From an uncultured Candidatus Saccharibacteria bacterium (GTDB taxonomy: Bacteria > Patescibacteriota > Saccharimonadia > Saccharimonadales > EFPC-124): DNA of 64,000 bases. Below are positions 1 through 64,000 of this stretch, in pieces. Each line of letters opens with the position of its first letter. The stretch's first letter is position 1. A program made the position numbers and the translations under genes. The stretch covers positions 118,894 through 182,893 of the forward strand of contig CAZJVU010000002.1 in NCBI GenBank assembly GCA_964550035.1, in the 5' to 3' direction. Below the pieces are notes generated by a model, which saw only the letters and a program-made list of their open reading frames with translations, was not told the origin of the DNA and made no database searches.

Positions 1-2
1 GC

Positions 3-262
3 TACGATCAGCCACAAGACAAGAAAGGTTATTTGGAAGGGGCAGGTAACTTTTTTCGCGCGACAACGAGTGTCAAAATCATGCAGAAGATCATCGACGG
101 CGATCGAGTTGCCCTGATAGCTCGTTACACAGTCCGCTCACCTAAAAAGGTACAGTCGGTACATGTGACGTCGCTGAATTCTTGACCATTACCGATGGCA
201 AACTCACGGCGTCTTCTATCTTTTTTGACCTGAAGGCGTTTGGTGAGCTTGTGCAACGATAA
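3..262 (+). pseudogene. NTF2/SnoaL-like protein, 3' part entering from the left edge, apparent frameshift near 141-150
   Basis: Frame 3 reads ...GYLEGAGNFFRATTSVKIMQKIIDGDRVALIARYTVRSPKK and stops at 183-185. The shifted frame from 149 continues GTVGTCDVAEFLTITDGKLTASSIFFDLKAFGELVQR* (stop 260-262). The joined sequence resembles SnoaL-like proteins; family call from memory. Confidence 0.35.
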
Positions 263-293
263 GCCGATGACGCAGGTTACGTTTAAGATAATC

Positions 294-333
294 TCATGGC
301 TGGGGATAGTGGATGAATTCCAAACTTTTGAGG
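294..333. repeat. Copy A of the tRNA-Gln 3'-end core motif (TCATGGCTGGGGA) with flank tagtggatgaattccaaactttt
   Basis: 13 nt are identical to 8262-8274 (tRNA-Gln 3' end plus 3 nt) and to 5595-5607. The right flank is similar to copy C (5608-5636). Confidence 0.6.
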
Positions 334-348
334 CTAATGAACTGAAGT

Positions 349-855
349 TTAGTCGGCGCCTACTCTATACTGCTCAAGTATATTTTCCGAACCGAAGAGA
401 GAGCGCACGAGGTGATCTGCGAATGGCGTAAATGAAAAGGTATGACAATTCTCCTTTGAAACAAGTACCAGGCCCTTGCCTTCATGAACAGTGAGCTTTT
501 GGGGGTCGACTGGTTTGGTGCAACGGACTACATGGACGAAGTTGCTGTCACCATGAGCGCTGAGTTGTTTTTGATAATCTCCCAGCTTTTCGATATGGAT
601 GCGGTCGAGTGTTAATTCAAGTTCTTCGTCAATTTCACGGATTGCGGCATCGATCGGGTCTTCGTGACCTTCGCAGTGCCCACCAAAGAACCCCACTTTA
701 TCTCGCAAGTGAGCAGCACCCTGATGGTTGCTGTCTCGGTGCTGAAGAATCAGTGTTCCATCGCTTGTTGTGAGTACAACTGCGACGATGTGGGAGGGTT
801 TGGGCTGACCGGGGTGTGCATCCTCGCTGTTCTGATAAAGGTTCGTCATAAACAT
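349..855 (-). CDS. NUDIX hydrolase
   Basis: 168 aa ORF with a Nudix box: GGHCEGHEDPIDAAIREIDEELEL (GX5EX7REUXEEXGU pattern). Confidence 0.85.
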   Translation of the reverse strand: MFMTNLYQNSEDAHPGQPKPSHIVAVVLTTSDGTLILQHRDSNHQGAAHLRDKVGFFGGHCEGHEDPIDAAIREIDEELELTLDRIHIEKLGDYQKQLSAHGDSNFVHVVRCTKPVDPQKLTVHEGKGLVLVSKENCHTFSFTPFADHLVRSLFGSENILEQYRVGAD

Positions 856-913
856 ATATTAGCATTAGTGAGGAATTCGCATGTTTGAAGATGATACTTG
901 GATGAGATGAACA

Positions 914-939
914 AACAAAAAGAGGCTCTGGACAGCCTC
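914..939 (-). terminator. Intrinsic terminator downstream of the MMPL gene
   Basis: Stem GAGGCT (922-927) / AGCCTC (934-939) with a 6-nt loop. The A-run at 915-921 on the plus strand gives a T-tract after the stem on the minus strand. Confidence 0.55.
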
Positions 940-969
940 AATTTGTTGACAAATTATGTAATTATTTCC

Positions 970-1017
970 TGGCTGGGGATGAAGGATTCGAACCCTATCA
1001 AGTAGGGACCAAACTGT
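970..1017 (-). repeat. Degenerate tRNA-Gln-like 3' fragment (copy B; acceptor 3' strand, T-arm, part of anticodon arm)
   Basis: tggctggggatgaaggattcgaaccctatcaagtagggaccaaa aligns with 8265-8309 of the real tRNA-Gln (tggctggggaggagggactcgaacccccgaatgccaggaccaaaa). No matching 5' acceptor strand or 5' half, and the T-stem is imperfect. Confidence 0.6.
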
Positions 1018-1027
1018 AGATTACTAG

Positions 1028-3259
1028 CTACTTGTCTTGCTTGCCACCAATCCATCCTGGTATCCACCAATTCCAACGACCCATAAGTCTCATAGCAGCA
1101 GGCACCAAGAGCAGTCGGATAAGCGTCGCATCAATCAACACAGCAATAGCCAGTGCGAATCCCAGCTGTTTTATCTCAAGCATGCCCGCTATGAAGAATG
1201 AAGCGAACACGACTACCATGATTGCTGCGGCATTTGTAATGACCCTCGCGGCGTGTTCGATGCCACGCGCAACAGCGGTAGTATTATCGTGCGTTTTGCG
1301 CCATTCTTCCTGAATGCGCGTAAGAAGAAAAACCTCATAGTCCATGGATAGACCAAATAAAATAACAAACGTTAAAAGTGGTAGGTAGGACTGAATGTAC
1401 CCAGGCGAAACAAACCCTAGTAAATGCTGACCAAATCCGTGTTGAAACACAATCACCATGAGGCCAAAGGCTGCACTCAGTGCAAGCAGATTCATGATGA
1501 TAGACTTGAGTGGCAGTACGAGACTTCTAAAGTTAAAGGCTAGTAAGAAAAAGGATAAACCAAGTACGAATGACAGAACAATTGGGAGCGAGCGATAAAC
1601 TTCAGCGTTGAGGTCAACAATTTGGGCACTTAAACCTGTCAGTCCAAAATGCAGATCACTTTGCGTGCTGGTTGGAATCATCGCGGACGTAATGTCGCGG
1701 GCAAGCTGTATTGATGGCTCAGTATCAGCAGCCGCACGAGGCACGACAGTTATGATTGCTACGTTCGACCCCTGATCAGTGTTAATCTGCCCAGAGAGTA
1801 CCTTGGTTTGTTCGGCTATCTGGAATGCGGCTAAGCCATGACCGCCGGTTAGTGCGTCAAGACTTAGGGTTGGTGAGCTGACGCTTGCCACCCGTGGATC
1901 ATTCTGTAGGCGTTTGCTAAGCGTAGATAGGGCGACCAGATCTTTGTCAGTAAATGACCCGCTCGAACGCGACGCGACAACTTGGATCGGCGAAGTAAGG
2001 CCTGGAGAAAACGCTTGCTCTATCAAGCGCAAGCCTTGAGCTGAAGGCTGATCTCTAAGCGTTCCTGTCCCTAGATTGAGTCCGAGTTGCAAGCCGCCAA
2101 CTGGCCACGCCATAGCAGTCAAAAGAACAATCGTTGTAACTGTTACGAGAATCGGACGCTGCATGACAAAATGCGCCCAGCGCGCCCAGTAACCCTGTTC
2201 GACATCTGGCTTAGCATTTTGTCGATGTCGATGAGGCAAAATCTGTAACGAATTAATATGTTTTCCTAGTAGGCGTAAGATAATCGGCAGTAGTGTCAGG
2301 GAAAGTGCTAACATAGTGCCGACGGTGCAAATGGTACCTATTCCTAGGCCTCTGAATATCGGTGAGCGTACAAGCAGCAGCCCACTCAGAGAAATAAGTA
2401 CGGTTATACCCGAAAAGAGCACAGCCTTACCTGCTGTCTTCATCGTATTTCGTATTGCCATGTCGGGTGATCTGTGGGTTGCTAGTTCTTCGCGGAAACG
2501 TGTCACGATCATAAGCGAGTAGTCGATACCGAGAGCGAGGCCTAGCATTGTCACAGCAGACTCTACAAAAACATCGAAATGCAGCCACTTACTCAGTAGT
2601 CCGAGAATCCCAAAGGTTATACTCACCCCAGTGGCGCCGAGGAACAACGGCAAACCGGCAGCTATAACCGAACGAAAAGCGATAAGCAGGACGAGAAACG
2701 CAATAGGCAAACCGATCATATCTGCCTTGGCAAGATCGCTATTTTCCTGTTCGATAACGTCAGCGTTAAGCGGTGAAGCTCCTGTAAGGTAGACTTTTAT
2801 GCCATTAGTGCTATGAGGCAGAGCGTTAGCGAGAACAGTGGAGTTTTTCTGAAGGTCACTATCGCTCCCGGATAACCCCACAATAATGAAAGCCGTATGT
2901 GCATCGCTCGATATTTGCGATATTGGGCTTTGATCGTATGGGCTAATCAGCGATGTTACATGCGGCTTACCCGTGAGCGAACCTAGCGCTTGTTCGACAG
3001 TCAAACGGTATGCTGGGTCACTTGCAACGAGCCGATCAGAGTGAAAGACAACTAAATCCTGTTCAGATGAGGCTGAGTAAAATTGCTTGTTAAGCAAATC
3101 TTGGGTACGTTGCGATGACGAGCCGTCAACCGTAAAGGATGCACCCCCTAATCCGTTTAGGAATGTCGGAATCATTGCGCCGAAGCCGATAGTTACGAGC
3201 AACCAACCCACAAGAATCAGGATGCTACGTTTATTTGTGGGTTTTTTATTCATAGACAT
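1028..3259 (-). CDS. MMPL/RND-superfamily membrane transporter
   Basis: 743 aa with two roughly 6-TM blocks, each followed by an MmpL-like motif (MIVTRFREEL, FLLTRIQEEW), and large extracytoplasmic loops. Confidence 0.8.
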   Translation of the reverse strand: MSMNKKPTNKRSILILVGWLLVTIGFGAMIPTFLNGLGGASFTVDGSSSQRTQDLLNKQFYSASSEQDLVVFHSDRLVASDPAYRLTVEQALGSLTGKPHVTSLISPYDQSPISQISSDAHTAFIIVGLSGSDSDLQKNSTVLANALPHSTNGIKVYLTGASPLNADVIEQENSDLAKADMIGLPIAFLVLLIAFRSVIAAGLPLFLGATGVSITFGILGLLSKWLHFDVFVESAVTMLGLALGIDYSLMIVTRFREELATHRSPDMAIRNTMKTAGKAVLFSGITVLISLSGLLLVRSPIFRGLGIGTICTVGTMLALSLTLLPIILRLLGKHINSLQILPHRHRQNAKPDVEQGYWARWAHFVMQRPILVTVTTIVLLTAMAWPVGGLQLGLNLGTGTLRDQPSAQGLRLIEQAFSPGLTSPIQVVASRSSGSFTDKDLVALSTLSKRLQNDPRVASVSSPTLSLDALTGGHGLAAFQIAEQTKVLSGQINTDQGSNVAIITVVPRAAADTEPSIQLARDITSAMIPTSTQSDLHFGLTGLSAQIVDLNAEVYRSLPIVLSFVLGLSFFLLAFNFRSLVLPLKSIIMNLLALSAAFGLMVIVFQHGFGQHLLGFVSPGYIQSYLPLLTFVILFGLSMDYEVFLLTRIQEEWRKTHDNTTAVARGIEHAARVITNAAAIMVVVFASFFIAGMLEIKQLGFALAIAVLIDATLIRLLLVPAAMRLMGRWNWWIPGWIGGKQDK

Positions 3260-3266
3260 TTATTCA

Positions 3267-3599
3267 TCACTCAAATCTGTAAATACCACTTAGGTTTAGC
3301 ATGATCACACCGAGTATCACAAGGAAAATCGCGCCTATACGAAAGGGTGTAAGTGTTTCGTGAAAGAAAACAACTCCTGCTGCTACGACAAGAACCGTAC
3401 CAAGCCCTGCCCATATGGGATAGGCAATATTGAGCGGCATTGTCTTCATAGCTATAGATATTGCCCAAAATGACAATATGTAGCCAACGATTACTATGAT
3501 TGAAGGAATGGGTTTTGTGAAGCCATGAGACAATTTTAGGTTGGTTGTGGCAATGACTTCACAGACAATTGCACCAAAAAGAAAGAGCCATTGTTGCAT
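3267..3599 (-). CDS. SMR-family small multidrug/quaternary-cation efflux protein (EmrE/SugE-like)
   Basis: 110 aa, 4 TM segments. Conserved membrane Glu in TM1 (FGAIVCEVIATTNLK). 7-nt gap to the MMPL gene, so a likely operon. Confidence 0.85.
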   Translation of the reverse strand: MQQWLFLFGAIVCEVIATTNLKLSHGFTKPIPSIIVIVGYILSFWAISIAMKTMPLNIAYPIWAGLGTVLVVAAGVVFFHETLTPFRIGAIFLVILGVIMLNLSGIYRFE

Positions 3600-4017
3600 G
3601 ACAACTTCTCCGTTTAAGTTAGTAGTTCGACCCAGAGGCTCACTCTGGCAATCCGCCGCCGACGAAATACAAACTAACGGTTTCTATATTTAGGATAGCA
3701 TAAGAACGGTTTTTATGATCAATTGAATCGCTTCCTTTATACAATAATCCCCACTTAGGTGGAGTGATCCGGATTACAATCCCTGACCGAGAAGATAGAG
3801 AAAGTCATATGAAGCTGACCATCTACCTATCTTCTATAGCTTTTAGCTCGGCTTCAAAGTACACCAGCATTTTCTCCAGCGAGCGAATATCATTGGCTAT
3901 GTCTTTAGTTTTTTGTGCGAAAAAATGACGGCGCTTCTGCGTAGTTAATAGTTGTTGTCATAGGCGGCTACAAGGTACTTTAGATCTTTTATTGTGAATC
4001 CTGCTTGACGGGCTTGC

Positions 4018-4617
4018 TTGAAGCTCGTATTGGCGCTCCTCGGCAGTATCGGGCTCGTTGTGCTTGGTCCATCCGGCTCGGCGCACGCAAACCCTGGCTG
4101 CGCGAATGGTGGTGTATATGCCATTTTCGCACGTGGATCGGGTGAGCACTTCAACGATCAACGAGCGACCTACTTCGAGGCTAACCTGAGAGCTTCGCTT
4201 CAGTCGAAGGTTAGCATGGCTTACGCCGAACTCGGCAACTTCGACAATAACTACTCAGTCGGAGGTGACGAATACCCGGCCGTGGGTGGCCTCGAAGCTG
4301 GCTTTACGCCCACCTATAGTTCCAGTGTCACTAAGGGGGCCAATGAACTGGTCGCCTACCTCAACAACCGCGTAACCGCATGTCCCCAAGAGTCCATCGT
4401 TCTCGGTGGCTACTCGCAGGGAGCAGACGTTGTCGGGTGGACGATTCAGCGAAGCGACCTCAGCCAGACGGCAAAGAACCACATCGGCTTCGTGGCGCTC
4501 TATGGCGACCCCAAATTCAACGCAGGGCCGCTCGACGACCGCATGAACAACGTCAACTTCAGCACAAACTGGTGGTGGGTGCGCGGCAGCGGGCCGGGAT
4601 GGCTACAACTTATTTGA
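4018..4617 (+). pseudogene. Cutinase-like secreted serine hydrolase, C-terminally truncated copy
   Basis: Signal peptide, then NPGC..FARGSGE..LGGYSQGADV (cutinase GYSQG nucleophile motif). Collinear with 38596..39909 up to WWWVRG, then ends (GWLQLI*) before the region holding the Asp/His of the full copy (CAAGDFVC...H). Confidence 0.6.
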
Positions 4618-4680
4618 TAGATATAGCAAAAGATGGTATTATTACCCAGTTCCAAAAAGAACACACGAGCTTGAAGGTGG

Positions 4681-4971
4681 GTGATCCGCGTGAAAGCGAA
4701 AGCACGTCGTCTACTTGGCCTACTCTTGTGCCTGGCACTGGGGGTAGGCGCAGTACTCGTGAGTCCTGGAGTAGCACAAGCAGACCCAGGATGCGTCAAT
4801 GCAGGAGCCTATGTGCTCTTCGCAAGAGGAGCTACGGCACCCCTCGACTCTGGGCCAGCCCTAGAGTTCAGAAGCGACGTCACGAGTCAGCTCAATGCTC
4901 GGGGCGTGCCGAGTGCATGGGCCGAACTGGGAAACCTCGACAACGTCTACAATACAGTAAAGCCCAACTAA
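4681..4971 (+). pseudogene. Cutinase-like protein, N-terminal fragment only
   Basis: Signal peptide plus DPGCVNAGAYVLFARGA...WAELGNLDNVYN matches the N-terminus of 38596..39909. Ends 3 nt before the recombinase remnant. Own TGgTATTAT -10-like element and GAAGGTGGG RBS in the AT-rich spacer 4618-4680. Confidence 0.55.
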
Positions 4972-4974
4972 TTC

Positions 4975-5669
4975 TTGGCCGAAAGGACAAGCCGCAAAAG
5001 ACCATGCGAGAATCGTAAGACTGTCGAAGAAAAGAACATTGCCGAACAGCTCTATGCAATATTAGACAAATATACCATCCATCCACTGTTCGAAGAATGG
5101 GCGCTTGAGGCAATGAAGGAAGTGAACGCCGATGAGGCCAAAGAGCGTGAGGCAATTGAAAATAGTCAATTCAAAAACTTGCAGCAGCTACGCCAACAGC
5201 ATGACAAGCTAATTGACCTGGCCGGCAAAGAGCTAATCCGTGAAGATAAGTTTAAGGAAAAATCTCAGGAGTTACTTGAACAGATTAAGAACGCTGAAAA
5301 TGCAGTTTCTGAAACCAATGTCAGAGCCGTGAATTGGCGTGATGCGCTACAGAAGACAATCGATACGATAGCTCACGGCCGCGCGCGCTTCCAGGGTGGT
5401 GACATGCCACAAAGCGAGATGTGCTACTAGCGCTTGGTGCGCACCCAACCTTACATAATGGAATCGTAGAGCTGGAGCCGTATGAGTGGCTAATCCCTAT
5501 CGAAAAAGCCCTTCCTGGCTTAAAGGAAGAGCTTTCTCAAGTTAAACCCCATGATCTACAGATAGGAAATCCTCGTTTAGAGCCTATCCGCACATCATGG
5601 CTGGGGACAGTGGACATGTTCCAAACTTTCCAAACCGTATTTTGCGAGGCTTTTTATGGCCGAAATTAG
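4975..5669 (+). pseudogene. Large serine recombinase remnant (C-terminal zinc-ribbon/coiled-coil part only, frameshifted)
   Basis: No N-terminal catalytic domain. EKNIAEQLYAILDKYTIHPLFEEWALEAMK...coiled coil...ARFQGGDMP, then a frameshift near 5407-5412; the other frame continues KRDVLLALGAHPTLHNGIVELEPYEW. This pattern resembles recombinase-family C-termini (from memory). Confidence 0.55.
5595..5636. repeat. Copy C of the tRNA-Gln 3'-end core motif, inside the recombinase remnant 3' end
   Basis: cgcacatcatggctgggga differs at 1 position from cgcatatcatggctgggga at 8256-8274. The right flank cagtggacatgttccaaacttt resembles copy A. Confidence 0.6.
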
Positions 5670-5814
5670 CAATGAAATCTATGAGCAGCTTCGTCGAATT
5701 TTAGAGAAACAGAATGGACGAGATTATTCATTTGAGGAGGCGAAGGCAATTGGTGATGGACTCATAGATTTCTTTAATTTTCTCATGAGCCTAGATGGCG
5801 AAGTTGAAAATTAA
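5656..5814 (+). CDS. Small hypothetical protein (52 aa)
   Basis: ATG 5656 to TAA 5812-5814: MAEISNEIYEQLRRILEKQNGRDYSFEEAKAIGDGLIDFFNFLMSLDGEVEN. Below the ORF-track cutoff, no clear RBS. Confidence 0.25.
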   Translation: MAEISNEIYEQLRRILEKQNGRDYSFEEAKAIGDGLIDFFNFLMSLDGEVEN

Positions 5815-5816
5815 AT

Positions 5817-7340
5817 TTATCGAGAGATTATATTTTGGAGCTCCTCAAAGCATTCTGCAAATTCATCCTTAGTAATTTTTGTACCAACGAAGATGGCTAG
5901 CTCATTCTTCTGCTTATTGCTAGCTCTTTTAACCCACACCTCGATACTTTCAACAATATTTTGCTGCTCTTTAAATTCGGCCCATATACGGTCTGGATAC
6001 ATTGCTTCTAGAGTAGCGACTGGTCGCTCATCTTTTCTAGTAAGAATAAACCGTTTTGCTAGTTGTTCCTGCGCAACTTTAACTTTTTGCTTCGCATTAT
6101 TACCGTTATTGCTACTTGAGCCCTTAGCGTTGCCGTCGCCATCAAAAAAGTCGGGATTCCAATCGGTGAAGATGACATATGATGTTTTCCATGATTGCGA
6201 AAACGCAAAGTATTTACTCATTTGGGCAAGATTTTCAATGTTTTTGCCAACCTCGCCATCGCCGCCGCCTGCAACTACGTCCACGTACTTATAATGTGGC
6301 TTAATTTCCTCACGGGCGAGGTAGGTATCAAGTAGTGTCTTTTTGGATAGTTCCTCAACAAGTATAGGTATTTCGGGCATGCCAATATCTTTGGGTTCGA
6401 CTCCAAGCATAGAGCTTATAAGTACTGCCGAGCTTAGCGAGTCGATGCCTTCTGACGTTTCGGTCTCGGTCATTTTTCCATTCTTGGCAATCATGGGCAT
6501 GCCCTTTGGCCCGAAGTAATACACATTGCAATCAGGATTCTCCAGCGCTGCCGCAACAACCTCCACATTGTGAGTAGCGATAAAGACCTGTGAGGCTGCC
6601 CCAGTTTGCTGAACTTTGCTCGCGATTTCATCTACGATTTTTTTGCGTACTCGTGGGAAAAGGCTATTGTCGGCTTCATCAAATAAAGCGAGGCGCAAAT
6701 CGCTATCGTTTTCGCCAAAGTTCATAACTGACATGATCGTTGCAGCAACATGGACACCATTTGAGAAAAACCTTTCATTGATACTGCGATTTTCACTCTG
6801 TTGTTTTATCGGGCCGAATTCTGTATAGGCTGTCGTTATGCTTCCAATTGAAGCTCCACTAGAATCGAAAAAGGGCACATGATCGTTTAGAGTATCAGAG
6901 CTGTGCTCTTTAGCAAGTCGGAAAACCTGAAATTTGTCCCTAAATGGTTGTGTGTCTAAGCCTTCCCAGGCGTCGCCTAGATAGCGGATGTTGAATTTCA
7001 AGGAACCGTCACCTGGGTCTGACTTTATTTCCCACATATTATAGTTACTTGGGTGAAAGCTAAGAGAAACATCATACTCTTTGTTGGCAATCTTCATAAC
7101 AAGATTAACGTTACCTTCGAACAGTGAGTAAAAATTTCTGCGCGGCTGGCTATTGACGGCAGCTTCAATGGTGTGAGGCCTGGTTACGAAGGGTAGTAAC
7201 AAACAGATTACCTCTAGAAAGCTAGACTTGCCGGATCCGTTCGGTCCAACAAGGATGTTTACTTTTTTAAGTGATGTAAGCGTGAAGCCTTGGTGCCATC
7301 GAAATTTTTTAAAACCTTTGATACTTATTTCGTCAATCAT
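5817..7340 (-). CDS. ABC/AAA-type ATPase (AAA_15/21-like) with a possible Toprim/DUF4435-like C-terminal domain
   Basis: Walker A GPNGSGKSS near the N-terminus, Walker B LALFDEADNSL, IATHN. The C-terminal ~190 aa has IPILVEELSKK, VVAGGGDG, VIFTDWNPDFFDGD and ATLEAMYP, loosely like OLD/DUF4435 Toprim motifs (weak, from memory). Confidence 0.65.
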   Translation of the reverse strand: MIDEISIKGFKKFRWHQGFTLTSLKKVNILVGPNGSGKSSFLEVICLLLPFVTRPHTIEAAVNSQPRRNFYSLFEGNVNLVMKIANKEYDVSLSFHPSNYNMWEIKSDPGDGSLKFNIRYLGDAWEGLDTQPFRDKFQVFRLAKEHSSDTLNDHVPFFDSSGASIGSITTAYTEFGPIKQQSENRSINERFFSNGVHVAATIMSVMNFGENDSDLRLALFDEADNSLFPRVRKKIVDEIASKVQQTGAASQVFIATHNVEVVAAALENPDCNVYYFGPKGMPMIAKNGKMTETETSEGIDSLSSAVLISSMLGVEPKDIGMPEIPILVEELSKKTLLDTYLAREEIKPHYKYVDVVAGGGDGEVGKNIENLAQMSKYFAFSQSWKTSYVIFTDWNPDFFDGDGNAKGSSSNNGNNAKQKVKVAQEQLAKRFILTRKDERPVATLEAMYPDRIWAEFKEQQNIVESIEVWVKRASNKQKNELAIFVGTKITKDEFAECFEELQNIISR

Positions 7341-7521
7341 AGCTTCTTCATATTATTCTGATTCGAGAATCTTTTCCATAACATCAGCGAGCTGAGTTAT
7401 TTCTGTTGCGTATTTATTAACGTCGCTAGCTTCTTCGCCCGCAATCTTTATGCACAAGTTGTAGGTTCTGCTTAGAGTAATTAGGGGAACGTCTAGGGCA
7501 TGGCTGCGATGCTCGACAAGT

Positions 7522-8214
7522 CTACTGGGCGAACTGAATCTCGAAGCGGGGTGTACGATCAAAAACAGTGGCGGTCGTATTGATATGCGTCACGTTCCAA
7601 TACTTGGGCAACCTATAAGATATGAGAGAAATGCCGATGCTCTCTATCGCTCTAGCTACATAAGCAAACATCTTTTTGGCGGCGACAGGATTATTAATAT
7701 CGGAGAGGTCTTTCTTGTCTCGTAAATCGCCATCATGCTCGTGGGCATTGCGATTATCGCGTAATACATCTTGCCAGTTCTTCTTTTGACTGTCTATTAA
7801 TTGTTTAAGCCAATCAAGCCCAGGATACTTTGCGCAGAAAGCAGTAATCTGGGATTCGTATTGACTATCGCCTGCGACGATTGCACCAGCCTCATAGCCA
7901 ATTGCTCTAAGAAACTTAACTAGACGATCTTTATAGGCACTCCAAAGCGCTGCATAAAGAGAGCTGTAAATTGCTTCTTGCTCGGAAGTCGGAATCGAAG
8001 AGAACTCAGGGGCTCGTATCGTTTTGTAGAAATTGCGTGCTTCACTTAATTTTTCGTAAATGCGGTCTGCACGAAAATCCGCCTCATCTTTCGCTTCTGC
8101 GTCCTCTATCTTATCTGCGGCATCTTTTAGAAGGACCCAAACGCTCTCAACCTCTGGGTCTTCCGGACCCCACTCTGCTGATAGCTTCAAGTTTGGAATC
8201 GTGACGTTTGTCAT
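7522..8214 (-). CDS. Hypothetical protein (230 aa), first gene next to the tRNA-Gln 3' end, upstream of the ATPase
   Basis: Long ORF in a low-GC island, same strand as the ATPase. No motif recognised. Confidence 0.55.
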   Translation of the reverse strand: MTNVTIPNLKLSAEWGPEDPEVESVWVLLKDAADKIEDAEAKDEADFRADRIYEKLSEARNFYKTIRAPEFSSIPTSEQEAIYSSLYAALWSAYKDRLVKFLRAIGYEAGAIVAGDSQYESQITAFCAKYPGLDWLKQLIDSQKKNWQDVLRDNRNAHEHDGDLRDKKDLSDINNPVAAKKMFAYVARAIESIGISLISYRLPKYWNVTHINTTATVFDRTPRFEIQFAQ

Positions 8215-8264
8215 AAATTTATCCTTGATTTGAGCTCAATTCCAAACTGATTGAGCGCATATCA

Positions 8265-8339
8265 TGGCTGGGGAGGAGGGACTCGAACCCCCGAATGCCA
8301 GGACCAAAACCTGGTGCCTTACCACTTGGCGACTCCCCA
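8265..8339 (-). tRNA. tRNA-Gln (anticodon UUG)
   Basis: Reverse complement is TGGGGAGTCGCCAAGTGGTAAGGCACCAGGTTTTGGTCCTGGCATTCGGGGGTTCGAGTCCCTCCTCCCCAGCCA. Full cloverleaf with a 7-bp acceptor stem, anticodon loop TTTTGGT and encoded CCA. Close to E. coli tRNA-Gln in architecture. Confidence 0.95.
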
Positions 8340-8361
8340 ATAGCGTGTAATAAACAGGCTT

Positions 8362-8390
8362 ATTATACCGGATTTACTCTGTTCCGCCAA
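8362..8390 (-). promoter_or_regulatory. Sigma70-type promoter for tRNA-Gln
   Basis: On the minus strand: TTGGCG (8385-8390), 17-nt spacer, TATAAT (8362-8367), about 22 nt upstream of the tRNA 5' end. Confidence 0.6.
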
Positions 8391-8410
8391 CCATAAGGTG
8401 ACGGGATGGG

Positions 8411-8438
8411 TTGACATTTCAAGTATAAGTGCTATAAT
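8411..8438 (+). promoter_or_regulatory. Consensus sigma70 promoter for the 8493 gene
   Basis: TTGACA (8411-8416), 16-nt spacer, TATAAT (8433-8438). CAGGAG RBS about 9 nt before ATG 8493. Confidence 0.7.
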
Positions 8439-8492
8439 ATTCTCACCGTCCCGCCCCGGGTTGGCCCGAACCTCTCACTTCAGGAGTCATAC

Positions 8493-8810
8493 ATGATCAC
8501 CCTTGCTGGTTTGAGCAACTTCGTCGCCTACATCGACGGCACTCTCGCTGCGATCGTCTCGATCGTGGTGGGCGTGATCGCCGCGTTCAAGGCGGAGCGG
8601 AGCAGTGTCTACACCGTGGTCATGCTCTTGATCGCCGGCGTCGTCGTGACCATGAGTCTCGCGCTTCCGAGCTCGGTTACGAACATGCCCTTCGTGGAAG
8701 GCGTGGTCGTGGCGTTGGCCTTCAAGCTGGCGCTGACCGTGGTCATCGTGGGCGAGATCCACTGCCTTTACGTGCTGGGCGTCTTCTCGCGACGATCGAC
8801 GCAGCAATGA
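8493..8810 (+). CDS. Small hydrophobic membrane protein (105 aa), GC-rich islet
   Basis: Three hydrophobic segments. Preferred over the antisense ORF 8487..8912 because of the consensus promoter, RBS and downstream terminator on the plus strand. Confidence 0.6.
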   Translation: MITLAGLSNFVAYIDGTLAAIVSIVVGVIAAFKAERSSVYTVVMLLIAGVVVTMSLALPSSVTNMPFVEGVVVALAFKLALTVVIVGEIHCLYVLGVFSRRSTQQ

Positions 8811-8855
8811 CTCAAGAAAGAGGGCGGGAGAGGCCATCGTGGCCCTCCCGCAGGG

Positions 8856-8881
8856 AGCCCAAGCAGATGCTTGGGCTTTTT
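8856..8881 (+). terminator. Intrinsic terminator
   Basis: AGCCCAAGC-agat-GCTTGGGCT followed by TTTTTCC. Confidence 0.75.
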
Positions 8882-8936
8882 CCGTATCTAAATCCACGCC
8901 CAATGGCCACACGATGCACTATACTTATACGTAACT

Positions 8937-9068
8937 ATGAAGAAGAAAAACCCAAAGAAAGACGGCAAACGCCAGAAGGCCGCAACGAAGCGCGCTCTTT
9001 ATGAGAAGGCTCGCAGGCAAAAACACAAGAGCAAGAAGCCGCCCGCAAAAAAGGCCACCGATAGCTAG
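8937..9068 (+). CDS. Possible very basic small protein (43 aa)
   Basis: MKKKNPKKDGKRQKAATKRALYEKARRQKHKSKKPPAKKATDS*. A TATACT/TATACG -10-like run sits just upstream with no SD (possibly leaderless). Could be non-coding. Confidence 0.3.
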   Translation: MKKKNPKKDGKRQKAATKRALYEKARRQKHKSKKPPAKKATDS

Positions 9069-10087
9069 GCTCTGCTGCGACTGGCCGCCACACGGCTTCT
9101 GATGCGGCGCCCGAGTTCTTCGCCTCGTGCCCTTGCATCGGCGTCAGCTAGGCGATCGAATCCACCTGACCGCTTCCAAGCAAAGAGCCGGAGCGCGAGG
9201 AAGTACGCGCCAACGGCATACAGAACACCGAGTACTGCGTCGAACACATAATGCTCGCCGAGGTACACGATACCAATCCACATCGAAATCGGATAGAGCC
9301 ACAGCCACCACGTGCGGCGCAAGCTAAAGGCCTTGTTCACGAATAGTACCAACAGCGTGGGATAGGCCGCATGTAGCGAGGGCACAGCTGCGACTTCGTT
9401 CGGCGAAAGCTTGCTGTAAACCTCAGAGAAATTCGTCACGCCCATGGCGTACCAAATATCACTACTGATGCGATGAATCGGATGGATGTATCCCAACTCG
9501 CTCGCCATCCACGGCGGCGCAGCAGGGAAGATAACATAGGTGAGAAATCCGGCAAACGACAAGAAAATAAAACCCCACATATACGACCAGTACAGCTTAT
9601 CGCGCTTCCACCATATCAGCAGCGCCACCAGCACTGGCGCTAAAAAGTGCACCGTATAGAAAAGGTAGAAATAGAAATCATACCAATTCACATGCCCGTG
9701 CCACCACAGCCGCTGGAGCCATTCGGTCGGGAGGATGCCGCCAAAGACAAATCTGTCGAAATCGATCATCTCGGTAAAGTGCACTGACTTGTTAAGGTCG
9801 TCGGCGATGCTCCGGAACGAGTCGTACACCAACAGCAGCCCTATAAACGGCACGAACCGGACCAAGAATGGCCGCGCCTTGCCGAAGACAACGGCGAGCG
9901 CAAGCAGCACGATGAACAGCGTATCGGGTGTCCAAAAGTTCCGCTTCACGGCAAACACAGCCACCACCAGCGCGATCACCGCCACGCGAAGCCAAAAGAC
10001 AAATGGACGCTCACGATAGAGCCGCTGGACAGGTGCCGCGTAGCGATGCAAGTTAAAAGTCATGTCGTCAATTATACGACATGGCAC
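9065..10087 (-). CDS. PAP2-superfamily integral membrane protein (IPC-synthase/AUR1-like PAP2_C type)
   Basis: Multi-TM, 340 aa. Motifs VPSLHAAYP (SxH) and GEHYVFDAVLG (HYxxD) match the PAP2 C2/C3 motifs. The true start may be the internal MTFNLHRY. Confidence 0.65.
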   Translation of the reverse strand: MPCRIIDDMTFNLHRYAAPVQRLYRERPFVFWLRVAVIALVVAVFAVKRNFWTPDTLFIVLLALAVVFGKARPFLVRFVPFIGLLLVYDSFRSIADDLNKSVHFTEMIDFDRFVFGGILPTEWLQRLWWHGHVNWYDFYFYLFYTVHFLAPVLVALLIWWKRDKLYWSYMWGFIFLSFAGFLTYVIFPAAPPWMASELGYIHPIHRISSDIWYAMGVTNFSEVYSKLSPNEVAAVPSLHAAYPTLLVLFVNKAFSLRRTWWLWLYPISMWIGIVYLGEHYVFDAVLGVLYAVGAYFLALRLFAWKRSGGFDRLADADARARGEELGRRIRSRVAASRSRA

Positions 10088-10096
10088 GTCTGGGGG

Positions 10097-10786
10097 CTAA
10101 TAGCTCTCTGACGTGTACTCATGGCGTTTTTCGCGGATCTGGAACGCAGCCGGCCTGGCAAAGTTCCCGCCAAATGACAGCGACTGCGCCTCGTATTCTT
10201 CCTGCGTCATCCAGGCATTGCGGCCACCCTCGAACGTCTCGATGAGTTTCCCGCGCGCGTTGGTGCCGGCGATGGTGAAGAATATTTTGTCCTCAAGGAG
10301 CTCGCCGGTATCTTTGTTGTAGTCCATCTTGTGGTAGACTTCTTCAAACTCAAGGTCTGCTTCCAGGCCGGTTTCTTCCATGAGCTCGCGTGCCGCGGCT
10401 TCGAGGATTGTCTCGCCCCAGCGGATCTTGCCGGTCGGGCGCCCCCAATACCCATAGTAGGGTTGCTTGAGGCGCTGCTGTAGAAGCTGCTTGTCATCAT
10501 CGCGGCGTATCATCAGACAGACCGCGACCTTGGGCTGGCGTTCGACTTTGCGCTCGTCGGTGTCGAAACGGTTGGCAAATTCTTTGCCTTTTTGCGTCAG
10601 ATGATACGCGCCTCTGTCGTTCTTGGTCACGAAATCCTCATCAAGCAACTGTTTCAGATAAAAATTGAAGTGATCGCTGCTGAGTTCGCTTGCTTTTTGC
10701 AGTTCGGCGAATCGCGCGTCGGGGCGAAAGAGCAGCACGTGCAGTATAGCGACGTGTGCAGGATGTAGTTCTTTGTCGATGCTCAT
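10097..10786 (-). CDS. NUDIX hydrolase with N-terminal winged-helix domain
   Basis: Nudix box GKIRWGETILEAAARELMEETGLE. The N-terminal ~70 aa is wHTH-like (HVAILHVLLFRPDARFAELQKA...). Confidence 0.8.
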   Translation of the reverse strand: MSIDKELHPAHVAILHVLLFRPDARFAELQKASELSSDHFNFYLKQLLDEDFVTKNDRGAYHLTQKGKEFANRFDTDERKVERQPKVAVCLMIRRDDDKQLLQQRLKQPYYGYWGRPTGKIRWGETILEAAARELMEETGLEADLEFEEVYHKMDYNKDTGELLEDKIFFTIAGTNARGKLIETFEGGRNAWMTQEEYEAQSLSFGGNFARPAAFQIREKRHEYTSESY

Positions 10787-10932
10787 AATTTGTTCCTTGT
10801 TTCGCCCTCATAAAACCAAATATATACATGCAAATCTAGTGAAATAAACTTCAGTGAAAATGACCGACGGGAGCAAAAAGCGCGGGTGCGCTGACCGAAC
10901 CAAAGTCCGGCCAGCGCACCACGTTGCGAGGC

Positions 10933-11364
10933 TCAGGTAGTCCACAGCTGTTGCCTCGGCATGAAGCACGAGAACCAGAACAGCGGCACGACGATCAGGA
11001 GCTCCGCAGCAGCGAACAGCCAGAGTTGCGGCTCTGTGGTGGCCATCTCCAGCATGGTGCCATGCGCGGCTTCCACGATGTTCCAGATCGCGATGACGGT
11101 CACGCCGAATGCCCACGGCATCCGCACGTGTGTCGGCGCGTAGTTGGCCACGTAGACGCAGATGCCTGCGGTACCCGCGGCAAGCACGCACACTAGCGCG
11201 GCTCCCCACAGCGGCAGTTCGGGTCCGAACAGCCAACCACCGTCCTGGCTGAACTTGGCCAGGCCGAAGATGGCGTAGCCAAGGTGCACGAGGATGGTGA
11301 CGAGCACTGCGGTGCCCGGCCAGGCCTGCATGAGGACAGGCCTCTCGACCTCTCTTTGTGGCAT
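10933..11364 (-). CDS. Hypothetical membrane protein (143 aa), GC-rich islet
   Basis: Start MPQREVERP at 11364 is preceded by a GGGAG RBS and the extended -10 TGGTATAAT (11416-11424, minus). 4 hydrophobic segments. The longer 275-aa ORF upstream is Arg/Pro-rich junk overlapping the promoter and hairpin. Confidence 0.6.
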   Translation of the reverse strand: MPQREVERPVLMQAWPGTAVLVTILVHLGYAIFGLAKFSQDGGWLFGPELPLWGAALVCVLAAGTAGICVYVANYAPTHVRMPWAFGVTVIAIWNIVEAAHGTMLEMATTEPQLWLFAAAELLIVVPLFWFSCFMPRQQLWTT

Positions 11365-11415
11365 AGGATTGCTCCCGTCGATCAAACGTCTCGGCGCGGT
11401 GCCGAGAAGAAGTAT

Positions 11416-11424
11416 ATTATACCA
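11416..11424 (-). promoter_or_regulatory. Extended -10 promoter element TGGTATAAT
   Basis: The plus strand reads attatacca. It lies in an AT-rich gap between two GC-rich ORFs, about 50 nt upstream of ATG 11364. Confidence 0.55.
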
Positions 11425-11472
11425 TAATTGTGCTTTAAAAATAAGTTCAGAAAAACCTCGAGTAGTACCCGG

Positions 11473-11505
11473 CCCGGGCGCGCTACGAGAAGCAGCGCGC
11501 CCGGG
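11473..11505 (-). terminator. GC-rich hairpin after the 11523 gene
   Basis: CCCGGGCGCGCT / AGCGCGCCCGGG, a perfect 12-bp stem with a 9-nt loop. No immediate U-tract. Confidence 0.5.
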
Positions 11506-11522
11506 AACGGTAGTGCGAGTGG

Positions 11523-11942
11523 TCAGCTCTCGGCGGCGACGGCCTTCGGCGCGCGGAGCCGGAAGTAGACCGCGGGCACGCAGATGAACCCGACGGCGAT
11601 CAGGAGGCTGATCACGCCGGTGCTGCCGGTCAGGGCGTGCTGCTCCGGCATGCCACCGGGCGCCGCCGTCATGAAGCCGAGACCGAAGGCCGCGGCCAGG
11701 ATGACGAGGTAGGCCCAGCGGCCACGGCTCGGCGCCCGCGCGATCAGGACGATGTAGCACAGCACGATCCCGGCGAGGATCATGGCCGACGCGGTGACGC
11801 CGATGCTGTAGATGCCGGCGAACGTCAGGTTGTCCTGGTGGCTCAGCGCGCCGATGAGAATGACCGCGGAAAGCACCAGGGTGACAGCCACGGCGATGTT
11901 CGCCAGCATGCTGGAGGAACCGTTCTTGGACTGGTCGCCCAT
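11523..11942 (-). CDS. Hypothetical membrane protein (139 aa), GC-rich islet
   Basis: 4 TM-like segments. AGGGAG RBS. Promoter TTGTAA-N16-TATAAT at 11994-12021 (minus). Confidence 0.6.
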   Translation of the reverse strand: MGDQSKNGSSSMLANIAVAVTLVLSAVILIGALSHQDNLTFAGIYSIGVTASAMILAGIVLCYIVLIARAPSRGRWAYLVILAAAFGLGFMTAAPGGMPEQHALTGSTGVISLLIAVGFICVPAVYFRLRAPKAVAAES

Positions 11943-11993
11943 CAGAAACTCCCTACTCGAGGATGAAGCCCATAAATTCAGGGCACGAATGCC

Positions 11994-12021
11994 ATTATAC
12001 GCCAGAAACAGTTTTTTACAA
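11994..12021 (-). promoter_or_regulatory. Sigma70-type promoter for 11523..11942
   Basis: On the minus strand: TTGTAA (12016-12021), 16-nt spacer, TATAAT (11994-11999). Confidence 0.55.
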
Positions 12022-12034
12022 TGTTTTTCGAAGT

Positions 12035-12514
12035 TTACAATGCTATTTTGCTAAACGCGTAGTCTTTTACCTTGCGCCAGGTCTTTGTCTCGATATGAAA
12101 CCCGCGGATATCGCCCTTCACGCGCGAAATGCGTACAAGCGCGGGGTTGTAGGGCGCGAGCGTCTGATAATACCGCGTGTCGTCGTCGCTCATGATGTGC
12201 TTACCGGGGAACATGGTCTTGAATTTATCGGTACCGATACGCTGAAAATACTCTTTGTCGCCATGCGGCGGCAGATAGCCTTCGACATCTACATTCATGT
12301 TGCGCAACATCTTACGGACGTCTGCAAGCACCAAGTTGCTCTGAGACTGAATGAAACAATACAGAACATTCGGCGACGTCTTAAAGAGTGTCGCGCTGGC
12401 GGCAACACCCGTCGGTACATCGCGCGCAACGACTTCACTGATGTTTAGCTTCAGCCCAAACGCTGCCTCGATAGTGCGCTCGATGGTAACATCGCTATAA
12501 ATTTCGTCGTTCAT
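12035..12514 (-). CDS. Hypothetical protein (159 aa)
   Basis: AGAGGT RBS, follows 12556..13134 on the same strand. No family recognised. The overlapping plus-strand ORF 11963..12448 lacks start signals. Confidence 0.55.
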   Translation of the reverse strand: MNDEIYSDVTIERTIEAAFGLKLNISEVVARDVPTGVAASATLFKTSPNVLYCFIQSQSNLVLADVRKMLRNMNVDVEGYLPPHGDKEYFQRIGTDKFKTMFPGKHIMSDDDTRYYQTLAPYNPALVRISRVKGDIRGFHIETKTWRKVKDYAFSKIAL

Positions 12515-12555
12515 GTTACCTCTAATTGTACTCTGTTGAGCCTCCGCGCCAAGCG

Positions 12556-13134
12556 CTAGCGCTTTCGGCTATTGACTGCCAGCGTAAATCCGCCCAGCAG
12601 CACAACGACTCCTGCGGTGACGGCAGCCATCCAGAACAACATATCTTCGCGGACTTCAACTTCTTTGAGCGAACGCCCAACAAGCACGTAGCCAGTGAAC
12701 TGATCGTGCTTGTAGGCCTGCACGACAAGCGCAATCCGCACGCCCCGCTCGGGCTGCCACGTCACACGATTTTGATGATCAAGCGTCGAAGCAGTCAGCA
12801 CGCCCTTTGGTGGAAGGGGAGTGGCGCTGTCCATCGCCATACTGCTGGCCGTGACTTTTCCGTTGCTATCGACAATAACACCGAATGGAGCAAGGCTTTT
12901 GCGTGGATCGACCTTGATGCTTTTGGTGTCAATCGCATCTTCTGGCAGGCTGCCGGCGGACATCTGGGCGGCGATATCGCCAGCAAGTCGAATCTGCGGA
13001 TCGTTGGCGTTCTGGCGATAGGTTTGGTGCACTGCCGCATAGACAAACCCAACAACGATAAGAAGCGCGAGCGTCAACGGCAGCACCGCCGACACGCCGA
13101 TGTGTAGTGAACCTTTTGTGGGATTTGTTGCCAT
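12556..13134 (-). CDS. Hypothetical protein with N- and C-terminal TM anchors (192 aa)
   Basis: AAGGGGA RBS, hydrophobic segments at both ends. Divergent from the helicase gene. Confidence 0.55.
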   Translation of the reverse strand: MATNPTKGSLHIGVSAVLPLTLALLIVVGFVYAAVHQTYRQNANDPQIRLAGDIAAQMSAGSLPEDAIDTKSIKVDPRKSLAPFGVIVDSNGKVTASSMAMDSATPLPPKGVLTASTLDHQNRVTWQPERGVRIALVVQAYKHDQFTGYVLVGRSLKEVEVREDMLFWMAAVTAGVVVLLGGFTLAVNSRKR

Positions 13135-13230
13135 AATTGTTTCCCCTTGGTTTTACGAGTTATGTTTAGTATACACCTCGTGAAGTAACACTAGTCAAAT
13201 AAGGGACGGCGCCGTACAATAATACGAGTT

Positions 13231-16200
13231 ATGTCAGAGGGAATGGAATTTAGCAAGGCGTACGCAGCGCTCAATCCGCGCCAGAAAGAGGCCGTCGATA
13301 CTATCGAGGGCCCAGTGATGGTTGTGGCCGGGCCAGGCACTGGCAAGACGCAATTGCTGAGCATGCGCGTGGCAAATATCTTGCGCAAGACAGACGTGCT
13401 GCCAAGCAACATTCTCTGTCTGACCTTCACCGAATCGGCCGCGACGGCAATGCGCCAGCGTCTGGTGAGGTTGATGGGGCAGGATGCCTATAAGGTTGCG
13501 ATCCACACCTTTCACAGTTTTGGGAGCGAGGTGATCAATCACCATCCCGAATACTTTTACCAAGGTGCTCACTTCCGCGCCGCGGACGAACTCAGCAGCT
13601 ACGAAGTGCTCGAACCAATCTTTGAAGCGCTGCCGCACAAAAACCCACTCGCCACAACGCTCAACGGCGAGTTCACGGCGCTGCGCGACGTGCAGTTTGG
13701 CATCGGCAACCTCAAGAAAGCAAGCTTGCTGCCTGATGAGCTTGGTAAGATCCTTGATCACAACGAAGCATTCCTGGACCTTGCCGAACCAATTCTGAGT
13801 AAGACATTCGACGTGCCGCGTTTCTCCAAGAAACACCTTGCTGACGTCGAGAAAGCACTGCATGAGCTCGAGTCATTTACGCCCGAGCCCTTACCGGTCA
13901 GCCTCTTCAAACCGCTCAGCGAGGTGTGTGTGCACGAGCTGACGCGTGCGCTTGAGGCCGCCGAGGAAGCCTCGAGCACCCAGCCCATGACCGCCTGGCG
14001 CAATCGCTGGCTCGAGAAAAACGGCCGCGGCGTGTTTGTCTTTAAGGACCGCGCCCGAATCAAAAAGCTCCGCGCCATGAGCGGCATCTACCAGAAATAT
14101 CTCGAGGGTATGCAGGAGCGCGAGCTCTATGACTTTGACGATATGATTCTGCGCGTGGTGCATGGCCTCGAGGTATTTCCAGATTTGCGCTACAACCTAC
14201 AAGAACGCTATCAGTACATTCTCGTCGACGAGTTCCAGGACACCAACGGTGCACAGCTGCGCCTCCTTCAAAACCTCACCAACGCTGAAATGAACGAGGG
14301 CCGCCCCAATATCCTGGTGGTAGGCGACGACGACCAAGCGATCTACGCCTTCCAGGGCGCGGAGATTGGTAATATTCTGCAGTTTCGCGATCTGTATGGC
14401 GACCCTGTCACCATCACATTGACCGATAACTATCGCTCGACTGACGTCATCCTGAAGAGCGCGCGCGATGTCATCACGCAAGGGAACGAACGCCTTGAGG
14501 TTGTGCTCGAGAATGTCGACAAGGCATTGACCGCGCACAGCAAAGTCGCGCCAACCGAGAGCGAGCTGCATCAGTTCGCGAATCCGACCGAGCAGTATCA
14601 ATGGATCGTCACTCAGATAAAGCAGCTCATCGCCAGTGGCACGCCCGCGAGTGAAATCGTCGTGCTCGGGCGCAACCATCGCCAGCTGCTTGAAATTCTG
14701 CCGCATCTGCGTCAGGCTGGCATCGCCATCAGCTACGAACGCCGTAACAATGTGCTCGAAGCTGAACACATCGTGGCGCTGACATTGATGGCACGGGTGA
14801 TTGTGGCACTCGAGCAGCAACGGTTTGACATTGCGGAGTCGCTCCTACCGCAACTGCTCAGCTACGAATTCTGGGGGATCAAGACCGAGGAGCTGTGGCA
14901 GCTTTCGCTCAGCGCTTATCGTCAGCACAAGTTCTGGCTGGAGCTAATGCTGGAGCGCGACGGTAAACTCAAGCGCATCGCCGAATTCCTCGTGGTCAGC
15001 AGCCACGAGACCCAGCACGAACCGCTCGAAGTCATGCTCGACAAGCTCATTGGCAGCACTGAACCGCAAGTTCCGAACGAGGCCGAAGAAGAAGGCGAGG
15101 GGATTCAGACCGGGCCAAGCGAAGAGATCTTCACCTCGCCGCTGCGCGATTACTACTTCAACGAAAAGCGCCTCGAGGCCAACCCCAGCGAATATCTCAC
15201 CATGCTCAGCAACCTCGCGGTCATACGCCTGCGCCTGCACGAGTATCGGCCAGACCAGCCTCTGACGCTTGCGGACTTTGTGGCTTTTATCGACCTTCAC
15301 GACAAGACGCACATGGCCATCGTGGACAGCTCGGACCACACCGAGGACGGCCAAGCTATCCAGCTGATGACGGCGCACAAATCGAAAGGTTTGGAGTTCG
15401 ACGCGGTGTTTATACTGAGCTGCCAAGAAGATATTTGGGGCACCAAGGCTCGCAATCGGTCTAGCAGCATTCGATTCCCGCATAACTTGCCGATCGAACC
15501 TGCTGGCCAGACGGATGACGACTGCCTGCGCTTGTTCTTTGTGGCAATGACCCGCGCCCGGGCGCGCCTGTTCATGACGTCCTACCAGACCGACAACGCC
15601 GGCAAGGAAAGCCTACTCGCCAGCTTCCTGAGCGGCGATGCCTTCGCACCAATCACGCACAGCATCGGCGATATCACCGCCGAGCTTCTCCAGACGCTCG
15701 AGCCGACCTGGCATCTTCGCCACATCAATTCACCGCATACGCTCAAGCAGACACTGCTACGGCCGCAACTCGACAGGTATCAGCTGAGTGTCACGCACCT
15801 CAATAACTTCCTCGACGTCACCAGCGGAGGGCCCCAGGCGTTTCTGCTGCAGAACTTGTTGCGTTTCCCGCAAGCCATGGGCACAGGCGCGGTATTTGGC
15901 TCGGCCGTGCACGCCGTTTTGCAGCGTGCACACGTGCACCTCAGCAGCAGCGGCGAGAAGCGTCCGGTCGAGGACATCCTGCACGACTTTGAGCTTCAGC
16001 TCCAGAATGCGCGGCTCAGCGAACGCGACTTTGCCTACCTGCTCGAGAAGGGAAGTGATGTCATCCCGACGTACCTGAGCGAGCGATATCATTCATTTGC
16101 ACCGGAACAGCTCGCCGAATATTCATTTACCAACCAGGGCGTGATAGTCGGCGATGCTCGGCTCACCGGCGCCATCGACTTGCTCGATATCGACAAAGAC

Positions 16201-16581
16201 AGTGGTCGTGTGGTTGTGACCGATTACAAAACCGGCAAACCAGCCGCCAACTGGCGCGGCAACACCGAGTACGAAAAAATCAAGCTCCATAAGTATCGCC
16301 AGCAGCTTATGATGTACAAATTGCTGGTCGAAGGCTCGCGCGACTTTGGCGGCAAGCACCGGGTTGAGAGCGGTGTGATTGAATTCGTGGAGAGTGACGG
16401 CGACGGCACGGTCCATTGCCTAGAGATGACGTTTGACTTCGAGGAACTTGAGCGGTTCAAGGCGCTGGTGCGCGTGGTGTGGCGGCACATCATGGCACTG
16501 GACCTGCCGGATACGAGTGGCTATTCACCGAGCTATGCGGGGATTCGGCGGTTTGAGGATGATCTTTTGAAGGAGACCTAG
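13231..16581 (+). CDS. UvrD/PcrA/AddA-like superfamily-1 helicase with C-terminal PD-(D/E)XK nuclease domain
   Basis: Walker A VVAGPGTGKTQ, ILVDEFQDTN, VVGDDDQAIYAFQGA, LTDNYRS, TAHKSKGLEFD, and C-terminal GAIDLLDIDKDSGRVVVTDYKTGK (nuclease motif). Confidence 0.9.
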   Translation: MSEGMEFSKAYAALNPRQKEAVDTIEGPVMVVAGPGTGKTQLLSMRVANILRKTDVLPSNILCLTFTESAATAMRQRLVRLMGQDAYKVAIHTFHSFGSEVINHHPEYFYQGAHFRAADELSSYEVLEPIFEALPHKNPLATTLNGEFTALRDVQFGIGNLKKASLLPDELGKILDHNEAFLDLAEPILSKTFDVPRFSKKHLADVEKALHELESFTPEPLPVSLFKPLSEVCVHELTRALEAAEEASSTQPMTAWRNRWLEKNGRGVFVFKDRARIKKLRAMSGIYQKYLEGMQERELYDFDDMILRVVHGLEVFPDLRYNLQERYQYILVDEFQDTNGAQLRLLQNLTNAEMNEGRPNILVVGDDDQAIYAFQGAEIGNILQFRDLYGDPVTITLTDNYRSTDVILKSARDVITQGNERLEVVLENVDKALTAHSKVAPTESELHQFANPTEQYQWIVTQIKQLIASGTPASEIVVLGRNHRQLLEILPHLRQAGIAISYERRNNVLEAEHIVALTLMARVIVALEQQRFDIAESLLPQLLSYEFWGIKTEELWQLSLSAYRQHKFWLELMLERDGKLKRIAEFLVVSSHETQHEPLEVMLDKLIGSTEPQVPNEAEEEGEGIQTGPSEEIFTSPLRDYYFNEKRLEANPSEYLTMLSNLAVIRLRLHEYRPDQPLTLADFVAFIDLHDKTHMAIVDSSDHTEDGQAIQLMTAHKSKGLEFDAVFILSCQEDIWGTKARNRSSSIRFPHNLPIEPAGQTDDDCLRLFFVAMTRARARLFMTSYQTDNAGKESLLASFLSGDAFAPITHSIGDITAELLQTLEPTWHLRHINSPHTLKQTLLRPQLDRYQLSVTHLNNFLDVTSGGPQAFLLQNLLRFPQAMGTGAVFGSAVHAVLQRAHVHLSSSGEKRPVEDILHDFELQLQNARLSERDFAYLLEKGSDVIPTYLSERYHSFAPEQLAEYSFTNQGVIVGDARLTGAIDLLDIDKDSGRVVVTDYKTGKPAANWRGNTEYEKIKLHKYRQQLMMYKLLVEGSRDFGGKHRVESGVIEFVESDGDGTVHCLEMTFDFEELERFKALVRVVWRHIMALDLPDTSGYSPSYAGIRRFEDDLLKET

Positions 16582-16590
16582 GCACAAGTA

Positions 16591-16710
16591 GGCAAGCACC
16601 GTGGCGTGTAGCCGCGAAGCGTCAAGCGGAACGCAGCCGGAGCGTAGTTGCCGAAGGCAGATTACGCCCCGCGCGAAGTGCATTCGCGGCTACACGCCAC
16701 GGTGCTTGCC
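16591..16710. repeat. 28-bp perfect inverted repeat with 64-nt spacer
   Basis: GGCAAGCACCGTGGCGTGTAGCCGCGAA (16591-16618) is the exact reverse complement of 16683-16710. It starts 10 nt after the helicase stop codon. Confidence 0.9.
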
Positions 16711-16772
16711 GTTCGAGGTCTCGTCCCTGCCGGTACTACCTATGGTATAGTAAAGAAAGAGGACCGCGCCAA

Positions 16773-16988
16773 ATGTCCGAAAGAGAACCAGTACTCAATC
16801 CAGAACTCGAAGCCGCGCTCACAGCGCATGAACGTGCCGTGCTCGATGGGACAGGGCCAGAAATTAAAGCTGCCTACGAGAACTTGCGGCGCGTCCAGCA
16901 CCAACTTGGCCAAGCAGCTCGCGCAGCAGCCGAAGCTGCAGCAAAGGCTCAGAGCGCCGAAGAACCACCGCAGCTTGCAGCGAGCTAA
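16773..16988 (+). CDS. Small Ala-rich hypothetical protein (71 aa)
   Basis: Extended -10 TGGTATAGT at 16743-16751 and an AGAGGA RBS. Predicted helical. Confidence 0.45.
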   Translation: MSEREPVLNPELEAALTAHERAVLDGTGPEIKAAYENLRRVQHQLGQAARAAAEAAAKAQSAEEPPQLAAS

Positions 16989-17030
16989 CTCTAGTAATTT
17001 GATCTTATTTATTGTAAAATAACTATTCGT

Positions 17031-17975
17031 ATGAAGTCTATTTGGCACGACCTGCCGCAACCATTCTTTATCCTCGCTCCGATGGATGCCGTGACCGACA
17101 CGGTGTTTCGCCATGTCGTCGATAAAGCTGCCCGTCCGGATATGTTCTTCACTGAGTTCACTAACACCGACGGCTACTGTAGCCCGAAAGGTCGCCATAG
17201 CACTTATTCGCGCCTGCTCTTCACCGAAGATGAACAGCCGCTCGTGGCTCAGATATGGGGAACGATCCCCGAACACTTCGCCGAAATGGCCAAAGGCCTG
17301 AAGGAAATGGGCTACCAGGCGATCGACATCAACATGGGCTGTCCGGCAAAGGACGTGACCAAGAAAGGCGCTGGCTCCGCGCTCATTCAGACGCCCGAGC
17401 TCGCCGCCGAAATCATCGCTGCCGCCAAAACAGCGGGCCTACCAGTAAGTGTTAAAACTCGTATAGGCTACAGAACGCGCGCCACCGAAGAATGGCTGAG
17501 CTTCTTGCTCAAACAAGACATCGTCGCACTCACCGTCCATGCCCGCACCATGAAAGAAATGAGTAAAGTCCCGGCACACTGGGAAGAAGTTCGAAAAGCC
17601 GTCGAACTTCGCGACGAGATCGCGCCACACACACTCATCATCGGCAATGGTGACGTCGTCAGCCGCGAAGAAGGCCTCCGGCGCATTGCAGAGACCGGCG
17701 CCGACGGCATTATGATCGGCCGTGGCGTGTTTACGAATGTCTTCTGCTTCGAGCACGAACCACGCGAGCACAGCCAGGAGGAAATGTTCAACTTGCTAAA
17801 CTACCATCTCGACCTGTGGGAGAAGACCTGGAAAGGGGAGGCAAACTACCACGCGCTGAAACGCTTCTTCAAGATCTACATCAAGGGTTTTGCCGGAGCG
17901 AGCGAGCTACGAGAGAAGTTGATGGGTACGAGCTCGATCGAGGAAGCTCGCCGCATCATAGACGCTGCTGGCTAG
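17031..17975 (+). CDS. dus: tRNA-dihydrouridine synthase
   Basis: 314 aa. LAPMDAVTD..., IDINMGCPAKDVTKKGAGSAL, VHARTMKEMS, typical Dus TIM-barrel motifs. Confidence 0.9.
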   Translation: MKSIWHDLPQPFFILAPMDAVTDTVFRHVVDKAARPDMFFTEFTNTDGYCSPKGRHSTYSRLLFTEDEQPLVAQIWGTIPEHFAEMAKGLKEMGYQAIDINMGCPAKDVTKKGAGSALIQTPELAAEIIAAAKTAGLPVSVKTRIGYRTRATEEWLSFLLKQDIVALTVHARTMKEMSKVPAHWEEVRKAVELRDEIAPHTLIIGNGDVVSREEGLRRIAETGADGIMIGRGVFTNVFCFEHEPREHSQEEMFNLLNYHLDLWEKTWKGEANYHALKRFFKIYIKGFAGASELREKLMGTSSIEEARRIIDAAG

Positions 17976-17979
17976 CCTT

Positions 17980-20900
17980 TTATCTCGTTATGGCGGGTGG
18001 AACCGATACCATCCCGTCTATGAGTACGTCAGCCATTTCTTGTTCGGACAATATGACCTGGTCTGTATTGTCCACTCCACCCGTGGCAGGATCGACTGTA
18101 CCAAATATGTATTCACCCCTCGGCGATCGCTCTATGAGCCTCATTGGTCCACTGTAATTGTGCGTACTTCCTAGATACGCAGTGGCGGTCGCTCCTGCAT
18201 TTATAGAGTCGAGCCTATCTTGAACCGCCCGCCTATCTTGGCTGTTCAGCCGATCAAGCGAACCGGCCGAACTTGGGATTGGACGAGAAGTCGATGGCGG
18301 AGGGGTTGCTGGAGGAGTAGGAGGTGGGGGAGGGGTGCCAGGCGTGGGCACCTTGCCTGCTTTCTCGGCGAATGCCTTCAAACCATCAAACATTCTGTTC
18401 GCACCAGTTACTCGAATACTTCTCCCATCTGGAGCCCATTCGTACTCCAGGCCGCAATAACCGAGCGAGCGTTCAATAACCGTGCGAGAGTCATCGCCAA
18501 CAGCATTAATACCCTGGCTACCACCGCTCGCTCCAGTGTCTCCGCCCCAGTAGACTCCTAGGGTCTTGTTAACCATATCTTCGACACGCGACATCACGTC
18601 TTTCTGTACCGCAGGATCGTCGTAGTCTGGAACTTCAGTGCGTGACATGATGAGGCGTCGAACAGCGTCGTCATCTGCACCAAACTCATATGACCATTGG
18701 TTGATTGGGGCATCGCCATGCGCTTCGAGTGTGTAGATGGCTCGACGAGCTGAGGTCTGCAAGCGAGACTGGGCGTTACCACCGTACCCGATGGCCTGTT
18801 TGTCAGTACCATGGCGAGCGGCCTGTAGTGCAAAACCAAGCGTCGTGTCTTCACCGACACTACTTGACATATCGTAGCCTCCCACTGCGGCCATATTCTT
18901 TAGGCGTACTGCAGTGGTTGCGCCAGACGTTGGGGGTGTACCGCCTCGCAATCGCCACATAATATTCTGGTAAAGAAAGAGCCGAGTCGCAACATGAACT
19001 TCTGGGTAATACAAGTAAGCTTCGTTATCCCAGTCAAGCTGGCCAACCATAGCGTCAAGGTCAGGGTTGTTGTAAAGACGATCACGGAAGTTTTCAAGAT
19101 AAACTTTACTTAATGCAGTGGTGTCAGCATCGTTGCTCACGATGATCAAATCACGGTCAGGGCGTGACCCGCGGTCCATACCACGCTTCAGAACAACATC
19201 ACTCAACGTCTTACGAATTGGGCCGATCTTGGCCTCATCGCGCGGCAAAGTCTGGTGGAAGTACTTGACCGGCATATCAGGATTATCTCGCATGAAACGC
19301 TCGATCTCATCGATTGTGTCTTGCGAGGAGGTCGGATTGCCGTCCTTATCAGTCTCTGGGTTGTTTACATAGAGGACAATCTCAAAGTGATCGTTGTCTA
19401 GCGACTGCTCTTTGTAGGCGGAAAGTGTTCGGTAGATGTTCCCCGCTTCTTGGTGACCGGCGACTGGTATCGCTGCAACGATATCGACAGTATCCTTCAT
19501 CTCACCAAGATCGTCTGCTAATGTTGTTATCTTATCTTTGTGCTCTTGCTCTTGTTGATCCCAATACCATTGGAGCTCTTCCTGCTCATTGAGTTCGGCA
19601 CTAGCGTCTCCTTGAAGGCGAGGCGACATACGTTGACGTAGTTGATCGCGCTGTTCCTCGGAAGTCTCAAAGTAGCTACTCAGGTAATACGAATCACGGC
19701 GTTCTTCTTCAGGGGTGGGGAGAATGATTGGCGTCTCCGGATCAGGGTCGGGAGCTTCTGCAGGCTCAATAGCGCCCAAGCCACGGCGAGGGTACCACGG
19801 CAGAACAGGCGGAACATCAACAATACGATCGACTTCAGGTGTTCCATATTCTACCGTATAACTCGTAACGGGCTGCGGCTCTGTATGCGTAACCATATCA
19901 GTGAACGACGACTTGCCCTCACCAACAACTGTCGCAAACGGGCGGATGTGTGTGACACCGTTCTGGTCTACGCCAGCAACCTCGCTTGCCTCGGCGTACT
20001 TTCCGTCGAATACTGGCTGGCCGTTAGGGCCTTTGTGGAACATGCCCTGTAGCTCTTTGTCCACTGGTGCGTGGCCATTGGAATCAAACTTGAACATGAA
20101 CGGTTGGTGTTGATCAGCACGCGTATCGGACACCGCCATCTGCAAGTGACGCAGCTGTTCTTCCGACAGATGCATGCGGCTAGCATCGAAAATAATGTCG
20201 CCGTTGCTATCGTACTTTAGATCAAGTTGGAGCTCGCGACCCTCAAAGACACGCGGCGTACCATTGTCGTGCCAGAAATCGCGCGTCACGTGGGTAGCGA
20301 GGTTCTGGTGTGCGGCGTGGAATTGTTCAGCCGAGACGGTCTCTGGGGTGGTGACGGAGTGGTTCACAACATCGTGCATGGTGGACAAATGAAAACCGTT
20401 TGAGTTAAGAGCTTCGATAGCCTGCGGGGAAAGCGTGCCGTCGGGGTTGAGCGGAAGATCGTGAAGCGCTGGCAACGAAGAACCATCCGCGCCCATAATG
20501 TTAAGCTTACCGTCGATTATCTGTGGCGATTGGAATTCGGCAGGCAGTGTTAGCTTAGCGCCGTCAGACAGTTCAACCGGTGCACCGTGCAAACCACTCA
20601 GGTGCTCGGCGCCGCTCGAACCGCCGCCAAAGACTGAGGCAAGAAGCGTTTCGTGCGTTGCATCACCCTGTTGGCTGCCCGCAAAAACTTGTTCGAGGAG
20701 CCCTGTGGTATTATCACTGCCGAGCGCCATAAGCTCCTGAGTACCGAGGCCAAGCGTTACGCCAAGTACCGTTCCTTTCGCAAACGCGACTGCAAGGCGT
20801 TTTGCCCGGAGCTTGTTGAAGACGCGATCGCTCTCTTTTATCTCGCCACCTAATACGCCTTCGGTAGCGTCGACCCGGGAGTCGAGCACGAATGAAACAA

Positions 20901-22254
20901 CATCTTTATCTTCGGACTTCAAACGATTAATATCTGCTGGCTGCATGCCAAGGGCGGTGAGCTCGGTATCGCTCGAACCTTTAATTAGATGACGAAGATC
21001 GACTTTCGCTTTTGCCAACGCGAGATCGAGGTTCAGGCGCTCCGTCTCAATGCTTTCGACGCCAGAGAAACTAATAAGGTCGAGCTTGTCCCGGTCAGAG
21101 ATTTTAATACGAGCCTGGATCTCGGCCACCATTGCCATCGCTTCATCGAAGCGGGTCTTGTCACCCTCAATTCGCAGGTTACCTTCATCGTCATAGAGGA
21201 CACCCAGCTGGTCGGTGAGGTCCTTAGCGCTTTTGGATTCGTACCGTGATTCTTCGAGCTGCTCACGACGCTTGTTGCCCGGAGCCTTGGCGTTGAACTC
21301 TTTGCCCTCGGCCATTTCACGCATGTGAAGCGCGCGCTCTTCTTTAATCATACGGTTTTCGCGCGCAGCGGCAACAACACCAGCGCCAATACCCGGAATC
21401 GCAAGCTTACCCACTGCACCTATAGCAGATTTAGCAGCCCAGCCACCGATAGAATAGGCGATAGACACCGCCGTGGCGACCGTTGCTTCGTGGACAAATG
21501 CCTTGCCTTCAAGCTTCTTCATGATTCGCTCGGTGCCAGTCAGACGAGATTCGGTGCGGGCACCCAGCCGCGCTTCACCAACAACGAACTCGGCATTCTC
21601 TAGTATGTCTTCCATACCCTTGCCATGATCAACAGCGGCTTTTACGTTCTGGGCGATCTGGAGTAGGTTGTCGGCATAGATGAGGCCTTCACCGATGTAT
21701 TTCTTCGACATGCCGTTCTCGGCCAGCATTGTCATGGTACGACGCTTTTCTTCTTCGAAACTATCGTCGTCGAGCTGACCCACGGCGTACAGACGGATCA
21801 AATCTTTCGTCTTCGTCTTGATCTCTTCAGCCTCCGGGGAGTCGTCGGACTCAATACTCTTGCGCGTTTCGCCTTCGTGGATAACTTCATCTTCGAACTC
21901 GCTGGCGAAGCGGAGCGTCGTAGCCGCCCGAGCAGCTTCGTCACTGCGCTCTTCGTGCTGGAGGAGGTTGTCATTTTCGAGGATTTCGCCTTCAGCCTGG
22001 CGCTGGTATTTGGCAAGGTAGTACTCTCTAGCAAGATTGCCCTTCCAGATACGGCCTTTGATAAAACCTTTGACGAAGCCTCGCTCATTGGTTTCTTTGT
22101 TCAGGCGCTCGTGAGCAGCTTCGACGGCTTGCTGGCGGACGTTCTGATCCAGGCCAGCGATGACGATCTTGAGTTTGCCGTCTTTCATAAACTCAGAATG
22201 CGGCATGTCTTCTGCCGCTGGGGTGGGTGATGGCGCGTGGTGAAGTTCTGACAT
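17980..22254 (-). CDS. Giant multidomain protein (1424 aa) with a GT-A (GT2-like) glycosyltransferase domain and a Pro-rich tract
   Basis: TM-like stretch ATVATAVSIAYSIGGWAAKSAIGAVGKLAIPGIGAGVVAAA. GT2-like block VAAIPVAGHQEAGNIYRTL...FEIVLYVNNP...LIIVSNDADT (DxD-like). PTPGTPPPPPTPPATPPPS near the C-terminus. Confidence 0.6.
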   Translation of the reverse strand: MSELHHAPSPTPAAEDMPHSEFMKDGKLKIVIAGLDQNVRQQAVEAAHERLNKETNERGFVKGFIKGRIWKGNLAREYYLAKYQRQAEGEILENDNLLQHEERSDEAARAATTLRFASEFEDEVIHEGETRKSIESDDSPEAEEIKTKTKDLIRLYAVGQLDDDSFEEEKRRTMTMLAENGMSKKYIGEGLIYADNLLQIAQNVKAAVDHGKGMEDILENAEFVVGEARLGARTESRLTGTERIMKKLEGKAFVHEATVATAVSIAYSIGGWAAKSAIGAVGKLAIPGIGAGVVAAARENRMIKEERALHMREMAEGKEFNAKAPGNKRREQLEESRYESKSAKDLTDQLGVLYDDEGNLRIEGDKTRFDEAMAMVAEIQARIKISDRDKLDLISFSGVESIETERLNLDLALAKAKVDLRHLIKGSSDTELTALGMQPADINRLKSEDKDVVSFVLDSRVDATEGVLGGEIKESDRVFNKLRAKRLAVAFAKGTVLGVTLGLGTQELMALGSDNTTGLLEQVFAGSQQGDATHETLLASVFGGGSSGAEHLSGLHGAPVELSDGAKLTLPAEFQSPQIIDGKLNIMGADGSSLPALHDLPLNPDGTLSPQAIEALNSNGFHLSTMHDVVNHSVTTPETVSAEQFHAAHQNLATHVTRDFWHDNGTPRVFEGRELQLDLKYDSNGDIIFDASRMHLSEEQLRHLQMAVSDTRADQHQPFMFKFDSNGHAPVDKELQGMFHKGPNGQPVFDGKYAEASEVAGVDQNGVTHIRPFATVVGEGKSSFTDMVTHTEPQPVTSYTVEYGTPEVDRIVDVPPVLPWYPRRGLGAIEPAEAPDPDPETPIILPTPEEERRDSYYLSSYFETSEEQRDQLRQRMSPRLQGDASAELNEQEELQWYWDQQEQEHKDKITTLADDLGEMKDTVDIVAAIPVAGHQEAGNIYRTLSAYKEQSLDNDHFEIVLYVNNPETDKDGNPTSSQDTIDEIERFMRDNPDMPVKYFHQTLPRDEAKIGPIRKTLSDVVLKRGMDRGSRPDRDLIIVSNDADTTALSKVYLENFRDRLYNNPDLDAMVGQLDWDNEAYLYYPEVHVATRLFLYQNIMWRLRGGTPPTSGATTAVRLKNMAAVGGYDMSSSVGEDTTLGFALQAARHGTDKQAIGYGGNAQSRLQTSARRAIYTLEAHGDAPINQWSYEFGADDDAVRRLIMSRTEVPDYDDPAVQKDVMSRVEDMVNKTLGVYWGGDTGASGGSQGINAVGDDSRTVIERSLGYCGLEYEWAPDGRSIRVTGANRMFDGLKAFAEKAGKVPTPGTPPPPPTPPATPPPSTSRPIPSSAGSLDRLNSQDRRAVQDRLDSINAGATATAYLGSTHNYSGPMRLIERSPRGEYIFGTVDPATGGVDNTDQVILSEQEMADVLIDGMVSVPPAITR

Positions 22255-22257
22255 GTA

Positions 22258-22560
22258 TTATGCCTCTAAGTAGCTTGCTTGAAATTCTGCCATCACTCGG
22301 GCAACGAGAGATTGGACATTAATACCTTCTTTATACAAGAAGTCCTGTATTTTGTCAATCTGATTCGTGTCGATCAGATGCTCCATTTTGGCCACCTGCG
22401 TATCATTAAGCGAGTTGAGAACAAGTCGATTCAGCTGGTCCTCAAGCCGTTGTAGCAAATCATTAATAAGCTGCTGCTTTACTTCTTCGTCGAGACCATT
22501 CGGGAACTTCTGTTCGACGATTTTAGTAACAAATGCGCGAGCGCCTTCACTTTCTTGCAT
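22258..22560 (-). CDS. Small helical hypothetical protein (100 aa), 3-nt gap to the giant gene
   Basis: ORF immediately upstream of 17980..22254 on the same strand, so probably co-transcribed. Confidence 0.55.
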   Translation of the reverse strand: MQESEGARAFVTKIVEQKFPNGLDEEVKQQLINDLLQRLEDQLNRLVLNSLNDTQVAKMEHLIDTNQIDKIQDFLYKEGINVQSLVARVMAEFQASYLEA

Positions 22561-22680
22561 GTTTGTTTTCTCTTACGCTTAGTATGTCCTGAATATAGCA
22601 CCCCACGACCGCAGGAGCAACACTTTGCAGCATAACGCGGCTTCTGCTAAGCTACGGGTAACACTAGCAGGGGAATAACT

Positions 22681-23778
22681 ATGGACGATAAAACTGTTTC
22701 TGAGAAGTCAGTCGATAAACCGACAAAGCAAGCTTCATCGCTGGCGCTATACGACAGCAACCCATTCACTGCGGCATGGGCTGGTCTTCAGAAGCTGGTC
22801 AAGACAAACGCCCAGACGGTGGTTGGCGTTGCACTCTTTAATATAGTACTGTTCGTCGTCTTGGGGTTGACGGGGCTGGTCGTTGTATTCTCTATCTTCG
22901 CATTTCTCGCCAAGCATGACCCTTCGTTTCCGACGTGGATTTTCCCGTCGTACAACTCGTTCGATTTCGTTAATTCCATGAACGACCTCAGTATCTATCT
23001 GACGTGGGCGATCGGATTTGTCATCTGCGTGCTTGTCATGACACTCACACAATCATTACAGCTCAACCTCTCGCTCGCGGCGGCAAAGAGCGTACCATTG
23101 AAGTTTGGCGCATTGCTAAAGGCCAGCATGGGCTCAGTACTACCGATTGTGGGGTTTGTATGCCTTATGATTCTGGCGTTTATTGTCGGCGCTGTAGCCC
23201 TTGGCCTTCTGGCGTTAGTTCTTGGGCCGATCACGCTCGTTGTGGGCGTCGTTGCACTTGCAGCAGCGATTTATGCCGGCCTGCGCCTGTCATTTGCCAC
23301 CTATGTTATCGTCGACCGTCGCCTCAGCCCTGTAGCAGCGGTCAAGAACAGCTGGAAACTTACCGATGGGCATCTTATCGAGACAGTTGGTTCGGGCGCA
23401 GTAGCCTGGATCATCTTGGCTGTTCCTAGTCTTATTATGAATGCGCTGGCTCGCATCACCGAAGGCGCACCGATGGTCTCTGGTATATTTAGTCTGCTCG
23501 ACCTGGCGCTTGTGGTTGTGCTGGTCATTGGTGCCGCTATGGCAATCGCTGAACGATACGTGCAGTTGCAGGCCCTGGCAAACAAAGAGCTCAAGCCGGT
23601 CGCCCTCAGCCCGTTCAACTATCTTGCCGTGCTCGTTATGCTCATCCTGGCGCCTATTCTGCAGGCTCTGTCGCCGACACTGAAGGATGGCAACGGCCAA
23701 CCGTTCCAGTTCTACGACAACGCTGCGCCTCTGCGTGAAGGCGAGAGCAAGTCGCCGTATCCAACCTCGCTTAACTGA
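22681..23778 (+). CDS. Polytopic membrane protein (365 aa)
   Basis: At least 6 hydrophobic segments. GGGGA RBS. No enzyme motif recognised. Confidence 0.6.
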   Translation: MDDKTVSEKSVDKPTKQASSLALYDSNPFTAAWAGLQKLVKTNAQTVVGVALFNIVLFVVLGLTGLVVVFSIFAFLAKHDPSFPTWIFPSYNSFDFVNSMNDLSIYLTWAIGFVICVLVMTLTQSLQLNLSLAAAKSVPLKFGALLKASMGSVLPIVGFVCLMILAFIVGAVALGLLALVLGPITLVVGVVALAAAIYAGLRLSFATYVIVDRRLSPVAAVKNSWKLTDGHLIETVGSGAVAWIILAVPSLIMNALARITEGAPMVSGIFSLLDLALVVVLVIGAAMAIAERYVQLQALANKELKPVALSPFNYLAVLVMLILAPILQALSPTLKDGNGQPFQFYDNAAPLREGESKSPYPTSLN

Positions 23779-23882
23779 CGATTGACAGAGGTCGGCCGCT
23801 TGTAGTATTATAGCTTCCGCGTAACCTGTGGTGGGTTTTGTCGGATCTGAAGTTATGATTCGGATGCGCACGAACGAGGAGT

Positions 23883-24089
23883 GTGATTTCCTTGTCCAAC
23901 GATTTGGGCAACATCGACGTGCAGAACCTGGTGGACCTGGCGCGGGACGGCAACCTGGGAACCGACAACCAGGCCTATCAGCGCCTCCAGACGCTGGGGA
24001 GGAACGTCCAGACAGCCCGGAACGCGCTGGACGAGATCCGCCAGGCCGGCGGCGCGCGTACCGACGTGGGCACGAACCCCGTCATCTGA
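23883..24089 (+). CDS. Small hypothetical protein (65-68 aa), GC-rich islet
   Basis: Promoter TTGACA-N18-TATTAT at about 23781-23810. AGGAG at 23877-23881; the start is GTG 23883 or more likely TTG 23892. Followed by the hairpin at 24098-24141. Confidence 0.45.
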   Translation: MISLSNDLGNIDVQNLVDLARDGNLGTDNQAYQRLQTLGRNVQTARNALDEIRQAGGARTDVGTNPVI

Positions 24090-24097
24090 TCGGCGTC

Positions 24098-24141
24098 GGC
24101 GCCCGGCGATGCGACCACCGTGGTCGTACTCGCCGGGCGCC
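24098..24141 (+). terminator. GC-rich hairpin
   Basis: GGCGCCCGGCG / CGCCGGGCGCC, an 11-bp perfect stem enclosing a second small stem (CGACCAC..GTGGTCG). Confidence 0.5.
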
Positions 24142-24216
24142 GAGCCCACCCTCAACGCAACAAGGTCCTCAGTGGCTCTCACGGCCCGAGGACCTGCTTC
24201 TTTTCTGAACTTATTT

Positions 24217-24252
24217 GCATAAAAATAGGAAACCGCCTTCCGAAGAAGGCGG
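24217..24252 (-). terminator. Intrinsic terminator for 24307..25140
   Basis: CCGCCTTC-cgaa-GAAGGCGG. On the minus strand it is followed by TTTCCTATTTTTATGC. Confidence 0.65.
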
Positions 24253-24306
24253 CGTGACGCATTGAGCCGTCAGGCCCAGGCGCGCTCCTAGTCGAACACG
24301 GGCACG

Positions 24307-25140
24307 CTACTCGATGGTGATGAGCAGCGTGTTCTTGTTGCAGATGGCGTACGGAACAACTGTGTTGAATGCGTCGGCGGCAGCGAAGAAGGCTTCAGCA
24401 CCATCCGACGGCGCGAGCAACTCGGCGGTCTCTCGCATACTCCACTCGGCGTACTCGAAAAACGGCACTCGTGGCAGACCCTGCTGGTCGCACCACCTGT
24501 AGAAGGCGGCACGATTGCTGACCTTGCCCTTACGGCGCAGGCGAACGAACGCCAGGCCGTCGTGGCTTCCGATTAGGGTCTCCTTGCGGACACCCTTGGC
24601 CTCCAGCGCATCAACCAAGCTAGCCGTGCCCGCCTGGAAGTAGCCACTAGCCAACAGTTCGCGGGCATTGGCTACGATCTGCTGACGGAAGCGCTTGTCG
24701 ATCAGATCAGCGTACGTGATGAGCATATTGACGACGACCGCTGCCTTAGCGATCGCCGCACAGCCACACTCCGGCGCGCCAGCTTCGAGAGCTTTCGTGT
24801 CGGTGTGCACGCAGAAAACGGCCTTTGGAGCTCGCGAACGAGCTCCGTCCACCATGCGCAGCGCGTGCTGTCGAGCGGTCATGCCACGGTGATACCAGGT
24901 ACGCGTCGTGAGTGCATCTGCCAGAACAGCCGCGAAGAATCCACCGAAGACCGGCGGAATCAGCAGTCGTTCTCCAAGTCGTTCGTCACCACAACCGCCG
25001 ATAAAACCCTGGGGTGAATCCACCAGGAATCGGCCGTCGCGGATAGCTTGAAGCGCCTCCTGGTTCACGGTCTGATCGGTTTGCGGCCCAAAAGCCCCCT
25101 TGGCACGCACGCCAAGCGTTGTGATCGTCAATGTAGCCAT
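24307..25140 (-). CDS. Hypothetical protein (277 aa), GC-rich islet
   Basis: Promoter TTGTAA-N17-TACTAT and a CAGGAG RBS upstream. Contains GGCGDERLG and FCVHTDT...APECGCAAI Cys/His clusters. No family recognised. Confidence 0.6.
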   Translation of the reverse strand: MATLTITTLGVRAKGAFGPQTDQTVNQEALQAIRDGRFLVDSPQGFIGGCGDERLGERLLIPPVFGGFFAAVLADALTTRTWYHRGMTARQHALRMVDGARSRAPKAVFCVHTDTKALEAGAPECGCAAIAKAAVVVNMLITYADLIDKRFRQQIVANARELLASGYFQAGTASLVDALEAKGVRKETLIGSHDGLAFVRLRRKGKVSNRAAFYRWCDQQGLPRVPFFEYAEWSMRETAELLAPSDGAEAFFAAADAFNTVVPYAICNKNTLLITIE

Positions 25141-25227
25141 GTAGTATGTAGTCTCCTGCCTGGTTCGGCTAGAACGCAGTTAATAGTACTCTAGTGAGAT
25201 GCATTTTACAAGATCAAAACAGAAAAA

Positions 25228-25659
25228 TTACAAGCCGCGCGAGCGGTGACGGCGCCGAAGCTCTGCAACCTTCAGGCGAACAGCGTGACGGTCAACAAGC
25301 GCCTGCGCATGCTCTAGCGAAACCTTGTCTTTGGCTTCGTCTTTCATTTTCTGGGCGCGCTCGAGTGCAGTACGGGCCTCGGACTCGACGATTTCATCAG
25401 CGTGGTCAGCTTCGTCCACGAGTACACGAACGTAGTCATTGCCGACCTCGATCACGCCGCCGTTGGTAGCGAAGTGGTCCATCTTGTCGTCGGTCACGCC
25501 AGCGGCTTGGCGCACGCTGATAACCCCAGGAGTTGCCAGTGTAACCAATGGCATGTGGTTCTTGAAAACCGCGATGGTGCCAGTGCTTGTCGGCAGAACA
25601 ACCTCGTAGACGTCGCCTTCAAACTTGAGACCGGTGAGTGTTACTAATTCTAGTTTCAT
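25228..25659 (-). CDS. atpC: F1 ATP synthase epsilon subunit
   Basis: Last gene of the operon. MKLELVTLTG...VLPTSTGTIAVFKNHMPLVT is typical of epsilon. Confidence 0.9.
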   Translation of the reverse strand: MKLELVTLTGLKFEGDVYEVVLPTSTGTIAVFKNHMPLVTLATPGVISVRQAAGVTDDKMDHFATNGGVIEVGNDYVRVLVDEADHADEIVESEARTALERAQKMKDEAKDKVSLEHAQALVDRHAVRLKVAELRRRHRSRGL

Positions 25660-25676
25660 ATACTAAGCTCCGGCCC

Positions 25677-25787
25677 CTCCGTCATTTTCTCCAAAACACG
25701 ACAAGCCTCCGCGCGGTAATCTGGTGACACGGAAATTTTTGTCCCCAGATTCCGGCTCCAGAGCGTGTTTTGCGAGAAAAGACGGAG
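25677..25787. repeat. Nested imperfect inverted repeat filling the atpD-atpC spacer
   Basis: Outer arms ctccgtcattttctccaaaacacg (25677-25700) and cgtgttttgcgagaaaagacggag (25764-25787). Inner arms aatctgg / ccagatt (25718-25724 / 25745-25751). Confidence 0.7.
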
Positions 25788-25801
25788 ATATCGGCTTCTC
25801 A

Positions 25802-28059
<2,258 letters not shown>

Positions 28060-28070
28060 AACGACTGCCC

Positions 28071-29600
<1,530 letters not shown>

Positions 29601-29616
29601 TCTCTTCTTATTCTCC

Positions 29617-30033
29617 TCATGCCTCTCGTGACATGTTTACGTTCAGACTTCGAAATTTAGTGAGCTTGGTGCGAGCGGTTGTGTCCAGTTCTTGCTCGGC
29701 GGTCTTCACGACCAGGCCGCTCAAAAGTTCTGGATCCGTCTGCTCGTTTAGCTCAACGGTTTGTGCACGTGTCGCTTGCTGCAAGTAAGCCGTGAGTTCA
29801 GCGCGAGCCGATGCGTCGAGCGGGAAGGCCGACGTGACGTCAGCGTATAGGTGTGCATCGGTTTGCTTGAGCTCGCTGGCGATGTCGAGCAGCAGGAGGT
29901 CGATGTGCTTTTGCTGCTTGTGCGCGATCAGGTATGCGGCCAGCGTCAGCATGATGTGACGTTGGTTCTTTGGGTCTTTGCGCAGCTGGGCAACCACGGT
30001 AGAAGCGAGTCGTCGACGAGAGACTTTTGGCAT
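29617..30033 (-). CDS. atpH: F1 ATP synthase delta subunit (OSCP), short form
   Basis: 138 aa located between atpF and atpA. Weak sequence signature, so the call rests mainly on synteny. Confidence 0.75.
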
Positions 30034-30034
30034 A

Positions 30035-30592
30035 TTAGTTCCCGTCTTTCTCCGAACCCTGCAGGGCTCTGCTGATCAACTCGGCATTCTTCGTAGCGTC
30101 GACCTTTTCTTTCAGGATCGCGCCAGTTGCTTCGGCGACCAGCTGTGCGGTCTCTTGCTTCAGTGCGGTACGTGCCTTGGCCAGTTCGTGCTCCATGCCA
30201 GCTTGCGCTTCTTTCACGATGTGCTCAGCGCGCTTTGCGGCTTTCTCTTCGGCCTCTTCAACCATCTTGGCAGCTTCTTTGTGTCCAGCAGCAACAAGCT
30301 CCTCGGCTTCGTCGCGCGCTTCGACCAGCATATTCTGAATCTGCTTCTCGGCGTTTTCCATGGCAACCGCAGTCTCTTTGGCTTGATCGATGCTTTTCTC
30401 GACCGCAATGCGGCGGTCTTCAAGCGTCTTCACAAGTACAGGAAACGCCCACTTGCGCAGGATGAGCAGCAGCAATACAAAGGTAGCCAGCTGGAAAAGG
30501 AACGCCTTGACGTCCAAACCCAAAGCAGCGAGGCCGCCGGCTTCCGCCACGGTCCCACTTGTATGCATAGCGTTGGTTAATAGATCAATCAC
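30035..30592 (-). CDS. atpF: Fo ATP synthase subunit b
   Basis: N-terminal TM segment followed by a long charged helix (AEKQIQNMLVEARDEAEELV...). Synteny. Confidence 0.85.
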   Translation of the reverse strand: MIDLLTNAMHTSGTVAEAGGLAALGLDVKAFLFQLATFVLLLLILRKWAFPVLVKTLEDRRIAVEKSIDQAKETAVAMENAEKQIQNMLVEARDEAEELVAAGHKEAAKMVEEAEEKAAKRAEHIVKEAQAGMEHELAKARTALKQETAQLVAEATGAILKEKVDATKNAELISRALQGSEKDGN

Positions 30593-30613
30593 TCGGGAAA
30601 ACTCCGGTTACTC

Positions 30614-30829
30614 TTAGCTTGTGGTGAATACAATCAGCAGGACGAAGGCCAAAACGGCGTCGACCAGACCAGCCATTACGAAAGCGGTCGAAAGGACCTT
30701 ACCCTGAACTTCTGGGTTGCGACCAACAGCCTTTACGGCAGCTGAACCAATCAGTGCAACACCGAGGGCTGGACCAAGCGCACCAACGGCGATGGTGATA
30801 CCTTTGATCAAACTAGGATCTACATGCAT
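30614..30829 (-). CDS. atpE: Fo ATP synthase subunit c
   Basis: 71 aa two-TM hairpin with GRNPE in the loop. Confidence 0.9.
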   Translation of the reverse strand: MHVDPSLIKGITIAVGALGPALGVALIGSAAVKAVGRNPEVQGKVLSTAFVMAGLVDAVLAFVLLIVFTTS

Positions 30830-30853
30830 TACTTTATTACTCCTTATTTATAC

Positions 30854-31702
30854 TTACTTATCACTTCCTGCTGGCACGCGACGCGCGTCGGGGGCAACAA
30901 CAGGGGAGTGTTCGGAATCGGTGAGGTCCTGGTGGTCCTCGGCATGCTCGGTGGCGGTCGCTAGGTAAACAGTAGTGAGCATGACAAAAATGTAAGCTTG
31001 AATGGCGCTAAAGAATACCTCAAGCATGTAAATCGGCAGCGTTGCCGCCCAGCCAAAGTTGCCAGCAACGGCGCCAATGACATGGATCAGCACCTCGCCG
31101 GCGTAAATCACACCGAAGAGACGCATGCTCAGGGTAAGGATACGAATGAATTCACTCAGCACTTCCACCAGGCCGAGGAAAAAGTTCATTGGGTTGTACG
31201 GCTTGCTCGTAAAGAAATGTTTCAGACGGCCAAGCACGCCGAGCTCCTTGATGGCGTAGAACTGCACGAGCCCAATCGACAGAATAGCCAGCGCCAGCGT
31301 CCCATTCAGATCAGTTGTAAAAGCGCGAAGGAGCGGAACAGTCTCGCCATCGGTCGTGATAGTGACCGAGCCCACGCCCGGAATCAGGCCAGAGAGGTTG
31401 CAGAAGAGAATGAACACGAACAGCGTGAGTAGAACTGGCAAATGCTTGAGCGCCTTCTTACGGTCGCCAAAGTTCTGTTCGGCGATGTTCAGGATGAAAT
31501 CAACAATCTGCTCAAACACAAACGCAAAGCCCGACACAGGGCGGAGCTTTGAACGAAACCGCGCGATACCAAAGAGAACAATGATAATAAGCGCCGTCAG
31601 AACGCCAAACAGCATTGAGTTAGTCACGGCAAACGAACCGATATGAAACACTGGCTCAGCAGCAAGCGGAACCCCCTCAGAGGCAGCAAAAAAGCTGATC
31701 AT
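30854..31702 (-). CDS. atpB: Fo ATP synthase subunit a
   Basis: Polytopic, with LSMRLFGVIYAGEVL (conserved Arg) and the first position in the operon. Confidence 0.9.
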   Translation of the reverse strand: MISFFAASEGVPLAAEPVFHIGSFAVTNSMLFGVLTALIIIVLFGIARFRSKLRPVSGFAFVFEQIVDFILNIAEQNFGDRKKALKHLPVLLTLFVFILFCNLSGLIPGVGSVTITTDGETVPLLRAFTTDLNGTLALAILSIGLVQFYAIKELGVLGRLKHFFTSKPYNPMNFFLGLVEVLSEFIRILTLSMRLFGVIYAGEVLIHVIGAVAGNFGWAATLPIYMLEVFFSAIQAYIFVMLTTVYLATATEHAEDHQDLTDSEHSPVVAPDARRVPAGSDK

Positions 31703-31878
31703 GAATCAGCCTCTCTGTAAGGCACAATAACAGCAATAACTGGACGAATGTGTGTCTTCACTTCCTCTAGACTATATCAGATGTCCTCGAGATACACAAC
31801 GGGTCAAAATGGCGACAAATATCGTATTTCATTTTATAATAAGATGGTCCAGTTACCCATCGAGGAACGGAGGGCTAT

Positions 31879-32337
31879 ATGGCACGTTTCAACAACAATC
31901 CGACCCCCGCGCAAATAAATCTGGCCACGTCACTCGGCATCACCCTCACGCCCGGCATGACTCACGGCGAGCTCAGCCAAATGATCGACGCCACGCCGCC
32001 CAGCGAAGGTCAGCTGGCCATGGCGAAATCGCTCGACGTGGCGGTCACGCCCGGCATGACCAGGGGGCAGCTCAAGCCGTTGCTCACACAGGCGAACATC
32101 AAGGTTGGCTTGACCGCGCTGCGAAGGAATCCTGCCCTCAAGGAGGGCAAATACATCGCTCTCGACGGTGAAGTCTACAAGATCACGGGCGTTTGGAGAA
32201 ACCCGCGCCGTCCGAGTGTGAGCCTCCAGCCGGCCGGTGGAGGCGCGAAGAAAGTTGTGTCCGCCTCACTCCTCCGTGACGTGAGCGAGGTGGCCTACAC
32301 GCCGCCCGCCCCGAAACGTCCTCGAAAGAAGTCGTAG
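31879..32337 (+). CDS. Hypothetical protein with an internal ~35-aa duplication (152 aa), GC-rich islet
   Basis: PTPAQINLATSLGITLTPGMTHGELSQMID is repeated as PSEGQLAMAKSLDVAVTPGMTRGQLKPLL. GGAGGG RBS. Hairpin GGGGCGCAC/GTGCGCCCC at 32346-32368. Confidence 0.6.
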   Translation: MARFNNNPTPAQINLATSLGITLTPGMTHGELSQMIDATPPSEGQLAMAKSLDVAVTPGMTRGQLKPLLTQANIKVGLTALRRNPALKEGKYIALDGEVYKITGVWRNPRRPSVSLQPAGGGAKKVVSASLLRDVSEVAYTPPAPKRPRKKS

Positions 32338-32433
32338 CTGACGAAGGGGCGCACCCAGTGTGCGCCCCAGTCAACAAACTTATATAAGCTAATTGTTTAA
32401 TTGCCAAAAACAGTACATTAGTCTATCTTATAG

Positions 32434-33207
32434 GTGCGTGACAAGCACCTACCCAAAGGGAAACAAATGCTCCGTGGCAAGAAGAAGTATGGTCTGAGGG
32501 CGCTGCGTTCAGACGTGGCGGAGTTCGTGCGCCGGCTCTGGATTATGCTGTCGTACCTCGGGGCAGCAGGATTATGGGCGGGAACCATTACAGCGGCTCT
32601 GTCCAAGAAAGTTCCGGACGGAGTCACTGCCTGGATGACCGCGGGCGTGTGGATGTTGTTCTACCAAGAATGGCAGCTCCGCAAAGCCGTCCAAAACGCC
32701 AAACCAGGCGCGGAACACTGGCGACGAATAGCGATCTTGTGGAGCATTCGTGTCCACATCATCTGCAACCTGTTCGTCATCGTGGTCCTGTGGCACAGGA
32801 TCATCACCACTCATCAACCCCTCTCTCACCTGGATCAGCTCAGCCTGTCGATTTGCGTGATTAGCCTTACCGTAACGTTCATCGCAGTGAAGCTTTTCGG
32901 CATTTCGCGGCCAGTAGCGTTGTTTCTCTACGCAGTGTTCTCGCGGGTCATCGAACAGGCCGCGGTCGCGTTCTCGCCGACCATCAATAAGCTGCCGTCG
33001 GCGACAGTCTACGGGCTACTCATTGTGGCGAGTGTTATCGCCATCAATATGGCCCTTGAGCTGTTCACCGCAAGTCGGGAGTACCGCAAGAACCCCAAGA
33101 AGAGAACACGGCAAGCCCGCGGGGCCCTCGGTTGGGCCTTTGGGAGTGCCGCGCTCAACGAAGCAGCAGCTGGGCTCGTCAATGCGTCATGGCAACTAGC
33201 CCGCTGA
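32434..33207 (+). CDS. Hypothetical polytopic membrane protein (about 246-257 aa), GC-rich islet
   Basis: Promoter TTGCCA-N17-TATCTT near 32401-32429. The start is probably MLRGKKKYG at 32467 (AAAGGGAAA RBS). Hairpin GGTGGGGCCGG/CCGGCCCCACC at 33213-33241. Confidence 0.55.
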   Translation: MRDKHLPKGKQMLRGKKKYGLRALRSDVAEFVRRLWIMLSYLGAAGLWAGTITAALSKKVPDGVTAWMTAGVWMLFYQEWQLRKAVQNAKPGAEHWRRIAILWSIRVHIICNLFVIVVLWHRIITTHQPLSHLDQLSLSICVISLTVTFIAVKLFGISRPVALFLYAVFSRVIEQAAVAFSPTINKLPSATVYGLLIVASVIAINMALELFTASREYRKNPKKRTRQARGALGWAFGSAALNEAAAGLVNASWQLAR

Positions 33208-33258
33208 GGCACGGTGGGGCCGGAGCACATCCGGCCCCACCACTCACAACTTTAGAAT

Positions 33259-33924
33259 TTAGAACCAAAAAGCTTTACGAAGTTTTGTCCAAGTATCCTC
33301 GTGTTCGGGACCTTGGCAGGTAGATGGGTCGGCCGTGGTGTCGGCTTTTTTCGCGTCGCTGGCAACTTGTGCGAATTCCTTCTGAAGTATGGCGTCATCT
33401 TCGGTGCCGTAGCTGATAAGCAGGCGATCTTTGTCGCCAATAATCTCGTTGGCGATCGAGCGTGTCTGCTTGCCATTAAGTACAAAGCTTAGCTTGCCAC
33501 CCTGGTCATTTATATAGGCATCCTTGCCGTCATAGATCATGGAATTATTGAGCGACCAGCCGAGATTCGTGAACAGATCTCCCCATGTCACAACCGTGTC
33601 GTGTACGTGCACGAGGCCCGGGTTTTCGTCGTGCATATGCACGCGCCCGAGTGGCGAAGCGTGCTCGTCGCAGGCAGAAACTTCCTGATAATACTGCGGG
33701 CCCTTAAAATCTTGCTTCTTCCCATTTATAAAGACTGCCATGTTAGCGTGATAATGCGTTTCGTCGCTCTGCATGCCCACAAACCGCACCAGCCCAATGA
33801 TCAAAGCTCCCAAAACAACTCCGCCAACAATAGCGCCGACCACGGCCTTCCGGCGAAGCAACGATACATAATACGATGCACGATTACTCATACAGTCAAT
33901 GATATACTGAGTATAAGGAGACAC
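33259..33924 (-). CDS. Membrane-anchored His-rich hypothetical protein (221 aa)
   Basis: One TM segment followed by HYHANMAVFINGK...ACDEHASPLGRVHMHDENPGLVHVHD. Divergent from the glutaredoxin-like gene. Confidence 0.55.
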   Translation of the reverse strand: MSPYTQYIIDCMSNRASYYVSLLRRKAVVGAIVGGVVLGALIIGLVRFVGMQSDETHYHANMAVFINGKKQDFKGPQYYQEVSACDEHASPLGRVHMHDENPGLVHVHDTVVTWGDLFTNLGWSLNNSMIYDGKDAYINDQGGKLSFVLNGKQTRSIANEIIGDKDRLLISYGTEDDAILQKEFAQVASDAKKADTTADPSTCQGPEHEDTWTKLRKAFWF

Positions 33925-33930
33925 GCAAAC

Positions 33931-34194
33931 ATGCCAGATATGCAGCCGACCGTCACCATCTATTCATCGCCAACATGTGCGTTCTGTCACATGGCTATGG
34001 AATATTTCAAGGATAAAGGCATCGCATTTACCGAGAAAGACATCACCACCGATGCCGAGGCATACAAGTTTGTTGTCGAAGAGGTGGGGCAGGCGGTGAC
34101 GCCTATTATTACGATCAACGACACAGTCATCGTGGGCTTCGACCGCCCAAAGATCGACGATGCGCTGAGCGACGCACGCAAGGAATTTAACTAG
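33931..34194 (+). CDS. Glutaredoxin/NrdH-like thioredoxin-fold protein (87 aa)
   Basis: AAGGAG RBS at 33915-33920. TIYSSPTCAFCHMAMEYF (CxxC) ... TPIITINDTVIVGFD. Confidence 0.85.
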   Translation: MPDMQPTVTIYSSPTCAFCHMAMEYFKDKGIAFTEKDITTDAEAYKFVVEEVGQAVTPIITINDTVIVGFDRPKIDDALSDARKEFN

Positions 34195-34205
34195 AGGACC
34201 CACCA

Positions 34206-34775
34206 ATGGCGCTTGAGGATTACAAGACAAAAGACAGTGTTGTGCTGGTGTACACCGGCGATTCGAAAGGCAAAACAAGCGCCAGCATTGGCCTGATGTG
34301 CCGTGCACTCGGCAACGGCTGGAAAGTTGCGTTCATCCAGTTCATCAAGCATTGGGAAGTAGGGGAGCACAAGTTCATCCACCAGATTCAGCCGGTATTT
34401 GAAGACCGCCTCTATTTCTTTAAGGGCGGCAAAGGTTTCTACAACGCCGGCGACATGAGCGCTAAAAACGTCAGTAGCACCGAACATAAAGCCGCCGCCG
34501 ACGAAACGTACAAACAGGCACTGCACTGCGTCACCAGCGGCGACTATGACCTAGTGATCTGCGACGAGATCAACAACGCCGTGCACGACGGCCTACTTAG
34601 CCAGCAGGAACTCGAAGACCTCATCGACAAAAAAGCCACCAAAACAAGCCTATGCATGACCGGCCGCAACTTCCCGGAAGAGCTACTCGACAAGGTCGAC
34701 ATCGCCACGCGCATGACCAAGATAAAGCATCACTTTGACGACAAGTTCTTGGCCAACAAGGGCATCGACTACTAA
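34206..34775 (+). CDS. cobO: Cob(I)yrinic acid a,c-diamide adenosyltransferase (CobA/CobO/BtuR family)
   Basis: VLVYTGDSKGKTSASIG P-loop variant, VAFIQFIK, ICDEINNAV, and TKIKHHFD...GIDY* at the C-terminus as in BtuR/CobO. Confidence 0.75.
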   Translation: MALEDYKTKDSVVLVYTGDSKGKTSASIGLMCRALGNGWKVAFIQFIKHWEVGEHKFIHQIQPVFEDRLYFFKGGKGFYNAGDMSAKNVSSTEHKAAADETYKQALHCVTSGDYDLVICDEINNAVHDGLLSQQELEDLIDKKATKTSLCMTGRNFPEELLDKVDIATRMTKIKHHFDDKFLANKGIDY

Positions 34776-34780
34776 GTAAA

Positions 34781-34808
34781 AGAGCTGCGGAGTTGCAGCT
34801 CTTTGTTA
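34781..34808 (+). terminator. Intrinsic terminator after cobO
   Basis: AGAGCTGC-ggagtt-GCAGCTCT followed by TTGTT. Confidence 0.6.
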
Positions 34809-35036
34809 AAGTCCTTTGATAATTGTATCCGTTGGATTAGCCTTCGGAAGGCTGCTCGGAAGCGCGACAGGCGCCTGGGGCTGCGAGTTGCGGTGGATCA
34901 AATTGTCTAGAAACGCTCTCATCATTTCACTCCTAAGTATAGCATCGCGTTTACTTTGCTCAGGCAGAAGCAGGTTAAAATTCCTTGACCGACGTCTTAT
35001 ACTAATACTATAGAAATTACTTGGAGGATTTTAACT

Positions 35037-35468
35037 ATGGCAATCGTACAATGGGACCCGTTCAGCGAGCTCAATTCGCTCCACGATCAGATGAACAGCT
35101 TGTTCAATCAAGCGATCGGCAACAACAGCCAGCAGCTCTTGCCAGTCACCGACGTATATAGTGACGACGACAAAAAAATGGTCGTCGAAGTCCATCTGCC
35201 GAACTTCAGCGAGAAAGAAGTGAACGTCGATGTCCAGGACAACGCGCTCGTCATAAGCGCCGAGCACGAAGAAGAAGAGAAGAGCAAGAACCGCAAGTAC
35301 CTCGTGCGTGAAAGTTCGACCAGCTTCTACCGCCGCGTAGCACTGCCGAAGCAGGCCGATCAAGAGGGCATCGAGGCGCACTTTGCTAGTGGCGTCCTGA
35401 AGGTGACGGTGCCGTTTAGGGAATTGCCGAAGCCGAAGAAGATTGCGATTATGGGCGGGAAGAAATAG
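35037..35468 (+). CDS. Hsp20/alpha-crystallin small heat-shock protein
   Basis: MAIVQWDPFSELNSLHDQMNSLF...; alpha-crystallin core VEVHLPNFSEKEVNVDVQDNALVISAEH...GVLKVTVP. Confidence 0.9.
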   Translation: MAIVQWDPFSELNSLHDQMNSLFNQAIGNNSQQLLPVTDVYSDDDKKMVVEVHLPNFSEKEVNVDVQDNALVISAEHEEEEKSKNRKYLVRESSTSFYRRVALPKQADQEGIEAHFASGVLKVTVPFRELPKPKKIAIMGGKK

Positions 35469-35479
35469 ATAGAAAAATA

Positions 35480-35573
35480 GGGGTGGCAGTCGGCGGGGCA
35501 GCTCCCAGGTTTTTGCCCGCAGGATTTTTAATCCGAGGACAAAAACTAGGGGCGGGCCGACTGACAGGACCCC
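35480..35573. other. Structured GC-rich intergenic element (long interrupted hairpin)
   Basis: GGGGT..CAGTCGGC (35480-35494) pairs with GCCGACTG..ACCCC (35556-35573), enclosing about 60 nt. Lies between hsp20 and the nuclease gene. Confidence 0.4.
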
Positions 35574-35630
35574 AGTCCATATTATATTTCTCTTGCGCTG
35601 TGTAGGGCAGAGTGTCCTATAATACCAACT

Positions 35631-36227
35631 ATGTCCAAACGCCGCCTCCAACGCCTCATCATCTCCCTCATCCTCCTCGGCGCCAGTGCGCTGACATACT
35701 ACTTGCAACAGCACCCCGCGACCCAGCAGCAGGCGAATAATAAAGACGCACCTCAAGTCATGGGCGTCCAACAACCAGGCTACTACAAAGTCGCCCACGT
35801 CGCCGACGGCGACACCATCAGCGTCGACATGAATGGCAAGACCGAAACCATCCGCATGATCGGCGTCGACACCCCCGAATCCGTCAAACCAAACAGCCCC
35901 GTCCAATGCTACGGCAAAGAAGCCAGCGATTACACCAAACAAAACCTCAGCGGCGCCTCCGTCCGGCTCGAAGCCGACCCAACAGGGGATAATCGCGATC
36001 GCTACGATAGATTATTGCGCTACGTCTACCTCCAGGACGGCACCCTCTGGGAGCAAAAGCTCATCGAGCAAGGCTACGGCTTTGCCTACCTATCGTTCCA
36101 GTTCACCAAGCAAGCCGACTTCGCCGCCCTACAAGCCAAGGCGCAAGATGCGAAGGTTGGACTATGGAATACCTGCACGCCGACGCTGAGTTCGGGCGGC
36201 CGGTGGGAGAGTAATGATTTGAAGTAA
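35631..36227 (+). CDS. Thermonuclease (staphylococcal-nuclease-like, SNase)
   Basis: N-terminal TM/signal, then VADGDTISVDMNGKTETIRMIGVDTPES...YGKEAS...DRYDRLLRYVY...GYGFAY. Confidence 0.9.
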   Translation: MSKRRLQRLIISLILLGASALTYYLQQHPATQQQANNKDAPQVMGVQQPGYYKVAHVADGDTISVDMNGKTETIRMIGVDTPESVKPNSPVQCYGKEASDYTKQNLSGASVRLEADPTGDNRDRYDRLLRYVYLQDGTLWEQKLIEQGYGFAYLSFQFTKQADFAALQAKAQDAKVGLWNTCTPTLSSGGRWESNDLK

Positions 36228-36233
36228 CTGAAG

Positions 36234-37094
36234 TTAATACGAAGAGCAAGCTTTCTGCTTGTCTAGCAGTGTCGAGCGCGTTTGGTCATCGACGCCCGAG
36301 AGGGTGATCGTCGACTCGGTGTCATCATTCCAGACGCTGAGCCTCTGCTGTAGTAAGATGCCTATTCGATTCGTGCCTGGAGGAAAGTCTGTATCAGTCA
36401 AATATAGAGAGGCGGGATAGAATCGTGTATTCCAAAGGCATTTGCCCAAAATCGCTTCAGCCTCGGCCTGCGTTATCCATTTTTTGGTCTCGGGCTGCCT
36501 TGGTCGTTCAATATCATAAGTTGGTACAAACCCGCACCTATCTTCAACGTCTTTACGTCGGGCGAGCTGGAAAAGCTCATCATAATACTTAACGTCGAAA
36601 GTGCGCGTCTCTCGGGAAGATCTCATGCCAGGCAAAACTGGCACGTAGGCATTAAGCTGCATCGACCCACCGTTATGCCGCATAATAGTCTCAATCTGGC
36701 ACGTACTTACCAGTGCACGCGCTTGGCTTAATGATATTGGTATCTCCGCCCGTTCTTTCGCTTGTTGTTGCAGGCTAGTACCGACGACGATATAAGCACC
36801 GGTTCCGATTACCGGCAGGAGCGTGATGAGCGCTCCCATCAAATACAACACATACTTCTTAAGCCTTACGGCGAGCACAATAAAGCCGATGGCATTCGCT
36901 ATAAGCAGAATCCCAACGACAAGAAGAATCGGAGCAGTAAAAAGCCCAGCCCAGCCAGTTGTGTCAGCAAAGCTTGTCCACATCGCCCAAGTAAAAATGG
37001 CAAATAATATGAGGTCGAAAAAGATATGAGGTTTGGCAGGAGCTACTGGTTCAGACCAGCTTCTGGATTTAAGTCTAGTTTTTGGCTGTTTCAT
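36234..37094 (-). CDS. Hypothetical membrane protein (286 aa)
   Basis: 4 N-terminal TM segments plus a soluble C-terminal domain. Lower-GC block. Confidence 0.55.
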   Translation of the reverse strand: MKQPKTRLKSRSWSEPVAPAKPHIFFDLILFAIFTWAMWTSFADTTGWAGLFTAPILLVVGILLIANAIGFIVLAVRLKKYVLYLMGALITLLPVIGTGAYIVVGTSLQQQAKERAEIPISLSQARALVSTCQIETIMRHNGGSMQLNAYVPVLPGMRSSRETRTFDVKYYDELFQLARRKDVEDRCGFVPTYDIERPRQPETKKWITQAEAEAILGKCLWNTRFYPASLYLTDTDFPPGTNRIGILLQQRLSVWNDDTESTITLSGVDDQTRSTLLDKQKACSSY

Positions 37095-37100
37095 AATTCG

Positions 37101-37901
37101 TTAGTATGGTCGACCCACGCCCAGAAAGAACAGGATCAAGCCCGATGAACTCCAGATGAAATAAAGTGACACGAGGATTACCAAGACACCAAATGCCCAA
37201 ACCTTCCTCGAGGCTTTTTCGGTCGTCGCGAAATATCGTACCAGGTATACAATGTTCAGTACACCCAATAAGGCGACGACGATGGCTAATACCAAATACC
37301 ACCAAGTCCAGTAAGGATTGATGAAAATGTTGAATGAACTAAATATTGGTTCAGCCGAAAAGGAGACCAAGAAGTAGGTGAAGTTTGCAATGAGTAGACG
37401 TCGGCCCCATACAGCATGTTTAATGCTTTTGAGAGGATACTGCTTATAAATTGCCATAAGAAAGGCGAGTAATGTCAGAACAATAGCCGTACATCCAAAG
37501 AGCGAGCTTGATATACCTACGAGTATCTTCTCGCCAAAAATCCCGCTGAACACGCGGGAGAAAATCGAATGCATGCTTTCTTCTGTATCGCTACCGTTAA
37601 CAACAAAACACCAGAGCAAAATCCAAAGTAGACAAAAGGCAACCTCCATCCAGAAAAGCGTCCGTGGAAGTTTCTCGCCTCTAGGTCTAATTGCATTCGC
37701 AAACTCTACAGCAACCAAAGGCATTAAAGCGGTCAGTAGCATCTCTGGGTGAACCATGAGCCCGAGCGTATACCAACCTGGATTCAAAAAGAAGGTGAGT
37801 GGATACCAGACTACACTCACGACCAGCAGCGTATTAAGGATCACTTTCTTGCGTCTATCAAGCCTTGGCGTTTTCTCGGTGTCTGGTTGCATGTGTTTCA
37901 T
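37101..37901 (-). CDS. Hypothetical polytopic membrane protein (266 aa)
   Basis: At least 7 hydrophobic segments. 6-nt gap to the downstream gene. Confidence 0.55.
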   Translation of the reverse strand: MKHMQPDTEKTPRLDRRKKVILNTLLVVSVVWYPLTFFLNPGWYTLGLMVHPEMLLTALMPLVAVEFANAIRPRGEKLPRTLFWMEVAFCLLWILLWCFVVNGSDTEESMHSIFSRVFSGIFGEKILVGISSSLFGCTAIVLTLLAFLMAIYKQYPLKSIKHAVWGRRLLIANFTYFLVSFSAEPIFSSFNIFINPYWTWWYLVLAIVVALLGVLNIVYLVRYFATTEKASRKVWAFGVLVILVSLYFIWSSSGLILFFLGVGRPY

Positions 37902-37956
37902 AGTTGAGAATAAGCTTACTGGACGTTGCCTGAGATGACAAGTTAGAAAAATCTAA

Positions 37957-38487
37957 CTATGGAGTCTTTGGAGCATACGTAACTGAAATCGATATGTTAA
38001 ACCACTCTTTATTAGTTGGTGGAGAAAATGGCCGTTCATTCTTGCCTAGAACGCCCACAACTCCACTGACACTCCATCTAGAGCTGCCTTCTCTCTGTAG
38101 GATAGCATCGTTAATCTTCTTATAAAGAATCTGCTCCTGATCCTTATCTGCTAACAGATACCAGTGAGTCTCTACGGTAGGGCAAGCAATATCGACACAC
38201 CAGAAGGAATTGATATATTTCTCGCCCTCAGTAACGGTTGCCCTCTGCCGTTCGATGCCACCCATCGGGCCGAGAAGGCCTTTAGTCGCCTCCTCAACCC
38301 CGGTCTTCATGTGAGTCACACCATCTTCATATTTCTGTTCATTCGACTTATATAGACCAACAAGAACAACAGCCAAGATAGCCACAACAACTAGGCCGAT
38401 GAGGCTCAGCCATTTGTTGTGCCGCCAAAAAGTAACCTCTACTTTTCGCGGCTTCTGCTCCTTTGGTTTAGATTGGGAAGATTGCAT
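37957..38487 (-). CDS. Membrane-anchored hypothetical protein (176 aa)
   Basis: Basic N-terminus, a single TM segment and an extracytoplasmic domain. Confidence 0.55.
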   Translation of the reverse strand: MQSSQSKPKEQKPRKVEVTFWRHNKWLSLIGLVVVAILAVVLVGLYKSNEQKYEDGVTHMKTGVEEATKGLLGPMGGIERQRATVTEGEKYINSFWCVDIACPTVETHWYLLADKDQEQILYKKINDAILQREGSSRWSVSGVVGVLGKNERPFSPPTNKEWFNISISVTYAPKTP

Positions 38488-38595
38488 AAGGTTGTAATAA
38501 GTATACTAGAGCTTACTCAGTTCACAAATACTCTCATTACGCTTGCAATGCGAGGCAATCAGTGATAACATCCAGCAAGCTCGTCGCCCCCGAAA

Positions 38596-39909
38596 ATGGC
38601 TACGAGAGAAACATCGGCACTTCCACGAGAGAAGGTGAGAAAGTTGTTACGCTGTATACACGGCGCGAGGACTTTGGTTGCTTCGATGGTACTGATCGCC
38701 CTGAGTTCACTTCTAGCGGTCTTCGGACCGGCAAGTCTTGCGCATGCCGATCCCAGTTGCCAACAAGGCGGAGCCTATGTGCTCTTTGCCCGCGGCTCCG
38801 GCGAAGGCTTCAACGGTACTCGTGCAAGGGACTTTCAGCATTACACTATGCAAGCCCTCGCGAACGAAGGCGTTCTCAGCTCATGGGCCGAGCTGGGCAA
38901 CCTCGACAACAACTACAGTGTGGCCCCACTGGCTGAATACCCGGCCGTCCCGGTAGCCAACTGGCACGCCGTAAACGTTGTCGACGGCGATTACGCCACA
39001 AGCGTAAATACTGGCGTCGATGAGCTGGTTGGCCACCTCAACCACCGATACGGCACAGCCACCGGCAACTGGGTAAGCAACTGCAGCCGAGAAACGTTAG
39101 TCTTGGGCGGATACTCTCAAGGTGCGAACGTCATCGGCGATGCGCTTCGGAGCCCCAATCTGAGCCAGGCGGCCAAGAATCACATCGGCTACGTGGCACT
39201 GTACGGAGACCCGAAGTTCAACCCGGCCACGCTCATCAGCGACCGCATCTACCACACCAACTTCCAGTCTCGCTGGTGGTGGGTAAGGGGAAATGATGCA
39301 GGATATCACCAGCTCAATCCGATCGACGTGGAGTTCAACCACGGAGCGCTATACGCAGCAGACCCCTACGTACCCGCCGAATACAAAGGCAGGTTCGGAA
39401 GTTGGTGTGCTGCCGGCGATTTCGTATGTACCTCGATCGGCAATACCGACATCCATAGCGCGGCCTACAATGGCCCAGGCAATTGGATTAATCGGTCTGC
39501 CGATGAGATCGCCTACGCCACGAGACTGAAGCGCAACCAACTCGACGTGGGTAACTACTCGTCACAACCTCTAGCGCTCTACCTCGTACGCCCCATGCCC
39601 TACAGCTACGTCGCGTGGCTGCCGTACATGGATGCGTACTTCCAGACCGCAGACTATCTGACGCCGCCTCCGCCCGTCGTCACCCACGTCAAATGCACCA
39701 CCGGCCCCGACGGCGTCCGCGAAGTCTACGCCTCCACGACGTCGACGGTTACGGAAGCGTGGTGGTATCCAGGAGGCAACGGCGTCCACACCCACGAGAT
39801 GATCAACATCTCCCAGGACAACATCGTCGGTTTCGACAAGGTGAACGAACCGGATGGAGTGACGCAGTCGCTCTACACGGCAGTACCCGACGGGGTGTGG
39901 GAGACGTAG
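38596..39909 (+). CDS. Secreted cutinase-like serine hydrolase fused to the first blades of a WW-repeat beta-propeller; ends at an in-frame TAG
   Basis: Signal peptide. FARGSGE, LGGYSQGANV, CAAGDFVC...H (cutinase-type Ser/Asp/His context). The C-terminus starts a ~48-aa repeat (VTEAWWYPGGNGVH...). Confidence 0.75.
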   Translation: MATRETSALPREKVRKLLRCIHGARTLVASMVLIALSSLLAVFGPASLAHADPSCQQGGAYVLFARGSGEGFNGTRARDFQHYTMQALANEGVLSSWAELGNLDNNYSVAPLAEYPAVPVANWHAVNVVDGDYATSVNTGVDELVGHLNHRYGTATGNWVSNCSRETLVLGGYSQGANVIGDALRSPNLSQAAKNHIGYVALYGDPKFNPATLISDRIYHTNFQSRWWWVRGNDAGYHQLNPIDVEFNHGALYAADPYVPAEYKGRFGSWCAAGDFVCTSIGNTDIHSAAYNGPGNWINRSADEIAYATRLKRNQLDVGNYSSQPLALYLVRPMPYSYVAWLPYMDAYFQTADYLTPPPPVVTHVKCTTGPDGVREVYASTTSTVTEAWWYPGGNGVHTHEMINISQDNIVGFDKVNEPDGVTQSLYTAVPDGVWET

Positions 39910-39927
39910 TGGCGCCCGAACGAGGGC

Positions 39928-40662
39928 GTGCACAGCGCCAAGATCATCACGGGTCTCAGCGGTGTCCGACAGGTCATCGCTGACCCGGTGAACGACAACG
40001 GTCAGTACACCCACCGCCTGTACATTCTGGCGGAGGATGGACCGTACGAGTTCTGGTGGCGCGACGGCGGAGATGGCATGCACATGAGTCATCTCGATAG
40101 CATCAATAGTCCGGTCACGATGGCCAAGTCACGTGGGCCGGATGGCGTGGACCAGCTGTACGTAGCCACGCCAACCTGGGTGTACGAGCTGTGGTGGTGG
40201 CCCGGTCAGGGCATTCACCACGGGTCGATCATCAACATCGCCCAGGGTGACATCCGCAGTCTGGACAAGGGTGCAAACCTCCCGGACGGCGGACAACTGC
40301 TGTACACCGGCACGTCGACCACCGCGTGGCAGACGTACTGGAACAGCAGCACCGCGCCATCGCATGGCACGATCGCCATGGGTCAGACCAACGCTATCGA
40401 AGTAAAGAAGGATGTCTACAACGGCGTCCACGAACTGTACCTGGCCACTGGCGACCATGTGCAGGAATACTGGTGGAACGGAGCGAGCAGCGGTGGCGGC
40501 GAACTCATTCGTATCAGTCAGAACAACATCACGTCGTTCGACAAATCCAGCGACGGCGCGGATCAGCAGATCTACACCGCGTCGGGCGACCTCGTGTATG
40601 AGACGTGGTGGAGGGCGGGCGTGAGTCCGACGAGTAACGTTCTGTTCAAGGTCGCACGCTGA
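39928..40662 (+). CDS. Continuation of the WW-repeat beta-propeller (same frame as 38596..39909)
   Basis: Five more repeats of LY.A....V.E.WW..G.G.H...I..I.Q..I.S.DK....DG. The frame is identical to the upstream ORF. The only break is TAG 39907-39909. Confidence 0.7.
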   Translation: MHSAKIITGLSGVRQVIADPVNDNGQYTHRLYILAEDGPYEFWWRDGGDGMHMSHLDSINSPVTMAKSRGPDGVDQLYVATPTWVYELWWWPGQGIHHGSIINIAQGDIRSLDKGANLPDGGQLLYTGTSTTAWQTYWNSSTAPSHGTIAMGQTNAIEVKKDVYNGVHELYLATGDHVQEYWWNGASSGGGELIRISQNNITSFDKSSDGADQQIYTASGDLVYETWWRAGVSPTSNVLFKVAR

Positions 40663-40788
40663 TCGTGGCCAGCGCCCAAAGCACACGGCCCAGGTCAGCC
40701 CGGTGCCGTTGCCCTCACAAAGGCGATGCGTACCGGGCTGGCCAGGCTTTAAAACGAGAACTTATATATAATGACAAGCAAATGTGAG

Positions 40789-40821
40789 AAGGCGCCCGCG
40801 CGAGTTACGCGCGGGCGCCTT
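40789..40821. terminator. 14-bp perfect GC hairpin between convergent genes
   Basis: AAGGCGCCCGCGCG-agtta-CGCGCGGGCGCCTT. Confidence 0.6.
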
Positions 40822-40837
40822 GGCCGGACGAGGGCAG

Positions 40838-41146
40838 TCAGCCGCAACGCTGGGTGGCGTCGCAGCCCGACCGCAGGCAGGGCCGCACCTGCGACGTGAT
40901 GGCGTGACCGTGGTAGTCGTCCACGCTGCTGTGGGCGTGCCCGCTGCGAGTCTGGGGCGAACCCCAGTGGTGCTCCACCTTCATGTCGACATCGCCGCAG
41001 TTGGAGCACTTGCGGAACGCGTGGCAGGGGAGGGAATCCGACTGGTTGCCCACGCGCCGTCGGAAGGCCGGGTCAGCGTCGACTCCCTGCCAGCTGGAGT
41101 AGTCGTGCCCGCTGCAGAGGGCTCTGTTCAACCACCTGAGTACCAT
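40838..41146 (-). CDS. Small Cys/His-rich hypothetical protein (102 aa)
   Basis: Start MVLRWLNRAL, with GGAG/GAGG upstream and the extended -10 TGGTATATT further up. Contains CSGHD...CHAFRKCSNCGDVDMKVEHHW...HAH...HGH...CLRSGC...C. The strand choice in this GC-rich block is uncertain. Confidence 0.4.
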   Translation of the reverse strand: MVLRWLNRALCSGHDYSSWQGVDADPAFRRRVGNQSDSLPCHAFRKCSNCGDVDMKVEHHWGSPQTRSGHAHSSVDDYHGHAITSQVRPCLRSGCDATQRCG

Positions 41147-41248
41147 TTCAACCTCATCTCCGCTCGGTCGTATGGACCAAGCAACTATGGCTATACGAAA
41201 TATACCATCAAATCGGCCGACGACAAGAGCATCTTGTGCATTTCTCAA

Positions 41249-41800
41249 TTATTTCTCTAGCTTGAAGGCGGGCATCGTGACATCTATACCGATCAGGCTG
41301 TGGCTGGAGTCAAGTGTTTGGCTGGGATTGCAGGGGTCTTTGGAGCCGGGCTTTTCTATGATGACTTTGAGTTCCACGTTGCCATCCTCGAGCTCAGGGT
41401 AGGGGCTTACTTTGCTGACGTTGTCGTACCATTTGATCTGATTGGGCGTATCGTACTGTTTATTTCGGTCGTCGGGGACGAGGTGGTAACCATTTTCGGC
41501 GGCTGCCTGCGTGGCCAAATTGACAACGTGGTCGCCAGTGGCGGCAACTTTGTAGTAGGCGCGGTTGTACGGCACTCTATTATCTATGCCGCGGCCAGCG
41601 TTGCCGCCATCGCAGACGAACGTCGCGCCTTTGTTGGTAAGCGACTGGCCAATTGGCTTGATCATTTCTTTGGCGTAATCGGTGCTGCCCGAGCCTGTTG
41701 CCACGATGGCCCACACCGCTCCTATAATAAGGAGTGCGAACAGCACGAACGGCAGGGTCGTGTGTATCCAGCTACGTTTCGGTGGGGTAGGAGTATCCAA
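41249..41800 (-). CDS. Membrane-anchored hypothetical protein (183 aa)
   Basis: N-terminal TM segment (LPFVLFALLIIGAVWAIVA) and an extracytoplasmic domain. Confidence 0.55.
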   Translation of the reverse strand: MDTPTPPKRSWIHTTLPFVLFALLIIGAVWAIVATGSGSTDYAKEMIKPIGQSLTNKGATFVCDGGNAGRGIDNRVPYNRAYYKVAATGDHVVNLATQAAAENGYHLVPDDRNKQYDTPNQIKWYDNVSKVSPYPELEDGNVELKVIIEKPGSKDPCNPSQTLDSSHSLIGIDVTMPAFKLEK

Positions 41801-41870
41801 GATACCCTCAGTATACCAAAACCTCCTTGCCCTGGCTGTGCTACACTATACATATCTAAGCATTAGCTCT

Positions 41871-42932
41871 ATGGCCCGAAAGAAAAAGCGCACGAACAAG
41901 CTCCTCGAATACTTGATGCACCACAAGTGGGTGACGATAATCTTTGGTTCGTTCGCGGTCATAATGCTACTGATCGGACTGCTCAACACATTCGTCTTCC
42001 TGCCGGTCAAAGACCCGAATCTTGGCGTCAGCTTCAGCCGCGAGCGAAGTGAGGAGCTCGGCCTGGACTGGAAAGCGAACTACACAGCGCTACTGGATGA
42101 CATGAGCCTCAAACATTTTCGCCTGATGAGCTACTGGTCCAGCCATGAGAAAGTTCGCGGTCAATTCGACTTCAGCGACCTGGACTGGCAGGTGAGTGAG
42201 GCGGCCAAGCGAGGAGCGAAGGTCGACATCGCACTAGGTCTTCGCCAACCACGCTGGCCAGAGTGCTGGGAGCCCGACTGGGCCCGTCAACTCAGCGGCA
42301 ATGCCTGGAAGCAAGCAATGTACTCATATATACAAGTCGTCGTAGATCGCTACAAGAATAATCCAGCCGTCCAGAACTGGCAGCTCGAAAACGAAGCCAT
42401 GAACAACTGGTTCGGCGGCTGCGGCGCGCCCGATCGCCAGCGGTTAGACGAAGAATACGCCCTGGTCAAAAAGCTCGACCCAACCCATCCTATCCGCATG
42501 AGCCTCAGCGACCAACACGGCCTGCCGCTCGGTACGCCGGTGCCGGACCAGTATGGTTTCTCGGTGTACCGTGTAGTGTGGAACACCTTTAGTCCGTGGC
42601 ATTTCTACATTGTGTACCCGACGCCCATCTGGTATCACCGGCTGCGTGCGGTTGTGATCGATTGGATCCAACACCGACCCATCTACATCCACGAGCTCCA
42701 GATGGAACCATGGGGACCAAAGGATACCAAAGAGCTGACACTCAAGGAGCAAGACAAATCCATGAGCGTCGACCAAATCCACAAAAGCTTGAAGTTCGCC
42801 CGCCAGATCGGCGCGAAAGACATCGACATGTGGGGCGGGGAATGGTGGTACTGGCGTAAGATCAAATCCCATGACGATAGTATTTGGGATGCGGTGAAGC
42901 AAGAAGTTATAGACGCTCGTGATGGCAAATAG
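41871..42932 (+). CDS. Glycoside hydrolase, clan GH-A TIM-barrel type (GH5-like), membrane-anchored
   Basis: Start MARKKKRTNK at 41871, then a TM segment. WQLENEAMN (acid/base NE) and IYIHELQMEPWG (nucleophile Glu context). Confidence 0.6.
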   Translation: MARKKKRTNKLLEYLMHHKWVTIIFGSFAVIMLLIGLLNTFVFLPVKDPNLGVSFSRERSEELGLDWKANYTALLDDMSLKHFRLMSYWSSHEKVRGQFDFSDLDWQVSEAAKRGAKVDIALGLRQPRWPECWEPDWARQLSGNAWKQAMYSYIQVVVDRYKNNPAVQNWQLENEAMNNWFGGCGAPDRQRLDEEYALVKKLDPTHPIRMSLSDQHGLPLGTPVPDQYGFSVYRVVWNTFSPWHFYIVYPTPIWYHRLRAVVIDWIQHRPIYIHELQMEPWGPKDTKELTLKEQDKSMSVDQIHKSLKFARQIGAKDIDMWGGEWWYWRKIKSHDDSIWDAVKQEVIDARDGK

Positions 42933-43075
42933 GCTGAGTAGCGCCGGTCAATTCGATCTTGAAGGCACCTCGGAAGCACGATTTGTGTTATCCAAACACA
43001 AATCGTGACCCGTACGTGCCGCCAAGTCGAATGGCCGAAAGCCAATCACCACAGATGCATTATAATAAGAGTCAA

Positions 43076-43921
43076 ATGAAAGAGCCCGAACCCCGCCACC
43101 TACATATCCTCGGCAGCGACGTCCGCTACTGGATCTACAACGACAACCGCGAGCACACCATTGTAATGGTGCATGGTTTTCGCGGCACGCACCATGGATT
43201 GCTAGAGGTTATCCGGGCGTTGCCGGAGTTTCGAATTATTATTCCAGACCTGCCTGGGTTTGGCGAATCAACGCCCATGGACGTGCCGCATGACATCGAG
43301 AACTACAGTCAGTTTGTAGTTGAATTCACTCGCCACATGAAATGCACAGGAAAGCCAACACTGCTGGGCCATTCATTCGGTTCGATCGTCGCCACCAGCG
43401 TTGCCGCGCTGCAACCGGCACTGTTCGACAAACTCATCCTCGTGAACCCAATTGCCTCACCGGCGCTGAAAGGACCGCGCAAAATTGGTAGCCTTGGCGC
43501 AAAGCTCTACTACCAAATCGGCGCCGCACTTCCCGAAAAGTCCGGCCGCAAACTGCTGGGCAGCCGCGCGATGGTCAAGCTTACCAGCGTCATACTTGCA
43601 AAAACAAAAGACAAAGCACTCAAAGCCGAGATACATCGCCGACACCTCGAGCACTTCAGCTCATTCCAAACCCGCGAAGCCTTACTCGAGGCGTTCAATG
43701 CGTCTATTAATCATACTGCTACCGAGTTTGCACCGAATATCCAGCTGCCCACGCTGCTCATTGCCGGGTCTATCGATGATGTCGCGCCGATGACAGGTCA
43801 GTTCGAGCTGGAGCGCAAGCTACCGAATGCTCGACTTGTCGTGATAGATAATGTCGGGCACCTCATTCACCACGAGGCGCCGAAGCAAGCCGCTGATGCT
43901 ATTGTCCAGTTCCTGAGCTAA
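43076..43921 (+). CDS. Alpha/beta hydrolase
   Basis: MVHGFRGTHHG, nucleophile elbow LLGHSFGS, C-terminal GHLIHHEAP. Start taken as MKEPEP, 9 nt after TATAAT (43061-43066). Confidence 0.8.
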   Translation: MKEPEPRHLHILGSDVRYWIYNDNREHTIVMVHGFRGTHHGLLEVIRALPEFRIIIPDLPGFGESTPMDVPHDIENYSQFVVEFTRHMKCTGKPTLLGHSFGSIVATSVAALQPALFDKLILVNPIASPALKGPRKIGSLGAKLYYQIGAALPEKSGRKLLGSRAMVKLTSVILAKTKDKALKAEIHRRHLEHFSSFQTREALLEAFNASINHTATEFAPNIQLPTLLIAGSIDDVAPMTGQFELERKLPNARLVVIDNVGHLIHHEAPKQAADAIVQFLS

Positions 43922-45113
43922 CGAGTTCGTGCGCGTTTTCGGATTCGCGCATTGCGATGACGTGCTTGTAAAGCGTGACGAACTGCGCAATTGTGTGGCT
44001 GAGTTCGTGCGTCTTGGCAATGGCTAGACTTTCTTTACTCATCTTGGCACGGAGCTTGTCGTCGCCCAAAATGGTAGCGAGCTTTTCGGCCATCTCCTCG
44101 TGGTCATCAAGGTCGTAGAGGTACCCATTACGGCCGTCCTGACAGAGCTCATACAGCGCGCCGACATTCACGGCAACGACGGCAGAGCCAGTCGCCATGC
44201 TTTCGAGCATCGCCAGACACTGCAGCTCAACAGGGGAGGGCATGGCAAAGACATCGGCCAGGCGGTGAAAGGTCGGGAGGTCTTCGTCTTCCACAAAACC
44301 TGCCATAGTGACGTGATCTTCGAGGTCGAGGCGCTCGATGAGGTTCTGGAGGTTCTCCATATCAGTGCCTTTGCCGACAAGCACGAGATGGATGTCGTCG
44401 CGCTTTTGCAAAAGGTCTTTGGTAGCATGAATAAGCACCGATATATGCTTCTCTGCGTCATGGCGACCGACATACAAAATAATCTTCTTGCCACGCGGTA
44501 CGTCAAACCGATCATAGAAATCGTCCGGCACAGAACCAGGGCTGAAACGCTTGAGATCGATGCCATTACTGATAGCCATGTACGGCGCGTGGAACGAATC
44601 GCCCTTCAGCATAGTAATAGCCGCCTCAGTTGGCAGCGTCACAAAGTCGGCGTTGTTGTAGAACCGAGCACCAATCTCCTTGAGGATATAGTTGATAGGG
44701 CGAGAGAAGGGAGCAAGCAAACGGAGGTTGTCGACCAAGTTCTCTGGCATAGCATGGTTAGTCGCAACCAGCGGAATGTTCATCTTCTTGGCGCAGCTCA
44801 CGGCAGCACGCCCGATACCTATCGGCGTCTGTACGTGAACGACATCAGGTTGGAAATCCTCAACGATTCGCTTCACCTCACGATACGGCGACATCGATAT
44901 TCGAAAATTCTGATAGAAAGGAAAAACGACCGAGCTCGTTCGCATAATGCGGTGATTGCGGTCGATTTCTTCATATTTCTTACCTGTTTGTGATGGCGCA
45001 ATAACGAGCACATCGTGGCCTTCGGCAGCAAGACCGTACGCAAGGTTGCGACCAAAAGTCGCCACACCATTAATGTTCGGCCAATGTAAATCAGAGGCAA
45101 TAAGTATACGCAT
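43899..45113 (-). CDS. GT4-family (GT-B) glycosyltransferase
   Basis: MRILIASDLHWPNINGVATFGRNLA...; C-terminal ...VFAMPSPVELQCLAMLESMATGSAVVA (EX7E region). Confidence 0.9.
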   Translation of the reverse strand: MRILIASDLHWPNINGVATFGRNLAYGLAAEGHDVLVIAPSQTGKKYEEIDRNHRIMRTSSVVFPFYQNFRISMSPYREVKRIVEDFQPDVVHVQTPIGIGRAAVSCAKKMNIPLVATNHAMPENLVDNLRLLAPFSRPINYILKEIGARFYNNADFVTLPTEAAITMLKGDSFHAPYMAISNGIDLKRFSPGSVPDDFYDRFDVPRGKKIILYVGRHDAEKHISVLIHATKDLLQKRDDIHLVLVGKGTDMENLQNLIERLDLEDHVTMAGFVEDEDLPTFHRLADVFAMPSPVELQCLAMLESMATGSAVVAVNVGALYELCQDGRNGYLYDLDDHEEMAEKLATILGDDKLRAKMSKESLAIAKTHELSHTIAQFVTLYKHVIAMRESENAHELVSSGTGQ

Positions 45114-45199
45114 GGACCTATTATACTAAATTTGTTCGCCATTTCGTGGAAACTGCCGCTGCAGAGCTTAGGTTACCGCTGTGGTACAGTAGAGGTAGC

Positions 45200-46267
45200 A
45201 TGAATATTTTCTTTGACGCACGCTGGACACGATTTGAGTTTCACGACGGCATTAGCCGCTACTCTGCCAACCTGCTCGAAGCGCTTGCCAAGCTTCACCC
45301 TGTCACCATGATCATCTACGACGAACGGCAGCTCAACTTGCTACCAAAAGGCATACCGCACGTCAAGCTCCCGAACCCAATGTCGGTCAACGAACTCTTT
45401 ACTGCGCGCAAACTTAACGAGCTTGGGGCGGATATTGTCTTCTCCCCGATGCAGATTATGGGCGCGTGGGGTCGCCATTATAAGCTTATTTTTACGCTGC
45501 ACGATGTTATTTATTATCAGTTTCCGTCACCGCCGCACCACCTGCCGCTCACCGCACGAATCGCCTGGCGGCTTTTTCATTTAGCGAAGTGGCCGCAGCG
45601 ATGGCTGCTGGACCAAGCCGACTACGTGGCGACAGTAAGCCATACTTCCAAGAAACTCATCGAGGCTATGCGTCTGACCGACCGTAAGATTGGCGTCATC
45701 TACAACGCGCCGTCGCTCAAACCAGCAAAGCCCAGCACGAGCTACAAGAAGGAGCTCGTCTACATGGGCTCATTCATGGAATACAAAAATGTCGAGCTGC
45801 TCGTGCGCGCCATGAAATTTCTGCCGGACTACAAGCTTCATCTGGTGAGTCGCATCACGCCGGCTCGAAAAGCCGAACTCGAAAAGCTGCTCGACGATCC
45901 CGACCAGGTAATTTTCTGGAACGGCGCAAGTGACGACCAGTACAGCAAACTGCTTAAGTCGGCATGTGCATTGGTAAGCGCCAGCAAGGCAGAGGGCTTT
46001 GGCCTTCCGCTGCTCGAGGCAATGAGCCAAGGCGTGCCAGTCGTTGCGACAAATATGCCAATCTTCCATGAGGTATGTGGCGAAGCGGGGACGTATTTCG
46101 ATTCGAACTCGCCCGAATCATTTGCCAGTGCGGTCAAACATCTTGAAAATCCAGCCGAGCACAAGAAAAAGTGCGAGCTTGGCCTTACGCAGTCGACCAA
46201 GTTTACTTGGAAGAGCTCAGCCGAGCAGTTACTAAAGATCATGAAGCAGTTATCCAAACAGGGCTGA
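45200..46267 (+). CDS. GT4/GT1-family glycosyltransferase
   Basis: MNIFFDARW...GISRYSANL; ALVSASKAEGFGLPLLEAMSQGVPVVATN. Confidence 0.9.
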   Translation: MNIFFDARWTRFEFHDGISRYSANLLEALAKLHPVTMIIYDERQLNLLPKGIPHVKLPNPMSVNELFTARKLNELGADIVFSPMQIMGAWGRHYKLIFTLHDVIYYQFPSPPHHLPLTARIAWRLFHLAKWPQRWLLDQADYVATVSHTSKKLIEAMRLTDRKIGVIYNAPSLKPAKPSTSYKKELVYMGSFMEYKNVELLVRAMKFLPDYKLHLVSRITPARKAELEKLLDDPDQVIFWNGASDDQYSKLLKSACALVSASKAEGFGLPLLEAMSQGVPVVATNMPIFHEVCGEAGTYFDSNSPESFASAVKHLENPAEHKKKCELGLTQSTKFTWKSSAEQLLKIMKQLSKQG

Positions 46268-46365
46268 TTGCCCTCAACTCTATAACATTGTATTATTAGT
46301 CGCACACACGCCTTGAACGGCGTGTGTATTTGCACCTCTCATCCGAAACGTCCCTGGAGGCATCC

Positions 46366-47277
46366 ATGTTGCTCTTGGCCGCATTGCTTGCGGCGCTGAT
46401 CATACTCTTCGAATACACGTACAGCTGGGCGGTTCTGCGTGAACCGCGCCGGCCCCGGATCGCTGCCGTTCATCGCAGCAGCAGCGCGCTCCGGACGTGC
46501 ATCGTCCTGCCCGGCTTCTGTAACCCACCGGGGGAACTGGGGCAGGGGGTGAAGCGCTTCCTGGTTCGCTACGGTCCGATGCTTGTCGTCGACTACGGCA
46601 CGAAGATGCGCTTCAACGACATCTACGCGACCATCATGACCGCGATGGACAAGCTCAAGGGCCCTCGGAAGCTGTTGATCTACGGCCACTCCATGGGCGG
46701 TCCGCTCGGTGCACAGTTCCACGAGCGTTACGAGCGCGACGGAAGCCCGTACGGTCCAATCTGTGAGCTGATCATGGATTGCCCGCCGAGCACCGGCAAG
46801 AGTCTCGCGGCGCCGGCATGGGTCAAGGCGGTACTTCGCATCATCCTCCCGTTCTACTGGGGCGGACCCATCGGCGCGCTCGTGCTGGCGGCCGGCAACT
46901 ACATCAGTCGCAAGACCATGCCGGCGCCTCTGTCGCCCAGTGTCGACCGGGAACTCTACAAGCGCTACGCTCACGGTCTGATGTGGGCGAACAATCGCGC
47001 TGCGATCGCTCAGCTGAAGTACTTGCTGCGCCGTCGTATGTCCAAGGTGCCCGTAGTGACATCCACGCGGGTGATCTGCATCGCCACCGACGACCACTCG
47101 CGCGACAAGCTGGTCCGCCAGTGGATCTCTGTGCCGGACTGGAAGCGCGAGTTTCCGAACCTGCATGTCATCCGCGACAGCCGCGTCGGACACGCCTGGC
47201 CGATGGAACAACCCGAGGCGTACGACAGCATCTTTCGCAGAATCATGCGAAGTGTCGTCGTCTCGAACGCCGGGTGA
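46366..47277 (+). CDS. Membrane-anchored alpha/beta-hydrolase-like protein, GC-rich islet
   Basis: CTGGAGG RBS before MLLLAALLAALIILF. Nucleophile elbow LIYGHSMGGPLG. Followed by the hairpin at 47281-47314. The antisense 333-aa ORF is rejected. Confidence 0.6.
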   Translation: MLLLAALLAALIILFEYTYSWAVLREPRRPRIAAVHRSSSALRTCIVLPGFCNPPGELGQGVKRFLVRYGPMLVVDYGTKMRFNDIYATIMTAMDKLKGPRKLLIYGHSMGGPLGAQFHERYERDGSPYGPICELIMDCPPSTGKSLAAPAWVKAVLRIILPFYWGGPIGALVLAAGNYISRKTMPAPLSPSVDRELYKRYAHGLMWANNRAAIAQLKYLLRRRMSKVPVVTSTRVICIATDDHSRDKLVRQWISVPDWKREFPNLHVIRDSRVGHAWPMEQPEAYDSIFRRIMRSVVVSNAG

Positions 47278-47351
47278 GATGCTCCGGGCGGGCCGCAACA
47301 GGCCCTCCCGGAGCTCACTCCAAGAAATTAACTGATACAATAGAAGATACT

Positions 47352-47810
47352 ATGGCCAAGAAGCCCGACAACCAGACCAAACTCGTCGTCAACCGCCGCG
47401 CGCGGTTCGATTATGATATCCATGACGAATATAAAGTCGGCGTCGTACTCAGCGGTCCGGAGGTTCGTTCGGTTCGCGATGGCCGCGCCAGCCTCCGCGG
47501 CGCATACGTCACGGTAAAGGACGGCGAGCTCTGGCTCACTAACGCCAGCTTTACCGTAAAACAACAAGGCAACCTCGAAAGTGTCGTCGACACGCGTCCG
47601 CGCAAACTTCTCGCCAGCAAAAAAGAAATCGCCCAGATCATCGCCGCCAAAGACCAAGGCCTCACCGCGGTACCGCTCACTATGACCAGCAACACGCGCT
47701 ACATCAAACTGACCATCGCAACCGCCAAAGGCAAAAGGTCCTACGACAAACGCGAGACTATCAAGCGCCGCGACACCGAGCGCGAAGCGCAGCGACTCAT
47801 GAAGCGCTAG
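47352..47810 (+). CDS. smpB: SsrA-binding protein SmpB
   Basis: VVNRRARFDYDIHDEYKVGVVLSGPEVRSVR...LLASKKEI...RYIKLTIATAKGKRSYDKRETIKRRD. Confidence 0.95.
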   Translation: MAKKPDNQTKLVVNRRARFDYDIHDEYKVGVVLSGPEVRSVRDGRASLRGAYVTVKDGELWLTNASFTVKQQGNLESVVDTRPRKLLASKKEIAQIIAAKDQGLTAVPLTMTSNTRYIKLTIATAKGKRSYDKRETIKRRDTEREAQRLMKR

Positions 47811-47882
47811 CCTCCAGCCCTTATTCGCACATTTGCCAAAAGATGTTATCATTAGGCGTCCGTTCCTACCCAAGGGGAAGTC

Positions 47883-48326
47883 ATGGGAGAAAGCGCCCAA
47901 AAACAGGTACAGCGAATCCTTCAAGAGACAACTCGACGCAAGGCCGTCTGGAGCCGATTGGAGAAGATCGCACGCGAAGCAGTTGTCGCTGTCACCACTG
48001 AAGCACGACGACGCGGCATACGCAGCCAGAAATGGCTGGGCGGAACCATGCCGTCCGAATCGGCCACCCTCCGTTTTCCGACAGCTGAAACCCGGCGTCA
48101 TATAGCGGCGGGAACCATCACGCACAGGCTCAACGCCGAGCACACACTCATCGTCGATGCTTCTGGCCAGCTTCGGCCCTGGCGAGGAGATCCCGCCTAC
48201 GAAGGCTACCTCAATGTCACAGATGAGGACGTCGAGGTCTTTCGAGAGGTGGTCGTCAGAGCGCTCATGGGAGCACTCAACGAGTACATCGCCGAGGCCC
48301 GGCGGCGGCGCCAGGAGAGACGATAA
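47883..48326 (+). CDS. Hypothetical protein (147 aa), GC-rich islet
   Basis: Extended -10 TGTTATCAT and an AAGGGGAAG RBS upstream. Hairpin GACCGGGCAAG/CTTGCCCGGTC at 48330-48369. Confidence 0.5.
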   Translation: MGESAQKQVQRILQETTRRKAVWSRLEKIAREAVVAVTTEARRRGIRSQKWLGGTMPSESATLRFPTAETRRHIAAGTITHRLNAEHTLIVDASGQLRPWRGDPAYEGYLNVTDEDVEVFREVVVRALMGALNEYIAEARRRRQERR

Positions 48327-48424
48327 TGCGACCGGGCAAGCGGCGCCGACCATGCGCCCTTGCCCGGTCAGATAGACGATATTATTACGAGGTCTGCGTC
48401 CGGTAAATCCTTGACCAACAGCGA

Positions 48425-49243
48425 CTACTGAAGCGCTAACAACTTCGCTGCTTGGATATGCGAGCACAAACCGCCTTGACCCTGAAATTCTCCGCGACCA
48501 TTGAATAAGTCACAATCGCACGAGAAATCACCATCTTCAGCCTTCTCGACACGATGTGTATCCGTATTACCTCGCACTATAAAACCGTGCTCGTCCTTGG
48601 CGACCTTGCCGTCGGCTAGATAGGGAATGGCGTTCTTGAAAAGTTTTTTGAGATAAGTGTAGGAGTCATCAGATAGGTACTCGCGACTCATATCAACGAC
48701 TGCCTGCTGAGCTCTTCGGGAGAGGCTCCCCAGCAAGCCACGATTCTTTACAGCGTAGCGAAGCCATTCCTTCATTGCGTCTCTATTTTCGGGGGTAATC
48801 TCACAAATGAGCAGACTGGGGTTTTGTTTAATACTCCGGATGAAATCATCATCATAAATCTGCGTGATTGTACAAAGCGCATCATTTTCGCTCGCAAGGT
48901 ATGCGCTAACCAAGTCCTTAAAACGCGCGGAGTAGAGCTGCATTCGAGCAATTTCGTCTATATACAGCAGCTGATTGGGCTGAGTGTAGAAGAATGGCTC
49001 AATAAAGGTCTCTAAATTTTCCACATCCACAAAGTATCGACCGACCGAATAGGGAGTGGGGCGATCAATGCGCGCCAATGGTAGCGTTCGCCCCTGGCCG
49101 TCAACCAAATCAAACCCAATTCGATCATCCTCTCCACGTACCTCATTTGTCACAAACCCAAACGTCTCATTTGCATCGGTCAGTAGTGCCGTGAGGAGCG
49201 TTGTTTTGCCACTGCGATTTTTACCAGTAAGAAGAATTTTCAT
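48425..49243 (-). CDS. P-loop NTPase (THEP1/NTPase_1-like) fused to a C-terminal SWIM zinc finger
   Basis: MKILLTGKNRSGKTTLL, LLYIDEIARM (Walker B). The C-terminus has FSCDCDLFNGRGEFQGQGGLCSHIQAAKL (CxCxnCxH). Confidence 0.7.
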   Translation of the reverse strand: MKILLTGKNRSGKTTLLTALLTDANETFGFVTNEVRGEDDRIGFDLVDGQGRTLPLARIDRPTPYSVGRYFVDVENLETFIEPFFYTQPNQLLYIDEIARMQLYSARFKDLVSAYLASENDALCTITQIYDDDFIRSIKQNPSLLICEITPENRDAMKEWLRYAVKNRGLLGSLSRRAQQAVVDMSREYLSDDSYTYLKKLFKNAIPYLADGKVAKDEHGFIVRGNTDTHRVEKAEDGDFSCDCDLFNGRGEFQGQGGLCSHIQAAKLLALQ

Positions 49244-49247
49244 GGCC

Positions 49248-49961
49248 TTACCTTATGAGCGTTCCGACCGCCTCACCAGCAGCAGCTCGGGCAATATTAC
49301 CCTCATCCTCAAGCCTGAACACAAGCACTGGCATCTTCTCTTCCATAGCGAGGCCAAGTGCGGCTTTGTCCATTACCTTGATCGCACCGTCTTCGACTGC
49401 TTGCTGGAACGACATCTGGTCAAACTTTACGGCATCGTCGAACTTCGCGGGGTCTTTATTGTAGACGCCGTCGACTTTGGTCGTTTTACAGACAACATCG
49501 CAGTTAAGCTCGAGTGCGAGATTTACTGATGCTGTGTCGGTCGTAAAGTACGGCCGGCCGATGCCGCCTGCGACAACCACGACGCGGCCCTTCTCGAGGT
49601 GATTCACCGCTCGCCGATAGGTGTAGGTGTCGGCGACTTGTTCGGCTTCAACGCTGCTGAGCACGCGGGTCGGGAGTCCGCTGGCGTTGAAGACGTCGCC
49701 CACGATTAGCCCGTTAAGTAATGTCGAAAGAAGCCCGGCGTTATCAGCCGTTGCTCGCGTCACAAGCTCATTCTGAATCTGTTTGCCACGTACAAAGTTA
49801 CCACCACCCACAACGACAACCACTTGCGACCCTTGGTCGACAACTTTCTTCAATTCGGTTGCAATCCAGGCGATCAGCTTTGTGTCGATGCCGCTACCAA
49901 GCTCACCAGCCAGCTGTTCGCCGGAGAGTTTTACGAGTAGGCGCTTGTACTTTTGGCTCAT
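49248..49961 (-). CDS. pyrH: UMP kinase
   Basis: YKRLLVKLSGEQLAG...VVVVGGGNFVRG...VVVAGGIGRPYFTTDTASV. Confidence 0.95.
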   Translation of the reverse strand: MSQKYKRLLVKLSGEQLAGELGSGIDTKLIAWIATELKKVVDQGSQVVVVVGGGNFVRGKQIQNELVTRATADNAGLLSTLLNGLIVGDVFNASGLPTRVLSSVEAEQVADTYTYRRAVNHLEKGRVVVVAGGIGRPYFTTDTASVNLALELNCDVVCKTTKVDGVYNKDPAKFDDAVKFDQMSFQQAVEDGAIKVMDKAALGLAMEEKMPVLVFRLEDEGNIARAAAGEAVGTLIR

Positions 49962-50012
49962 TGCCGCCTAGTGTATCAGCATGTGCCACAAATGCAAATC
50001 CACCTCAAGTGA

Positions 50013-50021
50013 TGCTATACT
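50013..50021 (+). promoter_or_regulatory. Extended -10 TGCTATACT exactly 7 nt before the xth ATG (leaderless geometry)
   Basis: gaTGcTATACT-ttaagct-ATG, with no SD sequence. Confidence 0.5.
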
Positions 50022-50028
50022 TTAAGCT

Positions 50029-50838
50029 ATGATCAAGCTTTATTCATGGAACGTTAACGGTATTCGGGCGGTTACCCGCAAGGAACTGTTCGTCCCGTTC
50101 ATCGACAAACACCACCCAGATATCCTCTGTCTCCAAGAGACAAAAGCCCAACAGGGCCAGGCCGAGATTAACGTAAAAGGCTACGAAGAGTACTGGAACT
50201 CGGCCGAGAAGAAAGGCTACTCTGGCACGGCTATCTTTAGCCAGCTCAAGCCGCTCGCCGTCCTGAATGGACTGCCCGAAGACATCATCGACCAGTACAA
50301 AGTAACCGGCGACACCTACGGTGATCCGAACAAAGAAGGTCGCGTGATCGCCGCCGAGTACGAACACTTCTACGTCGTGACCGTCTACACGCCTAACGCT
50401 AAGGACGACCTCAGCCGCGTGCCACTGCGCCACAAGCATTGGGACCCAGCATTCCTGGCGTACTGCAAGCAACTCGAGAAGAAAAAGCCCGTCATCTTCT
50501 GTGGCGACCTCAACGTCGCTCACACCGAAGATGACCTAGCACGGCCAAAGCCAAATAAGGGCAAGAAAGGATTCACCGACGAAGAGCGCGAAGGCTTCCA
50601 AAAGTTCGTCGATGCTGGATTCGTCGACACGCTCCGTATGTTCAAGAAAGGCAACGGCCTCTACACCTGGTGGAGCCACTTCGGCAATGCACGCGCCAAT
50701 AACGTTGGGTGGCGCATCGACTATTTCCTGGTGTCAGAAAGCCTAAAGAGCCACATCAAATCTGCCGAGATTCACCCAGATGTCTTAGGCTCAGACCACT
50801 GCCCAATCAGCATCACACTCGATTTTCCAAAACCATAA
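50029..50838 (+). CDS. xth: Exodeoxyribonuclease III
   Basis: MIKLYSWNVNGIRA...ILCLQETK...CGDLNVAH...WRIDYFLVS...GSDHCPI. Confidence 0.95.
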   Translation: MIKLYSWNVNGIRAVTRKELFVPFIDKHHPDILCLQETKAQQGQAEINVKGYEEYWNSAEKKGYSGTAIFSQLKPLAVLNGLPEDIIDQYKVTGDTYGDPNKEGRVIAAEYEHFYVVTVYTPNAKDDLSRVPLRHKHWDPAFLAYCKQLEKKKPVIFCGDLNVAHTEDDLARPKPNKGKKGFTDEEREGFQKFVDAGFVDTLRMFKKGNGLYTWWSHFGNARANNVGWRIDYFLVSESLKSHIKSAEIHPDVLGSDHCPISITLDFPKP

Positions 50839-51317
50839 TGAAACACGTCACCCTGTTATTCCTCCTCCGAGACAATGAGATCCTGCTCGCCATGAAGAAG
50901 CGGGGTTTCGGCGTGGGGCGCTGGAATGGCGTGGGCGGCAAAATCGAACCAGACGAGACTATCGAAGAAGCAACCGCGCGCGAATGTCGCGAAGAAATTG
51001 GCGTTAATCCTGGCGCACTTGAGAAGGTCGCACACCTCACATTTGCATTCCCAGATGGCACACCCGACATCCTCGCACATGTGTACATCACACGCGAATG
51101 GGAAGGCGAACCGGTCGAAACCGAAGAAATGGCACCGCGCTGGTTCGCGCTGGGTGACATTCCGTATGGCGAGATGTGGCAGGACGATGCGTTTTGGCTA
51201 CCGCACGTCCTAGCCGGCAAGAAACTCGTGGCGAGGTTCGTGTTTACCCAAGACGAAGTAATGATTCCCGAGCAGAACAAGATTGAGTTTGTCAGCGAGG
51301 TGCCTGATGCAGTTTGA
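50838..51317 (+). CDS. NUDIX hydrolase (MutT-like)
   Basis: The ATG overlaps the xth stop (TAATG). GGKIEPDETIEEATARECREEIGV Nudix box. Confidence 0.85.
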   Translation: MKHVTLLFLLRDNEILLAMKKRGFGVGRWNGVGGKIEPDETIEEATARECREEIGVNPGALEKVAHLTFAFPDGTPDILAHVYITREWEGEPVETEEMAPRWFALGDIPYGEMWQDDAFWLPHVLAGKKLVARFVFTQDEVMIPEQNKIEFVSEVPDAV

Positions 51318-52092
51318 GTATTGGCAGAAGCAAGCCCATGGCTCGCCACTGTTTAGCGATATTGAGTGGCAGAAACCAGAGCAGAAAAGTCTGGCGGGGA
51401 AACTGCTGATCATCGGCGGCAACAAGCTCGGCTTTGCGGCTGTTGCGCAGGCCTATAGCGATGCGCTTGCCGCCGGGGTGGGGGAGGCGCGCGCGATATT
51501 GCCAGCTAGCCTCAAGCCGGTGATCGACAAGTTCGCACTGGACTGCGTCTACGTGCCAGACAATCCCTCGGGCGGCATCAGCAAAGATGCCTTGCCGGTC
51601 ATCGAAGCCTCCGCCGCTTGGGCCGATGCACTGCTGCTCATTGGCGATGCCGGGCGCAATTCCGAGACAGCTATCGCGCTCGAGTCACTCCTGAGTCGCT
51701 CTCCCAAACCAGCGCTTATCACACGCGATGCAGTTGATCTCCTGCGCAGCAATACGCCGCAGCTTCTGGAGCGGCCAAACACAACATTTGTCGTCAGTCT
51801 CGCGCAGCTTCAGAAGATGTTTCAGGCGGTCTATTATCCCAAAACTATTTTGTTTAGCATGCAGCTCACGACGCTCGTTGAAACATTACACAAATTCACT
51901 ATCAGCTATCCGGTGACGCTCGTCGTCTTCCATCAAAACCAACTACTCGTCGCGCATGATGGCAAAATCAGCACCACCCCATGGGAAGAAGTGATGATGA
52001 TCTGGCGCGGAAGCGTAGCCGCGAAGGCAAGTGTCTACTGGCTTCAGAACCTAGCTCGGCCCTTCGAAGCGATCACCACAAGTCTTGCCTAG
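51307..52092 (+). CDS. YjeF_C/carbohydrate-kinase-like protein (possible NAD(P)HX dehydratase, divergent)
   Basis: GKLLIIGGNKLGFAAVAQAYSDALAAGVG resembles the ...viGGs..y.GA..la..aAlr.GaG motif. Start ambiguous (51283 or 51307). Confidence 0.45.
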   Translation: MQFEYWQKQAHGSPLFSDIEWQKPEQKSLAGKLLIIGGNKLGFAAVAQAYSDALAAGVGEARAILPASLKPVIDKFALDCVYVPDNPSGGISKDALPVIEASAAWADALLLIGDAGRNSETAIALESLLSRSPKPALITRDAVDLLRSNTPQLLERPNTTFVVSLAQLQKMFQAVYYPKTILFSMQLTTLVETLHKFTISYPVTLVVFHQNQLLVAHDGKISTTPWEEVMMIWRGSVAAKASVYWLQNLARPFEAITTSLA

Positions 52093-52145
52093 ATAGAAAA
52101 TCATTGCCTAAAAAGCTATTATGAAATATAATAGCATGAATTACT

Positions 52146-52898
52146 ATGACTGAAACACTTCAAAAAGCCCCCCACGATACTGAGCGCGAAGTACTGCAAA
52201 ACTATCTTGCCGCTATTGATCGCAACCCCGAAAAGCTCAAAGAGTTTATTGAAGACCTGTACCATAGCCACGCCGACAACCCGCACGTTTTGTACGCCGC
52301 CGCGACGTACCTGACGTCGTTAACTCATCTCGACCATCGCACAGGGACACACGAGCAACCAGAGCTCCCGGAGCGACAAGATGCGATGAAGGCCTTCGGC
52401 TCGTACACTCGCCTCATGGCTATGCTCGCTCAAGAAAAAGACGCACCACGCTACCAGGACGATGAGCGTGTACGCCGGCGCCTCGCGGGTACTATGGAAG
52501 AGCTAGCGTTCCACGCCGTGCTCGCATACGCAGCCGCACAAGAAGGATCTGATCTTGTCGCGTTGCCATCGCCAGCCGAGCTCGACTTTGAAGGTGAAAC
52601 GTTAGCCAGTGATCTTCAGGTGTTCTTCCCAGATCGCGAATCGGACCCGACTGATATTCAAGTGCGATACGGCCTCGATGAAGTAGAGAAGTACTCGCCG
52701 CGTATCGCCGTCCTCAACCTTACGACTGTGCTCGGTTCTATAGAACAGGCCGGTGCGCTGCGCGGCCTGCTGAAAGACGTTGGCCGCCGTCCGGACGAAC
52801 TCGAGGGTGACATTGAGGTTACTCCCAGAGAGCACGATGTATTGATGGACGCAGCGGCTGATATGCTGCAGGCAGCAAGGAACTCGAGGCAGGAGTAG
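52146..52898 (+). CDS. Acidic hypothetical protein (250 aa)
   Basis: Uninterrupted ORF followed by the terminator at 52925-52957. No family recognised. Confidence 0.55.
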   Translation: MTETLQKAPHDTEREVLQNYLAAIDRNPEKLKEFIEDLYHSHADNPHVLYAAATYLTSLTHLDHRTGTHEQPELPERQDAMKAFGSYTRLMAMLAQEKDAPRYQDDERVRRRLAGTMEELAFHAVLAYAAAQEGSDLVALPSPAELDFEGETLASDLQVFFPDRESDPTDIQVRYGLDEVEKYSPRIAVLNLTTVLGSIEQAGALRGLLKDVGRRPDELEGDIEVTPREHDVLMDAAADMLQAARNSRQE

Positions 52899-52924
52899 GG
52901 ATTCAGAACATCTCAATCACATAG

Positions 52925-52957
52925 TAAAACAGCCAACCGTAAAGGCTGGCTGTTTTA
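52925..52957. terminator. Bidirectional intrinsic terminator
   Basis: AAAACAGCC-aaccgtaaa-GGCTGTTTT, with an A-tract and a T-tract flanking a 9-bp stem, between the 52146 gene and tRNA-Leu. Confidence 0.7.
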
Positions 52958-52960
52958 CTA

Positions 52961-53048
52961 TGGTGGGCGAGGAGGGACTTGAACCCTCACGAGCGAAAAG
53001 CTCACAAGATTTTGAGTCTAGCGTGTCTACCAATTCCACCACTCGCCC
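52961..53048 (-). tRNA. tRNA-Leu (anticodon CAA), class II with long variable arm
   Basis: Reverse complement is GGGCGAGTGGTGGAATTGGTAGACACGCTAGACTCAAAATCTTGTGAGCTTTTCGCTCGTGAGGGTTCAAGTCCCTCCTCGCCCACCA. One U-U mismatch in the anticodon stem; CCA is encoded. Confidence 0.88.
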
Positions 53049-53136
53049 AGAGTGGTCTCTACCTCAACACAAATTGTGTCTTCGACTCCGTAATTATATA
53101 CTACATTGAGATGAACTTCACCTCTATTTTTGCGCT

Positions 53137-54282
53137 ATGAACCCAGATGGCCACGGCAATAACCAGCCGCTTGCCTCGCGCAGCCCGCAGGATCAGCCTG
53201 ATGGTCGGCTTCATGCACCCGCAGAAAAAACCGAGCAAGTAGCCCGCACGCAAGCCTCACAAGCCTACCAGCAAGGACCGGGCGCGCCGTATAACCAAAC
53301 GCAGCAGCCGACCTACAACTGGCAGCAGTACCACAGTGCGTGGCAGCAGTATTATCAACAGTACTACCAGCGCTACTACGCCAACGAGCTAGCCTCGCAG
53401 CGCGGGCAAACCGGGCAAGACGAAGCGAAACCCGAAGCGCCGTCGCTCCGCGAGCAAACCATTGTCGGGAGCGACCACATCGAGGAGCCAAAGACGCGCT
53501 TCCAGCAAGTCCGCGACGATCTCCTCGATAAAGTCCGCGAACGGACCGAGAAGCTACAAAAGAGTAATCATTTTATCCCGATCGTGAGCGCGCTTATTGT
53601 GGGGCTGCTGCTTCTGGGGATCCAGTTCAACCGTCTCCTCATCGCGCAGATCGAATCGTTCATCAGCCCCGGCAGCACCGTCAACACGAGTGACACGATC
53701 ATCGTCGACCCAACATCGACCGCTGACATCGGCCAGGACCCGCGGCTGATCATACCCAAGCTCAATATCGACGTCCCGGTTCTGTACAACATTACCACGG
53801 TGGATGAAAAAGTTATTCAAGCTGGCCTCGAGAAAGGTGCCGTCCATTATAACCTCCCCGGCGCCAACAGCGTCCCAGGACAAGCTGGCAATATGGCTAT
53901 ACTGGGACACTCCAGCAACGATGTTTTTGACCCCGGTAATTACAAGTTTGCGTTCCTGCTACTCGACCGGCTCCAGTCTGGTGACCTGTTCTACATGAAC
54001 TATCAGGGCAAACGATTTGTCTACAAAGTCAGCGACAAGAAAATCATCAAGCCAACGGACTGGCAGGTTTTGCAGCAGGGAAACGGCAAGCCAACCGCAA
54101 TTCTCGTCACCTGTACGCCGGCGGGCACTGCGATCAATCGACTTCTGATATACGCCGACCAAATCAGCCCTGACCCGTCGACGGCCAGCGCCGCCCCAGC
54201 CAACAAGCAAGACGCCAACCCCGCCGAGATCCCGGGTAACTCACAAACATTCTTTGAGCGGATCTGGAACATTTTCTTCTAG
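53137..54282 (+). CDS. Sortase-family transpeptidase with a Gln/Tyr-rich N-terminal region
   Basis: TM segment followed by ...AILGHSSNDVF...AILVTCTPAGTAINRLLIYA (His and TLxTC-type Cys motifs). N-terminal QQPTYNWQQYHSAWQQYYQQYYQRYY. Confidence 0.8.
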   Translation: MNPDGHGNNQPLASRSPQDQPDGRLHAPAEKTEQVARTQASQAYQQGPGAPYNQTQQPTYNWQQYHSAWQQYYQQYYQRYYANELASQRGQTGQDEAKPEAPSLREQTIVGSDHIEEPKTRFQQVRDDLLDKVRERTEKLQKSNHFIPIVSALIVGLLLLGIQFNRLLIAQIESFISPGSTVNTSDTIIVDPTSTADIGQDPRLIIPKLNIDVPVLYNITTVDEKVIQAGLEKGAVHYNLPGANSVPGQAGNMAILGHSSNDVFDPGNYKFAFLLLDRLQSGDLFYMNYQGKRFVYKVSDKKIIKPTDWQVLQQGNGKPTAILVTCTPAGTAINRLLIYADQISPDPSTASAAPANKQDANPAEIPGNSQTFFERIWNIFF

Positions 54283-54285
54283 CCT

Positions 54286-54930
54286 ATGAAGGTCTTGCTG
54301 CCCAAAATCCCCGCCGGGCTCAAAGAAGTTATTGACGACCCCGAGCAGCTCGTGAGTAATGCGCGATTTGAGCGACTCATTCTGCGCGGCATTGACGCTG
54401 TTAACAGGGCAGCGCCCAAGATAAAGTTCGACGAATGCGCCCTGGACCGTGTCACACTGGTCAATGCCGCGCTCGATGGCATCAGTATGCTCGACACCGA
54501 AGTCCGGGGTTGTGATCTGTCAGCAGCAGTGCTCAGCGCGGGGAGCCTCGACCGCGTGCGATTTACCAACTGCCGCATGGCCGGCGTGGACCTCAGCCGT
54601 GCGCGCCTGCAAAACGTCACATTTATCGGGTGCCGACTCGATATGGCTAACTTTCGGTTCGCCCAGTGCGACGGGGTCGTGTTCGAAGACTGCACCCTTA
54701 TCGAGAGCGACTTCCAGGTCAGCGAACTTGCTCACATCGAGCTCAGCGGCTGCACTATCGAGCGTGCCATGTTTGATCAATGCAAAATTCGCCATGTCGA
54801 TGCTCGCGGCTCCGAGCTCCGCGGAATCCACGGATGGCAGTACCTGCGCGGGCTGACCATCGACCACACACAGCTCATGACAATCGCCCCCGAGCTGGCG
54901 GGTGAGTATGGTATTTCGGTAAAGAGCTAA
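54286..54930 (+). CDS. Pentapeptide-repeat protein
   Basis: Continuous A(D/N)LxX-type repeats: RGCDLSAAVLSAGSLDRVRFTNCRMAGVDLSRARLQNVTFIGCRLDMANFRFAQCDGVVFEDCTL... Confidence 0.9.
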   Translation: MKVLLPKIPAGLKEVIDDPEQLVSNARFERLILRGIDAVNRAAPKIKFDECALDRVTLVNAALDGISMLDTEVRGCDLSAAVLSAGSLDRVRFTNCRMAGVDLSRARLQNVTFIGCRLDMANFRFAQCDGVVFEDCTLIESDFQVSELAHIELSGCTIERAMFDQCKIRHVDARGSELRGIHGWQYLRGLTIDHTQLMTIAPELAGEYGISVKS

Positions 54931-56405
54931 TCTTCCAGCGACAGCTTCGAGGCCTGCAAAAGGACAGTGTGGGTGATGTCGTTTTTGCCGACGCTTAGGA
55001 GTTGCTTGCCGTTCGAGCTGAGCATGACGTCGTAGCCTTTGCTCACGGTGGTGATCTCGTGGTCATTTGTGCCGTCGAATTCGAAGATACGGAGTGTGCC
55101 ACCGTCGTCGCTCCACAGGTAGTAATCATCCAACCACTTGAGCTGCGCGGTATCTTTAGAGCCAAACCCGAGCGTTTTGAGGTATGTCTTGCTGGTCTCG
55201 ATGTCGTAGGTGCCGAACTTGTTGCCATGCTGGGCGACGATCATGCGACCGTTGCTGCTAAACGACAGGTAGTCGACAGGGTCGCCGAGGGTAAACTGCG
55301 TAAAGAGGCTGGCTTCTTTGCTCGTGCCCATCACGGTGGCGTCGCGCACGACGTCGACACTCGTCGAGCCACTCTCGGTGATAGCGAGGTAACTGTGATT
55401 ATCGTATTCGCTGTAGGCGATCTTGATCTGCTTGTCGGCGCCAAACTCGCGTACGGGCGTGATCTTGCCGCCCTTATAGACACCGACGACTTGCTGCCTG
55501 GTTGCTTGATCGCCCGTTGTCTTGTCTTGGAGCTGAGTGAAGGCGATCGTGTCTTCGCCGTACACCGAGAAATCGTGGAGGCCAGTTACCAGTGCCGCCG
55601 AGGCAGTTGGGCCATTGACGTCGAGCTTACGGAGTACGTCGTCGGTCTTAGCGAAAATGGTGTTGGCATTGCTCCCCGAGAAATGCGCTTGCTTGATATC
55701 GAGGCTGAATAGCTTGGTGAGGTTCACGGCATCTGATGGCTTGCTGCGGTCGACACGTGCAAACTCCGTGACGTCGCCATTATCGTGCTCGATCAGCACG
55801 TATTTGGACTGCAGATCCCATTCGACGAGCTTGAACGTACCGTATTTGCCGTCCTTCTTGGTGAAAAGTCCGTCAGGAATCTTTAGGTCGGTGTAGACCG
55901 GCTTCTTCTCATCACTGTAGTCGACCAATGTGTAGTCGGGCTCGTTCGAATTCATCTGCATAATCAGCCAGTGGCGATCAGGGGAGGGAAGCGTCGCAGA
56001 AACAGACGCGTATTCCTTGACGGTATTTGTCGTAATCGAATTCGGAATGAGGCGCGCGTAGTTGAGCCACAGCAATTGCCCCGGCGCAAGGTCGATACTC
56101 TTGCTCCAGCCGTGGTAGCCGTTGAGCGCCATTGTCACGTTGTGCTGGCCAGCAGCTATATTGAGCTTGTCAGGAGTATGGAAGCTTTGCGGTTTGCCAT
56201 CGACGGTGACATTGGCATTACTCGGGAATGAGCGAAACTGGACCAAGCCACCTTGGCTAAAGTTAAAGTCCTTGTCGAGACGGTACCCCAGCGCCACAAA
56301 TACGAGAAACGCAGTGAGCACAACAGTCGCGACCGTCATGACGCCGTAGGTGAAAAATCGGATGGCCAGCTTGGCACGCTTGGAAGAAAGATCTGGATTA
56401 AACAT
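54927..56405 (-). CDS. PEGA-domain membrane-anchored protein (492 aa)
   Basis: N-terminal TM segment. FRSFPSNANVTVDGKPQSFHTPDKLNIAAGQHNVTMALNGYHGWSKSIDL is a PEGA-like domain. Beta-rich C-terminal region. Confidence 0.65.
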   Translation of the reverse strand: MFNPDLSSKRAKLAIRFFTYGVMTVATVVLTAFLVFVALGYRLDKDFNFSQGGLVQFRSFPSNANVTVDGKPQSFHTPDKLNIAAGQHNVTMALNGYHGWSKSIDLAPGQLLWLNYARLIPNSITTNTVKEYASVSATLPSPDRHWLIMQMNSNEPDYTLVDYSDEKKPVYTDLKIPDGLFTKKDGKYGTFKLVEWDLQSKYVLIEHDNGDVTEFARVDRSKPSDAVNLTKLFSLDIKQAHFSGSNANTIFAKTDDVLRKLDVNGPTASAALVTGLHDFSVYGEDTIAFTQLQDKTTGDQATRQQVVGVYKGGKITPVREFGADKQIKIAYSEYDNHSYLAITESGSTSVDVVRDATVMGTSKEASLFTQFTLGDPVDYLSFSSNGRMIVAQHGNKFGTYDIETSKTYLKTLGFGSKDTAQLKWLDDYYLWSDDGGTLRIFEFDGTNDHEITTVSKGYDVMLSSNGKQLLSVGKNDITHTVLLQASKLSLED

Positions 56406-56527
56406 TTGCTCCTATTATACAATATCGAGACGCGCGCGTGGAGGGTCTTGAAAGCCATTGCGTTTATCCTTACTATTGAATAAGATTAAAGCACTGAGAA
56501 TCATACTTCGGGGGATCGATACATACA

Positions 56528-57598
56528 ATGGCAGGCAAAAACATCATCACCATCAACGGACGCGCATACGATGCGATTACCGGGATGCCTGCTACGCATA
56601 CGTCAGACTCAGCTCGCAAGCCTGAGCATCCAAAATCTCACGCTCATAAATCGCACAAAGCTTTTAGCGACATCAGCGGACCTGCTCGGGTCAAAATGAC
56701 TGAGCCAACCGATCCGAAGCACAGTGTGCAGCACTCGGAGGTAAAGGCGCGTGCCGTTCACCAGAAACCCCAGAAGTCCCAGACGCTTCTTCGCTCAGCG
56801 CTCAAGAAACCGATGCCACTTCGTCAGCTCGAACCAGTACCGGTCAAGATCGAAGCCGACTATGCCAAGCCGGCCATCCAGCATCATCGCAGCCCCATGG
56901 TATCGAAGTTTGGCGTTGAACCTGTAAAGAAAGAATCCGTAAAGCACGAGGCAGCGCCACAAGTTCGCGGCGAGGCAGCACCGCGCGTTCACCCTGTTGT
57001 CACCAAGGCGCTTGCTGCTCGTCCAGAAATTGCCGCACCCGCTCAGCCACAGAACTCAAAGGAGTTGAAAGAAGCGCTTATCCGCGAGCGACTCGCCGAG
57101 GCGCAGCCGAACCAGCACCACGCGCAGCGCCACCGTCGCTTCAGCCAACCACGACTGGCGACTATCCTGACCAGCTCGCTTGCACTTTTGCTGTTGGCTG
57201 GCTACCTGACGTACATTAATCTGCCGAACATAAGCATGCGCGTTGCCGCTACCCGGGCGGGCATTGCTGCTAATTACCCAAACTACAGCCCTGACGGCTA
57301 CCACTTTGCCGGCCCTATTACGTATCAGCCAGGCGAGGTGAACATCAGCTTCAAGAGCAACACCAACGACCACAATTTTGTTATCAAGCAAAAGGCAAGC
57401 AGCTGGGACAGCCAAGCCGTCCTCGACAACTACGTCAGCAAGAAGACCGGCACATATCTCACGTACCAAGAGCGCGGGCTAACGATCTACTCATACGGCA
57501 ATCACGCTGCGTGGGTAAATGGCGGCCTGATGTACACTATCGACGGCGATGCGCCGCTCAGCAGCGACCAGCTACTCCGTATCGCGACAAGTATGTAG
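56528..57598 (+). CDS. Membrane-anchored protein with a DUF4367-like C-terminal domain
   Basis: Basic/Pro-rich N-terminus and a TM segment (ILTSSLALLLLAGYLTYI). The C-terminus ...GLTIYSYGNHAAWVNGGLMYTIDGDAPLSSDQLLRIATSM resembles DUF4367 (from memory). Confidence 0.55.
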   Translation: MAGKNIITINGRAYDAITGMPATHTSDSARKPEHPKSHAHKSHKAFSDISGPARVKMTEPTDPKHSVQHSEVKARAVHQKPQKSQTLLRSALKKPMPLRQLEPVPVKIEADYAKPAIQHHRSPMVSKFGVEPVKKESVKHEAAPQVRGEAAPRVHPVVTKALAARPEIAAPAQPQNSKELKEALIRERLAEAQPNQHHAQRHRRFSQPRLATILTSSLALLLLAGYLTYINLPNISMRVAATRAGIAANYPNYSPDGYHFAGPITYQPGEVNISFKSNTNDHNFVIKQKASSWDSQAVLDNYVSKKTGTYLTYQERGLTIYSYGNHAAWVNGGLMYTIDGDAPLSSDQLLRIATSM

Positions 57599-57662
57599 CG
57601 GCCGAAATCATTTTGTGGTTTAATAGAATTCCGTTCGACGGCCCGCAACATGGGAGCAGAAC

Positions 57663-58040
57663 ATGGCTCACATCAAGATTGTGGCGGCCCACCCGGCCAC
57701 GCAAGCCACGCGCGAACACTACAACGGTTACCTCTATATCTACCATGCAACTGGTGCGATCGATGTCTATTTCAGACTCGACGAGAACGAAATGCGCCTG
57801 CTTCCAGAGCCGAACGGAAGCCTGTCGTCAAGACGTTTGATGCACCTGCTCCATGAGCACATGAACACGCCGTACTTCCGGTACGACAACAACGGTCAAG
57901 ATCCGCACACACTAGTTGCATCGTACCACGACGTAGAAAGAGAAAAGCCTTTTGGCACCACCAATCCACACACGATTGCGGAAGATGCGCTAAAGCAGCT
58001 CAAAGCTGCGTTCCACTGGCTCGCAACACGGGCTGTCTGA
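57663..58040 (+). CDS. Orphan protein Q1 (125 aa), paralog of 58149..58496
   Basis: Extended -10 TGGTTTAAT and a GGGAG RBS. N-terminus MAHIKIVAAHPATQATREHYNGYLYIY vs MAEITRVEARPANQPTVKHFKGYEYLTW. C-terminus PFGTTNPHTIAEDA vs PFKVTDPHRIAESA. Hairpin at 58045-58067. Confidence 0.6.
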   Translation: MAHIKIVAAHPATQATREHYNGYLYIYHATGAIDVYFRLDENEMRLLPEPNGSLSSRRLMHLLHEHMNTPYFRYDNNGQDPHTLVASYHDVEREKPFGTTNPHTIAEDALKQLKAAFHWLATRAV

Positions 58041-58148
58041 ACGACTCCCGGGCTCTACGCCCGGGAGCAGCCCAAGCTATTATTTGAAACAAAGCGCGCA
58101 ATATGGTTTTATATATAGGCTCAGCTTTTCCCCGTTGAGAGGAGAAAG

Positions 58149-58496
58149 ATGGCGGAAATCACGCGCGTCGAAGCGCGACCCGCGAACCAACCGACCGTCA
58201 AGCATTTCAAAGGCTACGAGTACCTCACGTGGCCCCTCCAAGCCGTCAGGATTCGCTTTCACCTGACACTCGAGGAAAAGGAGGCCCACCTCGAATATAT
58301 GCGGAGGCGACCAGGTTCGCACCCGCCATACGGCGCGGCGCGTACCGAATGGGACAGGGGTGGTGATCCTGACCTCCAGCACCTCTTCGTCACCTACCCC
58401 ATCCAGGGCAACCCGTTCAAGGTCACCGATCCGCACCGCATTGCTGAGAGCGCACGGCGCGAGATCGTCAGATTCACCAAGGAACGTCGTCTGTAA
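58149..58496 (+). CDS. Orphan protein Q2 (115 aa), paralog of 57663..58040
   Basis: GAGAGGAGAAAG RBS, TGGTTTTAT -10-like element. Long hairpin at 58518-58558 downstream. Confidence 0.6.
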   Translation: MAEITRVEARPANQPTVKHFKGYEYLTWPLQAVRIRFHLTLEEKEAHLEYMRRRPGSHPPYGAARTEWDRGGDPDLQHLFVTYPIQGNPFKVTDPHRIAESARREIVRFTKERRL

Positions 58497-58607
58497 CACA
58501 CCGGAGAGCTGAGCAACGGACCGCTCTCTGCCCATCACTCGTGGGCGGAGAGCGGTCCCGTTCACGCTTGCGATTTTATTGGTTACCAGAGATACTAAAG
58601 AGTAATT

Positions 58608-60017
58608 ATGACTACGAGAACCCGTTTTGCACCCAGCCCGACCGGGGCACTTCACAGTGGCGTTGTGCGCAGCGCTTTATTTTCATGGCTTTTAGCGCGC
58701 CAGAACAAAGGCCAATTCCTACTTCGCATCGAAGATACCGACCAGAAACGCGAAGTCGAAGGCGGCACCGCCAACATTATCGAGAGCCTCAAGTGGCTCG
58801 GTCTTACATGGGATGAAGGCCCAGAGGTCGGCGGACCATACGCGCCATACATTCAGTCACAACGGCTGGACATCTACAAGAAGTACGCGCAGAAGCTCGT
58901 CGACAAAGGCCTAGCCTACGCCGACCCATACACCCCCGAAGAACTCCAAGCGCTGCGCGAAAAAGCCCAGGCCGAGAAACGTCCGTTCCTGTACCGCGAT
59001 CACCGACCAGAAAATCCACCAACGTGGGACGGCACGCAAGCGCTCCGCATCAAACTCGAGCCAAAATCCTGGAGCTGGAACGATGCCGTTATGGGTGAGG
59101 TAAAGCTCGGCCCCGAAATGATCGACGACTACATTATCGTCAAAGCTGACGGCTTCCCAACGTACAATTTCGCGCACATCGTTGACGACCATATCATGCA
59201 TATTTCACATACCCTGCGAAGCCAGGAATTTATTAGTAGCGTGCCCAAATACCTGGCGACATACGAAGCACTGGGCTGGGAGCCACCGATCAACGCCATC
59301 TTGCCCCAGGTCATGGACGAAACAGGCAAACGCAAACTCAGCAAACGCCACGGCGCAAAACCACTCCTCGAGTACCGCGACATGGGCATTCTGCCGAGCG
59401 CGATGCTCAATTTCCTGGCAACAATCGGTTGGAACGACGGCACCGAGCAAGAAGTCTACAGCGTGGATGAGCTAATCGAGAAGTTCGATCTCGCACGCGT
59501 GCAACGCAGCGGCGGCGTCTTCGACGAGCAACGGCTCATCTACCTCAACGGCGTGCATATTCGCAAGCTAAGCCTGGACGAACTGTTCGGAAAAGTCACG
59601 GAATTCTGGCCAGAAGAGGCAAGTAGCGCCAGCGACGACTACAAGAAACAAGTCCTCGCACTCGTCCATGAACGCCTGAAATTCTTCTCAGAGCTTCCTG
59701 GGCTCACGCAGTTCTTCTTTGCCGAGCCGACAGTCAACGACGAAATTTTCAGCGGCGACAAACAGCTCAAGAAGCTCTCGGCAGACGAGCGGGCAGCGAT
59801 GATCACAGCGGTCTCGGCCGCACTACAAGAAAGCGACTTCTCCGAAGCCGACCTCGAGGAGCGACTCCGCGCCTTGGTCGAACAGCTCGGAACCAAGCCC
59901 GGTATTCTCTTCGGTCTGATCCGCGCGACTATTACCGGCAGTAACATCGCGCCAGGACTGTTCGAGACAATGCGCGTTCTTGGCAAAGAAATCGTCCTCA
60001 ATCGTCTCACAAAATAA
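58608..60017 (+). CDS. gltX: Glutamate--tRNA ligase
   Basis: RTRFAPSPTGALHSG (HIGH-type), FLLRIEDTD, KLSKRHG (KMSKS-type). Confidence 0.96.
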   Translation: MTTRTRFAPSPTGALHSGVVRSALFSWLLARQNKGQFLLRIEDTDQKREVEGGTANIIESLKWLGLTWDEGPEVGGPYAPYIQSQRLDIYKKYAQKLVDKGLAYADPYTPEELQALREKAQAEKRPFLYRDHRPENPPTWDGTQALRIKLEPKSWSWNDAVMGEVKLGPEMIDDYIIVKADGFPTYNFAHIVDDHIMHISHTLRSQEFISSVPKYLATYEALGWEPPINAILPQVMDETGKRKLSKRHGAKPLLEYRDMGILPSAMLNFLATIGWNDGTEQEVYSVDELIEKFDLARVQRSGGVFDEQRLIYLNGVHIRKLSLDELFGKVTEFWPEEASSASDDYKKQVLALVHERLKFFSELPGLTQFFFAEPTVNDEIFSGDKQLKKLSADERAAMITAVSAALQESDFSEADLEERLRALVEQLGTKPGILFGLIRATITGSNIAPGLFETMRVLGKEIVLNRLTK

Positions 60018-60036
60018 GTTCAGTATGTAAAGACTC

Positions 60037-60069
60037 GGGCCCGCCGATGCAGTGCGCATCGGCGGGCCC
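60037..60069. repeat. Array hairpin H1 (CTCGGGCCCGC...GCGGGCCC family), between gltX and P1
   Basis: GGGCCCGCCGATGC-agtgc-GCATCGGCGGGCCC, a 14-bp perfect stem. Flanks ctc...ttacgc. Confidence 0.85.
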
Positions 60070-60090
60070 TTACGCCGGAGGGACCGTTAA

Positions 60091-60447
60091 CTACCGCGCC
60101 CAAGGCCGCGAGTTCTGCTGGCGCCGGTACTCCCGGTAGCGGTCGAGGTCGTCCTCCGTGATGGTGCGGGCCTTGCGGGGGTAGAAGCGACGCTTGTAGC
60201 CCAGGAGCTTCGAACCCCTCCTGCCGGGCTCCAGCGCACCCAGGAACACCAGAATCTGGAGCCCGTTGCCGGCTTGAGCGATGTCAACGTCCAGGCCTTG
60301 GGCCTTGCCGTGTTTCATGACATATTCAGAGAGCCCGATGGGACCGAAGTAAAATCCCTTGCTGTCACGCTTGGCGGCTCCCCTCAGGACGTCTCGCAGC
60401 TGCATCAGCCGTTCCGGATTCCAGAACCCACCCTTGCTCCTGCTCAT
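60091..60447 (-). CDS. Array paralog P1 (118 aa), unrecognised family
   Basis: MSRSKGGFWNPERLMQLRDVLRGAAKRDSKGFYFGPIGL...LQILVFLGALEPGRRG...YKRRFYP...ITEDDLDRYR. Shares the family motifs with P2-P6. Confidence 0.7.
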   Translation of the reverse strand: MSRSKGGFWNPERLMQLRDVLRGAAKRDSKGFYFGPIGLSEYVMKHGKAQGLDVDIAQAGNGLQILVFLGALEPGRRGSKLLGYKRRFYPRKARTITEDDLDRYREYRRQQNSRPWAR

Positions 60448-60488
60448 ATCAACTCACAATTCACTAGAGGGATAAAGCGTACCGAAAC

Positions 60489-60497
60489 ACCCTACCA
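60489..60497 (-). promoter_or_regulatory. Extended -10-like TGGTAGGGT upstream of P1
   Basis: The plus strand reads accctacca. Same TGnTAGnnT pattern and similar position as upstream of P3-P6. Confidence 0.4.
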
Positions 60498-60551
60498 CAT
60501 ACCATCGCTACACACAATAGTAGAAAAATAAACTCAGTGTGATTGAGCTCG

Positions 60552-60583
60552 GGCCCGCTGGTGCAAGAGAGCACCAGCGGGCC
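60552..60583. repeat. Array hairpin H2
   Basis: GGCCCGCTGGTGC-aagaga-GCACCAGCGGGCC, a 13-bp perfect stem. Flanks gctcg...ttcgc. Confidence 0.85.
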
Positions 60584-60601
60584 TTCGCTGTGAAGAGCCG
60601 A

Positions 60602-60961
60602 TCATCTCGGCGGCGGCAGAGGGCCCTTGCGGCCCCTCGACTCCCGGAAGTTCTGGATGTCGGTGTTGGTGATGGAGGCGACCCGCTCGTAGTAAAAACG
60701 GCGCTTGTAGCCCGGCGGGCGATAACGCCCAGGAATGCCAGGCTCCAACGCCTCCAAGAACACCAGGATGGCCAACCCCATATCGGCCTGGCCGATAGAC
60801 AAGTCTAGGCCCACTCTGCGTCCGTTGTCCGCTACATACCGCCTGATGCCGAGCGTGGCGAAGTAGCAGCCTACGTCGTCCCGACCCGCCACTCCCCTCA
60901 GGAGCTCACCTAAAAGCCGCAGGCGGCCGGGCGTCCAGTACCAGGTTGTGCTGTCTCTCAT
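60602..60961 (-). CDS. Array paralog P2 (119 aa)
   Basis: MRDSTTWYWTPGRLRLLGELLRG...GCYFATLG...LAILVFLEALEPGIPG...YKRRFYY...ITNTDIQNFR...KGPLPPPR. Confidence 0.7.
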   Translation of the reverse strand: MRDSTTWYWTPGRLRLLGELLRGVAGRDDVGCYFATLGIRRYVADNGRRVGLDLSIGQADMGLAILVFLEALEPGIPGRYRPPGYKRRFYYERVASITNTDIQNFRESRGRKGPLPPPR

Positions 60962-61001
60962 ATAGCACCTCGATTCGTTGAGAAAGACGTTGGCCGAACT
61001 G

Positions 61002-61367
61002 TCACCGCGCCGGCGGCAAGGGCCCCTTGACGCCCAGCGTGCGCCGGTAACGGCGGATGTCGTTGAGCGTTATGGACCGGAGTTTGTCGGGGTAATACCC
61101 ACGCTTGTCTGTCGCCAGTCTCACCCCGGGCTTACCCTCATCGATCCCGCCCAGGAACCGAAAGATCTCGATGCCCGTCCTCACCCGACCGCGGGTGATG
61201 TCTCCCAGCCCAGCCTTCCGCGCATTGTCGAGCACGTAGTTGCTGAGAGCAAGAGACCCCGGTAAGTAGTAACCCTTGTCGTCCTGCAGCGCGGCCTTGT
61301 CCAGAAGCCGCTTCAGATTCTTCAGGCGCTTTGGCGTCCAGTACCAGCCGCGATTGTTTCCACCCAT
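61002..61367 (-). CDS. Array paralog P3 (121 aa)
   Basis: MGGNNRGWYWTPKRLKNLKRLLDKAA...GYYLPG...IEIFRFLGGIDEGKPG...DKRGYYP...ITLNDIRRYR...KGPLPPAR. GAGGAG RBS. Confidence 0.7.
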   Translation of the reverse strand: MGGNNRGWYWTPKRLKNLKRLLDKAALQDDKGYYLPGSLALSNYVLDNARKAGLGDITRGRVRTGIEIFRFLGGIDEGKPGVRLATDKRGYYPDKLRSITLNDIRRYRRTLGVKGPLPPAR

Positions 61368-61401
61368 ATCTCCTCGATTCTTCGAGAGTAGGACGTACGA
61401 C

Positions 61402-61410
61402 GCACTACCA
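61402..61410 (-). promoter_or_regulatory. Extended -10-like TGGTAGTGC upstream of P3
   Basis: The plus strand reads gcactacca. Followed in the sense direction by the conserved leader gtcGTACGtcc...ctcgaagaatcgaggagatATG. Confidence 0.4.
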
Positions 61411-61468
61411 CATTCCCCTCATTTGAGCATGATAGGAAGTGCGTCGGCAGACTTGCGCGTAACTCGCC

Positions 61469-61828
61469 TCACCGGGCCCGAGGCAACGGCGCCTTCACTC
61501 CGCGGCTGGCGCGGTAGCGGATGATGTCGTCGTCGGTGATTTGCTGAATGTTGCCCGGAAAGAACCGTCGCTTGGAGCCCGCGGCCTTAGCTCCCGGCAT
61601 ACCAGCCTCCACACCGCCCAAAAACACCAAGATCTGCACCCCATTGTTGGCCTGACCGAGGGAAATGTTCAGACCTTCCTTCTTCCCGTGCTTGGCAGCG
61701 TAGGAAGCAAGTCCGATGGGGCCGAAGTACCAGCCACGCCGATCGCGCACAGCCGCCCCCTTCAGAACTTTCTTCAATTGCTGCAATCGGGCCGGCGTCC
61801 AGTACCAGCCCTTGTTGTTTCCGCTCAT
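61469..61828 (-). CDS. Array paralog P4 (119 aa; start taken at the internal MSGNNKGWYW)
   Basis: The start at 61828 has the same GAGGAGAT-ATG context as P3. The 145-aa ORF-track version runs through the promoter/leader region. Ends ...KAPLPRAR. Confidence 0.7.
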   Translation of the reverse strand: MSGNNKGWYWTPARLQQLKKVLKGAAVRDRRGWYFGPIGLASYAAKHGKKEGLNISLGQANNGVQILVFLGGVEAGMPGAKAAGSKRRFFPGNIQQITDDDIIRYRASRGVKAPLPRAR

Positions 61829-61863
61829 ATCTCCTCGATTCTTCGAGAAACAGGACGTACAAC

Positions 61864-61872
61864 ACACTATCA
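61864..61872 (-). promoter_or_regulatory. Extended -10-like TGATAGTGT upstream of P4
   Basis: The plus strand reads acactatca. The leader is nearly identical to the P3 leader. Confidence 0.4.
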
Positions 61873-61927
61873 TATCCCGCTCCCATGAGCAACTACGGGA
61901 AATCAAACAATGAGTTCAGAGTTAGGC

Positions 61928-61965
61928 GACGGCCCGCCGACGCGCATGGGCATCAGCGGGCCGTC
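61928..61965. repeat. Array hairpin H5 (variant)
   Basis: GACGGCCCGC (61928-61937) / GCGGGCCGTC (61956-61965), a 10-bp stem with an 18-nt loop. Left flank agttcagagttagg resembles agttcagtatgtaaag left of H1. Confidence 0.75.
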
Positions 61966-61972
61966 GTCAGTG

Positions 61973-62338
61973 TCATCGTTGCCGTGACGACCTGGGCGAC
62001 TTGCCGACTACTTCTTGCCGGAATCGGTTGACGTCGCTGTTACTGACGGAACGCGCCTTCTCGGGATAGTACCGACGCTTGTGGTCCAGGGCTTTCACGC
62101 CTGGCTTGCCCGGCTCCAGGACGCCCAGGTAGCACAAGAGCGCCAGCCCCATCTTTACCCGGCCTTCGGTGAGGTTTGCCAGACCGGCTCGCTCACCGTT
62201 TTTGATGACGTAAGCGTTGAGAGCTAGAGGGCCACCGAAATAATGTCCTTCCTCATCCTGTTTCGCGGCTCTATTCAGAAGCCAGCACAGCTTTTCCAGC
62301 TGCTTCGGTGTCCAGTACCAGGGTTGGCTAGCCGGCAT
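61973..62338 (-). CDS. Array paralog P5 (121 aa)
   Basis: MPASQPWYWTPKQLEKLCWLLNRAA...GHYFGG...GRVKMGLALLCYLGVLEPGKPG...HKRRYYP...VSNSDVNRFR. Confidence 0.7.
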   Translation of the reverse strand: MPASQPWYWTPKQLEKLCWLLNRAAKQDEEGHYFGGPLALNAYVIKNGERAGLANLTEGRVKMGLALLCYLGVLEPGKPGVKALDHKRRYYPEKARSVSNSDVNRFRQEVVGKSPRSSRQR

Positions 62339-62375
62339 AGTTGCTCACTTCGACAGAGGGACGATGTACGAAGAC

Positions 62376-62384
62376 AGCCTAGCA
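62376..62384 (-). promoter_or_regulatory. Extended -10-like TGCTAGGCT upstream of P5
   Basis: The plus strand reads agcctagca, 37 nt from the hexamer to the ATG. Identical element upstream of P6. Confidence 0.45.
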
Positions 62385-62416
62385 CACACTGCTAGGAGCG
62401 GGCAACCAGGAGGCCG

Positions 62417-62451
62417 CTCGGGCCCGCCAACGCAACGTCAGCGGGCCTTCG
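62417..62451. repeat. Array hairpin H6
   Basis: ctcgGGCCCGC-caacgcaacgtca-GCGGGCCttcgc. A 7-bp core stem with the conserved flanks shared with H1/H2. Confidence 0.75.
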
Positions 62452-62463
62452 CGGATGTCGTCG

Positions 62464-62823
62464 TTACCGAGATGGCAGCCCAGGCGACTTGGCGGCCATC
62501 TCTTGCCGAAAACGACGAACAACATCGTCTGTGATGGAAGATGCTTTCTCGAGGTAGAGCCGGCGTTTTTGGTTCGGGGTTTTTGGTCCCGTTTTGCCAG
62601 TCTCCAGCACGCCCAGATACCGCAGCATCGCCAGCCCCACCTTCACCCGACCAACGGTGAGGTCTGCTAGCTCGACTTGCTCACCGTTGCTGAGTACGTA
62701 CGCGTTGAGGGCGAAAGGACCGATGTAGTGCCCATCCTTATCCTCCTGCGCAGCGTTTTCCAGAAGGCGGCACAGCCTTTTCAGACGGTCCGGGTTCCAG
62801 TACCAGGGTTGGACGTTTGGCAC
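62464..62823 (-). CDS. Array paralog P6 (119 aa, GTG start)
   Basis: MPNVQPWYWNPDRLKRLCRLLENAA...GHYIGP...GRVKVGLAMLRYLGVLETGKTG...QKRRLYL...ITDDVVRRFR. Confidence 0.7.
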   Translation of the reverse strand: MPNVQPWYWNPDRLKRLCRLLENAAQEDKDGHYIGPFALNAYVLSNGEQVELADLTVGRVKVGLAMLRYLGVLETGKTGPKTPNQKRRLYLEKASSITDDVVRRFRQEMAAKSPGLPSR

Positions 62824-62862
62824 GATTGCTCCATCTCAGTCGAGGAAACGATGTACGAAAAC

Positions 62863-62871
62863 AGCCTAGCA
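62863..62871 (-). promoter_or_regulatory. Extended -10-like TGCTAGGCT upstream of P6
   Basis: The plus strand reads agcctagca. The sense leader ...gttttcGTACatcg... is shared with P5. Confidence 0.45.
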
Positions 62872-62929
62872 CACACCGCGTGGGCGGGCAACGCGCAGAA
62901 ACGCTTATGTCTTTGCTATACTGTCAGTA

Positions 62930-64000
62930 ATGGATCAGCAAAAACCAAAAGCTGCGCACGCTCAGCATGCCCCAAAAGAGCAAGACGATTTCGCGCTGCC
63001 GGTAATTCCAGACGGCGATGTCGTGCCGCCGGCGTTTCATCATACTGGCGGCGACAAGCAAAGTCACTGGCAGCGTTTCAAGCAGTGGGTGAGTGACCAC
63101 AAGAAACTCAGCATCGTGCTAGCAATACTACTCGTCCTTATCCTGGCCGCCGGGGGAGTGGCGCTGTATTACGCGCTCAATCCGAAAGCGCCCAAGCCAG
63201 TCGTGAAGCTCCCCATTATCTCAACCACGCCGACACCCGAGCCTGCGAAACTAAAATACCATTCGCCGCTCACCGGTCGCGAAGTCGCCGACGAAGGCGC
63301 CACGCACCGTTCGGTTACAGGCATCATGATAGAGAACAGTGAATGGGCGCGCCCGCAGTCCGGCCTGAATGAAGCCGGCGTCGTGTTCGAAGCCATTGCC
63401 GAAGGAGGCATTACTCGCTTCGCCGCGCTCTATCAAGATACTGCGCCGAAACTCATCGGCCCCGTCCGCAGTGTTCGCCCATACTATATTGACTGGATGG
63501 CGGCTTTTGACCCGACAATTGTCCACGTCGGCGGCAGCGCCAATGCACTCAACGAGGTCCGGAACGGTAGCTACAAGGATGCTGACCAATTCTTTAACCC
63601 ACAATACTTCTGGCGCGCGACCGACCGGTTCGCCCCGCACAACGTTTACACCGACTATTCCAAGATGGACAAACTCAACGCCGACAAAGGCTACGTCAGC
63701 AGCAATTTCACGGGCTGGTCACGCAAAGAGGATGTACCGCCAACCAACCCCAACGCCAGCAAAATTGACATCAGCATCAGCTCGGCCTACTTCAACGTCC
63801 ATTATGACTTCGATAAGGGCTGCGACTGCTATGACCGCTACGTTGGGGGCGCCAAGCAACTCGACCGCGAGACCGGGCAAAACGCCAAGCCAAAAGTCGT
63901 CATCGCCATGAAAGTTCCGACAGAAATCGGTTTCGAGGACGGTTACCGCGAGCAAATGACAACCATCGGCAGCGGCACTGCGTACGTCTTTCAGGATGGC
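62930..64000 (+). CDS. DUF3048-like membrane-anchored protein (5' part; runs off the right edge)
   Basis: Not in the ORF track because no stop falls within the window. My translation: MDQQKPKAAH...TM(LSIVLAILLVLILAAGGVALYY)...GIMIENSEWARPQSGLNEAGVVFEAIAEGGITRFAALYQD..., the hallmark DUF3048 block (from memory). TGCTATACT sits 7 nt before the ATG. Confidence 0.7.
   Translation, partial: MDQQKPKAAHAQHAPKEQDDFALPVIPDGDVVPPAFHHTGGDKQSHWQRFKQWVSDHKKLSIVLAILLVLILAAGGVALYYALNPKAPKPVVKLPIISTTPTPEPAKLKYHSPLTGREVADEGATHRSVTGIMIENSEWARPQSGLNEAGVVFEAIAEGGITRFAALYQDTAPKLIGPVRSVRPYYIDWMAAFDPTIVHVGGSANALNEVRNGSYKDADQFFNPQYFWRATDRFAPHNVYTDYSKMDKLNADKGYVSSNFTGWSRKEDVPPTNPNASKIDISISSAYFNVHYDFDKGCDCYDRYVGGAKQLDRETGQNAKPKVVIAMKVPTEIGFEDGYREQMTTIGSGTAYVFQDG

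What the first reader, a model, noticed from the sequence alone, without database searches (positions are those of the whole stretch)
294..8339. tRNA-Gln-anchored accessory island with four copies of the tRNA 3'-end core and a recombinase whose 3' end reads across the core
Seen in sequence: TCATGGCTGGGGA (the tRNA-Gln 3' end including CCA, plus 3 nt) occurs at 8262-8274, 5595-5607 and 294-306. A 10-nt version with a decayed T-arm and anticodon-arm follows at 970-1017. Copies A and C share the right flank (t/c)agtgga...ttccaaacttt. Copy C and the tRNA locus share the left flank cgca(c/t)a.

Copy C lies inside the last codons of the serine-recombinase remnant (...NPRLEPIRTSWLGTVDMFQTF). The 12 codons left of the tRNA read FELNSKLIERISWLG, and copy A reads ...KIISWLGIVDEFQTF.

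Inference: this fits B-core-P' / P-core-P' / P-core-tRNA, meaning two tandem elements integrated at tRNA-Gln by a recombinase whose gene spans its own attP core, followed by heavy decay. The interval is the lowest-GC part of the window (a 60-nt sample at 6001-6060 is 40% GC). Its cargo is a NUDIX hydrolase, MMPL plus SMR efflux genes, cutinase fragments and a defence-like ATPase module.
Basis: partly seen in the sequence, partly recalled or inferred. Interest (0 to 1): 0.65.

Follow-up and report, generated by a model that had tools for sequence, protein, structure and literature searches.

The report
Decayed serine-integrase island at tRNA-Gln
About 8 kb of foreign genes sits beside a glutamine tRNA gene in a Saccharibacteria genome because small mobile elements inserted there one after another and then decayed; their large serine integrase has a gene that runs across its own recombination site, a design shared by a wide group of tRNA-targeting integrases for which I found no published description.

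Summary
TCATGGCTGGGGA occurs exactly at 294, 5595 and 8262 (the 3' end of tRNA-Gln(ttg)). A one-mismatch copy at 967 heads a ~47-nt fossil tRNA.

- The ORF across copy C is the last ~40% of a large serine recombinase (LSR).
- Six intact 532-581 aa relatives were found in Saccharibacteria loci (five named MAGs, one unnamed metagenome contig). Each reads ...EPIRTxWLG across the same core and into the antisense strand of tRNA-Gln.
- The flank shared by copies A and C recurs at independent loci. Its TTC(C/G)AAAC motif lies 4-5 bp further out than the tRNA T-arm TTCGAAC, which is the attP/attB half-site rule of serine integrases.
- Syntenic relatives have the same tRNA empty (terminator plus ATAATTTCA|TGGCTGGGGA). 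Copy A keeps that native flank (ATAATCTCA), so A is attL.
- Another relative carries a different 6-kb island with the same P' arm.

The window island is dead: the recombinase is truncated and the element's conserved backbone genes are missing. Copy B does not fit a simple two-element model.

Beyond the window, 37 of 46 full-length cluster representatives of the wider LSR family end in antisense tRNA. Two were checked at DNA level (tRNA-Ser, tRNA-Trp).

Verdict: new variant of a known kind, interest 0.6.

The parts
288..329 (+). Copy A = attL (B-core-P'). Native B arm ATAATCTCA is at 288-296, the core TCATGGCTGGGGA at 294-306, and the P' arm TAGTGGATGAATTCCAAACTTTT at 307-329.
   Evidence: Exact core. 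The B arm is identical over 9 nt to the flank of the empty tRNA-Gln(ttg) in L036, and matches L040 at 9/12 and L037 at 8/12 of the last 12 nt. The P' arm matches C at 17/22 and the L042 attL at 20/26.
349..855 (-). NUDIX hydrolase gene (168 aa), cargo of the A-B unit.
   Evidence: Pfam PF00293, E=2e-10. Weak PADLOC PDC-S07 hit.
923..1017 (+). Copy B = fossil attB-like site: hairpins, an AT-rich native-type arm (tgtaattatttcc), the core TCCTGGCTGGGGA (967-979), and about 47 nt of decayed tRNA-Gln 3' part (970-1017).
   Evidence: Core with 1 mismatch. Alignment to the resident tRNA. TTCGAAC lies at the attB-type position +18. Not called as a tRNA by ARAGORN or Rfam.
1028..3259 (-). MMPL-family transporter gene (743 aa), cargo.
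   Evidence: Pfam PF03176, E=5e-91.
3267..3599 (-). SMR small multidrug-resistance transporter gene (110 aa), cargo.
   Evidence: Pfam PF00893, E=8e-28.
4018..4971 (+). Two truncated cutinase paralogues (4018-4617 and 4681-4971) in a GC-rich patch. The second abuts the recombinase remnant.
   Evidence: Pfam Cutinase, E=8e-17. 49% identical to the full-length 437-aa cutinase-domain protein at 38596-39909. The two fragments are 40% identical to each other.
4975..5669 (+). Large serine recombinase pseudogene. Only the part matching residues ~320 to the end remains (tail of the Zn ribbon, coiled coil, C-terminal region). There is one frameshift near 5410. The ORF crosses copy C and stops 20 codons after WLG.
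   Evidence: Homologues at 61-77% identity. Intact relatives of 532-581 aa have Resolvase, Recombinase and Zn_ribbon_recom domains and hit phrog_95 integrase at 1e-64. Residue mapping 7-144 to 324-461 of a 555-aa relative. Three-frame translation.
5570..5629 (+). Copy C = P-core-P' junction, attP-like (the chimeric site between tandem units). The P arm lies in the codons for NPRLEPIRTS, the core at 5595-5607, and the P' arm CAGTGGACATGTTCCAAACTTT at 5608-5629.
   Evidence: The same junction type occurs in L003, L009 and L027/L028.
5656..5814 (+). 52-aa ORF of unknown function just inside the C-tRNA unit.
   Evidence: No hit in Pfam, PADLOC or PHROGs.
5817..7340 (-). 507-aa ABC/OLD-type ATPase (AAA_15, AAA_21, SMC_N N-terminal region), defence-like cargo.
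   Evidence: Pfam. PADLOC hits to AbiLi, AriA, PtuA and GajA models, mostly confined to the N-terminal ATPase region.
7522..8214 (-). 230-aa protein of unknown function, lying upstream of the ATPase gene on the same strand.
   Evidence: No family hit. No homologue in any fetched locus.
8256..8274 (+). tRNA-proximal att site (attR-like): a recombinase-type P remnant CGCATATCA (8256-8264) overlapping the core (8262-8274).
   Evidence: Matches 8/9 with the P arm at C (CGCACATCA). The flank is not the native one seen in relatives.
8265..8339 (-). tRNA-Gln(ttg), the integration target (B' side).
   Evidence: ARAGORN. Rfam tRNA 60.5 bits. 95-98.7% identical to the orthologous tRNA in syntenic relatives L037, L040 and L042.

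Best explanation
The window comes from a Saccharibacteria (Saccharimonadales) chromosome. Positions 294-8274 are an additive genomic island built at the 3' end of tRNA-Gln(ttg) by site-specific integration of small elements (~9-10 kb when intact) that encode a large serine recombinase (LSR).

In this family the crossover core TGGCTGGG(G) is the antisense of the tRNA's CCA end, discriminator and acceptor stem. The core is also the W-L-G codons near the end of the recombinase gene. The P half-site is therefore coding sequence (...LEPIRTxW) and the P' half-site follows the core (GGAY, 4-5 nt, TTC(C/G)AAAC, TTT).

Integration (attP x attB) puts B-core-P' at the far end and leaves the recombinase ORF reading into the antisense tRNA at the near end. 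The tRNA is not disrupted, because only the short core is exchanged.

The window shows the following order:
- attL (copy A);
- a NUDIX unit;
- a fossil attB-like tRNA relic (copy B);
- MMPL, SMR and cutinase cargo;
- a recombinase gene cut down to its last ~40%;
- a chimeric P-core-P' junction (copy C);
- a recombinase-less unit with a defence-type ATPase and a 230-aa partner;
- a degenerate P remnant, the core and the tRNA.

So there are at least two accretion units, probably three, and all are now immobile.

Shown: the repeats, recombinase homology, the gene-over-core architecture in relatives, the shifted half-site motif, and the empty or differently filled sites in relatives.

Inferred: that the LSR catalysed the insertions, the order of events, and how the tandem arrangement arose. 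Candidate routes are integration of a cointegrate circle, relaxed site choice, or homologous recombination after natural transformation.
For: Repeats are real and non-random.

The recombinase remnant is homologous to LSRs. Intact relatives have Resolvase, Recombinase and Zn-ribbon domains and hit phrog_95 integrase.

In 17 loci the LSR ORF runs across TGGCTGGGG directly into antisense tRNA-Gln(ttg or ctg).

All 7 hits among GTDB species representatives are Saccharibacteria MAGs. Flanking RsgA and PAP2 homologues are named Candidatus Saccharimonadales.

The P' motif recurs at independent loci. The distal motif of the tRNA half-site (TTCGAAC from +18) matches P' best at offsets +4 and +5 (profile scores 0.65 and 0.57, against 0.33 or less at all other offsets). 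This is the serine-integrase rule that the zinc-ribbon motif lies 5 bp closer to the centre in attB than in attP (PMC3783163).

Empty sites. L037 and L040 are collinear with window 9.1-17.9 kb at 72-81% nt and their tRNA is 95-98% identical. They have a terminator plus (A)ATAATTTCA|TGGCTGGGGA and no second core. L036 has caATAATCTCA|TGGCTGGGG. Copy A carries aagATAATCTCA|TGGCTGGGGA, 8 kb away from the tRNA.

In L037, the SnoaL-like and glyoxalase genes downstream of the empty site are 52% and 56% identical to the genes left of copy A.

L042 has a different 6-kb island without a recombinase at the same tRNA, bounded by terminator-gtAATAATCT|TGGCTGGGAA|TCGTGAACCTATTCCAAACTTTTGA.

Low GC.

Tandem P-core-P' junctions with the tRNA 0.7-0.8 kb further on occur in L003 and L027/L028, and L009 carries five P'-type sites in a row.
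Against: No functional recombinase remains in the window: the N-terminal ~320 residues are missing and there is a frameshift. The element's conserved backbone (DUF5659 and a 454-aa gene) is also missing, so the link between this enzyme and these particular insertions is by homology and site anatomy only.

The P arm next to the tRNA is recognisable over only about 9 nt.

Copy B (a native-type arm plus a fossil tRNA) is not predicted by simple tandem integration.

A dyad-symmetry scan of P against P' gave no clear centre, so the crossover dinucleotide is not assigned.

Canonical serine integrases do not recombine attP with attL or attR (PMC3783163), so the tandem arrays need an extra assumption.

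The empty sites are in relatives at 77-83% protein identity. Synteny on the left flank is weak (52-56% aa, different gene order).
Confidence: 0.85

Rival explanations
1. The 8 kb arrived in this lineage as one pre-assembled composite block rather than by two or three separate integrations here. It would have come as one integration of a cointegrate or dimeric circle, or by homologous recombination after natural transformation with DNA from a relative. Copies B and C would then be relics of events in earlier hosts.
For: The sister-strain contig L002 carries the identical A, B and C arrangement. The fossil tRNA at B matches the resident tRNA at only about 36 of 58 aligned positions, although orthologous tRNAs in relatives are 95-98% identical, which suggests foreign origin. 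An internal intact-looking attP (C) is what integration of a dimer or cointegrate circle would give without breaking the attP x attB rule (PMC3783163). Saccharibacteria are naturally competent (PMC10633639).
Against: The two P' arms (A and C) differ at 5 of 22 positions and the units share no cargo, so they are not two copies of one element. Tandem arrays with different units are common at other loci (L009, L003, L027/L028), which is consistent with repeated local events.
Confidence: 0.2
2. The island was built by a different integrase, for example a tyrosine recombinase crossing over deeper in the tRNA. This would explain the 47-nt fossil at B. The serine-recombinase fragment would be a passenger.
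For: Copy B and similar 18-25-nt tRNA relics (L031 x3, L018, L017, L032) look like the displaced tRNA 3' segments typical of tyrosine-integrase elements. According to the IME review, tRNA 3' ends are the classic targets of tyrosine integrases (PMC5704250).
Against: No tyrosine recombinase domain was found among the island ORFs scanned against Pfam or among the eight largest ORFs of the 6-kb stretch after the fossil in L030. L031 shows only toxin-antitoxin-like ORFs. The LSR gene is physically fused to the core in 17+ loci. The P'/B' motif offset fits serine integrases.
Confidence: 0.07
3. The repeats are not recombination sites. They would be chance or tRNA-derived sequence spread by segmental duplication.
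For: The exact shared block is only 13 nt, and SWLG is a trivial translation of it.
Against: None of 100 shuffles reach the observed count. The flanks carry motifs conserved at independent loci in other genomes. Relatives have empty or differently filled sites.
Confidence: 0.02

Closest known systems
Phage large serine integrases (Listeria A118/LI integrase, phiC31, Bxb1, SPbeta)
   Same: Domain order is Resolvase, Recombinase domain, zinc ribbon with inserted coiled coil. The att sites appear short and simple. [quoted passage not shown]
   Different: No sequence-level match to any solved structure. No hit in the viral contig collection, and the backbone genes scanned matched no phage protein family. 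The target is the extreme 3' end of a tRNA gene and is not disrupted. The attP crossover lies inside the integrase's own last codons. The large LSR att-site survey does not mention tRNA at all (PMC10083194).
Integration-dependent immunity phages (mycobacteriophage BPs type)
   Same: The attP core lies inside an ORF, the target is a tRNA gene, and integration changes the C-terminus of the encoded protein. Tandem prophages with chimeric junctions are described (PMC3694055, PMC9934374).
   Different: There the ORF is the repressor and the integrase is a tyrosine recombinase, and the removed tail is an ssrA-like degradation tag. Here the ORF is the serine integrase itself, and the tails after WLG are short and not conserved.
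SSV1-type (fusellovirus) integrases
   Same: The integrase gene contains its own attP and the element integrates into a tRNA gene (my own knowledge; the review PMC8371274 was listed but not read).
   Different: It is an archaeal tyrosine recombinase, and integration splits the gene into two large parts. Here only the last few codons are exchanged.
Tycheposons and other tRNA-seeded additive islands
   Same: A tRNA acts as the seed. New elements insert next to it and push older ones outward. The islands contain tandem elements separated by partial tRNAs, fragmented integrases and accumulated cargo, in a streamlined genome (bioRxiv 10.1101/2020.12.28.424599).
   Different: Tycheposons use tyrosine recombinases in 474 of 501 cases and occur in Prochlorococcus. 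Here the enzyme is a serine recombinase and the host is a CPR bacterium.
Accretion of ICE/IME elements in tandem at one att site (for example IME_Sag2603_tRNAlys; cis-mobilizable elements that keep att sites but lack an integrase)
   Same: The layout attL, decayed element, chimeric attI, second element, attR, 3' end of the tRNA is the same as A, C and tRNA here (PMC5704250).
   Different: Those use tyrosine integrases with long identity blocks and have conjugation or mobilisation genes. None were seen here.

Membership tests
Large serine recombinase / serine integrase | N-terminal resolvase-type catalytic domain with serine nucleophile | tested here: met
   Met in the intact relatives of L006, L007 and L012: PF00239 at E~1e-17 to 1e-18, with the motif YxRKSS near the N-terminus. 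The window copy itself lacks this part (residues 1 to ~320 are deleted), so it is a pseudogene of the family.
Large serine recombinase / serine integrase | C-terminal Recombinase domain plus zinc ribbon with inserted coiled coil | tested here: met
   PF07508 and PF13408 are detected near or just below the gathering score in the relatives, and phrog_95 integrase at E=1e-64. The window retains only the end of the Zn ribbon, the coiled coil and the C-terminal region.
Large serine recombinase / serine integrase | attP and attB half-sites share a distal (zinc-ribbon) motif displaced ~5 bp toward the centre in attB | tested here: met
   TTCGAAC starts at +18 in every tRNA (B') site. TTC(C/G)AAAC or TCAAAAC starts at +22/23 in all 10 P' sites listed. 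Profile match peaks at offsets +4 and +5 (0.65, 0.57) and is 0.33 or less elsewhere. Rule taken from PMC3783163.
Large serine recombinase / serine integrase | Crossover at a central non-palindromic dinucleotide in a pseudo-palindromic site | tested here: inconclusive
   The symmetry scan of P against P' has no clear peak. The identity block shared by attL and attR is 8-13 nt, so the dinucleotide cannot be placed.
Large serine recombinase / serine integrase | Catalyses attP x attB recombination; excision needs a directionality factor | not testable with these tools
No candidate RDF was identified; the small ORFs are of unknown function.
tRNA-anchored integrative genomic island | Direct repeats of the tRNA 3' end at the borders | tested here: met
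   Exact 13-nt copies at 294 and 8262, plus internal copies at 967 and 5595.
tRNA-anchored integrative genomic island | Presence/absence polymorphism: relatives with an empty site | tested here: met
   L037, L040 (syntenic right flank) and L036 have the tRNA followed directly by a terminator and the native flank. L042 has a different 6-kb island. Caveat: these relatives are at genus-like distance, not the same species.
tRNA-anchored integrative genomic island | Deviant base composition and accessory cargo | tested here: met
   GC is ~0.42-0.49 against ~0.55 elsewhere. Cargo: NUDIX, MMPL, SMR, cutinase fragments and a defence-type ATPase.
tRNA-anchored integrative genomic island | Functional integrase within the island (still mobile) | tested here: not met
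   Only a frameshifted C-terminal ~40% of the LSR remains, and the DUF5659 and 454-aa backbone genes are absent.
Integration-dependent switch (attP inside an ORF that carries a degradation tag) | attP core lies within a coding sequence | tested here: met
   The core TGGCTGGGG encodes W-L-G of the LSR, and conserved coding sequence runs up to it in 17+ loci.
Integration-dependent switch (attP inside an ORF that carries a degradation tag) | The excised-form tail is a conserved functional tag removed on integration | tested here: not met
   Tails after WLG in P' form vary in length (about 2 to more than 20 residues) and in sequence, and one copy is out of frame (L003). Only the DNA motif is conserved.
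Known anti-phage systems (AbiL, PARIS, Septu, Gabija) for the 507-aa ATPase and 230-aa pair | Full-length match of the ATPase and presence of the cognate partner (TOPRIM/HNH nuclease, AriB, AbiLii, etc.) | tested here: inconclusive
   PADLOC hits are mostly confined to the N-terminal P-loop region. One AbiLi model (PDLC02335) spans residues 1-263. The 230-aa neighbour matches no PADLOC, Pfam or PHROGs model.

The most novel reading that the evidence does not exclude
The gene-over-att-site design is not a quirk of this island. It would be the hallmark of a large clade of serine integrases, not described in the papers I searched, that target the CCA ends of many different tRNA genes without disrupting them.

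In this clade integration would act as a built-in switch. It swaps the integrase's C-terminal tail (P'-encoded against antisense-tRNA-encoded) and places the integrase gene in head-on transcription with a strongly expressed tRNA. Integrase activity or expression would then depend on whether the element is integrated.

In CPR bacteria, where no natural plasmids have yet been found, this locus would be the main platform on which small cargo cassettes (toxin-antitoxin, defence, efflux) accumulate.
Probability: 0.25. Interest if true: 0.8.

Novelty: new variant of a known kind. Interest (0 to 1): 0.6.

Why it matters
(1) It defines a concrete site-specific integration system in Saccharibacteria/CPR: enzyme family, attP, attB and crossover core. 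A recent review notes that no natural plasmids are known in this group and that genetic tools are very limited (PMC11665869). A native serine integrase with a ~50-bp site in a conserved tRNA gene is an obvious candidate for an integration vector.

(2) Serine integrases are major genome-engineering tools. The literature I could search treats tRNA 3' ends as targets of tyrosine integrases and describes site-specific serine recombinases as disrupting genes (PMC5704250). The large LSR att-site survey does not mention tRNA (PMC10083194). A clade of LSRs with non-disruptive tRNA targets and a gene-embedded attP widens the known design space.

(3) It shows how an ultra-small episymbiont genome acquires and loses accessory genes (MMPL and SMR transporters, cutinases, NUDIX, defence ATPase, toxin-antitoxin cassettes) at one hot spot.

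Tried and rejected
- A dyad-symmetry scan of the coding P arm against the P' arm, meant to locate the crossover dinucleotide, gave no clear peak. The centre is left unassigned.
- The first alignment (A1) was too gappy for locus search. It was replaced by the trimmed alignment A2.
- Viral-contig scan with the LSR alignment: no relative found, so there is no support for a phage origin.
- PDB sequence search with the intact LSR: nothing at E<=1e-3.
- PHROGs and Pfam on the conserved backbone genes (454 aa, 198 aa, 161 aa, 101 aa) and on the window's 230-aa and 52-aa ORFs: no function found. Only DUF5659 hit, for the 91-aa gene.
- Looked for a tyrosine integrase that could explain the fossil tRNAs, in L030 and L031: none, only toxin-antitoxin modules.
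- First attempt at an empty site through the left-flank RsgA gene gave relatives whose right flanks are not syntenic (L032, L034, L036). This was useful only for the native flank of L036. The right-flank PAP2 gene gave properly syntenic relatives.
- Cluster-member look-up to get the taxonomy of the wider LSR clade returned no organism names.
- Rfam scan of 1-9000 found only the tRNA.
- Ten literature searches found no description of this system. Absence from that library is not proof of novelty.

Full report
**Observation**

The 13-mer TCATGGCTGGGGA is present exactly at 294, 5595 and 8262, and with one mismatch at 967. No shuffle of the window reached the observed number of hits. ARAGORN and Rfam place tRNA-Gln(ttg) at 8265-8339 on the minus strand. 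The 13-mer is therefore three flanking bases, CCA, the discriminator and the start of the acceptor stem, read on the plus strand.

Copy B (967) continues into a decayed tRNA 3' part that reaches the anticodon region.

Copies A and C share 17 of 22 bases to the right of the core. Only 4 of 200,000 random pairs of window 22-mers do as well. C and the tRNA copy share CGCA(C/T)ATCA to the left.

The interval 1-8000 has GC 0.42-0.49, except the cutinase patch, against about 0.55 elsewhere.

Pfam confirms NUDIX, MMPL, SMR, cutinase and an AAA_15/AAA_21-type ATPase.

**What the ORF across copy C is**

Joined across one frameshift near 5410, the two ORFs 4975-5430 and 5421-5669 are 61-77% identical to a set of proteins. 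One of these (P0012) has a resolvase N-terminus.

A search of one genome per species found seven loci, all in Candidatus Saccharibacteria/Saccharimonadales MAGs. A metagenome scan added nineteen more loci.

Six loci contain intact ORFs of 532-581 aa from the first ATG. Those scanned have Resolvase, Recombinase and Zn-ribbon domains and a strong match to the phage integrase family phrog_95. These are large serine recombinases (LSRs).

The window copy retains only the part matching residues ~320 to the end. It directly abuts a truncated cutinase gene. The two genes that always precede the recombinase in intact elements, DUF5659 and an unknown 454-aa protein found in 10-11 loci, are absent. The window's element is gutted.

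**The gene spans the att core**

In 17 independent loci the conserved coding sequence runs ...(N/S)PxLEPIRT-x-W-L-G, and the next bases are the body of a tRNA-Gln gene (ttg or ctg) on the opposite strand. W-L-G is encoded by TGGCTGGGG, which is the antisense of the tRNA's CCA end and acceptor stem.

The block shared between the two ends of an element is 8-13 nt: TGGCTGGG in L006 and L042, and 13 nt in the window. The crossover must therefore fall inside these codons.

In other loci the same ORF crosses the core into a non-tRNA sequence, with the tRNA lying 0.7-0.8 kb further on (L003, L027/L028) and 2.7 kb further on at window copy C. L009 has five such sites in a row.

**The flank shared by A and C is an attP half-site**

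All these non-tRNA right flanks share one pattern: core, N3-4, GGAY-like, 4-5 nt, TTC(C/G)AAAC or TCAAAAC, TTT. The tRNA side reads: core, N3, GGGAY, TTCGAAC.

The distal motif of the tRNA half-site matches the P' profile best when shifted outward by 4-5 bp. The scores are 0.65 and 0.57, against 0.33 or less at every other offset.

This is the defining geometry of serine-integrase sites. The zinc-ribbon motif is present in both attP and attB but lies 5 bp nearer the centre in attB (PMC3783163).

The peptide tail after WLG is not conserved in length or sequence. 'D.FQTF' therefore reflects a DNA motif, not a protein motif.

I could not place the crossover dinucleotide, because the P arm is constrained by coding and the symmetry scan was flat.

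**Empty and alternative sites**

The genome is a member of Saccharimonadales. Homologues of RsgA and PAP2 that carry a source name are annotated as that order.

Relatives found through the right-flank PAP2 gene are collinear with window 9.1-17.9 kb at 72-81% nt and carry a tRNA-Gln(ttg) 95-98.7% identical to the window's.
- In L037 and L040 the tRNA is followed directly by a terminator hairpin and (A)ATAATTTCA|TGGCTGGGGA. There is no second core and no recombinase.
- L036 has caATAATCTCA|TGGCTGGGG.
- Window copy A has aagATAATCTCA|TGGCTGGGGA, whereas the flank now touching the tRNA is the recombinase-like ...CGCATATCA.

So A carries the native flank, displaced by 8 kb. This is what B-core-P' predicts.

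Genes just beyond copy A (a frameshifted SnoaL-like gene and a glyoxalase) have 52-56% homologues just downstream of the empty site in L037.

L042 has a different 6-kb island without a recombinase at the same tRNA. It carries HxlR, a BBE oxidase, AlkA/Ada, MGMT and MFS genes. It is bounded by a terminator, gtAATAATCT|TGGCTGGGAA and a P' arm that matches copy A at 20 of 26 bases.

**How the island most likely formed**

Site-specific integration at the tRNA 3' end explains A, C and the tRNA-side copy.

The internal P-core-P' junction at C is the chimeric site expected between tandem units. Comparable layouts are described for tyrosine-integrase elements (PMC5704250, PMC9934374) and for tRNA-seeded islands such as those built by tycheposons (bioRxiv 10.1101/2020.12.28.424599).

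Canonical serine integrases do not use attL or attR as targets. The tandem state therefore needs one of three things:
- integration of a cointegrate or dimer circle, which leaves an intact internal attP;
- relaxed site choice;
- homologous recombination after natural transformation (Saccharibacteria are competent, PMC10633639).

I cannot choose between these. I give 0.2 to the variant in which the block arrived pre-assembled.

**What is not explained**

Copy B has hairpins and an AT-rich arm like native tRNA downstream flanks, followed by the core and about 47 nt of a tRNA-Gln that is far more diverged than any orthologue. It is an attB-like fossil inside the island.

Similar relics of 18-25 nt occur elsewhere. 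L031 has three in a row, separated by toxin-antitoxin cassettes. L018, L017 and L032 have others.

A tyrosine-integrase explanation found no support.

**A wider pattern**

An exhaustive search with the window fragment found 243 clusters (50% identity level) at E<=1e-3. Of the 46 full-length representatives:
- 24 end with W-x4-[DEGA][SL][NH] in the last 45 residues, while none of the 23,303 body residues match. This spacing is exactly that of antisense CCA, discriminator, acceptor stem, T stem and T loop;
- 6 more stop two or three residues after a W;
- 7 more show the T-loop signature without W.

At least 20 different x4 peptides occur, implying many different tRNA targets.

Two distant members were checked at DNA level. 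One ORF overlaps tRNA-Ser(gct) and the other overlaps tRNA-Trp(cca).

**Comparison with what is known, and verdict**

The enzyme is a member of the large serine recombinases, and the island is an ordinary kind of object: a decayed tRNA-anchored additive island. Three things are unusual:
- a serine rather than a tyrosine recombinase at a tRNA 3' end;
- the attP crossover inside the integrase's own last codons;
- the host phylum.

I found no description of this in ten literature searches. The large LSR att-site survey does not mention tRNA (PMC10083194). I cannot exclude prior description outside the searchable library.

I rate it a new variant of a known kind, interest 0.6, with confidence 0.85 in the main explanation.

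Noticed in passing
window 4975-5430 as query; proteins P0253-P0401; loci L044 36-1709 and L045 3001-4689: The wider LSR family (243 clusters at 50% identity) shows the same design. 37 of 46 full-length representatives end in antisense tRNA, and 24 of them have the exact W-x4-(D/E/G)(S/L)N spacing. At least 20 different acceptor-stem peptides occur. At DNA level, one ORF overlaps tRNA-Ser(gct) and another overlaps tRNA-Trp(cca).
   Followed up: partly
L009 912, 10402, 12902, 14499, 15988 (complete Saccharibacteria chromosome OY969928.1): Five P'-type core sites lie in one array: a ~9.5-kb element with a frameshifted recombinase, followed by units of 2.5, 1.6 and 1.5 kb. The last two sites have near-identical P' flanks over the ~70 nt seen. 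The intact tRNA presumably lies beyond the record's start.
   Followed up: partly
L031 90, 1499, 2185: Three repeats of core plus T-arm (~25 nt) follow the recombinase end. Small toxin-antitoxin cassettes lie between them (a Phd/RelE-like pair and an AbrB plus Fic/Doc-like pair, judged from the sequences only). No intact tRNA-Gln was found in the 3 kb beyond the last repeat, where trehalase-like, NUDIX-like and RarA-like ORFs follow (judged from sequence only). L030 similarly has two YafQ/RelB pairs between a fossil and the intact tRNA. This looks like cassette-wise accretion.
   Followed up: partly
L006 6871-8677 and the equivalent positions in L004, L007, L008, L010-L014, L017, L018: Intact elements share a conserved backbone directly upstream of the recombinase: a DUF5659 protein (~91 aa) and a 454-aa protein with no Pfam or PHROGs match. 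This may be the element's replication or transfer function.
   Followed up: partly
L042 14779-20877: A syntenic relative carries a different 6-kb island without a recombinase at the same tRNA-Gln(ttg). Its cargo includes DNA-repair and detoxification genes (AlkA/Ada-type regulator, O6-methylguanine methyltransferase, BBE oxidase, MFS). It is bounded by an attL with a window-like P' arm.
   Followed up: partly
window 8189-8198 and 8240-8248: AAGTTTGGAA and TTCCAAACT form an inverted repeat around the start codon (8214) of the 230-aa gene. The sequence is the same as the distal P' motif. It could be a spare recombinase-binding site, an operator or chance.
   Followed up: no
window 36234-39909: A second low-GC patch (0.436 at 37-38 kb) holds three ORFs with no family match. 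Next to it is a full-length 437-aa cutinase-domain protein (38596-39909) that is 49% identical to the truncated cutinase in the island. Cutinase and MMPL genes in an episymbiont of Actinobacteria may be host-derived.
   Followed up: partly
L032 11784-11801 and L034 2408-2432: Short tRNA-Gln 3' relics occur near RsgA in two relatives. In L032 an 18-nt relic lies 182 nt downstream of an apparently empty tRNA-Gln(ctg). In L034 a ~25-nt decayed relic lies just upstream of RsgA. These look like scars of earlier events at this hot spot.
   Followed up: no
window 1-260 (continues in L001 4912-5211): The SnoaL/NTF2-like gene immediately left of copy A appears frameshifted: a 93-aa ORF, then ...GKLTASSIFFDLKAFGELVQR in another frame.
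   Followed up: no
L001 end (= window 8293) and L002 end (42 nt after copy C): Both short-read contigs that carry this island break at or just after a core copy. This fits repeat-induced or strain-variable junctions in the source samples SRR9179560 and SRR9179562.
   Followed up: no
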